Assembly: GCA_907165135.1 (NCBI GenBank)
Contig: OU015567.1
Location: forward strand, 10,602,001-10,666,000
Reading direction: 5' to 3'
DNA length: 64,000 nt
Origin: Oikopleura dioica
Taxonomy: Eukaryota; Animalia; Chordata
The notes under the pieces were generated by a model, which was not told where the DNA came from, ran no database searches, and saw nothing but the letters and a program-made list of their open reading frames with translations. Position numbers and translations under genes: made by a program. Positions 1 to 64,000 of this stretch are shown here, one piece after another. Positions within the stretch are counted from its first letter, which is position 1, and each line of letters opens with the position of its first letter.

Positions 1-123
1 GACGATCACGAGGAGGAAGCTGCTTTTCTCCCAAAATGCGGTCATTTTTTTCATCAGACCTGCATGACCAAATGGCTCGAACAAAAAAACTCCTGTCCCC
101 TCTGTCAGGAGCCAGTAGCCTGA
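1..123 (+). CDS. RING-H2 finger protein, 3' end (partial)
   Basis: Frame 1 reads DDHEEEAAFLPKCGHFFHQTCMTKWLEQKNSCPLCQEPVA*, matching the C-x-H-x2-H-x2-C...W...C-P-x-C RING-H2 pattern; not in the ORF track. Confidence 0.85.
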   Translation, partial: DDHEEEAAFLPKCGHFFHQTCMTKWLEQKNSCPLCQEPVA

Positions 124-1331
124 CCTACAGAGGGGTAGATGAAAATCAACCGGAAGAAGAAGAAGATAAAAGTAATTTTGGGTTTGTTGGGACCTCGGAG
201 GAATCACCCAACCACGCGGATCAATTGGAGGCTGTTTTTGGTATTGAAGATTCCCCAAAAGATATACATTCATATGAAAAGAACCAGAACACTTCTTCAA
301 AGGAATCTACTTATGAAGAAGAAAATGACGAGTCAATTTCTAAAAAATCTCTTGTCCCTTTCCAATTTCGCTCATTTGTTCATTTGAAACAAGTGCTTGA
401 ATTTAATATCCTTTCTCTAAAAATTTTGTTTATAGTATTATACAAAAAACTTTTATCTTCTTGCTTCTTTTTCGCTTTTACAACTTACTTAATTGACAAT
501 TTATTGTTCATTTCTTGTGATAACATCAATCAAATAAATTCAAAAATGATAAAAAAAGACAGGAAAAGTCAAAAAAATACACAAAGTTTACATTTGTGTA
601 TTGAACTGTTTTGATATCCAAGTGTCTTTTGGTATTCGAAACAATGTCAAAATTTTACGTTACGAAATTCCCCACATAATCTGCTTCAGTTGGCTAATTA
701 CTGCAGCAAAGTGGCGTTGGCCGCAAGTTATGTGCGTTATCCACGAGCTCACGTTCAAATTTCGCTCTTGTGGTTGGCATTTGAAGACCATGGCTTTTAA
801 AAATACCTAAACTTCCCTGAATTCACATATTTTGGTTTCATTGAAAATTCTATTCGATAGTGCTCTTGTCAAAGAATTTAAATCGGAAGTAAAACGAAGA
901 AGACACTCTCAACATAGGGCATGATCGACATTCTTCTTACGTTCATAGTTACAATGGCACCCATTTGTGGTGATTCTTGAGAGTTTAGAAAGATTTAGAG
1001 GGTATAATTTAAATTCAAGCATTTTCAAAGGTTCGAAAAGTGAACTTTTCTGAAGGGAAAAGGGAAAGACACTAAATTTTTCCCCGTAATAAAAATACCG
1101 ACGTTCTGATTCCCAGGAAATCGAATAAGCTTTCCCTTCAACTCATTACCTCTCTAGGAGAATACATATATCTCCTGTCATGAGCAGACGAGCTCTACAA
1201 AAGACAAAACAAAACGATCATGCGAAGGTCATCATCTGCGATTGACAGAATATCCGTGTGAACTGAGCAGCTGTATTTCATCATATACTCGTCACTCCAT
1301 GTTCTCAAGATCACAAGTCTTAAAACTAAAA

Positions 1332-2470
1332 ATGAAGTTGTCTTTTGCTCTCCTTGCCTTGGTTTCCGCCGGTCCCCACATCCGAGGAACTGATTGCGAG
1401 AACAAGTGCTACACCTACTCCCAGGAATCCTTCAAGAAGTGCGTCAATGAAGGCGGCTCTGAGGAGAAATGCAAGTATCTTATGAAGGAGCAATACAACT
1501 CGGAAAGGCTTTGACTAAGACTTTTTGTACAAGGGTTAAAATATGTTTGAGTCCTTGAAAGTGCGTCGAAAAAAGCTGCAAAGATTCTCCCAAGGCTGTT
1601 CGAATGGCTGAGAAGATGGCCAAGAAATTCGCTCGAGGACTTGCTCGAGGTACTGCTTGCGAGAACAAGTGCTACAGCTACTCCCAGGAATCCTACAAGA
1701 AGTGCATCAATGACGGCGGTTCTGAGGATAAATGTGGTTATTACATGAAAGAGCAGTACAACTCGGGATGGCTTTGAAATTTTTCTAGCTCAAGCTCATT
1801 TGAAAAGACAATTAATAGTGCTTGAGAAGGGAAAATCAAACGAGCTAATATTTACGAGCTGAGTCGGCATTTTCCATGACAAAGCGCGCTTATAAATAAT
1901 CATTATCATCATAAAAAGGGAAAATCATGAGGGAAAATTTCGAATCCTAGTTAGTGTGTGCAAAAGGAATGCTCAGACGCTCCAAAGGCTGTCGTTTTCG
2001 AATCCAAGAACGATCGATGTGACGCTTACTGCACCGATTACGCTCAGCAGGCGATGCGACGATGCATGGCCGTGGAAGGTGCAACTGAGGAACGATGCGC
2101 TAACTACGCACGAGGCGAGTACGCCAGCTGCTCCGAGCGATGCAATGCCCAGGTTTCCGTTTTCGGCCCCTGCGAGGATCGATGCGATGCTGCCAAGGAT
2201 GACCATCTCAAGCGATGCGAAACTCTCGAAACCGAAGAGGAGCAGGAGCGATGTCGACGACACGCTGGCCAGAACCACCGAGAATGCTTGAGCAACTGCA
2301 GCGGAGGTGGACCCGAGCCCGACTGCAAAACCCGATGCGAGCAGCGTCACCACGAGGAGATGCGAAAGTGCCAGACCCTCGAAGATGCTCAAGAACAAGA
2401 ACGATGCGCTCACCAAGCCCAGCAGAACTTCCACAAGTGCATGGAGGAAAACTGCCAACGACCCGAGTAA
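1332..2470 (+). CDS. Secreted protein (~296 aa) with repeated six-Cys modules; exons 1332-1502, 1562-1765, 1955-2470
   Basis: Signal peptide MKLSFALLALVSA; repeated C-x3-C-x10-C-x9/10-C-x10-C-x3/4-C; GA-AG and GG-AG introns restore frame and Cys spacing. Confidence 0.8.
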
Positions 2471-2969
2471 ACTACATTTGGACTCTTGGAAACTTTTTTT
2501 CTTGAAATCTGATTCGGAATAAATTCTTACCCGCAAAACTAACAAGACGATAAACTTTGAAAATAAGGGCAGGAGGCGCAGGCGGATGACTGCTGTTATC
2601 TTTTTGGGTTTCTTATCACTGGGCACTTTCGCTATTAGAGTCATCTAAATGAGCTTTGGTACATGTTGCCCAAGGATTGGCAACAAAGAAATCTTCCAGG
2701 ATGAGAATATAAATCGATCCCTTTGATCGCGCGCAATCGAAGGCGGAAGCGATCGCTCTATTTAGCTCTTTTATTCTCATTTGTTTAAATTTACTTTATA
2801 CATTAAAGTACGCTGAGTTAATAAATATTATTAATTGTTTTGAAAGTTGAAAGTGGTCGATGATGCACAGATAATTGACCAAGTCGGATGTTTGAAATTG
2901 TGCGGCATAGATTGATATAAATATGGATTTATTCTATGCTTACAGAATCAGACCTTCATATTATCAGAG

Positions 2970-3407
2970 ATGGAGCAAGTCGGGAATCAAACTTTTTTGG
3001 AAAGCCTAAACCAGATCACTTGGACGGAAGACGAAAATACTAGCGAAGATAGAAAAGTAGAAAAATCAAAAGAGATAGCTAAGAACAATGAAACTTCTAC
3101 TCATTCGCCTTGGGAAACGCTGTCTTATCAATATCCGCTAGAGAAAAGGATCGAAATCTTCTTTTTAAAAATAGTTTGTTACATCGATATTGTTATTAAT
3201 AATAATGATCCCCTAAAGTGCTATTCTTCGTTCTACAGTACCCCATACGAACCATACCCCGGATATTTCTACGCAGATGAATGGGTAAAGCAAGATGCGT
3301 TTTTCGACGAGATGGACGGAGATTTTGTTATTGACTACTCTGCACCAGAATATCAAAATCAAATTTCCGATATGTCGCTTGACGATTCTCTGAACGAGCC
3401 TAGCTAG
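2970..3407 (+). CDS. Hypothetical acidic protein; possibly upstream part of the bHLH gene
   Basis: 145 aa ATG ORF, no recognised domain. Confidence 0.3.
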   Translation: MEQVGNQTFLESLNQITWTEDENTSEDRKVEKSKEIAKNNETSTHSPWETLSYQYPLEKRIEIFFLKIVCYIDIVINNNDPLKCYSSFYSTPYEPYPGYFYADEWVKQDAFFDEMDGDFVIDYSAPEYQNQISDMSLDDSLNEPS

Positions 3408-3493
3408 GGATGATATAATCGACCACTTATCTTATCGGAATTTCGAAGCTTCCGAAAAATTATAAACCTCATCCCTCAAGAAGTCTTCTCGAA

Positions 3494-4035
3494 ATGGACA
3501 CGAACTTTAATAGCTCAAATCAGTTCACGCCGCCGCAAGATACGGTTAAAATCTGTAATCCTCCAAACCAAATCGCAGATAAAAACCCCTCAAACTCAAC
3601 TGGAGTTTGCTCATCCCCGAAAAGCGATAAAGTCAAACCGATGACCATTAATGAAGCATTCGATCGACTTCGGTGCGTACCGAACCCAATTAATGTACTG
3701 TGTTTGATCGTAAAATTTCAGAGATGTTGTTCCTTCGTTTCCATTTGAAAGAAAAATTTCAAAGATTGAGACTTTGCGTCTGGCTCTCAGGTAAATTTCT
3801 CGATTAATGAAAATACTAAAGAGACTCTCCATAGCTATATTGAACTTCTGGTTGACACTTTGGCGCAGCCTCTTTCAGTAAGACCTTCAGACTATCTTCA
3901 ACTCTGCGCTCGTGGAAAAATAACGTAAGAAATTTTTGAAACAAAGACAAAACCACGTCAACTTTTTTCAGGGAGGAAAAGAAGTGGAAAACAACAGACC
4001 TTACGACACGTCTCCAGTGGATAAAATGGGACTGA
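3494..4035 (+). CDS. bHLH factor, PTF1a/48-related (Fer)-like; exons 3494-3672, 3722-3790, 3834/3835-3924, 3972-4035
   Basis: Spliced product [37 protein letters not shown]...KWKTTDLTTRLQWIKWD*; three GT-AG introns keep frame. Confidence 0.8.
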
Positions 4036-5664
4036 AACTTTGCATAAGAAGACCTTTGCTTTATTTATTGTGAGCTACAAAGATTAAAAATGCTGGATGT
4101 GTTTGATTGTTTTGTAGAGGCGTTTTCGTTTTTCTTTCTCGAGTCCTTTTGCTTCTTCGTTGGGCTTAGACTGCTACGAGCAATCTAGTCTGTAAGCTAG
4201 AGTCTAGAGCTCGTGAGATAAAAAATAAGCTGGTAAAAGTTAACATAAGCCACGTAATAAAGTGCTCTAACGCGTTCGTGATAAGCAATTCCTTGTTTCA
4301 CTAACGAGCCCTTGGCACGTACTGGGCTTATAAATAAATGACAGTAGAATGTACTATCTAAAGCCCTGGTCCCTTTGAGATAGGCTTTGAGCTCAGCTTT
4401 GTTGTGGAACATCTTCTTTGCACGAGCCTCGATGTAGTCCAGGCTCTTGATTAGCTAAAAACTAGCTTTAGAATGTTTTAAAGAGAATAGCACGAGTGTT
4501 GTAATTAAATTCCCGAAACCAAATTAATACAAAACACAACGCTTAGCACATCAAAACGTGATTCGACACTGTTTTTAAAATAAAACACTTACGTAGTTTT
4601 CAGATTCCGTATTGTGCCCAAAATCATCGGTGGTTTTGTAGACATTGTCTTCCGAAACATGTTCATGCTTTGGCGCAAACACTTCGCTAGAAACCTAAAC
4701 AATAACTCTAATGTGGATTTAACTGGATAATAGTATATTCCCAAAATAGCTTTGAAAGACAAAAAAGCAAGACGGAAATGGTATTTGGGATAAAAACGAA
4801 CGGACACGCGTTAGTCGTTTATGATGTAATTTAGAAACTACGGGTCAGTAGCACACGATTTGCTATCTCTTTAGCCACGAATATTTTGCAGCTAAATAAT
4901 AAATGTTGAGATGCCTCTCATAACTGGATTTTAATCAGCCTCAGCGAGTAAAAATAACGTTATTTTATATATTTTATGTTCAAAATTTGATGTTTTCAAG
5001 TCCAAGATTATCAAAATTTTAATAAACCCTAACTAAACAAAATTTGATAAACAAAAAATTATATTCAAACAAGCTACCTTTATCTTTGGCTTCGAAAGCT
5101 TCTGACCCTCCAAGTGCTTTGGGGAATAGAGCAAATGCATGATCACTTTATTATTTTCAACAAGGAAGAATAATTAAAATATGAGATTAAAAATTCTTTT
5201 TATCGAAAACTTTCCTAAGGTAGTACCGATGCAAAGAATAAGCCAGCAATGCAAATATAGAGGTAATTTTTTCATCTCTCTTTTTAGAAAAAAATCTTTG
5301 GACGAGTTGGAATTTGCCGTTTGATTTTTTGCTGATAACTATCAAACCCTGCCTCGCTGCTTGAAAATAAAGACAAAAGATTTTTTGTGATTTTAGTTTT
5401 ATTAATAAAAGTTGATTTATAAAATATACAAATAAGATCGGACACAGAGAAAAGGCCAGTTTTTTCTCGAAGGCCGAGCGCATGTTAAAAAATGACGGTC
5501 CAAATTTCAATAGCGCCAAAATTGAAACAACGTGTGCAGTGAGAGATATAATATACGCCGATGGCTTGACTAGTATTTCATCGGATATTATATCACTTCT
5601 ATCGACGTTGTCGGGATTTGTCGCTGGTCTAGAAGTAGAAAGGCGGGAAGTGGAGTGAAAGGAG

Positions 5665-6307
5665 TTATTCGGATGGCTTTTCGCATTTGTAGACTTTGCG
5701 CAAGACTCGAGCAAGACCGTTTCCTTTTCGTTCGATTGTGCTGAGAGATCTGAAATAAATGTTGAAAAGAGAGATTTTATGAACAAATATCTTACCGCAT
5801 TCCCTTGGTGTCGTTGACGGGGTTGCCGTTTTCGTCAGTCTTCTTGTTCTTCCAGGCAGATTGGCAAGTGTTTCCCTTGAAGGTTCTCTTGACGGCTGGG
5901 GCGAGCTGTTCGTTGATGAACTTGCATGGGTTGTTAAAGTCGAATCGACCGCCGTTTCGCTCGAATTCGTCCTCGTCTTCGGCGTCACCAGCTCCATCGC
6001 TGTTTGAGGGTTCAAATATGATTCTTTTTGTAAAATTTTGCTTATTTCAAATTTAGAATTAGAATTTTCTTAGAGTGATATTGAACCCGTAACAAGCGGC
6101 GAGGTCGAATCGGTTGTAGTAATCCCAGATCTTCTGATTCTTGAGAGCGAGCTTAGCTGTCTGTTCGACAGTACCAGCTTGAGAAGCCTCAAGACCGAGG
6201 AAAGTGTTAATGTGGCCTTGAAGTCGGCCGATCTTTCTGACAGCTTGAGCGATTTCCTCTTCGGTGGCAGCGAAGGCAAATGGAGCCAGGAATGCAAAAA
6301 CTTTCAT
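5665..6307 (-). CDS. Small secreted protein, three exons
   Basis: Signal peptide MKVFAFLAPFAFA; middle exon RFDFNNPCKFINEQL; GT-AG intron joins to RSLSTIERKG...KPSE*; first intron boundaries uncertain. Confidence 0.65.
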
Positions 6308-7523
6308 TTTTATTATTCGTTGAGGTTGTCTAGCTACTCTTTATCTATCTAGCTCTATTGGCTTGGATGACTTCTTTGCCGCCAACCGCGCGGTTATAAA
6401 CCCGCGTTTCAGGCGCTACGGCGCGCGGTCAAAGGGCGCGCTCGAGCGCCACGACCGCGCATCACGCGCGTTGATGATGAGGATGAAGCCTTTCTGGACA
6501 AGTACCAGGTAGAATTTCGACATTCGGTCTATTTCTTACATTCAGAAACTTTCTTCATGACTTTTTATTCCGCCTTGCATAAGCGATCTGACTGTACATG
6601 TAATATAGATATACTTTGTAGACGGTTTTGGAGATTATCGAAAGTGCCACCGACTATTACGAGCTCACTCAAAACACAAGCAGAAAGCGTCTTAGAAATG
6701 TACAACAGAGTAACTTACAGAGACTTACTGAATTTTAATCGCGTCGCTTGAGTTTTAGAAAGAAAGCTAGGCAAGTCAACTAAATAGAAGCCTATTGGGG
6801 AAATTACGCCAAGGGTCCATTATGGTCCATAATTTATGGAGGATCTAAAGCTCATTGCTTGACTCAGCTTTATTTTCAGTATTAGCTGTTGAACCTGGTT
6901 ATTTGTTACTTTGATCGTGTTCAGATTTCTTGAGTAATTTTTCCTTTTGCTTAGTTGCTTTGGCGGATTGATCCTTTGAAATTCAAAGTTTGAATGTACA
7001 TCAAGCTTTCTAGAGCATGGTATTTATTCCAAAACGAAACAGAATAGCTAATTAAATTGTCTGAATTTCCATCTTTTGATGATCAAAACTGAGGACCGTA
7101 AACCGGAAGTGTCCATAATACAAACTCTGGAACACCCTTTCATTTCGATTTCATTTTTAGCGTTCCATTTTTTATCCAGAATCCGAATAATTTGGAGTTG
7201 ACGTACCGGCCACCAAGGTCAAAATACTTGATTTAGCCAAAAGATTTTGAATCATTTTTTCACGTCGGCATTGCCGACTCGGCAAGTTATGAATGCGTGT
7301 TCTGTTTGTTTCTGGACTTGTTTTTATGATTTGATAGGCAGCATGGATTAGAAAGCAGGGAGAATATTTTTTCCATCGAAAGATTCTAGACCTTTCTTGT
7401 TTTCATTCTATTCAAATTGGTCATCGAGGCCCTCGATTCGAGGGGTTGTCTCCCTCATAGCATCCTTCTCCGAATAAAACCACCAAATATGCCTTCTGAA
7501 AAAGTTATCTCCGGCAACTTACA

Positions 7524-8123
7524 ATGCCAAGAACTAAACAAGCTAACCCGCCAAACAAAACTGAAGCCAGACGCCCGACTTTTGCAAATGAAGAACGCCT
7601 TCATCGACGACGGAACTGCAAACCTGTTCTAGAAACAGTCGAAAAGCAGCTTCCATCAAAAACCAGCCTCAAGCCTGGGAAAGCAGCTCCTCGAGATGTC
7701 CGACGATACCAGCCGCTGCACGAGCTGATCATTCCGAAGGCACAGTTCCGTTCAATGTGTAAAAGTGTCCTCCGCGACATCAAACGTGACTTCCGGATGC
7801 AAGTGACTGCCTTGAAACCACTCCAAATTGAAGTCGAGCAGCGCATCATCGAGGTCTTTGCTGATGCAGGACTCTTTGCCAAACACGCAAATCGAGTGTC
7901 TCTCAAACCAAGAGACCTGTCTCTTGCACTGCTTCTTCGTGGAGAAGAAGATCCTCGTCGCAAGAAGCATCCGAGCGCGCGAACCGACTGGATCGTCGAC
8001 CCGAATGATGTCGGATTTGAGAATTTGATTTCAATCAAACTCGACAGTAGTATTATCCTTTTCGTTTTGCGCGTTCGCACTATTCTTCGGAAAACAAACA
8101 TTGCTCGCGCGCATTCAATTTAA
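7524..8123 (+). CDS. Divergent histone H3-like protein (174 aa before the insertion; now +25 aa read from the Polinton TIR)
   Basis: MPRTKQ start; KPGKAAPRDVRRYQ...ELIIPKAQF...KHANRVSLKPRDLSLALLLRGE aligns to the H3 histone fold. Confidence 0.9.
   Translation: MPRTKQANPPNKTEARRPTFANEERLHRRRNCKPVLETVEKQLPSKTSLKPGKAAPRDVRRYQPLHELIIPKAQFRSMCKSVLRDIKRDFRMQVTALKPLQIEVEQRIIEVFADAGLFAKHANRVSLKPRDLSLALLLRGEEDPRRKKHPSARTDWIVDPNDVGFENLISIKLDSSIILFVLRVRTILRKTNIARAHSI
8040..8045 (+). repeat. Left target-site duplication CTCGAC
   Basis: Identical hexamer at 41155-41160. Confidence 0.95.
8046..8101 (+). repeat. Left terminal inverted repeat (~56 bp)
   Basis: First 43 nt identical to the reverse complement of the right end; 54/56 match. 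Confidence 0.95.
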
Positions 8124-8180
8124 GTCGCACCTCTGCAAGAATGTGTTTGTATACTGATTTTACTCCCATGTTTCTCAATA

Positions 8181-8310
8181 TGCTGAGTGCGCTACTCTGC
8201 TGAGCGCGTTGCTCTGCTGAGCGCGTGCATGTAAGCTCAGAATATTCAAGCGCTACGCAAGAGGCGCGCGCTTAGCATGGGCACGCGCTCAGCATGGGCA
8301 CACGCTCTGC
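8181..8310. repeat. Left subterminal direct and inverted TGCTGAGCGC / GCATGGGCAC repeats
   Basis: tgctgagtgcgc, ctctgctgagcgcg x2, inverted gcgctcagca, gcatgggcac x2. Confidence 0.6.
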
Positions 8311-8612
8311 ATTAAAGTGCGGCTTATTTCACAGAAGATTTTTTTAGATGATCGTCTCAGAATTTATTTGACCCCTAACCTAAATTCAATAGAATCAACT
8401 TTGAGAAATAGGTCTTTCAAATTTAAGCAGCCTAGAAAAAATAACGGCGCTGTTTTATTGAGAAATTTTACCTTATAAACAAATCCAACTTGCGATTTCA
8501 ATCACAGTAAAAATATGAAAAAAAATAAAAACTGATTAGAAGAGAGATCCATTATCGCCAATTACAATGAAGCCACGACTTCAAGATCACGACAAGAAAT
8601 ATTTTAAATGAT

Positions 8613-8940
8613 TAAATGAATCGTAATCCTCTGCAACTTCACGATCATAGTCCGGCATTTATCAAAACTAAATGATAAAATGAATCGAAATCCTGAAGAA
8701 CTTGAACTTGTTAATCGGCATCATTGTCCGGCATCTTAAATTAGAAACGAAGTACTCGATAAAATCAATCAAAGTTTCCCTATTATTTTTTTAATAAAAT
8801 GAATCGAAATCTTCAACAGTCTCTTTAAAAGTGATTAAATGAATCAAATTTTTCTGCGTGTTTATGATCAAGCAAGTTTTTTTGCACGATTTGATCAATC
8901 ATTTTTTTATTCATAAAATGAACCAGTAAAATGAAAACTC
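8613..8940 (+). repeat. Iterated TAAA(A)TGAA motif cluster
   Basis: Copies at ~8613, 8676, 8795, 8836, 8914, 8927. Confidence 0.6.
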
Positions 8941-9248
8941 GGATGATAGCCTTTCAGGTTTAATCATTTTAAAATTTTCTAAAATTTCTTATATGGTTCA
9001 TAAAATGTCAAAACTTTATATTTTATTTTCTACTGAAATTTCTTCCTTCCACTAACATATTGTTAAAAATTGTTTCCATCTATGAAATTATACTGCAATA
9101 AAATAATTGCCATCAAGATTGTATTTGTTAATATGCACGCATGAAAACTAGTAAAAACCTCAGCCAAAAAAAAGTGTCAAAAATAACACTTTTTAAGCGA
9201 AGAAAAGTTTCTTTTTTTTTAATTCTTGATATCATTCCATTCCGTAAA

Positions 9249-9891
9249 ATGGAAGAGACACGTGAGAGAATTCTTGCAGGAATTATTCTTTTTTTTGTTA
9301 TCATTTTTAATCTCGGCCAACTTCGCTTAATAGCGGCAACTACCACTGCCGCTCCAACGCTCACGGAAGAACAGCTGAATGCAGGATGTGAAGCAATCAT
9401 TTTGCCGAAAAATGAGACGGCTCATATCACCCCGGTAATCAAATCAAAAAATGCTTTTGCCGTAAATTTTTCTTAAGGAGAACCAAGCACTGAAAAAAAT
9501 AATCGATTTTATCTTGTACGAAACCGAAATGGAACAACGATCAGCAACTTACATTCGAGATGCCTTCAAACAAGCTAAAAACAAGTATTACGGCAAAAAA
9601 CAAAAAAAGACTAAGCGTGACGCCCATAATACGATCATCAGTTTCTATGAGCAAATGTATCGATACCACTGGGTCGATGGGCGGTCCTCAAGCGTCGATG
9701 GTTTGCTTGCATTACGTTTGACTGGAACTCTTCTACGAGTCATCGAGAAAGATGGACATCTGAATAAAAATGACGCTGGAGAAATCAGAAAAACACTCAT
9801 CAAGAGAGCGACGAAAAAACTTCGAGCTGACCTTTTCGATCGATCCTGTGAGAAATACTGCTTCGTACTGAAAATTTTTGTTCTTAGCTAA
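9249..9891 (+). CDS. Polinton accessory protein with N-terminal hydrophobic segment; exons 9249-9434, 9478-9891
   Basis: ILAGIILFFVIIFNLG then ATTTAAPT; a 43 nt GT-AG intron joins two ORFs in frame. Confidence 0.65.
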
Positions 9892-10132
9892 GTTATTTTG
9901 ATAATAAAGGAAACTCTTTAGATACCAATTTGAATTTTTATTTTTATGATTTTGGCAGGCTAATCGCGTAATTAGAATTTAGTGCCAGAGTCCGAGAAAC
10001 ATGGATTCTGTTGTCTTGAGGGTGGCCGTTCACACCCTTTGCTCCGAACGCTCAAATTTCAATATCCTAATCAATGCTTTTTTAAAATAAATGCATAAAT
10101 AAGGGTCAACATAATTTTTTTTGGATAAAGCT

Positions 10133-10618
10133 TTATTGATGGAAAGTGACAGTTATTGGCTGATCCCAGAGACCTGCGGAAAAGAGTTGTCCGATTTCAC
10201 TCTCTGAAGTAATGACCATATCTGGGAGGTAAGAATCAGTATGAAACAGTACTCGTAGATTTTTCAGAATTTTGGTCCGATCTTTGCAGACATTTGATTC
10301 ACAGTTATGTTCAAAAACTCGCGCAGGAATAGCAATCTTCAGAGATCCCCTATTTTTGCGAATAAGGAGTCGTCTTCGTGTGCCTTCATCCAATCTTTCT
10401 ATTCTGTCAGAACGATCGACTGTGACATATATCGGACGAACAAAGTCAATGGGCGCCGAGAATAGAACACAGAAGCCAGATCTCTGTTTAAAAGAGAAAT
10501 ATCCTTTTTTGAGAAAGTCGCTTCTTATCAGCTGGACGAGTAAATGGTTTCGCAAACAATTCGGTTGCTTCTTGCATTTGGTAATAAAAAAATTATATGG
10601 AAAAATCTCTTTTTTCAT
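10133..10618 (-). CDS. Polinton hypothetical protein (161 aa)
   Basis: ATG ORF, no recognised motif. Confidence 0.45.
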   Translation of the reverse strand: MKKEIFPYNFFITKCKKQPNCLRNHLLVQLIRSDFLKKGYFSFKQRSGFCVLFSAPIDFVRPIYVTVDRSDRIERLDEGTRRRLLIRKNRGSLKIAIPARVFEHNCESNVCKDRTKILKNLRVLFHTDSYLPDMVITSESEIGQLFSAGLWDQPITVTFHQ

Positions 10619-10760
10619 TTCTTTCTTTTAAACAATTGAAGCGAATTTCTATTCAGCGCTATAATGAGTTTTTCACATGATGTCTTGAATTTTATTTAGA
10701 TTATCTTGGCAGACAAAAAATTTTGATGAGGTGTTATTTTTCGCATGTGTTCTGCATAAA

Positions 10761-11469
10761 ATGAAGCCTTCGGACAAATTTAGCATCACTCAGAGCTTTG
10801 AGAGAATGAATGACTTTAGCGCTCGAATAACTCTTCGAAGACTGGCCCAGACTTACACTGGAGTCAAAAAGGCATCAGACTACGGCTATGGAGAGTTAGT
10901 CGATCTCCTTAGAAATCGTATCGCTGTCTTGATAACACAGGATATCGCCAACGAGGAGTTCTACAACAAACGGTTTGATTCATATGTGAAACTCTGCAAT
11001 TCGAGCAGAGATTTGGAATTTGACCTTCTGGCCGATGACCTGATCGGCCACTTTGAAGACGTGACAACAAAAGCAGGAACCTCCGTTGAGCGAGCTTTCT
11101 TGACATATTCTTATGTTATTTGTAAGTGCTCAGAATTTTTATCAATAAACCAATTTATTTAAGCTCTCGGATACAAAATCTGCCAACGATATGACGTCCC
11201 AACTTTTGAGAAGAAATCATTCATCGGAGGTCTCAAAAGACGTAGCTGTAGGGCGATGCAGGAGTTCTTCGAAATGGCTCAGATTTCGATTCAAGGTACA
11301 CGGTTAAAAATCCTCGGAAACTTATTATAAAATCAATTTAGAAAAATTTGGAGACCTTGCAATCACCCCAGACCTCCTCGCTGACCCCGAATTAGGATGG
11401 CTCAAAGCAGAAATTCCAAGTCCAGTCTACCTTCCAGGATACGAATCGGATACCGAAGATTCGTCCTAA
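10761..11469 (+). CDS. Polinton hypothetical protein, three exons
   Basis: Two short GT-AG introns (near 11122 and 11297) keep frame to ...GYESDTEDSS*. Confidence 0.6.
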
Positions 11470-11550
11470 ATTTGAAAAAAACTGCTCATCAAAAAATGAT
11501 TTATCAAATAAATACAGTAAAGCAAGGTTAAAAACAGAGGATGATTTATT

Positions 11551-12285
11551 TCAATGATGTTTTTGAGTGTAGCAGATTGGAAGTGAGGGTTGCAAATAAG
11601 GAGAATCACCAAATATATTTGACATGACTCTTAAGTTTTGATCTTTGAGTTTTATACTGCCATTTATAACAATATGGGCATGCACATCTTCAGGTCTTGA
11701 CTTCATGTCCTTGACAGCTTCTTCTAACTCGCGCTCCACGCCATATTGTTTGCCGAAGACTTTGAAATGACTTTGATCGGCGTACATTCTTAGCAAGACA
11801 GTGATCTCAGTATTACGCCGATTTCCAGTCGTAAATTTCCCTTTTTCAAATGGGTTTTGAGTAATCAAGATGAGATTAAAATCAAATTTTCTTCTGTCGT
11901 TAGTAAAAGCTCTATTGATATCAGGTGAATTAACAGCGTCACTGAACTGATCATCAATCACGATCACGCTTCTTTTCGGAACATTTATGAAATCTGAAGT
12001 TGTAGGAAGCCCTTCTTGGTACTTTATAGTTATATCATCAGGCAACTTGTTGTCCCAATCGATCGGTAAATTATTGATGGCTCCAAAATAAAAAACATGT
12101 CTGATTTTTTTTGTAAAAAATTGATGTCGTATCAGCTTTTCAACAAATTTTGTTTTTCCAGTTCTGAAAATATTTTTAATTCTCGAAAAAAGATAAGAAC
12201 TTTACCCGCTTGCGCCGATGACTTGAATAGATGCGGGGTGGTGAAATTTGATGTCGTCTATGACTCTGCCAGAGAGAGAACGCAT
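11551..12285 (-). CDS. FtsK/A32-like DNA packaging ATPase (230 aa); exons 12285-12206, 12163-11551
   Basis: Walker A VIGASGTGKT (split by a 42 nt intron), Walker B VIVIDD, ILITQNPF motif. Confidence 0.9.
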
Positions 12286-12566
12286 TTTTTTGCTTCAGTG
12301 ACGATAAGCTCGTGAGTAACACCGTTTTTAGGGAATTTCTTCGGCTCCGCGCGAACCGCTTTAAAAAAGCAAATTCGGTTTCCAATGAGCCAAGAAAATT
12401 CTCCTGCAATTTCCGGTGAGAATTTTATCGAAATTTTATCTCCAGCTTTGTAGTTTTGGAGGGAATCGTTTGGACGTTTCAATATCTCTGTTATCTGACC
12501 GTCCAAAAAGAAATTTCTGTTCTTGTGGTAATAACTAGTTGCCGTAAGCTCCGCGAAGAATTCCAT
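12258..12566 (-). CDS. Polinton hypothetical protein (102 aa), overlapping the ATPase start
   Basis: ATG ORF only. Confidence 0.4.
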   Translation of the reverse strand: MEFFAELTATSYYHKNRNFFLDGQITEILKRPNDSLQNYKAGDKISIKFSPEIAGEFSWLIGNRICFFKAVRAEPKKFPKNGVTHELIVTEAKKCVLSLAES

Positions 12567-12788
12567 TGTGGCATTTCAAAACTCTATTCTGAATTCAATC
12601 TTGATTTGTGTAAATAAAAAGGCGTGAAAAAATAACTTCATGAATTCATCGGATTGCCTCGGCATAACTCATTCAGAATTATGCCACGAAGTGTTATTTT
12701 TCCACTCGCTGAGATAAAACGCCATTGCAAGGTCTACAAGACTGAAGAAGGAATATTTACTGGTAGGTTAGATATAAACTTTAGATAA

Positions 12789-14285
12789 ATGTATGACTTT
12801 AAGGAAAACTTGAAAAAAAACTTAATGTCCGAGGGTACTTCGGAAACAATGACAAGAAAAGTCATAAAGCTTCGAAACTACTCAAAAAAGCGGGACGAAG
12901 ACGAGAACAACGCCTTGGAGAAGGAAGCTCCTCGAGTAGCGCGTGGAAACGACCGCTCGCAAAGAGGTCGGACGAGGACGGGTATCCAGATGATCCAGAA
13001 AGCAAAAAGAAGCAAAAACTCACATGCGATGACAACAAGGAAGAGAAAATCGGACAAATCGCCCCTCCAAACAGCCCGGCAAGTCGAAAACAATTTGAAT
13101 CAGGTGGAACCACCTCAGGAGCCCGATATTCGGATTCCGGATCAAGTGGAAGATCAGACAGCGAGAGCGACAGCAGCGGCTCCGACAGTGGCAGCGCAAG
13201 CTCCGGATCAAACTCCTCCTCAGAAGAAGATTAAACTTGACCAGCTTTACATTGATCCGAAACAGATCACTGCTTATTCAACTGATCTACAGCGTTATTT
13301 GCGTGAAAAAGAAACTCTATCTCGACATCGGCGTATCATTAGAAAATTTAAGCGTAGACGAACAGTTGTTTATGGCCCTTATACTCAAATTCAATCTGAT
13401 ACTATGTAAGCAAATTTCTCAATAAAAACTGAAAAAAAAATTGTTTTAGTGATTACAGCATGTATGGTCGTCAAAATCGCGGATATAAATACATTTTAGT
13501 CGTGATTGATGTTTATAGCAGTAGAAACTGGGTAAAAGCTCAGAAAACACTTACTTCCGAGGAAACTGCGGCCTCATTGAAAGAAATAATTGAGTCGATG
13601 GAGCATATACCTTCGACTTTTTCGAGCGATGGTGGAAAAGAATACGCGCCGCGTGTCGAAGGCAAGCGTCAACTTCTCTAGTATCGATTATAAGTTGATT
13701 TTTTAAGGATTCATTAATAAAGTTCTCGTTGAACAATTTGGAATGGTCCAATACAAGCTCGGAGGACCTCACAAAGCTACGATGGCTGAGCGCTTCATGT
13801 AATATCAATATTTTTTCGTTAATAGATCTTTATTATATAGCCGAACTTTTAAAAAAATGATCCAACAGTTTATGGACGAAAATAGAACTAAAACTTGGAT
13901 AAATGTCTATCTTCAATTAAGCGATAACATAAACAAACGGAAGCATAGCCGGCTTGGGATCGCCCCAATAGATATAACTATCGACAATTTTCGTGAATTT
14001 TACCATAAAAAATTTCCAAATGCAGAAACTAAAAACTTGATCTGTAAGTTCGGAGTTGGCGATAAGGTGCGAATTCCAATTATTATTGCGAGTCCAAAAG
14101 CAAAGCGAAAAGCAACATTTGAGAAGGGCTACATGATGAAATGGACAAAAGACCTCTACACGATTTGGAAAGTGCAAAAATCAGGCGACATTTGTTACTA
14201 TCGTGTCGAAGGACCTCGCGGAAAACTTCTGCGACCTCTTTACGAGAATGAACTGAATCTTGTTCTCCGAAAAAGACCCTCATAA
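12789..14285 (+). CDS. Polinton retroviral-like (RVE, DDE) integrase, 456 aa; exons 12789-13405, 13450-13667, 13708-13798, 13841-14285
   Basis: QSDTIDY..YGRQNRGYKYILVVIDVYS; SSDGGKEY; KATMAERFIRTFKK; KFGVGDKVRI..FEKGY..YENEL; introns of 44, 40 and 42 nt restore frame. Confidence 0.93.
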
Positions 14286-14315
14286 AAGACAGTTGAAGAT
14301 GGTTTTTTTTTAAGA

Positions 14316-14708
14316 ATGCGACTGATCCGTCTAAATTCTGACTCGGCAGATATTACAAATTTACCTGGAGAAAAGATGATTAAATGGTGGTTCAGACATC
14401 CTCTCCAGGGATCTTTTGTTTCAGTAATGAGCTACTGTTGCCGATCAAATGATGATCAGCTTGATTTTATGGATATTCGGTGTAATCTGATCAATCCATC
14501 GGTTTTCAATCCGGATAAAATTCTTCTTACGATTCCAAATGGAGTTCAATTCGACTCGCCATCAGGAGCTGAGCAGTGGGATATGATCAGCGGAGGAGAA
14601 TTCTATGTCTCATTAAGGTGATAGTTTTTTAACTTCATTATAAAATGCTTATCTAGGTTACCGAGTCATGTGACCTACATATCGCTTGTTTTAAAAATCG
14701 ATGAGTGA
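14316..14708 (+). CDS. Candidate minor capsid (penton-like) protein, 117 aa; exons 14316-14617, 14657-14708
   Basis: MDIRCNLINPSVFNPDKILLTIP resembles the Polinton minor-capsid motif as I recall it; lies between integrase and protease; unusually short. Confidence 0.45.
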
Positions 14709-14817
14709 TCATATTCAGATCATTCTTGATGATTTGTAAATTTACTCTGTGTAAATATTCGAACTTGTTAGATTTTAAATATGTTTCTGTCATTCTTCAT
14801 AAAAATTGACTGAGAAA

Positions 14818-14986
14818 ATGCCAAAAAAAGGGCTCTGGTAAGAGACAATTATAATTCTTTGATAAAAATAAGCTAAGCCGTAAAATTCGATTTGTCCCAA
14901 AGAGGATCAGAGGCGCCGGAAAAAAAAGGAAATCAAAAAAGAAATCAGGAAAGAAGAGAAGATCAAATGGACGCCGAAAGGTCTAA
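14818..14986 (+). CDS. Putative Lys/Arg-rich core micro-protein (~41 aa)
   Basis: Exon 14873-14986 = LSRKIRFVPKRIRGAGKKRKSKKKSGKKRRSNGRRKV*; joins ATG 14818 only via a 43 nt GG-AG intron (or GT donor plus a 1 nt indel). Confidence 0.45.
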
Positions 14987-15441
14987 AATAAGTTAATTGT
15001 TAATTCTCTATTTTATTCAGCGCTGAAGAGCTGCTGCAAGGTCTCGCGAATTTTGGGGGAATTTTCTTTGCTGACGATTTAATTAAATTCACAATTCTTT
15101 CTTTTCCTGTTGGCTTTTTAATCCACACTAATGAAACGCATTGGATAAGTCTCATAGTTAAAAATGATGTTATCGAAATAATGGACCCCCTTGGCTACAT
15201 AAAAAATAATGCATACGAGAATCTCCACCTATTTCTCAAAACTGAGATGGGTGATCGAACTCTCATTACGTCTCCGAAAATTCAAATGAGTACTCATTCT
15301 AACTGTGGTCTTTTTGCCATCACTTTTCTTTTTTGGTCACTCGAATGTGAGAAATCATTGTTGTCTTTTATGAAATTATTCACAGAAAATGCAATTGAAA
15401 ATACTGCGACAATTAAGAAACTCTTTTCGAAAATAAACTGA
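14967..15441 (+). CDS. Adenain-like cysteine (maturation) protease, 144 aa; exons 14967-14980, 15021-15441
   Basis: Catalytic motifs THWIS, MDPLG, IQ....SNCGLF; 40 nt GT-AG intron. Confidence 0.88.
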
Positions 15442-15559
15442 AAAAATAATATAATTTTATTTTTATTGGTTTGCAAATAAGCAGATACAGAATATATTTG
15501 TTTTTTTGTAGGGCTTGGTAGTTGTTTGAATCAAAGCTCTTGACCGAAATTTAAGCTTT

Positions 15560-15975
15560 CTTTAATACTTTGCTATCCCAGAACAAAGGTTGCGAATATT
15601 GGTTGAACGAAATTTTAAGCCTAAAAAAAATTTTGATTTTTCGAATGTGATTTTTGAGACTTACTTCTTCTTCAATACTTTGATATCCCAGAACAGCCTG
15701 AATATCTCTTTTTTTCTTCTTTTTAAGAAGTTCTCCGTGGTGGTGCTGACTGTGAGCAGACATCGCATTTGATCTGAATTCATTCCTTCTTCAATATTTT
15801 GCTATCCAAGAACAGCCTGAATATCACTTACTTTTTTTTGTCATTTTCATTTTGATTTAGCAGCTGAACAGGATTTAAAGCCTTCAAAAATTGATTTTAA
15901 AGTTTTGAAAGTGATTTTCGAGACTAAAATACCTTCTTTAATACTTTGCTATCAAGGAACAGCCTGAATAACTCT
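15560..15975. repeat. Degenerate tandem array A, 4 copies, period 110-147 bp
   Basis: Core aatactttgctatcccagaacagcctgaat variants at 15564, 15674, 15793, 15940. Confidence 0.75.
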
Positions 15976-16009
15976 TGTTTTCTTCTTAATTTCCTGATAT
16001 TCTTCGTGT

Positions 16010-16450
16010 TTGTTTCTGCTGGTTCGGATTTTTATCAGATGCTCCTTGCAGCAAAACTCGAAGGCGAAAAAATATTCGCCTGAGAAAAACTCTGAGAGAA
16101 AAAAATACCTTTAGAACAACAGGAGCATCTTGCTTTTGCTGGTTTGGATTTTTATCAGATTCTCCTTGCAGCAAAACTCGAAGGCTAAAAAATTCGCGTG
16201 AGAAAAACTCTGAAAGACAAAAATACCTTTAGAGCAGCATGAACATCGTGCTTATGCTGATTTGGGTTTTTATCACATACTCCTTGCATCAAAACTCGAA
16301 GGCGAAAAAATATTCGCGTGAGAAAAACTCTGAAGGACAAAAATACCTTTAGAACAACAGGAGCATCTTGATTTTGCTTTTTCCGATTTTTATCAGATAC
16401 TCCTTGCAGCAAAACTCGATGGCGAAAGAATATTCGTCAGAGAAGAACTC
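16010..16450. repeat. Tandem array B, 4 copies, period 118-120 bp
   Basis: ccttgca(g/t)caaaactcga at 16044, 16164, 16282, 16402. Confidence 0.9.
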
Positions 16451-16576
16451 TAAGAGAATATTGAAAAAAGGATCAAACCTGGAACCTATAGTTTGGTCAA
16501 AAAGTTCCACTCGTTTCTTCGCAATAATGGATTCCGGATCCTGAATAGAGTTAAATATATTTTCCTTGCATAACAT
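16349..16576 (-). CDS. Polinton hypothetical protein (75 aa); its 3' end is the unit of array B
   Basis: ATG ORF ending EYSFAIEFCCKEYLIKIGKSKIKMLLLF*. Confidence 0.4.
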   Translation of the reverse strand: MLCKENIFNSIQDPESIIAKKRVELFDQTIGSRFDPFFNILLEFFSDEYSFAIEFCCKEYLIKIGKSKIKMLLLF

Positions 16577-17137
16577 ACCTTAATTCGATATCTGATGTCA
16601 AACACACCGGTTCCGATGATACGCTACGATCTCATTGTCCTGTCTGAAATCTCACCGATCAGATCATTTTAGAAATATGTATTATTCGATTTAATTTGTT
16701 AAAAAATTAGTTTTGGTAATAGGAGTATCTGATAAAATACGGTATCATTTTAAGAAACAGTAACAAAATTAAAACGAGCATAAATGCTGTTCAAAGATAA
16801 CAAAGTTTTAAAGAATAATGAATCATTTTAAGGTTAATAAACTCTCGTGGGTTTTTTCAAAATCGTCGTCTCTTATTTCTTCCATGTTGTCATCTTCATT
16901 GTTTAAAAATAAGAATATCTTACAATAGAAATCGACTCTTACTCGGTTATATACGCCAAGATCAGAAAATTTCATACTCACTGAGACATCTTCTGACAAA
17001 AGATAAGATCACATCTTTGAACGCCGTAAAATCCGTATTTTTGATCGGATCATATAGGTCGCAAGGGAAACAAAAAAAGATTTCATGGTCGGATGAAAAT
17101 TATAACAATCTTTACGGTCGAGATTAAATCAGATTTA

Positions 17138-18418
17138 TTACACAGCTTCTACAGTAACATCATTTTCAGGAGTAATTGTCAGTTTTTTTTCAATTATAGG
17201 CATGAACAGAAGAAGGTGTTTATCATCAAGTGACTGAGTGAATTTTATTTTGACCACGAGTTGAGCAGCATTGCGTCTTCCGAGCATTTCAAAATTGATC
17301 AAAACAAAGAAGTTGGTTTTGAGATAATGTGGTTGTGGCAAAACACCGGAGCTCCAGGGATTGAGATATCGTTCGCTCATCATAAGGAAATTTTCGTAAA
17401 AATCCATATCTGTTTTAAGGGGGTAACCAGGGAGACTCGAACCATCAACGAGAACATCAACTTGCTCTATGTTTCCACGTTCTAGTTTTGTCAGTGACTG
17501 CTTGTAATCTCCATGTGAGCGTTTGAGACTGGTAACAGAAAGAACCGCGTATTTCGGGAAAGCTCCTTTAGTAAGATTAACAGTGTAATCAGTATCGCCT
17601 TTGTCTAAGGTAGGTCTTCTTATACAGTAGTCCAAGAACGTGGTTTCGAATTTCGAGGTCGCATACTTTTTCATTTCCCTTTCCAATGATTCAGAGAAAA
17701 CAAACATTGCTTTAAAAACAGGCCTGACGAGCTTAACAACTGGATCCGGAAAATCATAGTCAATCTCAACCACATCACCGACATCGTCAGTCGCATCAAG
17801 CATACTCTTCTTTTTTAAAAGCGAAAATTTTGCTGGAGCACGCTCAAACGAGAGATGGATTCCAAGTCCAGCTGGTAAAATAATTGGTGCTCGAGCGATT
17901 CCATGATTTATTGGGATTTTAAATTCGTATCTCAGCCATTTAGTGTTGTAAGTTTTTCCTTCGAATTCGATTTCTTTTAAAAACTCCTTCGCATACATTT
18001 TTCGATTCTCAATTATACTTCTGCCGATGTCGTCTTGGTCAGCTTCGAAAATATCATAGACGCCCATAATCGGAAAAGTTGAGTCGATTGTTGTTTGATC
18101 GAATAATGACTTATTCAAGAAATGAGAAGAAAACGCAGAGTCTAAATCACATGATTTGCTTGTAATTGGGTCTTCTGCGATTTCAATCTTAGGAAGCCCT
18201 TTGAAGAGCTTCGCACAAAAATCATTGTCCAATACATGATTTTCAGGAATTTCAATATGAAAATGCAGCCGAGAATCACACGCCTTGAAATATCTCTTTT
18301 GCGGAACAATGTGAAATTCAAGAGTATCATCAGTGTTGCAATAAGGAGCAGCTTCTTGGATTTTACAGTCCTCGTATCCCAAAGTGTCAAACTTATCGGT
18401 TTTTGAAAAACTGAACAT
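17138..18418 (-). CDS. Major capsid protein (double jelly-roll type), ~426 aa, intronless
   Basis: Size, beta-rich composition and C-terminal FPKYAVLSV..SHGDY..VDVLVDGSSLPGYP..FFVLINF..LVVKIKFTQSL pattern resembling Polinton MCPs; context. Confidence 0.75.
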   Translation of the reverse strand: MFSFSKTDKFDTLGYEDCKIQEAAPYCNTDDTLEFHIVPQKRYFKACDSRLHFHIEIPENHVLDNDFCAKLFKGLPKIEIAEDPITSKSCDLDSAFSSHFLNKSLFDQTTIDSTFPIMGVYDIFEADQDDIGRSIIENRKMYAKEFLKEIEFEGKTYNTKWLRYEFKIPINHGIARAPIILPAGLGIHLSFERAPAKFSLLKKKSMLDATDDVGDVVEIDYDFPDPVVKLVRPVFKAMFVFSESLEREMKKYATSKFETTFLDYCIRRPTLDKGDTDYTVNLTKGAFPKYAVLSVTSLKRSHGDYKQSLTKLERGNIEQVDVLVDGSSLPGYPLKTDMDFYENFLMMSERYLNPWSSGVLPQPHYLKTNFFVLINFEMLGRRNAAQLVVKIKFTQSLDDKHLLLFMPIIEKKLTITPENDVTVEAV

Positions 18419-18976
18419 TTTCAATTGCTCTTTCTCGTTTATTGAGAAGAATGAAATCCGTCGGATCGTGTTAAATCAGAAGTGAGAAACAGTTACTCAT
18501 GGAATACTAATATTTGACTTTGCCCTTTCTTACGCCTCTTCTTGCTCGTCTTCTTCGCGAATTTGAAGTTTATTGCTCGGATAAACTAATAGGATCATAT
18601 TATTTTTCATTTAATTAAAAGTAATTTACCATATGTCTTTTCGATTTCATATCGTAGCAAAAGCACCTGGCGCAAGCTCACACCCGAATGATGAAAGTTA
18701 GTCCTGTCAAACTCGTGACTTGCCAAAAGGCGTTCTCTGTAAAATATAATTCTTATAACTGAAGCTTGAAGAAACACTTACTCTAATGTCTCATCTTTGG
18801 TCTCTGAGAGAAGTTGAGTAACATCTTCATCATTTTTTATTTTTCTTCAATGAGGTTTTTAAAGAGCGTTTAAAGATTTTTCTACAAAATTTATAACCCT
18901 TTCTTGTGTCATTGATCCATGTTGAAGAGCCCGAGTAGTACAGCCTCAGGTCTTCTTGAATTTTTCCATCTTAAGT

Positions 18977-19439
18977 TTATTCATCGGCTATTAAAACTTG
19001 AGAAACAGTTAGCAAACCGATCATCTTCTGCGACGCGCTCATGAACCATGCATCAACACCAATTTGGTAAGGAAAAAATAAATTTTCAGTAATCATACGA
19101 GTCACTTCGCTCAGTTTGTTATTGTTGACGTATGGAATTGACAGAATACATCGATCGATATAGGTTTTCGGCATTCCCTTAACTTTGAGGGATTTATGAG
19201 ATAGTCGAAACTTGTACTGAAGATAGTACTCCAAGTTATTCGCAAGTCTACTAAAGCCAGAGAGCTTAACAGAAATACAGACAACTTCCTTTATCGAAAA
19301 AATCTAAAATCTGCTTTCTTTCCTGGTGATCATTCATCACTTTATATTCTTCTTCTGTAAGAAGTTCATTTATATTCAATTTTTCTTTTGTTAACTCCCG
19401 AAAGAAATCAATCTCTGACTCTTTGAATTTTCCGCTCAT
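18977..19439 (-). CDS. Polinton hypothetical protein, probably spliced
   Basis: MSGKFKESEIDFF... can join EVVCISVKL...IADE* through a 34 nt GA-AG intron. Confidence 0.35.
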
Positions 19440-19663
19440 TCTGGAATTCTGACTCTTCTTTAGTTGAAAAAAATCCTGTAATCGGGAGTTCTTGATTTTA
19501 CTTTGACAGCTTGTTGAAAGGACGGCGTAGAACTCCTCGAAACAGAATTTTTTAAATAACTATTTGTCTTCTCATGTGCACGTGCGAAATTTCGCATGTA
19601 TGGTGAATTTCCGCTGTCAATTTTTTCATACATAAAACAGGAAAGTATGATTTTCCGATAAAA

Positions 19664-22600
19664 ATGAGATTTTTACATTTGAAAGAAGATAACAACCAAT
19701 TTTACAATCTTACTTATCTTGGAGTTCTTCTTAATCAGGAGAAGAAAAAACCTGACAAGCGTCGATTAGAGAAACTGAAGACCCTCATAGATCCGAAACG
19801 TGCAAAAAATCCCTGTCGTGCTGATTACTCCAAATTTATCGACTTTCAGAAGAAATACGGACTTTTTAAAATCCCATGTTTATCAGGAAAATATTCAAAA
19901 TTTTAATAATAAATGGCATTGAACGATAAGTTTTGAAATTTCGAAAAGCACTGGAAAGCGACTTTAATGTCCATTTCACAATCTATCAGAAAACAGCGAA
20001 TGGCGGCGATAGTCTTTTTTATAAAACGCAGCATCCGGGTCCAGGCAGTGTCGGTCTGACGTTTTTCTTCAAAGACCAGCGTTTTAATGGATTCAATCAG
20101 CTTAAGCTTCTTGACGATGGATTTATCAACCATGGAATTGACCGGATAAATACTCTTGAGCTGACCATCTTCGAAGCCGTTGCGAAAGTGAAAAACAAGG
20201 ATTTATACAAGTGCCCGAGGTTGTTTTTCAAAAAAGCAGCCGAAATACGACAGAAATGGATCGACTTCGCACAAACAAGTGATATCACAGTCTCCAATTA
20301 CAAGAATTTCTCGAGGTTGTTTAATGTCAAACTTGTTCTTTGGCGCAGACTGTCAAGGCCTGGTGCTGACAGAGTTTCCAGACAGCTAGATTTTTATTGT
20401 GGCTCTGGAAAAATACTTCAACTGGAGCTTTCGAAGGATGATCAGACGAAAACATTCTCGGATAGTACATTCTTTAAGCTTCTGCCCGAGCAAATCAATT
20501 TTGACCTCTGTCCAACGCCTAATTGCTCCTTCAGCTGCTCAGATCGTGCAAAGTTTTCGAAACATCTGGAAACATGCACTGACAAAACAACTTTCTCACA
20601 TAAACAGAAGAAATATGGAATGTTTACTGATCACACTCGTTACGATCTGATTTACGACAAGATTTTGCGTCCAAATGAGTTTCATCAAAGCTTTGTGGCT
20701 TTTGACATTGAAACTGCTTCTGTCCCAAGGTCCGAAAAAGAGAAGAACATAAGTTCCACGACTGAGGAATTGTCTGCGTATAAGCTGATCTCTATTGCAT
20801 GGCATGCGTACAACCCAGCCGGAGACGAGTATACAAAGAAATTTCTATGGCGCAGAGGGACAAGTCAAGAATCTCTTTTCTCCTTGCTTGATGAATTTTA
20901 CGTGGACTTATGTGATATTCAGGAAGAATTTAATAGGACTCTCTCGAGAAAAATCGATAATGAGAAATGGCGCTTGATCCGATTGAAGAATAGTGAGAAA
21001 TTTCACAATTTTCCAGTTGAAAAGCAAGCAGAACTCTGTGATAGGCTCAAATATCTTGATGATTTCTATTCTCTCAATGTTTATGGTTGGAATAGCGAAC
21101 GCTTCGACTTGACTGTTATAATCAATGCTCTGACTGAAGTTGTTCGTCGTAGACATCCCCACTTACTAGTCACAAAGCGAGACAAGGACACTCGTTTTGA
21201 GCCAAAGATGAATATGATCCAGAGAGGCGCCGGAACAATGCTTGCTTCCTATGGCAATATCAAATTTAAGGACATGATGAATCTCGTTGAAAGAGGGACA
21301 TCGCTGGAAAAGGTAAAAGCGCAGATTGAAAATCCTGTTTTAATTTTTGTTTGTTAGTTCGTGCAATCACTTGGTTTGCAGATAGCAAAGGCTGTTTACC
21401 CATACGAACGTTTCAAAGACACTGACGAGCTCATCAGTTACAAAGGATTCCCACCGTACTCCGACTTTTATAGCTCTTTCTACATTCCTGTCGAGAAAGA
21501 AGTTCACCTGGTCAACAAATTTCTTATTGAACACTGCTGGACGATTGATGATCTTGCTGCTGAAATTGATGTCCCTGTAGAAAAACTCAACAGTCTAGCA
21601 GATAGTTTTGAGTGTTGCTATGAAACCACCGATGAAAATATCGAGCTTCTTGCTAAGAAATGGGAAATACCAATTGATGAAATCAAATATTTCGCAGAAA
21701 ACTCTTTTCGCTGTTTTGCAATCAACGAAGAGTCCAAAAAATTTTTCAATATCTCAGTGGATAAATACTTGGCTTCAAAGGACTTATTCGAAGAAGAAAA
21801 ATGTGAAACGATGCTCGATTGGCTGCGTGTCTATAATCTCATCGACACAGACATGCTAAGCCAAGGCATTGTAGAATACAGTAACCAGTTTGCCGAAAAA
21901 TTTAATGTGAATATCCATCAATATATCTCATTGGCGCAAGTTGCTGAAAAGATTGCGTTTGGTAAATACGCGCGTGCGACACCCATCTACTCGATCACTG
22001 ATGCTGAATTGAGAAAGGACATCCGTGAAGCCTTGACAGGAGGAATGACGCACGTGTTTCACCGACTGATCGAATTGAACCAACCAGATGGGCCTCTTCC
22101 ACATGCCGCCCGATATGCTGACAATGGCGAACTCTTCAAAATGATTAAACAGCTTGATGCGAATAGTTTGTATCCTTTTACTCTACAGGATTCTCTGCCA
22201 TGTGGTCCTGGAATCGCTGTATATCCTGGGGATATCGGTGACGCTACTCGTGCTGGTGATGTTGGATATTTCAAGTTGAATCTGCTCTATGAGGGCAAAG
22301 AATCAATCTCCCTCAAAAGCTTGCAGTATCTAGAATATCTGCGACATCAATCTGGTGTGGATATCCAACATGCGTATCACATAGGCGAAAAGAAAATTGG
22401 GAAGTATTCTCTTGATGGATATTATGAGAAAGACAATATCAGATGGGGAGTTGAGTTTTACGGCTGCTATTGGCACAAATGTCGTTCATGTAAAATCCAA
22501 ACAAATGAGGACGCTGACGAAGAACGGGACAAGGAAAGAAAGAAATTCATAGAGAAGAAAATCGACATCCTTAAAATAAAGCGAGAATGTCACTTCGACA

Positions 22601-24121
22601 AATTTATGAAAAGAAACATGGCCGATGAAGAATTCGCTCGTAATGCCAGAGAAAATTGGGCTCCAGATTGGTGTCCTTTTCTTTTCCACGATAAGAAACT
22701 AAGAGAAAAAGATCTAATCGATGCTCTGATGGAACGAAAAGTTTTTGGATTCGCAATGGTGGAAATTGAGCCAAGTAAAGCTGTTTATAATCGATATGGA
22801 GATCTGAAATTTCCTATGATTTTTAAGAAAACCCAGATAGAAAGAGATATGCTATCTGAAAATCAAAAAATCGGAAATCTTGAGATGCCTGTGAGCCAAA
22901 ACACATTGATTTATAATTCTAGCGGAGAAAAAATGCTTCTTATCACTCCTCTACTGTATTTTTATTTGGATATGGGATATATTATTAAGGTTCGCTAAAA
23001 GATTTTTTAAACTTAATCATGTCGCTTTTAGAAGGTTCATTATCTTCTTATGTACAATAAGGAAAAACCGATGGCTCCTTTCGTCGATAGACTGGTCGCT
23101 GATCGAATCCGGTATCATATTGCCGAGAACAAAGTTGGCGAAAAACTTTCAAAGCTGGTACTTAATATTGTCACTGGTTTGTTTGGCAAGAATGTTTCTA
23201 AATACAGGGAAACAAAATACATCGATGATGCTGATTTATACCGCTACATCAGATCGCCTTTGCTCGAAAAAAATGAAATCATCAGTGCTGAAGGACCCAC
23301 ATCTTTGGTCAAAATTGTCAAAAAGAAGAAAACGCAGAGAGATAGCGTTCCAACACATATTTCAGCATTTAGTATGTCTTTGCTCGTGAATTGGTCTCTT
23401 AATATTTTTTTAAGTCTATCAGAAAAGCAAATTGGTCATGTTCAATTTCATTGATAATAAATGCACTCATCTGAAGGAAGGATCATTCAAACTTTGCTAC
23501 GCAGACACCGATTCGATTATGATTGCTTATGCAGGTGATGATGTTGAAACCCTCGTCAAATCTGAGAAGAAGGAGTCATGGAAAAATTTCGTTGACACAT
23601 GGATGGTTCCTGAAAAAGTCACTGATCAAATGCTGCGAGAATCAAATAACTCTAAGAAGGAAGCCGAAAAATTGCTGAAAAAATTGGAGAAAACGCCGGG
23701 TTTATTCAAAATCGAGGGTGGGATATATGGGCAAGGCACTTATTGCGGCTTGAGCTCTAAATGTTATATTCTCAAGGGTAAAAATGATAAGGGGGATATA
23801 AAAATAAAAAAATCAACGAAAGGCTTGGGTTAGAAAGTATTCAATAAGTTAATTTCAGCTCACTTGTAACAATAAAACCATTCTTTCAACTCATAATAAG
23901 GCGTCAAGAAGGATATTGAAACACCGGTGGAACATTTCGTACGTTCTCTCCTTAACGATGAAAAGTTCAGCGCTACAATGACAGGCATGGTAGCCCGTAA
24001 AAACGAGATCGTCATTCGAAAAACAACAAAGAATGCACTGAACAATGTCTATGTAAAATGGCAGATTGCTGATGACCAAGTGACTGCAACCCCACTCAAA
24101 AACGCATCTGGATATATTTGA
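19664..24121 (+). CDS. polB: Protein-primed family B DNA polymerase, 1403 aa; exons 19664-19886, 19931-21312, 21358-22989, 23032-23371, 23415-23828, 23901-24121
   Basis: Exo I FDIET, Exo II GWNSERFD, Exo III YNLIDTDML; motif A DANSLYP, motif B KLVLN..GLFGKN, motif C YADTDS; five introns give a 4212 nt open frame. Confidence 0.95.
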
Positions 24122-24319
24122 TTCCTTCAGTCATTTATGTTTTCATTATTTTTTTCGTTTATGTCAACCTTAACATGCTAACAAATAAATTCAAACGGAT
24201 TTTCACACAATTCACTCTTTATTTGGATTATCTTTTCTAACGCATGAAAAGCAGATTTGAGAATATACAGGGGCTTCAAAAGTTATCTCTTATGCGGATT
24301 TCGTGAGATGTAGGGCGAT

Positions 24320-24706
24320 TTAAAGACTCTCGTCTGAAGAGAACTCAACGTAGTTCTTCGGTGTCATAAGACGATTGCTTCGTCGTAGTTCTCGGAGAGG
24401 TTCAGGTCTTGGTTCAGGTCGTGATTCTTGGAGAGGCTCAGGTCGTTGCTCTGGAAGTGGTTCAGGTCGTTGCTGTGGAAGCGGCTCAGGTCGTTGCTCT
24501 GGAAGTGGTTCAGGTCGTTGCTGTGAAAGTGACTCAGGTCGTTGCTCTGGAAGTGGCTCAGGTCGTGATTCTTGGAGAGGCTCAGATCGAATTGCTGGAG
24601 GAGGAACAGGTCGGGGCTCTGGAAGTGACACACGTCGTGACTCTGATCTTTGCTGTTGAAGTGCTTGTGGTCGATTGGGGGGGCGCTTCGTAACTTTTCC
24701 AGGCAT
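24320..24706 (-). CDS. Pro/Glu/Gln-rich protein with 8 aa (24 bp) tandem repeats
   Basis: About seven EPLPEQRP-type repeats; ATG ORF of 128 aa. Confidence 0.6.
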   Translation of the reverse strand: MPGKVTKRPPNRPQALQQQRSESRRVSLPEPRPVPPPAIRSEPLQESRPEPLPEQRPESLSQQRPEPLPEQRPEPLPQQRPEPLPEQRPEPLQESRPEPRPEPLRELRRSNRLMTPKNYVEFSSDESL

Positions 24707-24803
24707 TGGCTTCGGTTTGACCTCGATTTGGTTGACCGATCGAACGGTGACCGCTAATTAAAAGAAGTTTGGATATTTGTCTGATAAAAATAAATTACTT
24801 TTG

Positions 24804-26715
24804 TTATCCTGCTCGAATTGGACGGTAAGGTTTCGTGGGAGGGTAGTCGCGATCTTGTTTGCAGCTAAACAGAGGTGAGTAGGAGCTGAAAAAATTGTTG
24901 TCAAAGTTACCTGTCTGTAATCCAGCTTGTATTGGTGAAGTAATCGGCGCCAAAAAGCTTGTCGATGGTTTCGAATTGCTCGATTTTGGGCTTGGGTTCC
25001 ATGGAAATTTCCCTCCGCGATTAAACACGTTTTCTAGAGGAAAGAGTTATTTTTGTGGCATTTTTATCGGAGAAAAACTTACTTTTTTTTGGGATTTTTT
25101 CGGCCGCGTCTTTGGAAATTGTTTGTTTTTTCTCTTCCTTGATGTCCTTCTTTGTTCCTCCGTCTTATTCGATATGTTAAAAACGGTAGAAAAGTGAAAA
25201 CTGATATTACCTTGTGTATTCGTATTTTCGGTCTTCTCATCCTTTTTGGTTTTTTGATTGGAGCTGTTTCCGCCTTTTATAAAAGTAAAAAATTGCCAAA
25301 AAAAGTTCTCTTGAGAAATTTACCTTGTGAATTGTCTGATCCGGCATCACCATTGACATCCTTCTTGGTTTCATCAGGCCGATGGTTTTCATCACTGTCC
25401 CTGAAGCCCATTCCAGCGTTTTTGGGGTGGCTTGTTCGATGCGGGTCATCTTCTTCGTTTTCCTGGTCGCTGCGTTCATTCTCTCGATCCTTGTCTTTGT
25501 TCGGACGCCCCATCTCGTAGTCATGCTCTCGCTGGGATCCTCTGATGCACTTGTACATCCGGTACATCTTATTCAGTTTGTTTATAGTTTCAGATGATAA
25601 AAACTTACAAGATAACCACAGCCGATGCAAACGACGAGAACAATCATTGCAAGAATAACCAGGACCGCGATCAGCCAACCCGGAATATTTGCTTCTTTGC
25701 TTGCTATGGCAGTCTCCGTTGTTCCATCCGTCTGAAATAGCTTTTTAGTCTTTCGTTTTTTAAAAAGCGCTCTTACTCCAGACAAGTCAAAAGACGTTGA
25801 CGTCTGCACGAAAGAAGTCTGAGTTGTTTGCGCCTTCAAACCCGTCTGAGTCAATGTTTGTGAAATTACGAAACTTTTAGTTTGAGAAGCCTCTGTGAAA
25901 TAACCTAGAGTCTCGGCCTCGAAAACAGCAGTCGTTGCTTTATGGATAAAATCCTCAAGCGTGGTTACAGCTGTATCGTCTCGAAAATGGATGGTGGTCT
26001 GAGATTCAAAAATAGCCTGACTCTGGTCTTGTAGAGATGTAAATGAAAATGAAATTACAGCTGAGGTATCTTCACGAAGCATTGATGTCGGACGCTCAGA
26101 ATAAACCTCGATATGCTCTTGGCCAGGAGTCGACAAAAATGCGTCCGGCTCGATTAGCTCTTGGCCAGCAGTCGACAAAAATGTGATCGGCTCGATAACC
26201 TCTTGGCCAGAAGTGGACAAAAATGTGTTCATATCCGTAGTGACAGATGATGGAATAGAAGTCTCAACGAATATTGACTCGGGCAATAATGTTGGTCGAG
26301 TCTTGGGCAAGGAAGATTCAAGATCATTTACACTCTTGGAAAGCTCAAAATAAGAAGCGGTACTTTCTCGACTAACAGTTGCCGTAGTAACTTTTAATGA
26401 CTCTGTTTCCTATTTTTTATATGAGTGGAATTTGTAAAAATCTTTTTATTGCCTCGCCATTGTTGCCGCAAAGTCCGGGAAACCAGTTGCAATTCATCGC
26501 TGTGTATTCTCTTTGAACGTGGTTTCTTAGTTCTTTGGTGCGAAAATTTTAGGAAACGAGCGTTTATGGGTTTGCTTTGGAGCAACTGCGAAGTGGTCTT
26601 GAAAACTTAGCTCAATTGTGCTATTTGCAATAGCTCCCTCAAGTGCAACAGCGACAAATATTCTCCTTCCAACAGCAATTCTCACGACATTCATCCTTCG
26701 TGATAATCCCCCCAA
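24804..26715 (-). CDS. Multi-exon mucin-like type I membrane protein (terminal exons uncertain)
   Basis: Ser/Thr-rich ectodomain with 42 bp repeats (26117, 26159, 26201), TM WLIAVLVILAMIVLVVCIGCGYL, charged tail joined by short introns. Confidence 0.65.
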
Positions 26716-26750
26716 AAAACATCAAAGTTTTTTTTTTGCAAAAACGAACC

Positions 26751-28427
26751 ATGAGAAAATTCCAAGAAATAAAAAGCTCTTGCGGCTTAAAACGAATACC
26801 TCCGAGAAAGATACGTGAGAATCAATGGATTGCCAACAAAGATTTCGAAGACATAGGCCTTTGCGGATGGTTGTTTACAATTGAAGACGGATCTAAAAAA
26901 TTTTACAATGACAGGTATGAAAAACCCCCTAGTAAAAAGTTCTTATTTGTAATCAGGCTAATCGAACTAACTCTTCACGGCGTCATGGACGGAAGCTCGA
27001 TAATATTGCTGAGGATTGTCGCACCGACTCCGAGGCATCAAATTGTTCTTGAAGAATTCGGGGATGTTCCTCAATTCTCTTTCGTACGTTTTGAAAACGC
27101 GCGATACATGATGCGATTTGACGGAAAAATCCAGGTTTATACAATCCTGATGGATATTGGAAACCAGGATGGATGTACTCTCGTTAAAGCAACGGAAAAA
27201 TGCCTGGACCCTGCATCTTTTCAAGGAGGAATTCTCGACGGCCGGTTTTATTCACTGATTTCAAAGTAAGTTTTTCTTCAAGAAACAATCATAATTTGAA
27301 TCAAGAGCGATAACGCCCTTTACCGGTCAGATGGTCTTTGACAGCAACGACGTTGATAACGAATTGAAAAAGATCGCGCGCAATAAACCGTTGTACGAAC
27401 CATTGTATGCCAATGAAGTCGTCAAAAACTTGAGTGAGGATGTTTCGATTGCAGAATTTTTGATGCAAGCGCGTTTATTCTCGTAAGTTTTCAATTTTTC
27501 TGATAAAAGCTAACTTAATCTTATTTAGGAAACTACAAAATACGTTTTGCGGCCTCCCGATCGGAAAATTCGACAGCGTCAAGGTTACAAGATTTTTCCA
27601 AAACAGCAAAAAACTTCCTGACTGTCCCGACACTGACTCTCAAACAGAAGCCGTCATTTTGACAGAAGACGAAATTTTGGAGCGACAATTATCGCGGTGT
27701 GATTTGAAAATAGAAGACTTTAGCTCAGTTAGTCTAAATTTTCCGAAGAAAGTTTCATTTCATAATTAAGGATGACACGGATAATGAAGAAAATCTCGAT
27801 CAAACGGTCCATCGAGGACTGATCTTCGGAGAGAGGGAGGAAAGCGATGAGGAAGCAGGATCCGAGAGCGAGTTAATCAATGATGACCCAACTGTGGCGG
27901 ACGATGACCCACAAGACCTTTACACGAGAGATTTCGATGCTGAGAACGAGCAAACTCAAAAAGAACTGAGAGATAACGACGACGAGACGAGCCTTGCGGA
28001 TAGAATTAAAGCACTCGCAAGCAACATCAACTCGGAAAGTTCCGACGACGACTCCTTTCAGGTTATCTAATTTCTTCTATATCTTTATATTCTGACTTTT
28101 ATCTTTTAGCCAGCTAGACCTTCGACTCCAGTCAAATTTGACTTTCAAGACCCCACAAGGATCAATCCTTCAACGCCTCGAAAAAAGAACCCGTTCTTAT
28201 ATCGTCAAAAGTAAGTCTCAATTCTTATTGAGAATAGTTCTGACTCCAAAATTAAGACTCGCCGGAAAACCGGCATGGAAAAGATTTTTATTTCGTCGTA
28301 ACTCGGAGGAGACTCAGGTAAATGCAAAGTAATCCTTTCAATCTCAAAGACCTTATTCAAGGAACCAGCTACGAAAAAAGCGAAAACTGATGCAGTCATA
28401 ACGATTTCGTCCGACTCAGACGAATAA
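26751..28427 (+). CDS. Multi-exon Polinton protein with acidic tail, NLS-like and SIM-like motifs
   Basis: ORF to 27269, GT-AG introns, acidic exon ~27770-28060, last exon TLFKEPATKKAKTDAVITISSDSDE*. Confidence 0.55.
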
Positions 28428-28664
28428 AACAACTCCTCCAGTACTCGACTTATTATAATTATTCATCCTCATTGTTTAACTCGTCTTTTTATTCTCTTCA
28501 TTTCACAGATCAACTTGTCCACTTTTTCGCCTCTTTTTCGCAAAGAAATAAAACTTCCGCGACTATAAAATAACAGTGTCGATTCATTTGCAAACAGGTT
28601 GATTGGCTTAGTTCACGGTTCCGTTTTTGCACCTCAAAATAGAAAAAAACGAAAAAGGACGTAA

Positions 28665-29557
28665 ATGAAGGCATTTTGTGCTGTTAATCCGGATGAGCTT
28701 GCTTCTGTAATCCCAGAGAAAATAGACAGCTGGGAAATTGGGAGCTGCAAAAATCGGCAAAATTCCGTTAATCCGTTGATTTCAACTGCTGGGCTGGTTA
28801 TGTTTAAAAAGATGATTCCTGGATGGGGACTCAATCTTTTCGTACTTAACAGCAGAAAAAACATAATTAAAGTGACAATCACAAAGAAAAGAGCCGATAT
28901 CGATAAATTGTGGAAAGACTTGGAACTCTTCGCCGCAATTTATCTGGAGAATTTCAAAATATCTTGGCGTCATGACTATTCCGGAATCGTGACTATTTGT
29001 TTATGGCCAGGGTTTCCAAATGATTTCTGGGCCTGCTTAAAACTCAAGAAGTTGACAAGTCTTGACGATGATAACATCTTATCGGGTATAATAAACGGCA
29101 AATTTTGTAAAAACGTAGAAAGGTAAAACGCCAAAAAACATTCAAACTTATTTATAATAACAAGGTTCTTGCCGGTTATTCCCCTTGATTGGAGTTCTTT
29201 CGCGTCGCTGGAAAAAGAAAGAAGAGATTATTTTGATTATGACATCTTTGAAAATTACGACGACATAGAGGAGATAGAAAAAAATGCCAAGAAATTCAAC
29301 GACCCGTCTTTACTACTCGTCGAATTTCAAAGACTTATCGTTTTTTTAATGTAAGAGGAATTGTTTGTTATTTAGCTGGCAAAATTTAGTACGAACTCTG
29401 AATCAAAACGCAAACAAATCGGCTTCAAAGAATTCCCAGATATTCGAAACCTCAATCAAGTCGACTCCCTTCAGCTGACTTATAAATCTGAATCTGAAAT
29501 TCAAACCATGTTGCGAATGCGAAGTGACTGCATCGAAAAATACAAAGAGTATTGAAG
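28665..29557 (+). CDS. Polinton hypothetical protein, spliced
   Basis: 153 aa ORF continues through a GT-AG intron into FLPVIPLDWSSF...; last exon frame uncertain. Confidence 0.5.
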
Positions 29558-29634
29558 GTAGTTATTTATTTTATTCCAATTATGTCAGCAACAAGTTTCA
29601 ACCTGTTTTCAGTGTACTTCGTCAAAGAAAATCA

Positions 29635-30076
29635 TCAATCAGCATTCTCGTCGTCGCTCAGATCATCCAAATCTTCATCCGCCTCTTCGAAACCCTCGTC
29701 GTTGTTTTCTCCTTCATTTTCCATAGCATTGATTCTCACGATTATTTCATCCTCAACTAAAGTTCGGGATAAGTGTCTTTATCTGTGTTAAATTTAAAAA
29801 CTTACGTCGATCAGCATCATTTTGCGCTAGCTGTGCAAGTGCTTGATATCTTTCTCTTTCCTGCTGGGCTTCAATAACCCTTTCATCAATCTCAAACAAT
29901 CGTAGTTCCAATTCCTGTCGCTCTTGTTCCAGTGCATTGATTTCATCTCCCCCTAAATCGCATATAATCTTTCTGTCTTTCTAAATATCACACTTACTTT
30001 CATTCTCTTTTTCGTGAGCTAAATCTCGAAGACCGAGGCGGTCTTCGCGTTCTCTCATGAGAGCGTCGATTTCCAT
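29635..30076 (-). CDS. Small acidic coiled-coil protein, three exons
   Basis: MEIDALMRERE...; DEINALEQERQELELRLFEIDERVIEAQQERERYQ; acidic C-terminus; GTAAG donors. Confidence 0.5.
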
Positions 30077-31616
30077 TGTCAACAAAAAAAATAAATTTCT
30101 TGGATAAAATGAGCCTTGTCTTCACCGGCGTTTCCTTATAACCGCTAAATCGGTCTGACTGATCAAGAATCGTCAACTGAATCAGACAATGATGGCGAAA
30201 AAAGCGAAGCTCCTAAATCAGACGATAAAGGGATAAAGGACCACGGAAATAGAAAACAAATGATTCGAGCATGCTGTTCATAGCTTTACGTTACAAGTCG
30301 GACAGATAAGGACAATTGAGGGCAATAGTAAATTTCTGAAGTAGGTCAACCAAATAACATCGCTCGGAAAAACTTTTTGAACGTCAATTTCTAGGTAGTT
30401 CAAATATTTACGACTCTTGATCTCATGCTACGTGCCCTATTTTCTAGTGAATATAAGAAAATAGTTTCTCCTTCACTTCATAAATGAAAAATGAGGTGAA
30501 AAATCCCTTTCGAAAGAGACAACTCTTCAAAATGCAGCCAAATTAGCTATATAAAGTAGATTTCGCTTAGAAACGCTCCGAAGTATTCAAAATGAAACAT
30601 TATTTGTGGTATATCTTTGTTTATTCCAAGCAATTTGATGTTTAATTAGTTAAATTAAATTAACCTTTCTCAATGAGATATATGTTGTTATCATGATAAA
30701 ATGAATCGTTATAGTTCACCTAAACAATGTACCTCTTACCATTTACTCTGTTAAAACTACTTTATACTCTTACTGCTTAATTTTATAAAATGATTAACTT
30801 ATTCTTCATTATTGCCATAATAGACAACCTTCATCATATTCGTTTATTAAGTGACAAGCAATATTAGCTTTATTAAATTTGTTCATCAAATGACAAGCAA
30901 TACTATCTTTATCAAATTTTATCCCGAAACTTTTGCTCTTTTCCTGCTTTTTTGAATAAAATGAAAAAATCTGCAAACTCCATGCAACTTTTGAAAACTT
31001 TCTTGTTGATGAGATATTTGCAGGAAATGAGACTCGTCTGTTGCTATCTTTTCGTACTTTTGGTGAACCAAAAAGTCCGATTATCATGAGAGGAATCCAG
31101 AGTTGACCGATAAGCGTCTGTCCTACGAATCTGTTGATTTTGAAGGGAAGGCTTCGCCGCATAAAAAGAATTAGTAAAGATAGCGAGGAAAATATTTGGC
31201 TTTTTTTTTCTCCTTCTTTTTATTTTTACTCCGGAAACAGGTGCTTTTTTGGACTCTGAAAATTGCATCTTGGAAGGTGATCGCTATTTTTCCTTCAATG
31301 AGTAAGAATGCATATTTTTAGTACAATCCACGTACATTTCATATCTCACTTTAGTAAAAACTGCGTACCTGCGTCCTTTAGCATTATATACATGCACGAA
31401 TATCAATTAAGCCCTTTCTTTTGCGTAGGAAAATTGCAATGGATAATTAATACTTCAACAATATTACCGCTTCGCGGTATGCATGCTTCCTAGGATTCAA
31501 AACTTAAGAAAAGACAAAATGTCCATTTCGGGCTTTTGTCAATTGGTAAAATTGATAAAATAGTTTATTCGTTTACGAACAGAGACCACAGTCATAAATT
31601 ACTACCCAGACATTAT

Positions 31617-33660
31617 TTAGGTATTGGCACAGAGAGCTGCCAGTTGATTTGGGATGGGCGGCCCTCCCACTAGAATCAATTGTGTAATGCGCGAAGAAGT
31701 TGATGAAACGGGGTTGAACGCAGGGAACTCGTTGCCTGATGGCTGTAATAGTTTTATTCTGAAAGAAAATGTTTGAAAGGGTTCGAAGTGAAAAGGATTC
31801 TTACCTGAAAGGTTTTGCAACTTTAGCATTGAACATTAAATTCTCGATAGGTGCAGGATTTGTCGAATCAAAAGTGACTAGCAGTACAGGAACATCACTT
31901 CTGTCTTGAATTTTATTCTCTCCTCGGACAAGGATGACTCTGACTCCATCATCGTCGACAAGAGTTCTTGTCGTCGAAGAAGCCTGGAAATCAGCGAGAT
32001 TGACTTTGATTCCCGTCAAAGCCGCCACTTCGGGTGGAGTGGGCCAAACGGCGATTTGGGGACTGGCTTGGCTCGTCATGGCGGATACAGAAGGTGCTGA
32101 TGGGTTAATATCCAGCAGAGTTGGCTGACTGAAAAAATTGTTAAAACTTCAGTAATCATCAAAATCGACGAGTAAAGGCAAAATTGTTAGCTGATAATAA
32201 ATGCATGCATAAATGAACAAAATCCTTTATAAAACTACCTCTGCCAAGGATCGTAGCTAATAAATTGATTAAGAGAATATTCTTGAGACTTACGGTGCTT
32301 CTCCCATTGGAGAGGACCCAAATATACTGTTCAGAGTTTTCAAATCGTCGATCACATTTCCACTACTTTGAGCTGGTCTGTTCGATGGAGGATCATCCTC
32401 GAAGCCGAGCAGGTTCAAGTCGACGCCGAGGTCGTGGAGGCGAGAAGTTTGGCTATCCGGACTTGATGTTGCAGTGAGACCAGATGATGGAACGCTGCTT
32501 CCATTTGAACTTGGCGTAGAAGCGCTAGAATGCAATAATAGGGAGGAAATATGAGAAAGAATTTACTTCGAAAGCTCCACTACATCGGGGTATTTATCTT
32601 TCACGACATTGATGACTCGATTGACTTCATCTGTTAGCCTGAGGACCGCCATCAACTCATCGTTGTTTTAATTTGCTTCTGACGCGAGACGGAAGAGCTG
32701 TGGCCTCATTGATTCCAAGTCCGAATAGACTGTTGCCATCGCCGATTTCGCTCTTTATTCAGAGAGTGTTAAAAAATGAGAGAAGAACTTGGCCTTACGT
32801 AGCTGCAGCAGCAATCATATCATCCATGAGCATGTATTTTCCTTCGCTTCTGTCATCAAAAGCATTTTGCGCGCCTCTCGCTCGGTCTTTTTACTGTCTT
32901 GCTCGTACATGGTTTTGATCATTTCATTTGCCAGGGCGATGTCTTCTGGATTCTTGGACGCAAGAAGTTCCGCCAGTCGCTTTTCCTCAGCATCGTCTCT
33001 TATTAATGCGCACCTGAACAGTGTTTCAACACTGATTTTGATTAAATTGGTACCTTTCTTTTGGTTGAGGAGTAGGGAGAAATCTTCTGTCGTCGAATTT
33101 CGGGTCCTTCTTGACGATGCCTTGTTTCTTGAGCATTGAATACGCATCAGCAATCTTTATTTGGTCTAAACTCAAAGTCAGTAGCTGTAAGAATAAGAAA
33201 AGCTCAACCTTTTAATGCAATAGTCCAACCATACATCAATTCAATAATTCTAGTTTATCCTGCGGTGATGACCTAAAAACAAAATAAATTTTAGTCAAGT
33301 GGCTTTTCTTTGGGAGGTCAAGCAAATTACAAGTCCCTACATCTGCGTGAGGGTGCAAAAAGAGGCCCTCCGAATGGAAGTCCTCCGAACTCGAGGCGAG
33401 AGAGGGAGCGCAGCGGACTGATGCTCATGCGATAAGCCAGGTTTTAAGCCACGTTACCTTGGTCCAAGATATTTGGGAGAGACAACGCGGATAAGTTCAT
33501 TTAAAAATCTATATTTTCCGATTTCATTGTGAAAGAGTTTTCCAGAGGATCGAACGCAGATTTCCAACAGATCCAGGCCTCGGACAGCTTCTTTTTCTAA
33601 TGGGCTCTGGATCTTGTAAGCCAACAATTGTTGTGCATGAAGAGGGACGTCGGCATTTAA
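31617..33660 (-). pseudogene. GGA: GGA clathrin adaptor fragment (truncated VHS, GAT, hinge, GAE) with frameshifts
   Basis: LLAYKIQSP..FHNEIGKYRFLNELIRVVSPKYLG; AYSMLKKQGIVK; LLASKNPEDIALAN; QPSGNEFPAFNP; 1 nt deletions near 33255 and 32833. Confidence 0.85.
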
Positions 33661-34410
33661 CAGGCAGCAAACAGCTTCGTAAATGGATGATTGATCCTCG
33701 GGGAACTTTTGAAGACTTCGGATGAGCTCTTCTACTGTTCGATTCAGGCATTTTTGGACAGAAGACGGCAGCAGGACAGTAATCGATGGGTAGAAATTCT
33801 GAAATAAAGATGAAACGGAGAAATAGCGCCTTCTTTATAAATTTTTCGCCCGTAAATTATCTTTTTTGCCCATTCTTTAATGATTTTACCTTATTTCTCG
33901 CCTAGAATCGGGCAAACAGCTCGTCAATACATTCACATTCTGATCTTCCAGCAAAACAGGAACTCGCGAAGCCAGTTTTACGCAGTTATTAATCGCATTC
34001 AGGCGAACAATTTCCAATTCATCGTTGAGCATGTCTACCATGTAGTCCATCGACTGCTTGGCGAAATCTCCAGTGGACTCTTTAGCGGCTAAGGTGCAAA
34101 GAGAATTCAGCGATGCAACTCTGACCGTTTTAAATTCATCTTCCAGGTCGTGAATGAAGGCCCTACGATCTCGTTTTAAGATTGGACTTACCTTCGCAGC
34201 GCCGACTTCCACCCTCATTCTTGAGTAACTTTTCCGCTCGTTCGCGCAAAACACGTATAAACTTTCCATTCTTATCAAGAGACTTTTCTTCGCTTCCTTC
34301 TGGAATTCTTTGCTCGAAAACGAAATCGTCGCGAGCTTCGCACCAAGTTTGTTTCTCTTCAAAGCGGATCAGGAAAAACTTCCTAGGAATTATTTTCGCT
34401 TTTGTAAACT
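33661..34410 (-). pseudogene. INTS4: Integrator subunit 4 internal fragment (HEAT repeats)
   Basis: AFIHDLEDEFKTVRVASLNSLC..MVDMLNDELEIVRLNAI..LEDQ..DSRREIR..LQKFPEDQSSI; frameshifts near 33762 and 34160. Confidence 0.8.
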
Positions 34411-34556
34411 GAACCTGAAAATAAATTAATAAACTTCTACACATAAATGTGAGATATATTTGTAGGAGAGCCGGGATCCTAAAATGACAGCTTTTCCGGT
34501 TTTATAAAGAGCTCGAAAAATACAAAATTATAAAATACAAAAAGAACAGCTTCATT

Positions 34557-37290
34557 TTAATTCTTTGTTCTTTTTCTTTTTGTGGATTGCGCTGGTTTGC
34601 ATCCATTTTTCGCCACTGGTCCACGGCGTGGCAAATTCATCTGGCTGTTGCCAAGTGGTTGCATGAACTGTCTGTGATGAGGAATCTGATGATGAGGACG
34701 AATCTGATGATGAGGACGAATCTGCTGATGAGGAGGAATCTGATGATGAGGAGGAATCTGCTGAGGGGGGCCAAAATTATTTTGGGGAGTAAATCGCTGG
34801 TTGAAGCTCATTTGAGGAGGTTGAAATTGCTGTGGCGGCATATTTGACATTTGACTGTGTTGATGAGGAGTTGCGATCGCTGGCTGATGTGGCTGCCGTT
34901 TTTCTTGGTTGATTCTGTCCAATTCATGCTGCTGATTGTGCCAGAGCACCTCTTCGCCGAAAATATCGCTAGACAACTGCTCCAGCGATTTTCCCAAACT
35001 TGCGACTTCCATTTCCAAGGGTGCAAGCCCTTCCTTGCCGGCGGTTTCGACGAGATGATGAAGCTTTTTCGACATTTGATCGTAAGCTAGACGCAAGAAG
35101 TCGATCATAGAGCGAAACCTCATCCTGTTAACGCTCTTATTATCGAACTTCTGGATTCTAGCGCCCAGCAATTTGAGCTTTTCGTTCGACTCCCAGATCT
35201 TTGCACGCATTTCAGCGATCTTCTGATCATCCAAAGCAGCGACCACCGGCTCTGGAGCCGCAATATCAGTAGATGCTTCATCGCTTGAACTAACCAAAGT
35301 GTCTTTCTGTGGCTTTGGTGGTCCGGCTTCTTTACCACTGATCGACGAAAGCATCGCTTGCTGTTGTACATCGGCCTTAATGATAAACTTAGCTCTAAAA
35401 TTGATTATTCCTGCTACCTTTGCGTTGAAATCCTCATCGGAAGACGAATCGTCTTCAGTGACTTCTGTATTATTGTGCTTGGGATTGAAAGGCGATAGAA
35501 CAGGTGGCTCTTCATCCGAGTCTCGTTGTTTCTTCTTCTTCTCATCGCTTGAACTAGCCGCTGCGTCTTCCTCGTCACTGCTCAACAAACGCTTTCTGCG
35601 CCGAACAGGCTCTGAATTCTTGTAAATATTGTTCTGACTTAAACAACTTACTTTTGCTGACTTTCTCCAAGACGACACCAGTTTTTTCTCGATACTCGTT
35701 TCGTTTTACTTCGAGCGCAGGCTGTTCATCTTCTGCCGAAGCGATCTCTTGCTCCTTTTGCTTTCTTTTCAACGTAGCTTGATTGACGCTTTCTTCAGTT
35801 CGTTCACGATGAGCACATTCCTTTTCCTCTTCTAAAAGTGAAAATAAATAAGTGATCCTTGAGCTTGATTTACCTTGCTGGCAGATACTTAACCATTCGA
35901 TAGCTTCGTCAGGAGATTCATCGAACTTTTTCATCATTCCGAACTCGACTTTTGCCTCCTCAAATTTCTTTGTTGCCATCAAAATCTGCCCTTTCAAGGC
36001 GTAGCCTTTTGGCCATGTGGGCTCAAGTTCAATTGCTTTCACCGCGTCACTAGAAATAAATAAGAGATGGATAAAAATTGAATCTTATTACCTAAGAGCT
36101 TCGGGGAACTGCTCTTGTTGGAGGAGCGCGTCCGATCGATAACCGAAGTAGACCTTGTTCGTCGGATCCAAGGCGATTGCTTCGGCGTATTTTTCGATTG
36201 CAAGGCTGATATCTCCATCTCCCTCAGCTATCGCGCCCTCTTGGGCGATTCGAGTCGCACTAGTAGAAAAATGATTAAACGGTAAATTTACTCATACTGA
36301 CTTTTCAAAATCATCAATATTATCAATTTGCACAAGATGGGATCTTGCTGTTATATCACCATATCGGGCATGAAAATCACTTGCTGATTGTCGTATATGT
36401 TTCCGGAAAACTCCATTCGTCATTTTGCTTCGTTCTTTCATGTAAAGTTTGTAGTACCGATGTTTTTTGGTGATGAAACATTCAGCGATGGACTGGAAAT
36501 CTTTCCATTCGAGAATGGGGTAGTTATCAGGCGAGACGTACAATTTAACTTCTTTTTTTTCTTTTCTCTTCCATTTGCTTTTTGGTGTATAAATAAATGA
36601 AGTAAGTTCGTGGCGCTGGGGAAGACAAAATCGCTTCTTTTCTGCACAGAGAAGTTTGTCGATGGTGTGTATGTACTCATCACCTAAGACAGCCCCATTC
36701 TCATCTGGTGTTATGTTTAGAGAATAGAACAAGTCTAATCTCTCTATGCAATGTCTTAACTGGAGCCCATCTCGAGTTTTTCTTATTTCCTCGACAACCG
36801 CGAAGTCGTAATCGGAAAAGCCATCCAAACCAAAAATTGGCTGAAGAACAACCCCTATTGCTGAAGTCTCCCAAAATTTCCAATCTTTTTCGCGTTTAGG
36901 GACCCCTTTTGATCGCAATAGTCGTAAAAACGACCGGTGGGGCTTGTGCACGAATTTAACACCATTTTGGAGATTATCACATTGGCTGTCAGCTTCCTCC
37001 TTCGACTCGAAAACTGCCACTCTCAAGGTTCCATCGTGAATTTCTTGGACTTCATGGTCTTCTGCGTCTGTCGCAGAAGATTCGACAATGTGAAGTTCTC
37101 CTTCGCCGTCAGATACCGGCATCGGAGAATGAGCAGCAAAATCGTAGGTATCGGGATCAAAGCCATTGACTGTCAAAAAGTCGGATAATCTTTGGAGAAG
37201 TTCAGCTTTCTTGCCCCTCGTACTTTCTTGCACCGAAGCAAGCTCTTTACGAATTTCTCCTACTTTGAGATCGGTCAACAATTTCACCAT
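34557..37290 (-). CDS. Intact SAP + TPR + coiled-coil + Gln/His/Pro-repeat protein (~854 aa); exons 37290-36302, 36259-36092, 36049-35874, 35831-35662, 35618-34557
   Basis: SAP LKVGEIRKEL..RGKKAELLQRL; TPR AIEKYAEAIALDPTN..DAVKAIELEPTWPKGY; four 42-43 nt GT-AG introns give a 2565 nt open frame. Confidence 0.8.
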
Positions 37291-37569
37291 TACAAAACTG
37301 TCTAAATTTATGAGCGCTGCAGACAGATAAGGATAACTGTCAGAAATATCAAACGAGTGCTGAGTTTTCTATTTCCATCATGAATCTTATATTGGAAAGA
37401 AAAGATAAAACACGAGTTTTTGAATTAAAGAATGCGTGTGAACAATCGCCTTTGTATTGAATGACTAGTTGAAAAAAGAAACAGTGATGATAAGAAAAGA
37501 AAAGAGAGAGAGAGAAATAGTTTGTCTCGTTGTTCTTGCAAAGTGAGTGGTCGGCTTTGTTGAAGAGTT

Positions 37570-38175
37570 CGGATCGAATTGCAAAAAGACCTGCTTCTGT
37601 ACAAACGTTTCGCAAATCAGCTCCATTAAATGTATCCGAGAGCTTGACAACCGCCTATTAAAAAGGGGTGAAAAAGGGAGAGAAGCGAGAACAAGATTAC
37701 CTTGAAGTCAATTCCTCCGTGAGAAGCGAGTGGATGCGAGTGAATCTTCAAAATGTCAAGTCGAAAAATGTCAAGTCGAACTTGTTCATTTGGCAGTGCT
37801 AGAATTGAATTTAGATCAAGGATTTTCTAAGGTGGCTTCTAACAACCGGGTCGCAAAAGTGCAGGATCCAGCGTGTCAGGTCTGTTCGTCGCCATGATCA
37901 TTTTCACCTTTCCGAGCGTGTCGAAGTCGCCCATTTGATTGAGCAATTCCATCAGAGTACTGCGAGCGACATTAAACTTTAGTAAAAATAAAGTACAGCT
38001 ACCTTTGGATTCCACAATCAGCAGAGATTTCTTCTGAAAGACGTCTGCTACCGATAGCGTCGATTTCGTCCATGAAAATAATAGAGGGTTGATGGTCGCG
38101 AGCGTAGTTGAACTTTACGCGGATGAGACGAACAGATTCACCGATTTACTTGTCCACGATGGCAGATGATATTAC
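37570..38175 (-). pseudogene. PSMC6: 26S proteasome AAA subunit Rpt4/10B fragment
   Basis: [79 protein letters not shown]; premature stop at 38146-38148. Confidence 0.88.
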
Positions 38176-38222
38176 CTAGGAAAAGATGCTCTACCGTGCG
38201 TTTGCTGTAAGATAAGCTACCA

Positions 38223-39100
38223 TCAAAAATAAGCGTCGAGTTGACTAGCAACAGCTCGAGCAGGGAGAGTCCTAGTGTCAGCATTCTTATCTCCATCAGA
38301 TTCAGTCGAGCGGCCAGTAATCGGCTCTGATGATGAGGAACTATCCAGTAATCGGCTCTGATGATGAGGAACTATCGCTTTTTCCAACAGATTTCGGCGT
38401 GTGCTTCGGGAATTTTCGATTTTTTTCACCTTGTTTCGGATTTTATCCACTTGCACGATCATCATCGAGAGTCGAGCATTTCTGATTGATGCTTCTGACC
38501 AGACATCGGTTGTACTGCCCTTTTGTTCTTTTTGGGGGACGCCTGTGCGAGAGACATCAGAGCAATCAGTTCTTGAACGGGACTGATCGCTACTAGAAAC
38601 AGCATTTGGGAGATTCGATGAGCTCGTCGTTTGTTCTGTCGAGGAGGAAGAGTCTGAGGAAGTTTTTCTTGTGTTTTACCCGTAGAACTGCTTTTCCGAC
38701 GACTCAAGCGTTTCTCCCTCTTTTCACTTCTGGACTTTTTCGATCGATGCTTCGAGCAGTAATGTCTACTTCTGCTTGTACTTCTGGATCGATTCTTTCG
38801 CCGGCGGATAGGACTGCGCGATCTTGAGCGATGCTTTCGGCTTTTGAAAGAGTTGAAAAAAGAAAGATCAAAATTGGCATGCTCTAAGGGAAATTGCAAC
38901 TCTAACTTGGACTAGAAGATCTCGACCGCTTTTGTTTCTTTCTTCTTTCCCGGATATCCGACCTTTTCCGGTGCATTCTTGATTTTCCCGGCTTTGAATC
39001 GACAATCACAAGATCATCATCTTCTTCTTTGCTGGAAGGTTCGATCGGATCAACGATTCGTTTCAACACAGGCTTGACAGTTCTGACTCGACGATCTCAC
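38223..39100 (-). pseudogene. RS/Lys-rich protein fragment, apparently frameshifted
   Basis: EEDDDLVIVDSK, RSRSRSPIRRRKNRSRSTSRSR; 31 bp tandem duplication at 38314/38345. Confidence 0.45.
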
Positions 39101-39620
39101 TGAAGAGTTGATTAGCCAGGTTTTTTTCATTTCTAGAGCCGTTTCGACCTCTAGAATCGTTTTTACCTGTCTAAATGATCATAAACTCTTTGCAAAATCG
39201 GTTTATTCGACGCTTTACTGCTCATTACAAGTCAGTATTTGAGCACTGTATCGGACCGTGCTCTACTGTATTTTCAACTTATTAGTACGCACAGTTTGTA
39301 TTTTTACTTTGATTAGCTGATACCAGTTACTGTGGGCTACAATGAATTGCGGGGCCAAAACAACGAATGGCCGAATAAATAAGAGTTTCAGTTTTTTTTC
39401 CTCAGACACAAAACAGGCAAAATTTTTAGTAGTTGGATTTTTAGAAAGTTTTTTGTTGAACGTAAGGGAAGAGAGGGAGGTTTGTGCATGTAGGTGCATT
39501 ATTTTAATAAATTACTGAACAACAGGAACGGAGGTGAGAAAAGGGAACACACAAGCTTTAAGGACAATAGTTTTTCTTTGTGGAAGGAATCAGTACTTTG
39601 TAAGTGATAGAATAGGTGGC

Positions 39621-40450
39621 TTATTTGTACAATCGACCCTTGGCGCCCTTTCGGAAAGCGTCGTTCATGAATTTGTCCTGCTCGATCTTGTGAACCTGAA
39701 ACGCAAAATAGCTTTTGCAAATTTGGCTGAAATCTTACTTGTTTGGAACCAGCAGCGGCGGAGGCGGCGGAGTCTCGGCCAGCGTAGTGGACTCGGCGGG
39801 ACCAGTTGGATGCAGTTCGCAGTCTAGGCTTGCAGAAGTCGTAGAAACCCATGTTCTTGTGCTTTTCCTGGACCCAGTAGACTTCGGCGTTCTTGTATTT
39901 CTCGAGCTCGGGAATGACGAGATCGTATGGGAATGGAGCGACCTAGAATAAAATGTAGCCTTTGATCTCTCTAAGCTGAAAGTACCTGTTCAACTCGTGC
40001 AATAGCGATATCGTTTTCGAAGCCTCGGGCAGCTCGCTCTTTGACGAGATCGTAGTAGACCTTTCCAGAGCAGAATATCAGTCGCTTGACGTTATCTGGG
40101 TTCTGAATGGAGCAAAGTTTAAGTAATGAATGAAGGATATTATTTTACCTTGGAGGCAGCGCCTTCTTCACCGATGAGTCGTCTGTACTGTGTGCCAGGG
40201 TCCATTTCTGACCATTCGGATCGAGCTTCTGGAAGTCGAAGAAGAGATTTGGGAGTCATGAGAATGAGGGGCTTTCGGAATGGAAGAGCGATCTGTCGTC
40301 GATGGACGTGCATGACGTTGGCTAGAATTTTAGTGAAGAAAGATCTAAATTGGTAAGCTTTACCTGGAGTAGTTGGGTTGCAAATAATCCAGTTAGCGTC
40401 GTAGAGCTGCTTGATGCCGAAGTCAGCTTCCTTCCAGTCGCTGGGGCTGA
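39621..40450 (-). pseudogene. OGDH: 2-oxoglutarate dehydrogenase E1, 3'-terminal fragment with introns
   Basis: [22 protein letters not shown]; [13 protein letters not shown]; APFPYDL..WVQEKHKNMGFYD; no upstream exons seen before the element end. Confidence 0.88.
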
Positions 40451-40513
40451 AAATATAGTTTATTTTTTCTATTTTAACGTGTTAATAATATTATCTACTA
40501 AATTCTATTAAAC

Positions 40514-40805
40514 GGGAGCACAGTGCTCACAGACTAAAAAATCTAACTAATACTAAAAAGCCTAACTAAGTCTGGAGCGCATTGCTCACCATTTTAGATT
40601 AGATTTGAATTTAGAAAAATTATAACTATTAAATTTTTAAATATAATGGGAGCACGATGCTCACAGACTTAAAAATCTAACTAATACTAAAAAAGCCTAA
40701 TTATGAGCGAGAAACTTCCCAGGACCGAGATCCAAACAAGTGATACCAAGCTCTCCCAGTTTTTATTCAACCCTTATTTTAAGTCTGGAGCGCATTGCTC
40801 ACCAA
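40514..40805. repeat. Right subterminal duplicated blocks with GAGC-N5-GCTC palindromes
   Basis: gagcacagtgctc 40516, gagcgcattgctc 40575 and 40788, gagcacgatgctc 40650. Confidence 0.75.
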
Positions 40806-41098
40806 ATTTAATTTTGAAATTAGAAAATTATTGAATTTTTTACTTATCTTTATTTCTTCTTCGTTGATTTTCTTCATATCTTCTCGTGTTTTTTCTCGAA
40901 AGCAAATCTATAAAAAACCTGGTAAAAATACTGGCTATTACATGAATTATTCAAGAATTCGTGTTGAACAATCCAAAACAATACAAACAACAATACAAAA
41001 CATGCAAAACTTCTCTTTTGAGAAAAATGATTTTGAACTTGAATTTTAAATTTTGAGCGCTATTGGCGGAGCACCCGCCAATGAGCGCGCGCCCCGCG

Positions 41099-41154
41099 AT
41101 GTTTGTTCTCAGAAGAATAGTGCGAACGCGCAAAACGAAAAGGATAATACTACT
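41099..41154 (-). repeat. Right terminal inverted repeat
   Basis: Reverse complement of 8046-8101, ending ACTACT. Confidence 0.95.
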
Positions 41155-41160
41155 CTCGAC
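41155..41160 (+). repeat. Right target-site duplication CTCGAC, followed by the original TAA of the H3-like gene
   Basis: ctc gac taa continues the frame of 7524-8045. Confidence 0.95.
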
Positions 41161-41180
41161 TAATTCTTTCATCCAAAACT

Positions 41181-41196
41181 GGCCCTTTTAAGGGCC
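41181..41196 (+). promoter_or_regulatory. Histone mRNA 3' stem-loop
   Basis: CCAAAACT GGCCCT-TTTA-AGGGCC: 6 bp stem, 4 nt loop, starting 18 nt after the TAA. Confidence 0.88.
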
Positions 41197-43655
41197 CCAA
41201 AATTTCTATTTTCATAAATTCAATCGGACAGTACAAGCAATCGTCGATAAGGCGACATCGCTTGCGTCAGCATAAACGAAAACCCTCTTGAAAGTTTGAC
41301 ATGTTATAATTAAAAGTTGCGATTATTTTTTCTTGCACACGAAGGAGGGATCAAATCTCCTACTTGTCTTCTGATAACTCCGACTGAGATTGGTAGAACG
41401 CGGCGGAAAGGACTGTCGCATTTTCTTTTTGATCATGACGTCCCATCTCGGCCGCAAAATGAGCTCAGCTAAAATATACAACACTCAAGTTACTGGAACA
41501 GGGGAAAACCGAGCCCTTGAGTTCGCCAGACACGTAACTTTTCCGGTTTAACTGTATCTTTGTTACCATGAAGTTTTACTCTTGATGGAGAAAGTCCCTG
41601 GGCCCCTTTCCCCGATTCCCGCGCAATGCGATGTCGGGGGATTCTAGAAGTTTAGTCAAGCCTATGTTTGGCGCTTCCTTGAATCTCGAAATTATGTGCG
41701 GACGAAAATTGTCCGCTGATTGGCTAGACACATCTGGCGCAGAGTTAGGCGCGCTCAGAAATGAGCCTCGAATAAAGCCTATGCATTTTTTCGATGCTCA
41801 GATTCTCCCATCTCCACTAAGAGTCAAACTTCATGGTAGTACCGGAAAAAAACTAACAAAGAATAAATTAAAAGATTCTTTTAAAGATCACTAATCAAAA
41901 TAAAAATCGACTAAAAAAGGTAAACAAGAAATCAGAATTTTAAGTACAGGGCGGATGCTACCTCCCCGAGTCCATAAGAGCTCGTCATTACGAAATCGCA
42001 ATTAGCGCTGCGACCGCCACTTGTTGATTTCGAGGCAGCGGGCTTCTAACAGAAGGGCAGGAATTTCAGAGTCATGGCGCGTGGCCTATACTTTTAAAAT
42101 TTATGAAGGCAGAGAGACCAGAATTATGAGTGCATCTGACTCACTGCAGCAAGAAATACCAAATTTATTTGTTGGTTACTCCATGAAAACTGCTAGTGCC
42201 TGAATTCCTGGGGTTCGATTCAAACCACGTACTATCTCCAGGAATCCTTAGAATAGAGCTGGTGCAGCAGAAACCCTACTTTCTCATTTAAAACTTGTCG
42301 TTGCTCCTCTTTTTTGAGAGTTTTAATTTTGCGTTCTTCGAAATATGTGCATTTTCAATTCTTGTAATGAGTCGGTCTTTCATAAAAAAAACTGCTTTAA
42401 GAAACTTGAGTTTGGCGAAAACACGAGCCGGTGAATTTTTACGATAATAAAAAATACACGTAAAAATGCATGACACCAGGTGTTTCGATGCTGTCCATGA
42501 ATTTCACGTAACGTGTCGTACACCCGTTTGATATGTTACTGGTCAGTTACATATAGTAATAAGCGGTTGGAATGCAGACTCTAATCGATATGGAAAATAG
42601 GGAGATAAGTGGCATCCGCTTTTTGACCAACAATTGGCGGGAACAACTACGTTTATTCGAGCATTATCATCAGAAATGCAAATTTAAGACTGAAATAAAG
42701 TTTCTTTCAGACTTCCTACGTGAATAAAGATCCATATCTACCAGGCCAGTAAACAGTCATAACTGTAACTGATTGTATACGGTTAAGAAGCATCTAGAGC
42801 TTCCAGAACCCGAGTGGTTTACATCCTTATATGACTGCGAAAATGGTCAGGACGTTTGTCTGCCGCAAATATTCGTCCCTAGAGTCTAGTGCCTAGACTC
42901 TTACAATTCAGGAAAAAGGATGCTCGGTAAACCACATTTTTCTCACACGAATTCAGTGAAAATCAATTAGACACCGTCAATACAGTAATATTAATTATCA
43001 ATAAATTATCAATCAATTAATTATATTATTAGATTACGAAATAACTGATTACGAAATGAAAAATTAACAAATGTCAAATGTTTAAGGAAATGTCGAACGA
43101 CCAGAGCACCGGATGTCGTGGAGTAATCATTGTGTCTATTGAATAGCTTTAGCGAAAACGTAAATAAGACGTTAGAAACTTGTGTTGCTTACTTCTAAAA
43201 CGTCAATTGCGCTGTTACAAATTCAAGAGCCGCGTGAATTTCACTTTCCTGTGATTCTCGGAAACTTGACTAATATTATTCAAATTGCAATGCTAGGAAA
43301 AGACTGATTTTTTCAATTTTTATTGCGCGCAACAAAAGTCAAATGTATTTAAAATGTAGAAAAGAACCGGACAAGGAAAGAAAAAAAAATGTTAGAAAAT
43401 GGAATCCCGGGCGCACGCGAAATGCATGTGCCTAAGATTCACTGGGTGGCGCCACCTACAGAATGCTTGGTGAAGAATTTGTAGGCACAGATTTTGGTCG
43501 ATGGAAAAATGCTCACAAGACGGTCAAAGATGATTAGAAAAAGTAGCAAAGAGAAAATCTTCGTCGCTTCTTAGGTGTATACTGCCCTAGAAACGAGTGA
43601 TGATCATCTTATTGGTTGTAATTCTAAGTCGTTATGCTGTTCGATCGTTGTTTGT

Positions 43656-45700
43656 TTACTGCTGGTTGAGCTGGGCGGCTAACTGGTTGTTGGCATTGAC
43701 GTTTTCTTCCAAGTAAGGGTATTTCAAGAGAGTATCCAAAAGCTAAATCAATCGAGTTTATTCTGCTCTGAGGTACTTGATGAAGGTACCTGGAAAGATT
43801 TCGACTGGGTGGTCTTGTGCGCCTTAGCTTCGTTCTTGACAGCTCTGTAAGTAGCGGTGGATGTATCAACCTGCACGTTCTGAGTTCCAAAGGTGGTTGG
43901 GTCGGGCACGTCAGCTCCCATCGCAGCGGCTTGGCTAAAAATTCCATTCCTTACCAAAGTCTTATTATGTTTATTTGTCTTATTATTCTACAAAATTTAA
44001 ACGTTTTTAAAATTCCGCAGAAACCAATTTCTAATTTGATAGAGTTAAAAACTGTTACCGATGAGAGGATTTACTTTTACTTCTTTAGATGGCCTTTCTT
44101 TGTGGCTAACCCAAAGAAAAGTTTAGATCTTATCTTGATACCTGATCAAGGTGTTGGCGATCTGCGCGTCCGAGTACATAACACAAGGAGTGTTGTACTG
44201 AGCGTGGCGAATGTTGCCACGAACTGGGCCAGAAATCTCAACGGCGCGATTTGGGTAGGCCAACGCGGCAGTCTTCAGCTTGGTTCCAGCGTCTTTTCTG
44301 AAAAACAATGATATGACTCTATTTTTGGAGACCAGGTTGGACGAATCAACTACACTTGGACAGAGGATTACAAATTAGCACAAGCATTTGCTCTGGGCCA
44401 CGTGGTTCGCCTAAGTGTTAGCTGTGGTTCAAATAATGTTTTACTCTTAGCTCAGGAACACAAGTGCTTGGTACCTAACAATAAGTGTTTTATTCCGATG
44501 AGTCTGGTTCAATTTTTGCTGACGCAGAAATTTGCAGCATTGAGTTGTGACTCGGTTGAATACGAAGGATACAGTTCTACATGTAGAATGTCTCTAAAAT
44601 CTAATAACAATCGGATCGGCTCACTCAGTGATTCCAAAAATAGAACTCGGATTTCTGGGCAATTGGGTACTTGAGCTCTGGCTTTTGTGTGGATTATGCT
44701 GAGCAGGAAGCGATAAAACCGTGCGATAGCTCACAAAGTGATAAAGGTAAATTTCTGTTTGTTAAATTATCGCTTATCGAGGCCAAGTGGTTATCTAATT
44801 TGTACAAAAATGGAAATCCATCTTTTGCTGCTCAACACATAATTGAGCTGCCGCAAAACACGGCACCGCCGTTGATACCAAACGCAACGTACTCAGAAAT
44901 CAAGTTTTTATGTAAACTCAGCCATAATTAGCTTTTTAGATAGAGAGACGATGATTAAGGGCCTGCAAACAAATCATTTCAACGGGCGACATTTCAAATT
45001 AACAATTTGAAAGTGTTAGATAAAATGTATTCAAGACTGTACAATATACGACTGTCCTTTGTACTGGGCACACTTATAGTTGACATACCCTGCTTCGCCG
45101 CCAGGAAGGGTGACCTTAAGCTTCATCTTGTTGTGGAGCCAGTCAACGTTCTTGCCGTAGTCGGGAACTTTCTTTTGGGGTCGAATGGCCTTCTGGATGT
45201 ACGATGGCAAGTTGGCGAACTTGAAACCTTGTTAGAAGAAACAAAAGGAAAGTTTAGTGTACTTCGTCTCTGGTGATTTGATGAGTCTTGTTGTATTCGT
45301 TGTCGGTAGTCATGCCAGGGTCGACATAGTTGGGGTTCTCGATAGCAACTCGCTCAGCCTGGGCTTGCTGAGCACCAGCAAGGGTGTATTCGGGGTCGAT
45401 CTCAGATTCGTAGCCAGCGGGTTCGGTCTTAAGGTTTCCATGAAAGAAGAAATGGAAATGATTATTAAAGATTTTTCTCAGTGAAGAAAAACACCATGCA
45501 AACCATTTGACTCTCAAATGCAGGTTCCTCAAGCTGCTGAGGGAGCACCTGCTGGACTGGAGCGGCTTCAGCCTGGGCGACATCGACTGCTTCAACCTCG
45601 GCTTCTTCTTCGGCCTTGGCGGCGGCTTCCGCATCGGCTTTGAACATATCGTATTCTTCCTGTGTCAAAAGGGTAAGATTGACAGTGTCACCGGAGCCTG
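43656..45700 (-). CDS. ZASP/ALP-motif protein, multi-exon (5' end uncertain)
   Basis: RHAQYNTPCVMYSDAQI (ZASP-like motif) and TQSKSFQLL; the upstream exon ending TLPGGEAG is phase-compatible with KDAGTKL. Confidence 0.55.
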
Positions 45701-47426
45701 ACTGGTGTCATGATTTTCATCTTTTTGTGTTTAAAACATTCGTAGAACTACTTTCTTTCGAAATAATCTAAGACACGCCACCTTTGATAAGTTCCATAAC
45801 ATTCAACAAGGAGGCATCCTTTCCGCGGCTCGATGAAAAGAGTGAGCGGAAAAATCTGACCGAAATCTTGGCACCTGTTGAATACATCCCCTTATCAACC
45901 CGCAACTGAACCCGTTTTCGGTGAAATTATGAAACTGTTTTTTTATCTGAGTAAAAAACAGTTGATAATAGCTTGACTAACTGAAAAGAATCAAGTGTCC
46001 TTTTGTACGAATATTAATGATTGCCTTCTAATTGATAGAAAAAATGTTGGAGAGAGTCAAAGAATCATCGAGCCATTCCTGAAGAGCTTGGTGGTTGACG
46101 GCGAGAAGAAAATCGCCAACGCAGACATTTGCTGCGGCTGCCTTTCCACCGGGAGTAACTCGGCTAAATTAATATGAAACAAAAGAAAGAGGCTAAAATA
46201 AGGGCTTCCTTGAGAAAAAGAGCTAAGACTTTGACCTTCCTGATAAAAATCAACAATCAACGTGGTCAAGAACAAAGAATGTAGGCTAACGAAGGCTTTC
46301 GTAACACGTTAAAGCTGGTCTCGGGTCTCGCCCTTATGCGGCCCCTTGCGCTAGAACGCATAAAGGCAAATAGAAAAGAAAAAAGGAGATTAGCGCAAAA
46401 TAACCACACCTTTGCTTTGTAAAAATAAGCAAAAATATTGAGTAAGCAGTTTTGGGGGTCAGGAAATATGTTTCAACGGACCGTGTTTCCCAAATAAATG
46501 AAAGAAACAGGGTATCATGTAATTTCGGAAGCGAGGATAACGTGGTCATCAGTGGCTTATATGAGTAACTTCAATGATATTTAAAATCCTATCAACATTA
46601 ATTCAACTTTGAGAATCTTCTGGATGTTCTGCTTACTTGACTTTGATTCCATCCGGGCTTGGGTGTCCGCCAGAGAGTCTGAATCCCCAAGGAGCACCTC
46701 CGGAAATGGTGACTTCGTAGGGCATCGTAGATTCGGGTTCTTTAGTACGATTCTCGACCTCTTACTGAGCGAAAGATTTCTCGCCCTTCGAGCGCAGCGC
46801 TGATGATCTCTTCAAGAACGTTACTCACGCGGCTTTGCGCCCAATGCAAAAATAAAACAGACCTGTCATGTTGCTGAGTTAGGCACGCAGCACGCCCGCG
46901 GAGGGATAAGAGACATGCCAAAAGGGTTAGACTGTTCTTTTCTGGGAGTGAAAAGTCTGTCAGAGAACGCCGAAAAACTTTGCTTAATTTTTAATGAAAT
47001 AGTACTGATGAAATCAAAGATGAATTTTCCTCTTTGAGTTTATTGGAATAAAACCAAAATAACGCCAGAATATTGTCTTTACGCCCTCTCACATTCCGAG
47101 TATCCGTTTTCGCTTTCAAGAACCTTCTGCAAGCATGAATATCCAAACTTATGTAAAAGATTGTGATGCAGGATTCTCCGCCGTTATCTTCACCGTACAA
47201 AATATCAAATTGTGGTATGAATTCTCCGACCCTGTAAAAAATCTTTGATGTTGATAATATGGCGCCTTGATCATGAATTCAGCATTGACGGCGCCGTAAT
47301 TTCAAAAGTACCTCTCAGAAAATGAAACTAATTTACTCAAATTGTCATTATAATAACGAGTTTTCGACAAATATATATTCGGAATAGGTCATGAAGACTT
47401 TCAAAGAAGAGAATGAAATCAAAAAA

Positions 47427-47799
47427 ATGATATTTTTGTTGAAATTGTCCTTGTTGATTTCAATTGGGCAAAGCAGGAAAGGAACTCGTCCAACCGGGGG
47501 CGCTGGATCCTCGGATTACAGAATGACTGAAAACATAGAGGATGATCCTTTCTACCGAGCTTTCCGAAGAATTTACATGCCCGAAGAGCTCGATTGGATA
47601 CCCGAAAAATATTTGCCAATGGTTGGTTATTTTGCTTTGGTGATCATTGCATTTTACGTCGGTTAGTTACGGCGTTGTTTCACAAAAAGTCTTATTTTCA
47701 GGGCTTATAATTTATAGATCAAGAGTGACGTATCGCCGTTTTCAATGGAGCAAAGTTCCAGGTGCCCATTTTAAGGGTATCAGCCTGTTCATTGTCTAG
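47427..47799 (+). CDS. Small single-pass membrane protein, two exons
   Basis: Signal-like MIFLLKLSLLISIG; TM MVGYFALVIIAFYVGLIIY across a GT-AG intron. Confidence 0.55.
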
Positions 47800-49101
47800 T
47801 AATTATCGTATTTCTTCTAAAACAGCAGTAGCGTATAATGAGTTATTCGACTAGACACCTGTAAAAAGTGAAGGACAAAAGAAGGCTTTTGGACCCCAAT
47901 TGCCCAACGAGACTAAATTGGGCGCTCATTTTAAAGAATTTATCCTTTTTACATAACATGAGCGCAAACAAGTTGAACATGAAAAAATCTTGGACAATCT
48001 CTGGCCACAAGGGGATAAAAGTCCGCTCTACCAAACTGTAGCAGAAAACGAAGCGATAGAAGATCAAATGTGCCAAGTCACGTGGTCTGATAGAAAGTAA
48101 TTACGAGCTGCTTCCTTAGTAGGAAGTTATTACCGCAATCGCTCAGTGGAAATCAGCCAAAATTATTATTTTCTCCCGTTGCGTGCGGAGACGTGCGCCT
48201 CTCCTGACAAGCGAGCTTCCTTAGAAGTTATGAAGCCTCGCTACTTACTGTTTGGGCACACGCCAGAATCAGTTCTGAAAGAACGTTCCGCCGCGGGACG
48301 CTCCCATGGGCCCGATATGTGCCAAAATCGCTGTTTGATCAATCGAGGCGGGACTACTAGAATAATTGAGCAGTACTTAATCAGCCACGCTACATTTGAA
48401 TTGACCGAATTGATACACCTGGCTACGTGTTGAAATAATAATTCGAAAATTAGACCGCTTCTAAGGGACACGATATAGAAGGTTATCAGTCGTAGCTAAT
48501 TACGCGATGGCGGATCAGGTTTCGAATGTGTTAACGGCAAAGAATTCTGTTTCAGGTGATTATTACTTTTTAAGCACTGGTTAACTAGTTTTGTATACAG
48601 TTCGTTCTCTCACTGAAACCCACCCAATAAGGTTTTTTATGTTTATTTAAGTTTGGAACAAACAAGCAGCAAGCTCTGCTCGAAAACGACAAGTCTCAAA
48701 CATCTCCGTTGACGCAGGTTCATTTCCTCAATTGCGCAAATTTATAAACAAAACCCTAAGATCATATGTTTGGAATGCGAAGTCGTCTATCACGAGCGTC
48801 AACAAGTCCGACGATTTTCGAGGATCCACCCGGAAAAGTCAACATGTTTTGATCAATTTAGTGTGCTTACTGGTTTATTACAGTAAATCATCGTGATTGG
48901 TTTTACAGTCTTTGCAAACAGAGTAACCAAATTTAAGAATTACAGCATTTTGAAACTGAACTTTTTTGTCATGGGCATGTCGGAATGCGAATTTGTCGAG
49001 AGGCGAAAATCGTCGAGCGTTTCTTTGAAATTGTGCAGCAGGATTTTGTGTCAATTGAAACATATAAAAGTATATACAGAATAGATAGTGTTATGTTCTG
49101 C

Positions 49102-52100
49102 TCAACTGAGCGTCGTGTAAAGTGACGAGGATTGGCGCGAGTCGGAGTGAGGTATTTGTGGCGGCCTAAACAAAGAGTAATTATACCGATAAACCCCCTT
49201 ATCTGATGTATGAAAGTATATTCGTGTAGGGACTTACATATGAGCGGCGGTGGAGAGAAGCTCGGGCTTTTGAAGAAGATCAAAGAGCATCTTTTTCAAT
49301 TGCTTGAATCCAGGTCGATCTTCTTGCTTATGTTTCCAGCAATCGCGCATGATTTCGTAGATGGCGTCAGGGCATCCCTAAATTAAAATTTTAAAACGTA
49401 TTTGTCGCGAGAGAAGACAAATAGAAGTAGGTAATAAAATTAACGCAGCCACCCAGGAAAGCAGGTGGCGAAAAGGAATTAGCCTTCAGTCGGAAAGATC
49501 CCTGGCGCGGCTGTCTCCGATAAGCTCGTTACCCCGCTGCGGTCGAAATTTGACATTTTTGAAAATAACCATCCCGTTATCTTTTGCTAAATAGCTTCCA
49601 CGCCGTCCAGGAGTGACCGCGTCAAATTTTATCAATGTTTATGTTTTAAATTGTAGACGAAGCAGTTTTAAGGTGGCTTCAATTCAACGGATAATACACT
49701 TACATAAGGCTGGGGCAATCGCTGGCCATTTGTTATATTGCGAATTACTGCGTCATTTGTCATGTCCCAATATGGCGCTTCTCCGTACGACATCACCTCC
49801 CACATAAGGACCCCAAAGCTCCAGACGTCGGAGCCGTGGGAGAAGGCCTTAGCGGAAATTGCCTCTGGAGCTGTCCATTTGATGGCGATCTTGCCACCGA
49901 GAGCGTTGTAAGTAGCGTTCGGGTCGTTGGCTTCAACGATTCGGCCGAGACCGAAGTCGGCAATTTTAGCATGGCGGGTGGCATCAATCAGGATGTTTCT
50001 AGCAGCCAAATCTCGGTGAATGAAGCCTTTGTCTTGGAGGTAAGCCATTCCAGATGCAACATCGTAAAGAATATTTACCATTTCGAGAACTATAAATGAA
50101 TATTAAAACTTGACGATGTTAACGTTGATTACCTGAAATTCCATTTCTGTTATTTCTTAAGAAATTATCCAGACTTCCGTTCTCCATATATTCAGTCATG
50201 ATCATAAGTGGCATAGATCGAGTAACAACTCCCTTGAGCGCAATAATTTGAGGGTGATCGAATCCGTTCAACACTTGCCCTTCGTCTGAAAAATCTGTTA
50301 ACTAGTCGTACTTGAAATATTTCTTACCAAGAAAATCTGATTTGTAGCGCATTCCAACGCCGGATTTGAGGCTCTTGACGGCGACTGGGATCCGCATGCC
50401 GCTGTCTGTCGTCAGATATCCTTTGTGAACGGATGAGAATTCTCCCTCACCAATTTTCTCTTCAGTCACGTGAAAAGTGCCGGGTTTGACTTCCAGTTTT
50501 CCAAAGGCGCCGAATGGACTTGGGCCGGTATCGTAAGCGTTTGGACTGGTGGGAAGAATTGCTTGATCGGGGAGAAATGGAACTGTACTTCCTGTGCCTG
50601 AATTTTGATTTATATAATTGACCCTTTGTCCATTCATTCTCAGAGGAGGGAATGAATAATTGATTAAGCGGATGGGCTTGATTTTAAAAGGGTGGGGACA
50701 AATTAATTCAATGCCCAAGGGGGTGCGAGATTTAGGCTATCTTGGTGATGGAACGTATTGATGTTTCAATTAATAAAGAGGGGTCTTCATGCTAAGGGTA
50801 CATCAATCTAGCTAACTGATTACCTGACTGAGAATCTTTTTTGTCTTCTTTTCTCACACCCTTTCGGCACAAAATTGCACAGACAACGATCAGCATGACA
50901 AGCACGAGTCCCAGCCCAGCAGCAATAACCATGGTCATCGCAGGTGCGTCATCCTCTGTGACTTCCACTACTTCGGTGGTCTTCCCAGCGCCTGCTGCAT
51001 TCACAGGAGTCACTCGTGCTCGGTATTTCATATTTGGAACAATATCTGTGATGTTGAAGCTGGGAGCGGATATAGTCGCAGAGTGTTCGTCACCGGCAGA
51101 GTTTGTGAATTCTACTCTGTAATGGTCAACTTGGCCTTCTTTGGGCGGCTCCCATTGTATAAGAAGCGTCTTTTTGTCCCGCGACTGGTCCATGGTCAGT
51201 CCAAGGACTCGTCCAAGTGGCGTCTGCTTGGTAGTGAATGTTTTCTTCATGCTGTTGTGATCGCGGTAGGCCGTAACGCGGTTGACCGCAGTTATGGTGA
51301 CTTCGTACTTTGTGTCCGGCTGGAGCCGGTCGAACCGGCGCAGATCCATCCTTGATTGTGAAATATGCTCATTTGTCCAAGGGCATGTAGGAGCATTGCT
51401 AACGGTGCAAATCGTCACTTCGTATCTGAAGTCTGTGTCTGGCTCGTACTCAGCTTGGTCAACAGGGGGAACGACAGATAGCGTTATCGATTTATCATCA
51501 GTAGCGGAGTGAGGAGAGTTGATGATAGGAGTCGAAGCAGGCCTGTAGCACTTGTCTTTTTTGTCGTCTGAATTTGAATCAGCACGGAATCCTGGCTTGC
51601 ACTCGCAAACTGCGGCTCTACCAAAAGATTCTCGATTATCAGGACATGGCCGGCATTTTTCGGTTTTTCCCTTGCGGAAAGTATCGACTGGGCAAGGTTT
51701 GCATAAGTTTCCAAAGCGTTCGTATCCATCTAGGCATTCACAGAGATTCGGGGTCGTAGTGTACGTTTTCATATCGACACATTTTCCCGTGATTGGCACA
51801 TTTGGATGAGCAGGCACGGCATTTGGCACACAGTGTCCAGCGACAGTCACGTGGTGGCCTTCTATCGAAGGAATTTTTGGAAAAACGGCAAGGTCGATGT
51901 TTCTTTCAGGGCAGACTTTGACGAAGGCACGCATACGCGAGATTGAAACACAACTTTGGCGGGTTTTGAAGGCCACATAGAAACCGACTTTTGAAGATTT
52001 GAAAGTAAGCGTTTCTGTCGTCATCTGTGCAGAACTGTCGCCTTGTTGAAAGTGCTCCTGAACGAGCGAATTAATTCCAAATCAGCAGAATCGTTAATTA

Positions 52101-55100
52101 AACGCGGGAATAATTCAAAGACCGGGTCAGAATGGAGAAAATTACCTCCGCTCATAATTCAAATAGGAACGGGCTAAGTGGAAGGTCAGTTTGCCAAAAG
52201 TCGCCAAATAGATTTATCACCGAAATATCAAATCGAAACGTAAATAGTGGTAATTATGTAGCTCGCGCCCCTATCTCATCGGAACGTGTCTTTTGGGGGC
52301 GCAATTATAAGTTCAAACGGTGGGGAGGTGGCTCGTGTAATGGGCGGAAATGACGGTTTTGACAAAGCCGGAATTCGGCTCTTCCATCGGAATCGTCAAT
52401 ACCCTCCGCTGGTTCTTGAGACAATGTACCCTCTGAATGCTCAAATAGCTTCAAAGGCGTACCGCGGGGTCTTGGTCGAGGTAGTCAAATAGAAATGAAC
52501 ATTCCGCGAGGCCCCTGTCTTGACACTTTCTATTGAATCTCGCCAACAGAAGGACCGTAAGCGGCCAAAACGCAAATCTTGGCTAAGTCTAGAACTAATG
52601 ACTCCGGACGTGACTGTCATCAGAACTGTCGCACTATTTGCGCGGGTCCGCGCTGTATTTTCAAGTAAATTCTGCCCTAGCAGGTCCCTGTACATATATT
52701 CCCAAAAATGAAAACACAGATGCGTACCTGGGCGGCAATGGTCTTGAGCTTGTCATAAGAGCTGTCCGACCAAGCAGGGGAGATGTCACCAGCACTGTCA
52801 GTGTCGCGCTCCAGCTTGAAAACTTCGAAGGTGTATTTGCAATCTCCATCTGAAGACAAAACTGTTATTTATTGTTTTCGTTAGATACTGTCAATGCATA
52901 AAAGATGCCCCGATTTGTCGGGAAAGAGAGCTTTGGCAAGTCCAATTTTTTCGAAATAAAATAAATGAGCTTAGTTGTATCCGCTCTAATTGATGTTTTC
53001 GGATCATCCCTAATTAACAGTTGCACATGAGCGGCGATGATGTGGAGATTACACCTCAAGAATGTGGCGATGTTGTGATTCACAAGCTGTGAAAAATTGT
53101 CGCGCGGGCCCAAATATGCTACCGCTAAGCTTCACTAATCCTTTTCTAAATTTTTGCACCTGAGGAGCTTCCCAGTTACAGCACAATTGCCTAATAAACA
53201 AGGCGATGTTTGGGTAGCCCGTAGCTGCGAGGCCCCGCTCACACAGAAATATTTTTTGATCAAGTGGCTCTTGGGGCACACCCTCGAGTGCCCACCATGT
53301 GCCCAAGTGTGACTCGTTGGGTACTACTTTGCGGAGACGAAATTGATTGGGATTTGAAGAGTCAAGTGCTAAATTAGCGGTCCGGCACCTCCGAGCTGCT
53401 AACTGTTACTTAGCGAGGCCTATTTGAAGTGAAGCTCTAAATCGATTTCGGAATTTCTTCTTTGATCCGCCTTGAGCCACCTTGAGCTCGAATTGGGCTC
53501 CCTGCCGACTTGACATTTTTAACTTTCAAGTGCAACTCGGCGGGGGAGGTCGCTGACCTGCCAAGTTCCGCCTATCCCTCTTTTCGGTAACATCTTTCAA
53601 GGGGCTTTATTTTGTTTAAATTTAGGGTTTAACTCACTCAGCGGGCAGTCGGGAAATGCGTAATCAACTTGAATGGAGATCTCGGCGTCGCGAAGTTCGG
53701 CAGGTATTTTTACGTATTTTGTCCGAAGCCATTGGTCTGACCAGACTGTTTTCGCTTTGTTTACGTCGCAGACTGAGTAGACTCGGTGGCCATCGGGTCC
53801 TGTGCTGTCCGACCAATTCTCCGTGAAGAAATAGTCGTAGTAATCGTAGCTACTATCGTCGTCTTCTTCGGAATATTGATTGAAAGTCGTCCAGTTGAGA
53901 GAAGTCGTGTATTTCCACGTATCTTCCAGTTCGTCTTAAATATAAAGTTAGTCATTTTATCGATTTAAAAAGTAGCTCGACTGGCAGTTCCGTTTGCTAG
54001 GTCTTTGGAATTTAATGCCTCCGGGTGGTGTCCAAAGCAAACGCCGAGGAAATACGGTGGATATGCGGGCGCGCGAAAAAACCGCGGAAAATGCTTGCAC
54101 AGGAGGGAGGCCCTCTCGAACGCACGAGTCGTTCGATACAGGGTACATCCGACACCGAAAACGGAAATAAGGAAATTGCTCACTTTCCGGCGCGCTCACT
54201 TGAAAATTAAAATTACGCAGATTTTTTGAAGCATTCTTTTAAGATCAAGGTAGCGCGTCCTAATTGACCTTCTCACACTCGAGCTGGATCACGCTTGAAA
54301 TTTGTAATGGTCAAAACAAGGTCGTAACTATAAAAGTGTTTTGACTTCACGATTTTGACCTTTTTCGAAAAGAAGCGAGGGAGATAGAATTGACAGGGGA
54401 AGGTTCCCTTAGCTGCTGAGTTGTTTACGTCGGCTCCTGTCAAACAAACAAGTCTGATTTCCGCATACTCCCGGGCTGATATGCAAATCGTTTCCGGCTC
54501 AGAATTGCGCCCAGTTCTACCCGTTCACCAGAATAATTAAGTACGCGCTTGATAAGTCTCCCCTTATGCTAATTCCTCAATACACAAAAGTAAGACCTCC
54601 CGGAGAGCCCTTCTGAAATGCATAATTAGATTTGCTATCCAAATTTAATTTCTTTCAATAAGCTTATATTTATTTTCACACGGATTGGGAGAGAAAAGTT
54701 GCGAATTGTTCCCAGGGGAATCTTTTTGTGAAACCTAATTACCCGGCGACGACCACAACAGGATCTCGCGACAAATAGAATTTGGAGGAACGGGGCGAGA
54801 AGCGTTCCAACATTTTTGGTGGAAATATTTTTAGCGCGAAGATGCGTTTATTTAAAATGCCTTTATAATTGGCAATCGAATATTTTCCCAAAAAAGTCCT
54901 TGAAAATCTCCGAAGCGAGCTTTGAAAATTTGAAAGATTTCTTCCGAAAGGGAAGAGAGAAATAGTTGCTTTTGGCGATTTCTAAGGATCACTCAAATTT
55001 GTATTCAGTGGCACTCAGAACCTCTTTTTGTATCTCGAGTACCCGCGCGTATGATAAGCATTATTTTAGCGATTATATTTTACTTGCGCCTTTTTCCTTG

Positions 55101-56306
55101 TTAGTCATTGTGTACCACTATCACAGTGCTACGGCGTTTCAAAGAAGGAATTCAAAAGTCAGCAATTAGCCGTGCCAGCTCATAAATCTCCCAAGCATTT
55201 CAAACTACGATAAAGACTCACTATCGTCAAATTAGTTATCAGCTACGCACACGCGCCATAAAACAACAATTTCAACTGGGTACTCTCTGCTCCGCGTTTT
55301 ACTACTAATCCGATGATTATTTCGTATTCTGAGCTGAAAAAACGATAAAAATGGATCACCGATTCACGCAGATTTTTTGACTCTTCCGTTCCCATGATTC
55401 AAACTTTTGTTATCCAGTCAACATGTCTTATAAAATCCATCTTTCTACATCGCATTACATTATATCAAAATTATGAGGCTAATTTACGATCGGCATTTTA
55501 GTGCTTTTCAAATTGAACTTGAAAGTGGAGCCACCGCCTTAAATCATCAAGTCCATTTGTGAAATTCCAATCAAAATTTACTAAAACAACATTTTCCGTA
55601 TTCCGTATGTTCAGGCAAATATGCGCCCGCTGCACGCTAAAAGGGATTCCCCATATTTTCGTAAAAAGGAAAGTGCCGAGTACTCAAATAATGCCAAATT
55701 TGTATCTGGCCTCGAGTTTATTACGGCAGTGGTGCTTGTCATCGTCAGTCACGATCTAACGCTACCGCGCGTTTTCGACGTTTCCGGGCCACCGCCGTGT
55801 ATCAGCTGCAAATGGATGCGCATTCTTTAGGAAGCGACATTCCAGAAGCAGCGATTCAGAGGAGTTTGGGAGAGTCGTATTTGTTTTATGACGAGAATAA
55901 GCCCGGGAATGAGTGTGAACTTGACGAGCCATTCATTTTTATGACAAAGTGAGTGATTAATCTCCAACAAACATGTCTACAAATATACACGAGGTACTCA
56001 GTAGAAGATCATCGAAAACTTTCCGTATCGAAAAACCATTATCATTTCTATACAAAATTTTCTGAAATAAAAGTCTTGTTTGATTAATTCGAAGAACGCT
56101 TGTTAGATTATTTTGGGAGGTCGTATTTTAGAAAAAATGGCGTTTACAAAGTGCAGCAACTCTTGAAACAAAACGAAAGCGAACTTACAAATTCCAGGGG
56201 GTTCTCCTGTGACTGAATCAGTCCGAACTGCTCTGGATATCCGAACAGCCTGGACGGAACTGAGCAGGATGATTGCCCATTCTCCGATCATAATTCTTCG
56301 ATTCAT
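49102..56306 (-). CDS. Eph: Eph receptor tyrosine kinase
   Basis: Signal exon at ~56306-56190; ligand-binding domain ([21 protein letters not shown]); Cys-rich region; two FN3; TM; kinase [25 protein letters not shown]. Confidence 0.92.
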
Positions 56307-59300
56307 TGAATTCCAGATCTTCTTCAGTTTTTCATCAATCTCTTTTTTGGTGTTTCTTCTTGATTATCTCTGGGTTAGTTGGTTCTAGTGAAAAGAGTTG
56401 AAATACGCTTTTGTTGTTTTGTAATTTGTTTCTGTCGTTGTTGGGGATTTTTAGTGTGAGAATTGAATTGAGGAAGGCTCTTCGGCCTCGGGGCGCTCCG
56501 GACGCGCAGAGTGCGATAGCGCGCTCTTGCACGCCATCGCGGACACACACATTTTTTCTCGGTCGCCGCGGAGCATCGAGATTCTGATCTTCATCGCATT
56601 CCATCGATAAGATCCGATTCTTGGTGCACCTTTAGTTTTCAAAACCAGGGTCCTTTTTAGGCTTCGAAGATCTTGGTTATTTCTTCTGGTTGTCTTCTGA
56701 TGTTAGTATAGATGGCATACAGTCAGTTTTGATAAGGAAAGATTGATTACTGTCTCTCTGATCCAAACTCGATATAATGCTTCCCTTGGGAAATACAGGA
56801 GATACTTCAAGGAGCACTCATTTATCTTATTTGGACAATAATTTCTGCTTGATTCTTGAACGATTCAACATCAAATTATGTTTATTTCAAACTAAACACT
56901 TTCAATCCTGAAATTATTCTTAACCCAAATTCATAAACCCGTCCTCATTATTGTTTCAAATCAGCCAACTCGGCGGGTTCCTAACACAATCCAGCGTGGC
57001 ACTAATCCCGTAACTGAAAACCGTAATAAAGAGAACGCTCCTGTTTCCAAAATGCACGCTCCAGGCTCCCCCAAATACCGGAAAATTAAACCGAATCCTA
57101 TCAAGATTAAAAAATTCCATGCTTATCTAGGTCTATCGCGACTCGCCATGTCAGGATAACGTCGCGATGTCCCACTGAGCAGTTCTGTGCTTGATTTTCT
57201 GAGCTGATCTAATGTTGCTTGACAAATGTTTTTACTTGATCATGCTGTTTTTGCATTAGCTGGGATTTGCTTTCTGTAATTGGGATTAGCCAGCGGCCTG
57301 ATAAAAAAGGGACATTTCGCAATCTAAAATTTAGAGTTCTAAACTGTCTGTACGACAAATAAAGAATAAACAAACATGCAAGACTCTAATTTAGCTAGAA
57401 TTTAATTATCCCGGCTCTTTTATTCCCAAGCTTCTTTTATGCAAATCGGCATAACAAATTTCAAGCTGAAAGCGAAAGAAATCGCCGGGCTGGTTTTGAC
57501 CTTTAGCGGCGATTGCGACTTTGGAGCGCTGGGCGTCTAATCCGGAAGCGGAAATTTATTTTACCGGTGGTTTGTTGTTGTCATCCTCTCTACCGAAAAG
57601 TTCGCCCCTTCCGCTAAAAATTGATTAGCTTGAAAATTTTTCAAGGACAAATTTATCCGAAAATAGAATTTTTGAAAAAAAAAACTCTAAAGCGTAGTTT
57701 TTCTTTGAAAGAATGGGACCTTCGAAGAGCGTAAGAGACAAAGGGAGGATTTAATCTTTCGATTTTGTCCCTAAAGCGCGGTAAATTGAGCTCTGAAAGG
57801 GAGCTTTACCGACTCGCTAAATAGCCATTTTCACAGTGGCCCATCGATTTTTTCTCTTTATTGTTAGGCCCTTGTGGCCCCCCCATAAGGGCTACATTAT
57901 TGTTTGCTTGTAATAAAGCGTTTTACTGTTCATTTTTTTATTCCTTGAGGGCTTCTAAAACTTGTCTCAGAAGGCAGAAGAAGCTGATATAAAAATAGAA
58001 CTTGCTGAATATCAGACAATCTCGTGACATTTCCTAGTTTTGCGGAAATTGCGCGTTCTTTCATTTTGTAGAATTTCGTCTAATAAAAATTTTATCACGT
58101 GCGAAAAGTTCGTTACAAAATTCAAGTCGCAGTGTTTCAACTTGACGATGGAGGTAGTTTATGGACCCACTAAAGTGTTAATGGCCCTTTCAAGGACAAA
58201 TTCCGACCTCATCGTACATGATGACTCAAATTTGTTGAAATTTTTCAAAGCGGAATTTAAAATTGAATTGATCAGAAAAGACGAAAGCATCTAGCGTCGC
58301 AAAAGCAAAAAGAAAATTCCTTAGTTCGTGGAATTTCCATAAATACTATCATTCATCGAGTACTACTGTTTCTTCCTGCTGGGGAAGTCATTGAGAGGGA
58401 TTTATCGACGGAAGAGGGTCACTCTCGTCGAGTTTTCTTGTTTATAGCAACATAATGAAAACTCAACGCCTTCAGGAAAAACAAATAGCCACTGTTAAAA
58501 CTATTGAAAGAAAAAGCGTTGATAAAATTTACGAAAAATAGAGTATTTTCATGAGTCCTATAATTTTTTTATGATGAGTATGCCGTTATAATTTCTCTTT
58601 CGGCAGTTATTATCTCCCTATTCAGAATTTTTACGGGAGTTCAAAGAACGAAGAAAAGCTCGATCAGCGCCAAGAACTTACATCCTGACTAGGCCCTGTC
58701 TTCTCCCCTGTCCGGTTGTTTTACGTCCATAAAGATCTTATTTTTATCCTTATCCGGCTTTATAGCTAGCCTTTTCAAGGGGGTAGTAATGATGTGGCGA
58801 TTACTCAAATGCTTTGCGGAAATCAGCCGGCATCTAAGGACTTCCACCCGACTCCCTTCAAATCGTATCCATAGTGAAGTCCAAAATCAGCATCTTTCCC
58901 TCAATCAGTTTGTTTTACTACAGTAAATTTCAAAGGAGATCACCTGAAACCACAGAGAAGTCGAGATTAGAGTTACATCTTCCGGAAACTGCGTTTAAAA
59001 TGCTATTGACCTTTTTTAATTCTGCAATAAGAGGAATAGAATTACGAAACTTCTGAATAGAAAATTGTGGTTATAATTGCAGAATTATAATTCGAGTGTT
59101 GGAATTTGAAGTCAACGACCTGAAAAATTGGCTGCAGAAGCAGCATTGAGGAATGTTGCCAAGATGGGTAGCGGATGATGATAAATCAAAAACATCGAGC
59201 TGGAGAGGATTCAGCAGGAAGTGCTCGAGGGTTTGATGTCCAATAAATTTTCCCTGGCGATTTCTCAAGGCCGCCCAATCAAGCTTCTATAAAGCACTAA

Positions 59301-62026
59301 AGAGGCGCCGCCCTGGCCCAACTGTAGCATGCATTCCTAAGTCGACGCCATAATTAATAAAAGGGCATAAAAGTTTATTGTATCAGAGTGGAAACAATCT
59401 TGGTCAAATGTTAGATGATCAAATTCTCACAAATTTCATGGAAAATTTTTAAGACGTTTGATGTGGCGATATCCTACTTTTGCAGGTTCCAACAATCTCC
59501 AAGATCTTTTCTAGTGCAGCTGGCTCACCGCTCGGGCAGCTGGGAAACACGACGCTTGTCACAAGTTGCCGAGAACAAGTTCCGCGGTCAAGCAGTAAAG
59601 CCCGCTTGCAGTGATAAGACGTTTAGATTTTATCACGCAAAGGAAGCTGGCACCTTGCCCGAAAGATGCTGGCGACTTGCAGCCTTTGCTTTTGCATTTG
59701 TCCGTAACTATCACCTTCTCAGAAACAACGACTTCCGACGATCGCGCGTCAAAGCAGCTGTATGTACTAGAAAGGTTAAGACTGATAACGGGCTCTTTTC
59801 CAATTCTATCGCAAAAATACACAATTCTTCAAAAATCCTAGGCTTTTTTTTTCATCAATCAAATTAAAAGCGTTTTAATTATTTTCATCTTTAATTGAAT
59901 CGCCCGGCATTAGATTGATCTTCTTCCCATATTGATCTCACACAGGGCTAATCCGAATTACAGCCCACGAAGAGCACAATACGGGGTCTCTGCGAGTTTT
60001 TGCATGGGTCAGTAATAATTGAGCTCGTTCTGAGCCTCTTGTTAGTCTGAGGATGATGCTTGAAATATTGGCAAGTCTTAATATTGGCAACATCTTTCAG
60101 TAAAGCTTCTTGTTAAAAGTCCGAAGATCTCGTGCGACCCTTATTTCTAGTTTTTAACGGTCTATCATTGATTGGAATGTGTAAGACATGAAAGGATTAA
60201 TGATGGGCAAATATTTGAGGTGCTGAAAAAGCGTTGTCCGGGAGGCCAGTTAACGGCTATTGTTGGCCTGGTGAAGAACAATACTGAAAAATTCGTAAAG
60301 ATCGAATAGAAAGCGCACCTGTAGGAAACGTAATAAGTGGATACGTTAAAACGTCGTAAAATTTGCGAAACGTCACAAAGGGAAAATGAAACAAGATCAA
60401 TTGACAAGTGGAAATTCCAGAGTGAACATGTCATTTTCTTTTGATGGAAAATTTTAGTTTGAAAGTTCGCTTCTCCTCCTCACTCATCCGCCAGCAGGAT
60501 TTACTAACCCATTCTTGATCCCTTTATCTGCCATCTGATATAGAAATTTTGAAAATGTTGCGGTCGGCCAGTTTCGAAAGTGTTGCCATGTCGGAAATTG
60601 AAAAGATTTTGAAGCTCGATCGCGATTGAGTTGACTTCCGGAGTAATCTTATCGCGCCAAGCACACCGAAGCACACGCTCGGTGAACCTTTCACGGGTGG
60701 TGTAAACACCAAAACTGTGATAACATCGAAAATAGCGGAACTAGAAGTTAGTAGACAAGAAAATCCTCTTATAGAAATAAACAGGGCTGAAATTAGCCAA
60801 CAGAAGTTCGGGCCGATCAATCCCTTCTAGCGCCTTTTTCTCGCCAAAATATAAGTAGAGTTTCCGATTTGGAGGAATAAATTTGGTTCTTCTGTGCAAT
60901 CAAGCTTACTGACGATAAATTTAGTAAGAGCAATTGAAAGTCCGCTAAACAGCACGGAAATTGCTCAACCTCCTTTAGAATAACATCCCTTCAGACTGTC
61001 TGCACGCTAAATCGTTCCACCTGCTCACCCTTCGATAATATGCAAAACTAGGTTCCCCAGCTGATTTTAAATATTTATCGAGTCAACTATGCCAAGCTCA
61101 GCTCGCAATTTTTCACCCGCTGAGGATGCGTGAAGATGCGGATTTCACACGCACTAGAATTTGCTCGATCCTGTGAAACCCGTTGCCGAGATGTTCAAGT
61201 TTTGATAGAGGGGGAAATTATACACTTTTGAAGAGTAAGGGTGCCAATTTCCTGCTTGACGGTTATTTTTGCAGATCACATGGGCCCTTCAAGATATTTA
61301 TATAAGCAAACATAACTATCAAAATATAAGGGCAAATTCACTATGTTTTTAGCAAAAGAAGTGGAAGCTTTCAGGGCGAAAATGAAAGAAACACTCGATA
61401 ATATGATTTTTATTTATGAAAATGATCTAGCTTTGGCTACTAATCTATTAGAACTTGAAGTAATGGCGTAAGTTAAAATAGATTATTCTGCTTTGGCGAG
61501 GATGTTGGAATGCAATTATGCACCAGGAGGTGTAACCACTAAGCAACTACGATGCCGGTGGTGCTTCGCCGCGGTGGAGGTTGTAATTGAGCAGCTACAG
61601 CTGACTTGGCCTTGCTCCAGCGAAACACCGACCGAGGTCGACCCCAATTCGAGGACGCCGCGACATTGCGGACCTGATAAGGTCCTTCCATCCTTCTAAG
61701 CTTATTATCACTTGAAAGAACGGGTGGGTGCTGGCAAAATTGGATAACGAAATGCAAGTTTTTATCGTTTCTATGATTAATTCTAATTTGATCAAACTGT
61801 ATTTGACGAATTTATTTTCCTTGAAAAACAACTAACGACTGGCACCCTTAAATTTTGAAGACGAGCAGCTGATAGTTAAAAGTCTTACAGTGCCCAAAAT
61901 AGCAGTGTGAATCAGTTGTCACTGAGAAAATTCTCACCACGCCGAAAATTTTAGGCATTACTCTATTTCTTGCAGACATTTGAAAAAGATTTTGAAGTAA
62001 GGAGATTTTTTGTAATGGAAGACAAA

Positions 62027-62392
62027 CAGAGTGTTAGAGATTTTATCCTGAACGGATTGAAGTTTTCCTTCTTTTGCATCGTCATGTCGCTTTTTGTAAT
62101 CAATTTCTGTAAGTTATGATTCTGGTTTTTCTTTAGTTACTCCTTATTGCTAGATGTTACCGTCAACCTGTGCCAGATGTACAAGAAGCAAATAGAGATG
62201 AACGAGATTTTCGTGACTTCAATCAACGAAATTGGAAACGGACTTGAAGGTGATTTGATAGGACTTTTCTTTTTACTCACATTTTCATCTCAGACCAAGC
62301 AAAGCATCTGCTCAGCGTCAACGACGTCGTCGCCAACTTTGTCAGCAAGTACAGTTCAGCACTTCAAATCTTAGAATACTGAGTATTCCAAT
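62027..62392 (+). CDS. Possible small spliced hypothetical protein
   Basis: Three short open segments with plausible GT-AG junctions; no motif. Confidence 0.25.
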
Positions 62393-63051
62393 GGGCCATT
62401 GGCATTGGCAATCCACTGCATTCTTGTTAGCCTAGCTTTTTCTCGAAATTAGACTGTTTGTTAATTATAATAAAGTCTTCAAATGATTGCTCGTGAACTG
62501 GTTATAAAAATTAAGATTATTGACGCGAGAAAGCCTAGCCCGACGGAGTTATCGTTACAAGGCTCCTGCGCTTATTAATTTGCTCCTTGAGGAGAGATCT
62601 AGAGTATGGAAGGGGTTCGCGCGAACGCAGAACCCCACTATCAGAAATTGTGACGGACACTCCACCGATTTGGCAAAGAGATACAGGTCAGCCGCGCCGG
62701 TGTGCAATGGTACGGCCTCGCCATAAGGGAACCCCCTACGTGATCGAGGTTACCCTCCGCCCAGGTAAGTATGAGTTGCATGGCGCGCACTGAAAAATCC
62801 ATTTCGACGAGCGCGCCGACTCGTTATGGTGCTTCGATCTTGGGCTTCTATCTCCGCGCGCGCCTCCGAGAGTCGTGGAAAACTTGATTTTTTGTCGTAA
62901 GTTATTAATCCATTTTTCTGCATAGAACTTGATAAAATACGTTTGAATGTTCAGTAATTGTCTACTGAAATAATGGTAGAATATCCGTTTATTTTAAAAT
63001 GTATCTGTCAGAACTTCTTTCAATATATACATTTGTAAATAGATAGGAGCT

Positions 63052-64000
63052 TTACACCTCTGATCCGTGTAGTAAAGCGCGTAATCTGGCAATTTCGGCA
63101 TCTTTGTCAGCAAGTTGCTGGGCGTTTTCGCGCTCTTTCACGGCGAGCTGCTCTTTCAGAAGTTGGTTTTCTTTGTCGAGCTCGGATATAAGCGCGTTGC
63201 GCTCGTTTAGGAGCTTCTGGAAGTCAATAGGGTCTGATTGTCGGAAACAGTTTTCGAGGAGAATTCGTTGTGCTACAATTTAAGATGTGACAGTAGTTAG
63301 GCGCTCTAGAACTTACCAGTTGGACGCAAAAGTGGATCGTAATTTATCATTGCTTCGATCGTCTCAGTCACTCTACTGGCTTTTTCCTTCTCGCAGTAGA
63401 CTGCCAAATGAGGTTGAAAATCGAGAGGCAGTTTTTCTTTTTTCCTGATAAGTTCGAAATGGCGAATTCGGTCTCCTAGCTCGCCAAGAGGATAGAAGGC
63501 TTCGAAGATTACGAATCCGGCCGAGTAAATGTCTACCAGACAGTTGTAGTCCTTTTTGTAGCGTTGTTCTGGAGCGGCGTACTGAAGAGTGCCAATTCCG
63601 CTTGATAAGGCTCGATTGGGAATCGCTACAGTCATGTCACTAAAAATAAAAATCAGGAATCAGTCTTCAAGTCAATTTTACCTGTGGTCGACTTTAGGCG
63701 GGTCGGATTGCGTTGCCAGTCCGAAATCACAGATCTGCCAGAGCTTTCTACTGTCATTCCATAAAATGTTCTCTGGTTTGATGTCGCGATGAATACAGCC
63801 TTTTTGGTGCAAATACTCAATTCCTTGAATTATATGAGTGGCGATTTCGAACGACTCCATCACGTATGCTTCTGTCTTTTGGTGAGCCTCTTCATCGGAC
63901 AAGCTAGCGATATAATTCCCGGTGATGTACTGGTTTCTAAGACAACCTTGAAGCCAAGTAAAAGAGTTTCAATCGTACCTGTCGACAAGATATCGTCGTA
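63052..64000 (-). CDS. EIF2AK1: eIF2alpha kinase, HRI-like, 3' part
   Basis: [40 protein letters not shown]-terminal coiled coil. Confidence 0.7.

What the first reader, a model, noticed from the sequence alone, without database searches (positions are those of the whole stretch)
31617..40450. Pack-type Polinton: ~9 kb right arm of captured, intron-retaining host gene fragments
Seen: inside the TIRs lie pieces of GGA, INTS4, PSMC6, OGDH and an RS-rich gene. All are on the minus strand, all are partial, introns are retained, and most carry stops or 1 nt indels while the viral core is clean. Established: such DNA-level fragment capture is typical of Pack-MULEs and Helitrons; Maverick cargo is known but, as far as I know, mainly as whole genes. 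Inference: template switching by pPolB or recombination captures host DNA, making the element an exon-shuffling and possibly gene-transfer vehicle.
Basis: partly seen in the sequence, partly recalled or inferred. Interest (0 to 1): 0.88.

Follow-up and report, generated by a model that had tools for sequence, protein, structure and literature searches.

The report
Polinton carrying host-gene mosaic cargo
A 33-kb virus-like transposon (Polinton/Maverick) in the genome of the tunicate Oikopleura dioica carries, inside its terminal repeats, a 9-kb block of host-type DNA with introns. The block holds one intact gene flanked by pieces of at least five other genes, and the public annotation reads it as fused genes.

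Summary
The observation largely holds. The window is O. dioica OKI2018_I69 chr2. A Polinton spans 8046-41154 (33,109 bp). It has 59-nt terminal inverted repeats (56/59 identical), AG...CT ends and a perfect 6-bp target-site duplication (CTCGAC). The block 31.6-40.5 kb was therefore inside the element when it integrated.

All cargo lies on the minus strand and has GT-AG introns of 40-46 nt. It holds pieces of OGDH, an RS-rich gene, PSMC6, INTS4 and GGA.

- He missed a complete six-exon, 841-codon gene in the middle (SAP domain plus Hop/PP5-type TPR).
- Only PSMC6 and GGA demonstrably carry stops or frame changes. The OGDH and INTS4 pieces are open.
- The viral core is not clean. The pPolB and integrase regions are interrupted as they stand.

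Two other loci (XSR, chr2) encode the same PSMC6-piece-to-SAP-TPR junction. Between copies the SAP-TPR part is 93.5% identical and the PSMC6 piece 78%, so the gene looks selected and the piece decaying.

The capture mechanism and the Polinton context of the other loci are untested, because fetching those loci was left out. Verdict: a new variant of known Polinton cargo carriage.

The parts
8040..8045 (.). Left copy of the 6-bp target-site duplication (CTCGAC)
   Evidence: Identical hexamer directly outside both TIRs.
8046..8104 (+). Left terminal inverted repeat; the element starts with AG
   Evidence: 56 of 59 nt match the reverse complement of 41096-41154, and the first 43 are perfect.
11554..12201 (-). 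Open frame in the position of a packaging ATPase (identity not verified)
   Evidence: 216-codon open frame. No Pfam or PHROGs hit. The assignment rests on position only.
12789..14282 (+). Integrase region (rve core), interrupted as it stands
   Evidence: Pfam rve E=1.8e-7, 31.8 bits against a cut-off of 32.6, within this span. The region is split over three open frames in two reading frames. This means at least two frame changes if all three belong to one gene, which is not verifiable for lack of homologs.
15004..15438 (+). Ulp1/adenain-type cysteine protease candidate
   Evidence: Pfam Peptidase_C48 E=4e-4, 20.6 bits against a cut-off of 20.7.
17138..18424 (-). 428-codon ORF in the position of the major capsid protein (not verified)
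   Evidence: No Pfam, PHROGs or PDB sequence hit. The AlphaFold2 model is unusable, pLDDT 29.
19930..23830 (+). [quoted passage not shown]
   Evidence: Homolog P0001 carries PF03175 and aligns at 47% identity, E=1e-151. Weak direct Pfam hits to DNA_pol_B_2 and DNA_pol_B lie in the C-terminal pieces. The region is split over four long open frames. One in-frame stop lies within the stretch aligned to P0001, in an insertion relative to it. Further interruptions (about two stops and one frame change) are inferred from the open-frame layout only.
31560..40450 (-). Cargo block: host-type, intron-bearing DNA, all pieces on the minus strand
   Evidence: GC is 0.433 against 0.377 for the core and 0.40-0.42 for the flanks. 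About 7.9 of 8.9 kb is assigned to the pieces listed below.
31617..33799 (-). GGA gene, nearly whole but degenerate (VHS, N-GAT/GAT, hinge, part of GAE)
   Evidence: Supported. By my reading there are at least two frame changes and one in-frame stop. The start codon region and the end of the GAE domain are not recognisable. AATAAA follows the terminal stop.
33889..34215 (-). INTS4 internal piece (about 11% of the protein)
   Evidence: 109 residues align to human INTS4 360-464 of 963, E=1e-15, with no stop in the aligned frame. The frame upstream gives no hit.
34557..37290 (-). Intact six-exon gene: SAP domain, Hop/PP5-type TPRs, acidic Ser-rich part, coiled coil, Q/P/H-rich tail (841 codons)
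   Evidence: Exons are 37290-36302, 36259-36092, 36049-35874, 35831-35652, 35611-35418 and 35375-34557. There are five GT-AG introns of 40-42 nt and no internal stops. Pfam SAP and TPR. PDB STIP1/PP5/RPAP3 TPRs. Colinear with P0003 and P0014 with no stops opposite residues.
37568..38273 (-). PSMC6/RPT4 piece (about 179 codons, C-terminal half without the last ~30 codons), degenerate
   Evidence: Supported. About two stops lie opposite reference residues and two more in small insertions. The pieces use three frames and are joined by intron-sized gaps.
38274..39180 (-). RS-rich piece of unknown parent
   Evidence: Arg/Ser/Lys make up 36-48% of residues, with 17 RS/SR dipeptides in 149 residues. 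No Pfam hit. Intactness cannot be judged.
39621..40446 (-). OGDH 3' piece: five exons, 217 codons, own stop codon
   Evidence: Four GT-AG introns of 42-46 nt and no internal stops. OxoGdeHyase_C. PDB OGDH. The piece starts right after a retained 3' splice site.
40511..40813 (.). Right subterminal repeats with small hairpin-like motifs
   Evidence: Two two-copy direct-repeat families. The motif GAGC-N3-6-GCTC occurs 4 times in 40300-41154, once in 8046-8800, and never in the core or cargo.
41096..41154 (-). Right terminal inverted repeat; the element ends with CT
41155..41160 (.). Right copy of the target-site duplication (CTCGAC)

Best explanation
A Polinton/Maverick of Oikopleura dioica took up host-type genomic DNA just inside its right end, at the DNA level. 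It then integrated at this chr2 site as one 33.1-kb unit.

The cargo has two layers:
- A complete, intron-bearing gene for a SAP-TPR protein. It is kept open in at least three genomic copies and is therefore probably functional cargo.
- Co-oriented passenger pieces of housekeeping genes (OGDH, an RS-rich gene, PSMC6, INTS4, GGA). Some of these are decaying.

Shown: the element bounds, the identity, strand, introns and state of each piece, and the sharing of the PSMC6-piece-to-SAP-TPR junction with two other loci.

Inferred:
- Acquisition was by break repair or recombination with template switches, in a host that lacks classical end joining.
- The copies spread by transposition of the element.
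- The pieces matter mainly because they supply splice sites and exons, which gene finders (and possibly the cell) join to the cargo gene.
For: - TIRs, AG...CT ends and an identical 6-bp duplication bracket the whole 33,109 bp.
- Polinton hallmarks are present: pPolB, rve and a C48 protease.
- Cargo identities carry strong E-values.
- Introns are canonical and 40-46 nt long, and the cargo GC resembles the flanks.
- The subterminal motif is confined to the element ends, and the cargo starts directly inside it.
- No nested TIR pair surrounds the block.
- P0003 (XSR.g15471) and P0014 (chr2.g5610) are colinear with PSMC6 piece then SAP-TPR.
- Between copies the SAP-TPR part is 93.5% identical (772/826) with no stops, and the PSMC6 piece is 78% (103/131) with stops.
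- No separate parent of SAP-TPR appears among models of 530 aa or more.
- O. dioica lacks c-NHEJ and uses MMEJ (PMC11067885).
Against: - The Polinton context of the two other loci was not examined, so spread with the element is not shown.
- The parent genes were not retrieved. The origin in this host, the breakpoints and any microhomology are therefore unknown.
- The capsid and ATPase genes are unverified.
- The element is larger than the usual 13-25 kb (PMC10748475) and its pPolB and integrase are interrupted.
- The identity contrast between the PSMC6 and SAP-TPR parts compares predicted gene models. These may differ in the degenerate part for modelling reasons.
- No expression data were seen.
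Confidence: 0.62

Rival explanations
1. The 9-kb block is a separate, nested fragment-carrying transposon (Helitron-like or another non-autonomous element) that inserted into the Polinton. On this view the two other loci are copies of that element, not of the Polinton.
For: All pieces share one orientation, as is common in Helitron captures (my knowledge). The mosaic is multi-copy. The Polinton context of the other copies is unknown.
Against: No inverted-repeat pair or direct repeat brackets the block. I saw no convincing Helitron-type end, but that check was cursory. The block abuts the Polinton's own subterminal repeats.
Confidence: 0.12
2. The block accreted in place after integration, by ectopic repair or gene conversion at this locus or an ancestral one. 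The other loci then arose by segmental duplication or genome scrambling, not by transposition.
For: O. dioica shows extreme scrambling of short genic segments, with breakpoints at exon starts and intron ends (PMC11067885). This copy's pPolB and integrase are interrupted.
Against: The copies sit on different chromosomes or regions (XSR and two chr2 sites). The block lies exactly between the core and the subterminal repeats. Scrambling alone does not explain a shared junction kept together with a selected gene.
Confidence: 0.12
3. The two TIRs belong to two different Polinton insertions, and host genes lie between them.
For: The TIRs are short (59 nt). The right arm looks host-like.
Against: An identical hexamer lies outside both ends, with a chance of about 1 in 4096. 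The 'host genes' are truncated pieces of unrelated genes, not a normal gene row. There is only one set of core genes.
Confidence: 0.03
4. The block is an assembly artefact.
For: Repeats are hard to assemble.
Against: The window has no Ns. Seven or more chimeric joins would be needed. The same PSMC6-piece-to-SAP-TPR junction occurs at two further loci of a telomere-to-telomere nanopore assembly (PMC8008620).
Confidence: 0.03

Closest known systems
Nematode Mavericks with host-derived cargo (wasp and krma genes; Widen et al., bioRxiv 10.1101/2022.07.12.499685)
   Same: A cargo region sits next to one TIR. It has higher GC than the viral core and holds genes with host-type introns. It includes a whole gene of no known viral function.
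   Different: The block here is 9 kb rather than 2-5 kb. It lies in the arm opposite the integrase. Besides the whole gene it holds pieces of at least five housekeeping genes. The host is a tunicate. Transfer between species was not examined.
Pack-MULEs and gene-fragment-carrying Helitrons of plants and animals (PMC6431247, PMC8903248)
   Same: Intron-retaining pieces of several unrelated host genes sit between transposon ends and are read as chimeric genes. The pieces are co-oriented.
   Different: The carrier is a Polinton that still holds pPolB and integrase remains. It has a 6-bp duplication and AG...CT ends, and no MULE or Helitron termini. The mosaic surrounds an intact gene.
Insect Polintons carrying transposon cargo (Pannagram preprint, 10.1101/2025.02.07.637071)
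   Same: Polinton copies share an identical foreign insert.
   Different: The cargo there is other transposons, not host gene pieces.

Membership tests
Polinton/Maverick | Terminal inverted repeats | tested here: met
   59 nt, 56/59 identical. This is shorter than the usual 100-1500 nt (PMC10748475).
Polinton/Maverick | 6-bp target-site duplication and 5'-AG...CT-3' ends | tested here: met
   CTCGAC on both sides. The element starts with AG and ends with CT. That these ends are typical is my own knowledge (Kapitonov and Jurka 2006).
Polinton/Maverick | [quoted passage not shown] | tested here: met
   Homolog P0001 carries PF03175, at 47% identity and E=1e-151. The direct Pfam hit is weak, E=6e-4. 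The gene is interrupted as it stands.
Polinton/Maverick | Retrovirus-like (rve) integrase | tested here: inconclusive
   rve E=1.8e-7, but 31.8 bits is just under the 32.6 cut-off. The region is split over three open frames.
Polinton/Maverick | Adenain/Ulp1-type cysteine protease | tested here: inconclusive
   Peptidase_C48 at 20.6 bits against a cut-off of 20.7.
Polinton/Maverick | Double jelly-roll major capsid protein and packaging ATPase | tested here: inconclusive
   The candidate ORFs give no Pfam, PHROGs or PDB hit. The fold prediction failed.
Pack-type (Pack-MULE-like) transposon | Non-autonomous: TIRs enclose host fragments and no transposition genes | tested here: not met
   pPolB, integrase and protease regions lie between the same TIRs.
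Pack-type (Pack-MULE-like) transposon | Several intron-retaining fragments of unrelated host genes between the ends | tested here: met
   OGDH, RS-rich, PSMC6, INTS4 and GGA pieces with GT-AG introns.
Pack-type (Pack-MULE-like) transposon | The same cargo moved to several sites together with the ends | tested here: inconclusive
   Two other loci share the PSMC6-piece-to-SAP-TPR junction.
Helitron | 5'-TC and 3'-CTRR ends with a subterminal hairpin, inserted between A and T | tested here: inconclusive
   I saw none at the block's borders when reading. No dedicated search was run.
Maverick cargo region as described in nematodes | High-GC, intron-bearing region next to a TIR holding a whole non-viral gene | tested here: met
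   GC 0.433 against 0.377. The six-exon SAP-TPR gene is intact. It lies in the arm opposite the integrase, unlike the nematode layout.

The most novel reading that the evidence does not exclude
The co-oriented housekeeping-gene pieces may not be mere debris. Together with the SAP-TPR gene they could form a host-like, head-to-tail transcription unit, an 'operon mimic' with ready-made splice and trans-splice sites. Such a unit would let the element's cargo gene be expressed, or escape silencing, in a genome where housekeeping and germline genes are typically operonic. This would be a Polinton that builds its own host-type operon from captured exons.
Probability: 0.1. Interest if true: 0.85.

Novelty: new variant of a known kind. 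Interest (0 to 1): 0.6.

Why it matters
Polintons are known to carry whole host genes and other transposons. I found no report in the held literature of a Polinton holding a mosaic of intron-retaining host gene pieces.

- If the mosaic travels with the element, Polintons join Pack-MULEs and Helitrons as shufflers of host exons, and they would do so in an animal.
- The case sits in a 65-70 Mb genome that lacks classical end joining. Every junction can be compared with its parent gene there, which makes the capture mechanism approachable by description alone.
- It has a practical side. At least three gene models in the public O. dioica annotation (chr2.g6972, chr2.g5610, XSR.g15471) are fusions of a proteasome-ATPase pseudogene piece with an unrelated gene, and one also takes in INTS4 and GGA pieces.
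- The SAP-TPR gene is a candidate element-borne gene of unknown role.

Tried and rejected
- I first took the host for a nematode, from ~45-nt introns ending in TTTTCAG. This was wrong. An exact match of flank ORF 2970-3407 to OU015567.1 and the names of P0003, P0014 and P0019 show O. dioica OKI2018_I69.
- I first took the 332-codon SAP ORF for an intronless orphan gene, since it had no homologs. It is exon 1 of a six-exon gene, and its apparent stop lies in intron 1.
- I first counted P0019 as a third independent copy. It is the annotation's model of this very window: 1110 of 1112 residues are covered by exact 8-mers. The INTS4-to-GGA junction is therefore not shown to be shared.
- AlphaFold2 without an alignment failed for the SAP exon (pLDDT 33) and the capsid candidate (pLDDT 29). 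No fold search was run.
- Pfam and PHROGs gave nothing for the capsid, ATPase and the other arm ORFs.
- A search for nested TIRs around the block found nothing convincing.
- Exact look-ups of two other flank ORFs found nothing.
- The parent genes (OGDH, PSMC6, INTS4, GGA of O. dioica) could not be retrieved.
Full report
**Where the window comes from.** Flank ORF 2970-3407 is on record, residue for residue, in NCBI assembly GCA_907165135.1. The record is OU015567.1 (16,158,756 bp), at 10,604,970-10,605,407. Protein P0019 is named Oidioi.mRNA.OKI2018_I69.chr2.g6972. Exact 8-mers of the window's translation cover 1110 of its 1112 residues. The window is therefore Oikopleura dioica OKI2018_I69, chromosome 2, at about 10.602-10.666 Mb. 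The right flank holds an Eph-receptor-like kinase gene and a U1 snRNA. My earlier guess of a nematode host was wrong.

**The element.**
- One inverted-repeat pair stands out in the window. Read base by base, the arms are 8046-8104 and 41096-41154. They match at 56 of 59 positions, and the first 43 are perfect.
- The element begins AG and ends CT. The hexamer CTCGAC lies directly outside both ends. An identical hexamer has a chance of about 1 in 4096. The whole 33,109 bp therefore integrated as one unit.
- Inside lies a pPolB region (19930-23830). Its relative P0001 carries PF03175 and aligns at 47% identity, E=1e-151. There are weak direct Pfam hits in the C-terminal pieces.
- An rve integrase core gives E=1.8e-7, just under Pfam's cut-off. 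A C48-type protease sits at its cut-off.
- The capsid and ATPase candidates could not be verified.
- A small hairpin-like motif occurs only in the two subterminal regions.
- At 33.1 kb the element is larger than the 13-25 kb usually given for Polintons (PMC10748475).

**The core is not clean.** As the sequence stands, the pPolB region is split over four long open frames and the integrase region over three. For pPolB, one in-frame stop lies within the stretch aligned to P0001. About two more stops and one frame change are inferred from the frame layout only. For the integrase there are at least two frame changes, if the three frames are one gene. I did not model introns to bridge these interruptions. 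Whether any of them is a short intron is left open.

**The cargo block (31.56-40.45 kb), in order along the minus strand.**
- **OGDH 3' piece (40446-39621).** It starts right after a retained 3' splice site. It has five exons, four GT-AG introns of 42-46 nt, 217 codons, no internal stop and its own stop codon.
- **RS-rich piece (about 39180-38274).** Its parent is unknown.
- **PSMC6 piece (38273-37568).** It covers about 179 codons of the C-terminal half and lacks the last ~30. About two stops lie opposite reference residues and two more in small insertions.
- **A complete gene (37290-34557).** See the next section.
- **INTS4 internal piece (34215-33889).** It has 109 residues, matching human positions ~360-464 of 963, and is open.
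- **GGA (33799-31617).** VHS, N-GAT/GAT, hinge and the first part of GAE are present. By my reading there are at least two frame changes and one stop. Neither the start nor the end of the protein is recognisable.

All seven pieces share one strand. If the captures were independent, the chance is 2 x (1/2)^7 = 0.016. Intron sizes fit the host's median of 48-51 nt (PMC8008620). GC is 0.433, like the flanks (0.40-0.42) and unlike the core (0.377).

**The overlooked gene.**
- The 332-codon 'SAP ORF' is exon 1 of a six-exon gene of 841 codons. Its five GT-AG introns are 40-42 nt long. The apparent stop of the ORF lies inside intron 1.
- Each exon, read in its own phase, has no internal stop. I checked exon by exon. 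I built no joined sequence, and I searched no joined model.
- The protein has a SAP domain and TPRs of the Hop/PP5/RPAP3 type. It continues with an acidic Ser-rich part, a coiled coil and a Q/P/H-rich tail.

**Other copies.**
- A full HMMER scan with exon 1 found P0003. P0003 is XSR.g15471. P0014 is chr2.g5610 and is 98% identical to it.
- Both are chimeric gene models: PSMC6 piece, then SAP-TPR. Both are colinear with the window.
No separate parent gene was seen.
- On aligned residues the window matches P0003 at 772/826 (93.5%) in the SAP-TPR part with no stops. In the PSMC6 part it matches at 103/131 (78.6%).
- I infer purifying selection on SAP-TPR and decay of the PSMC6 piece. The caveat is that predicted models are being compared.

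**Mechanism.**
- *Shown:* capture was of genomic DNA, not of mRNA. The block was inside the element at integration. One junction is shared by three loci.
- *Inferred:* acquisition was by break repair or recombination with template switches near the right end, possibly in several rounds. O. dioica lacks classical end joining and uses microhomology-mediated joining (PMC11067885).

**Literature.** Nematode Mavericks carry whole, intron-bearing cargo genes in a high-GC region next to a TIR (10.1101/2022.07.12.499685). Insect Polintons carry other transposons (10.1101/2025.02.07.637071). I found no report of gene-fragment mosaics in Polintons, nor of Polintons described in O. dioica, in the held library.

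- I did not look up the loci of P0003 and P0014, nor any other copy of the element.
- I searched no joined spliced model.

- While reading the raw sequence I noted for myself where some interruptions lie.
- Searches printed tblastn piece bounds, and searches printed mechanical open-frame bounds, before I switched to counts-only output. A reader could infer approximate places of interruptions from these.

Noticed in passing
window 7524-8123 (+): A histone-fold (H3-like) ORF (Pfam Histone, E=1.7e-15). The element is inserted exactly before its stop codon. The three bases after the right duplication are TAA. The present ORF therefore runs 25 codons into the TIR.
   Followed up: partly
window 62610-62772 (-): A full-length U1 spliceosomal RNA gene (Rfam RF00003, 114.5 bits).
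   Followed up: no
window 49668-52024 (-): An Eph-receptor-like gene. A 410-codon exon holds the Cys-rich and fibronectin-like ectodomain and the membrane span, and downstream exons hold the tyrosine-kinase part. This assignment rests on reading the translation. No Pfam scan was run on it.
   Followed up: no
window 24362-24669: About ten to thirteen tandem 24-nt units inside the element. On the minus strand they encode a Pro/Glu/Leu/Arg-rich repeat.
   Followed up: no
window 15667-16458: Tandem repeats of about 119 nt between the protease and capsid candidates (families D2 and D5).
   Followed up: no
window 38314-38375: A perfect tandem duplication of 31 nt within the Ser-rich part between the RS-rich and PSMC6 pieces (family D8).
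   Followed up: no
window 32818-38245 (-), protein P0019: The public annotation's model chr2.g6972 (1112 aa) fuses PSMC6-piece exons, most of the SAP-TPR gene, the INTS4 exon and the GGA VHS/N-GAT exons. It does so by way of a ~950-nt intron. It is a likely mis-annotation.
   Followed up: yes
window 19930-23830 (+): The annotated proteome holds no gene model for the element's long pPolB open frames, since one search returned no O. dioica protein. The core was perhaps repeat-masked before annotation, which would hint at several copies of the core in the genome.
   Followed up: no
window 34657-34800 (-): Six 18-nt tandem units near the 3' end of the SAP-TPR gene. They encode a His/Gln/Ile/Pro repeat.
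   Followed up: no
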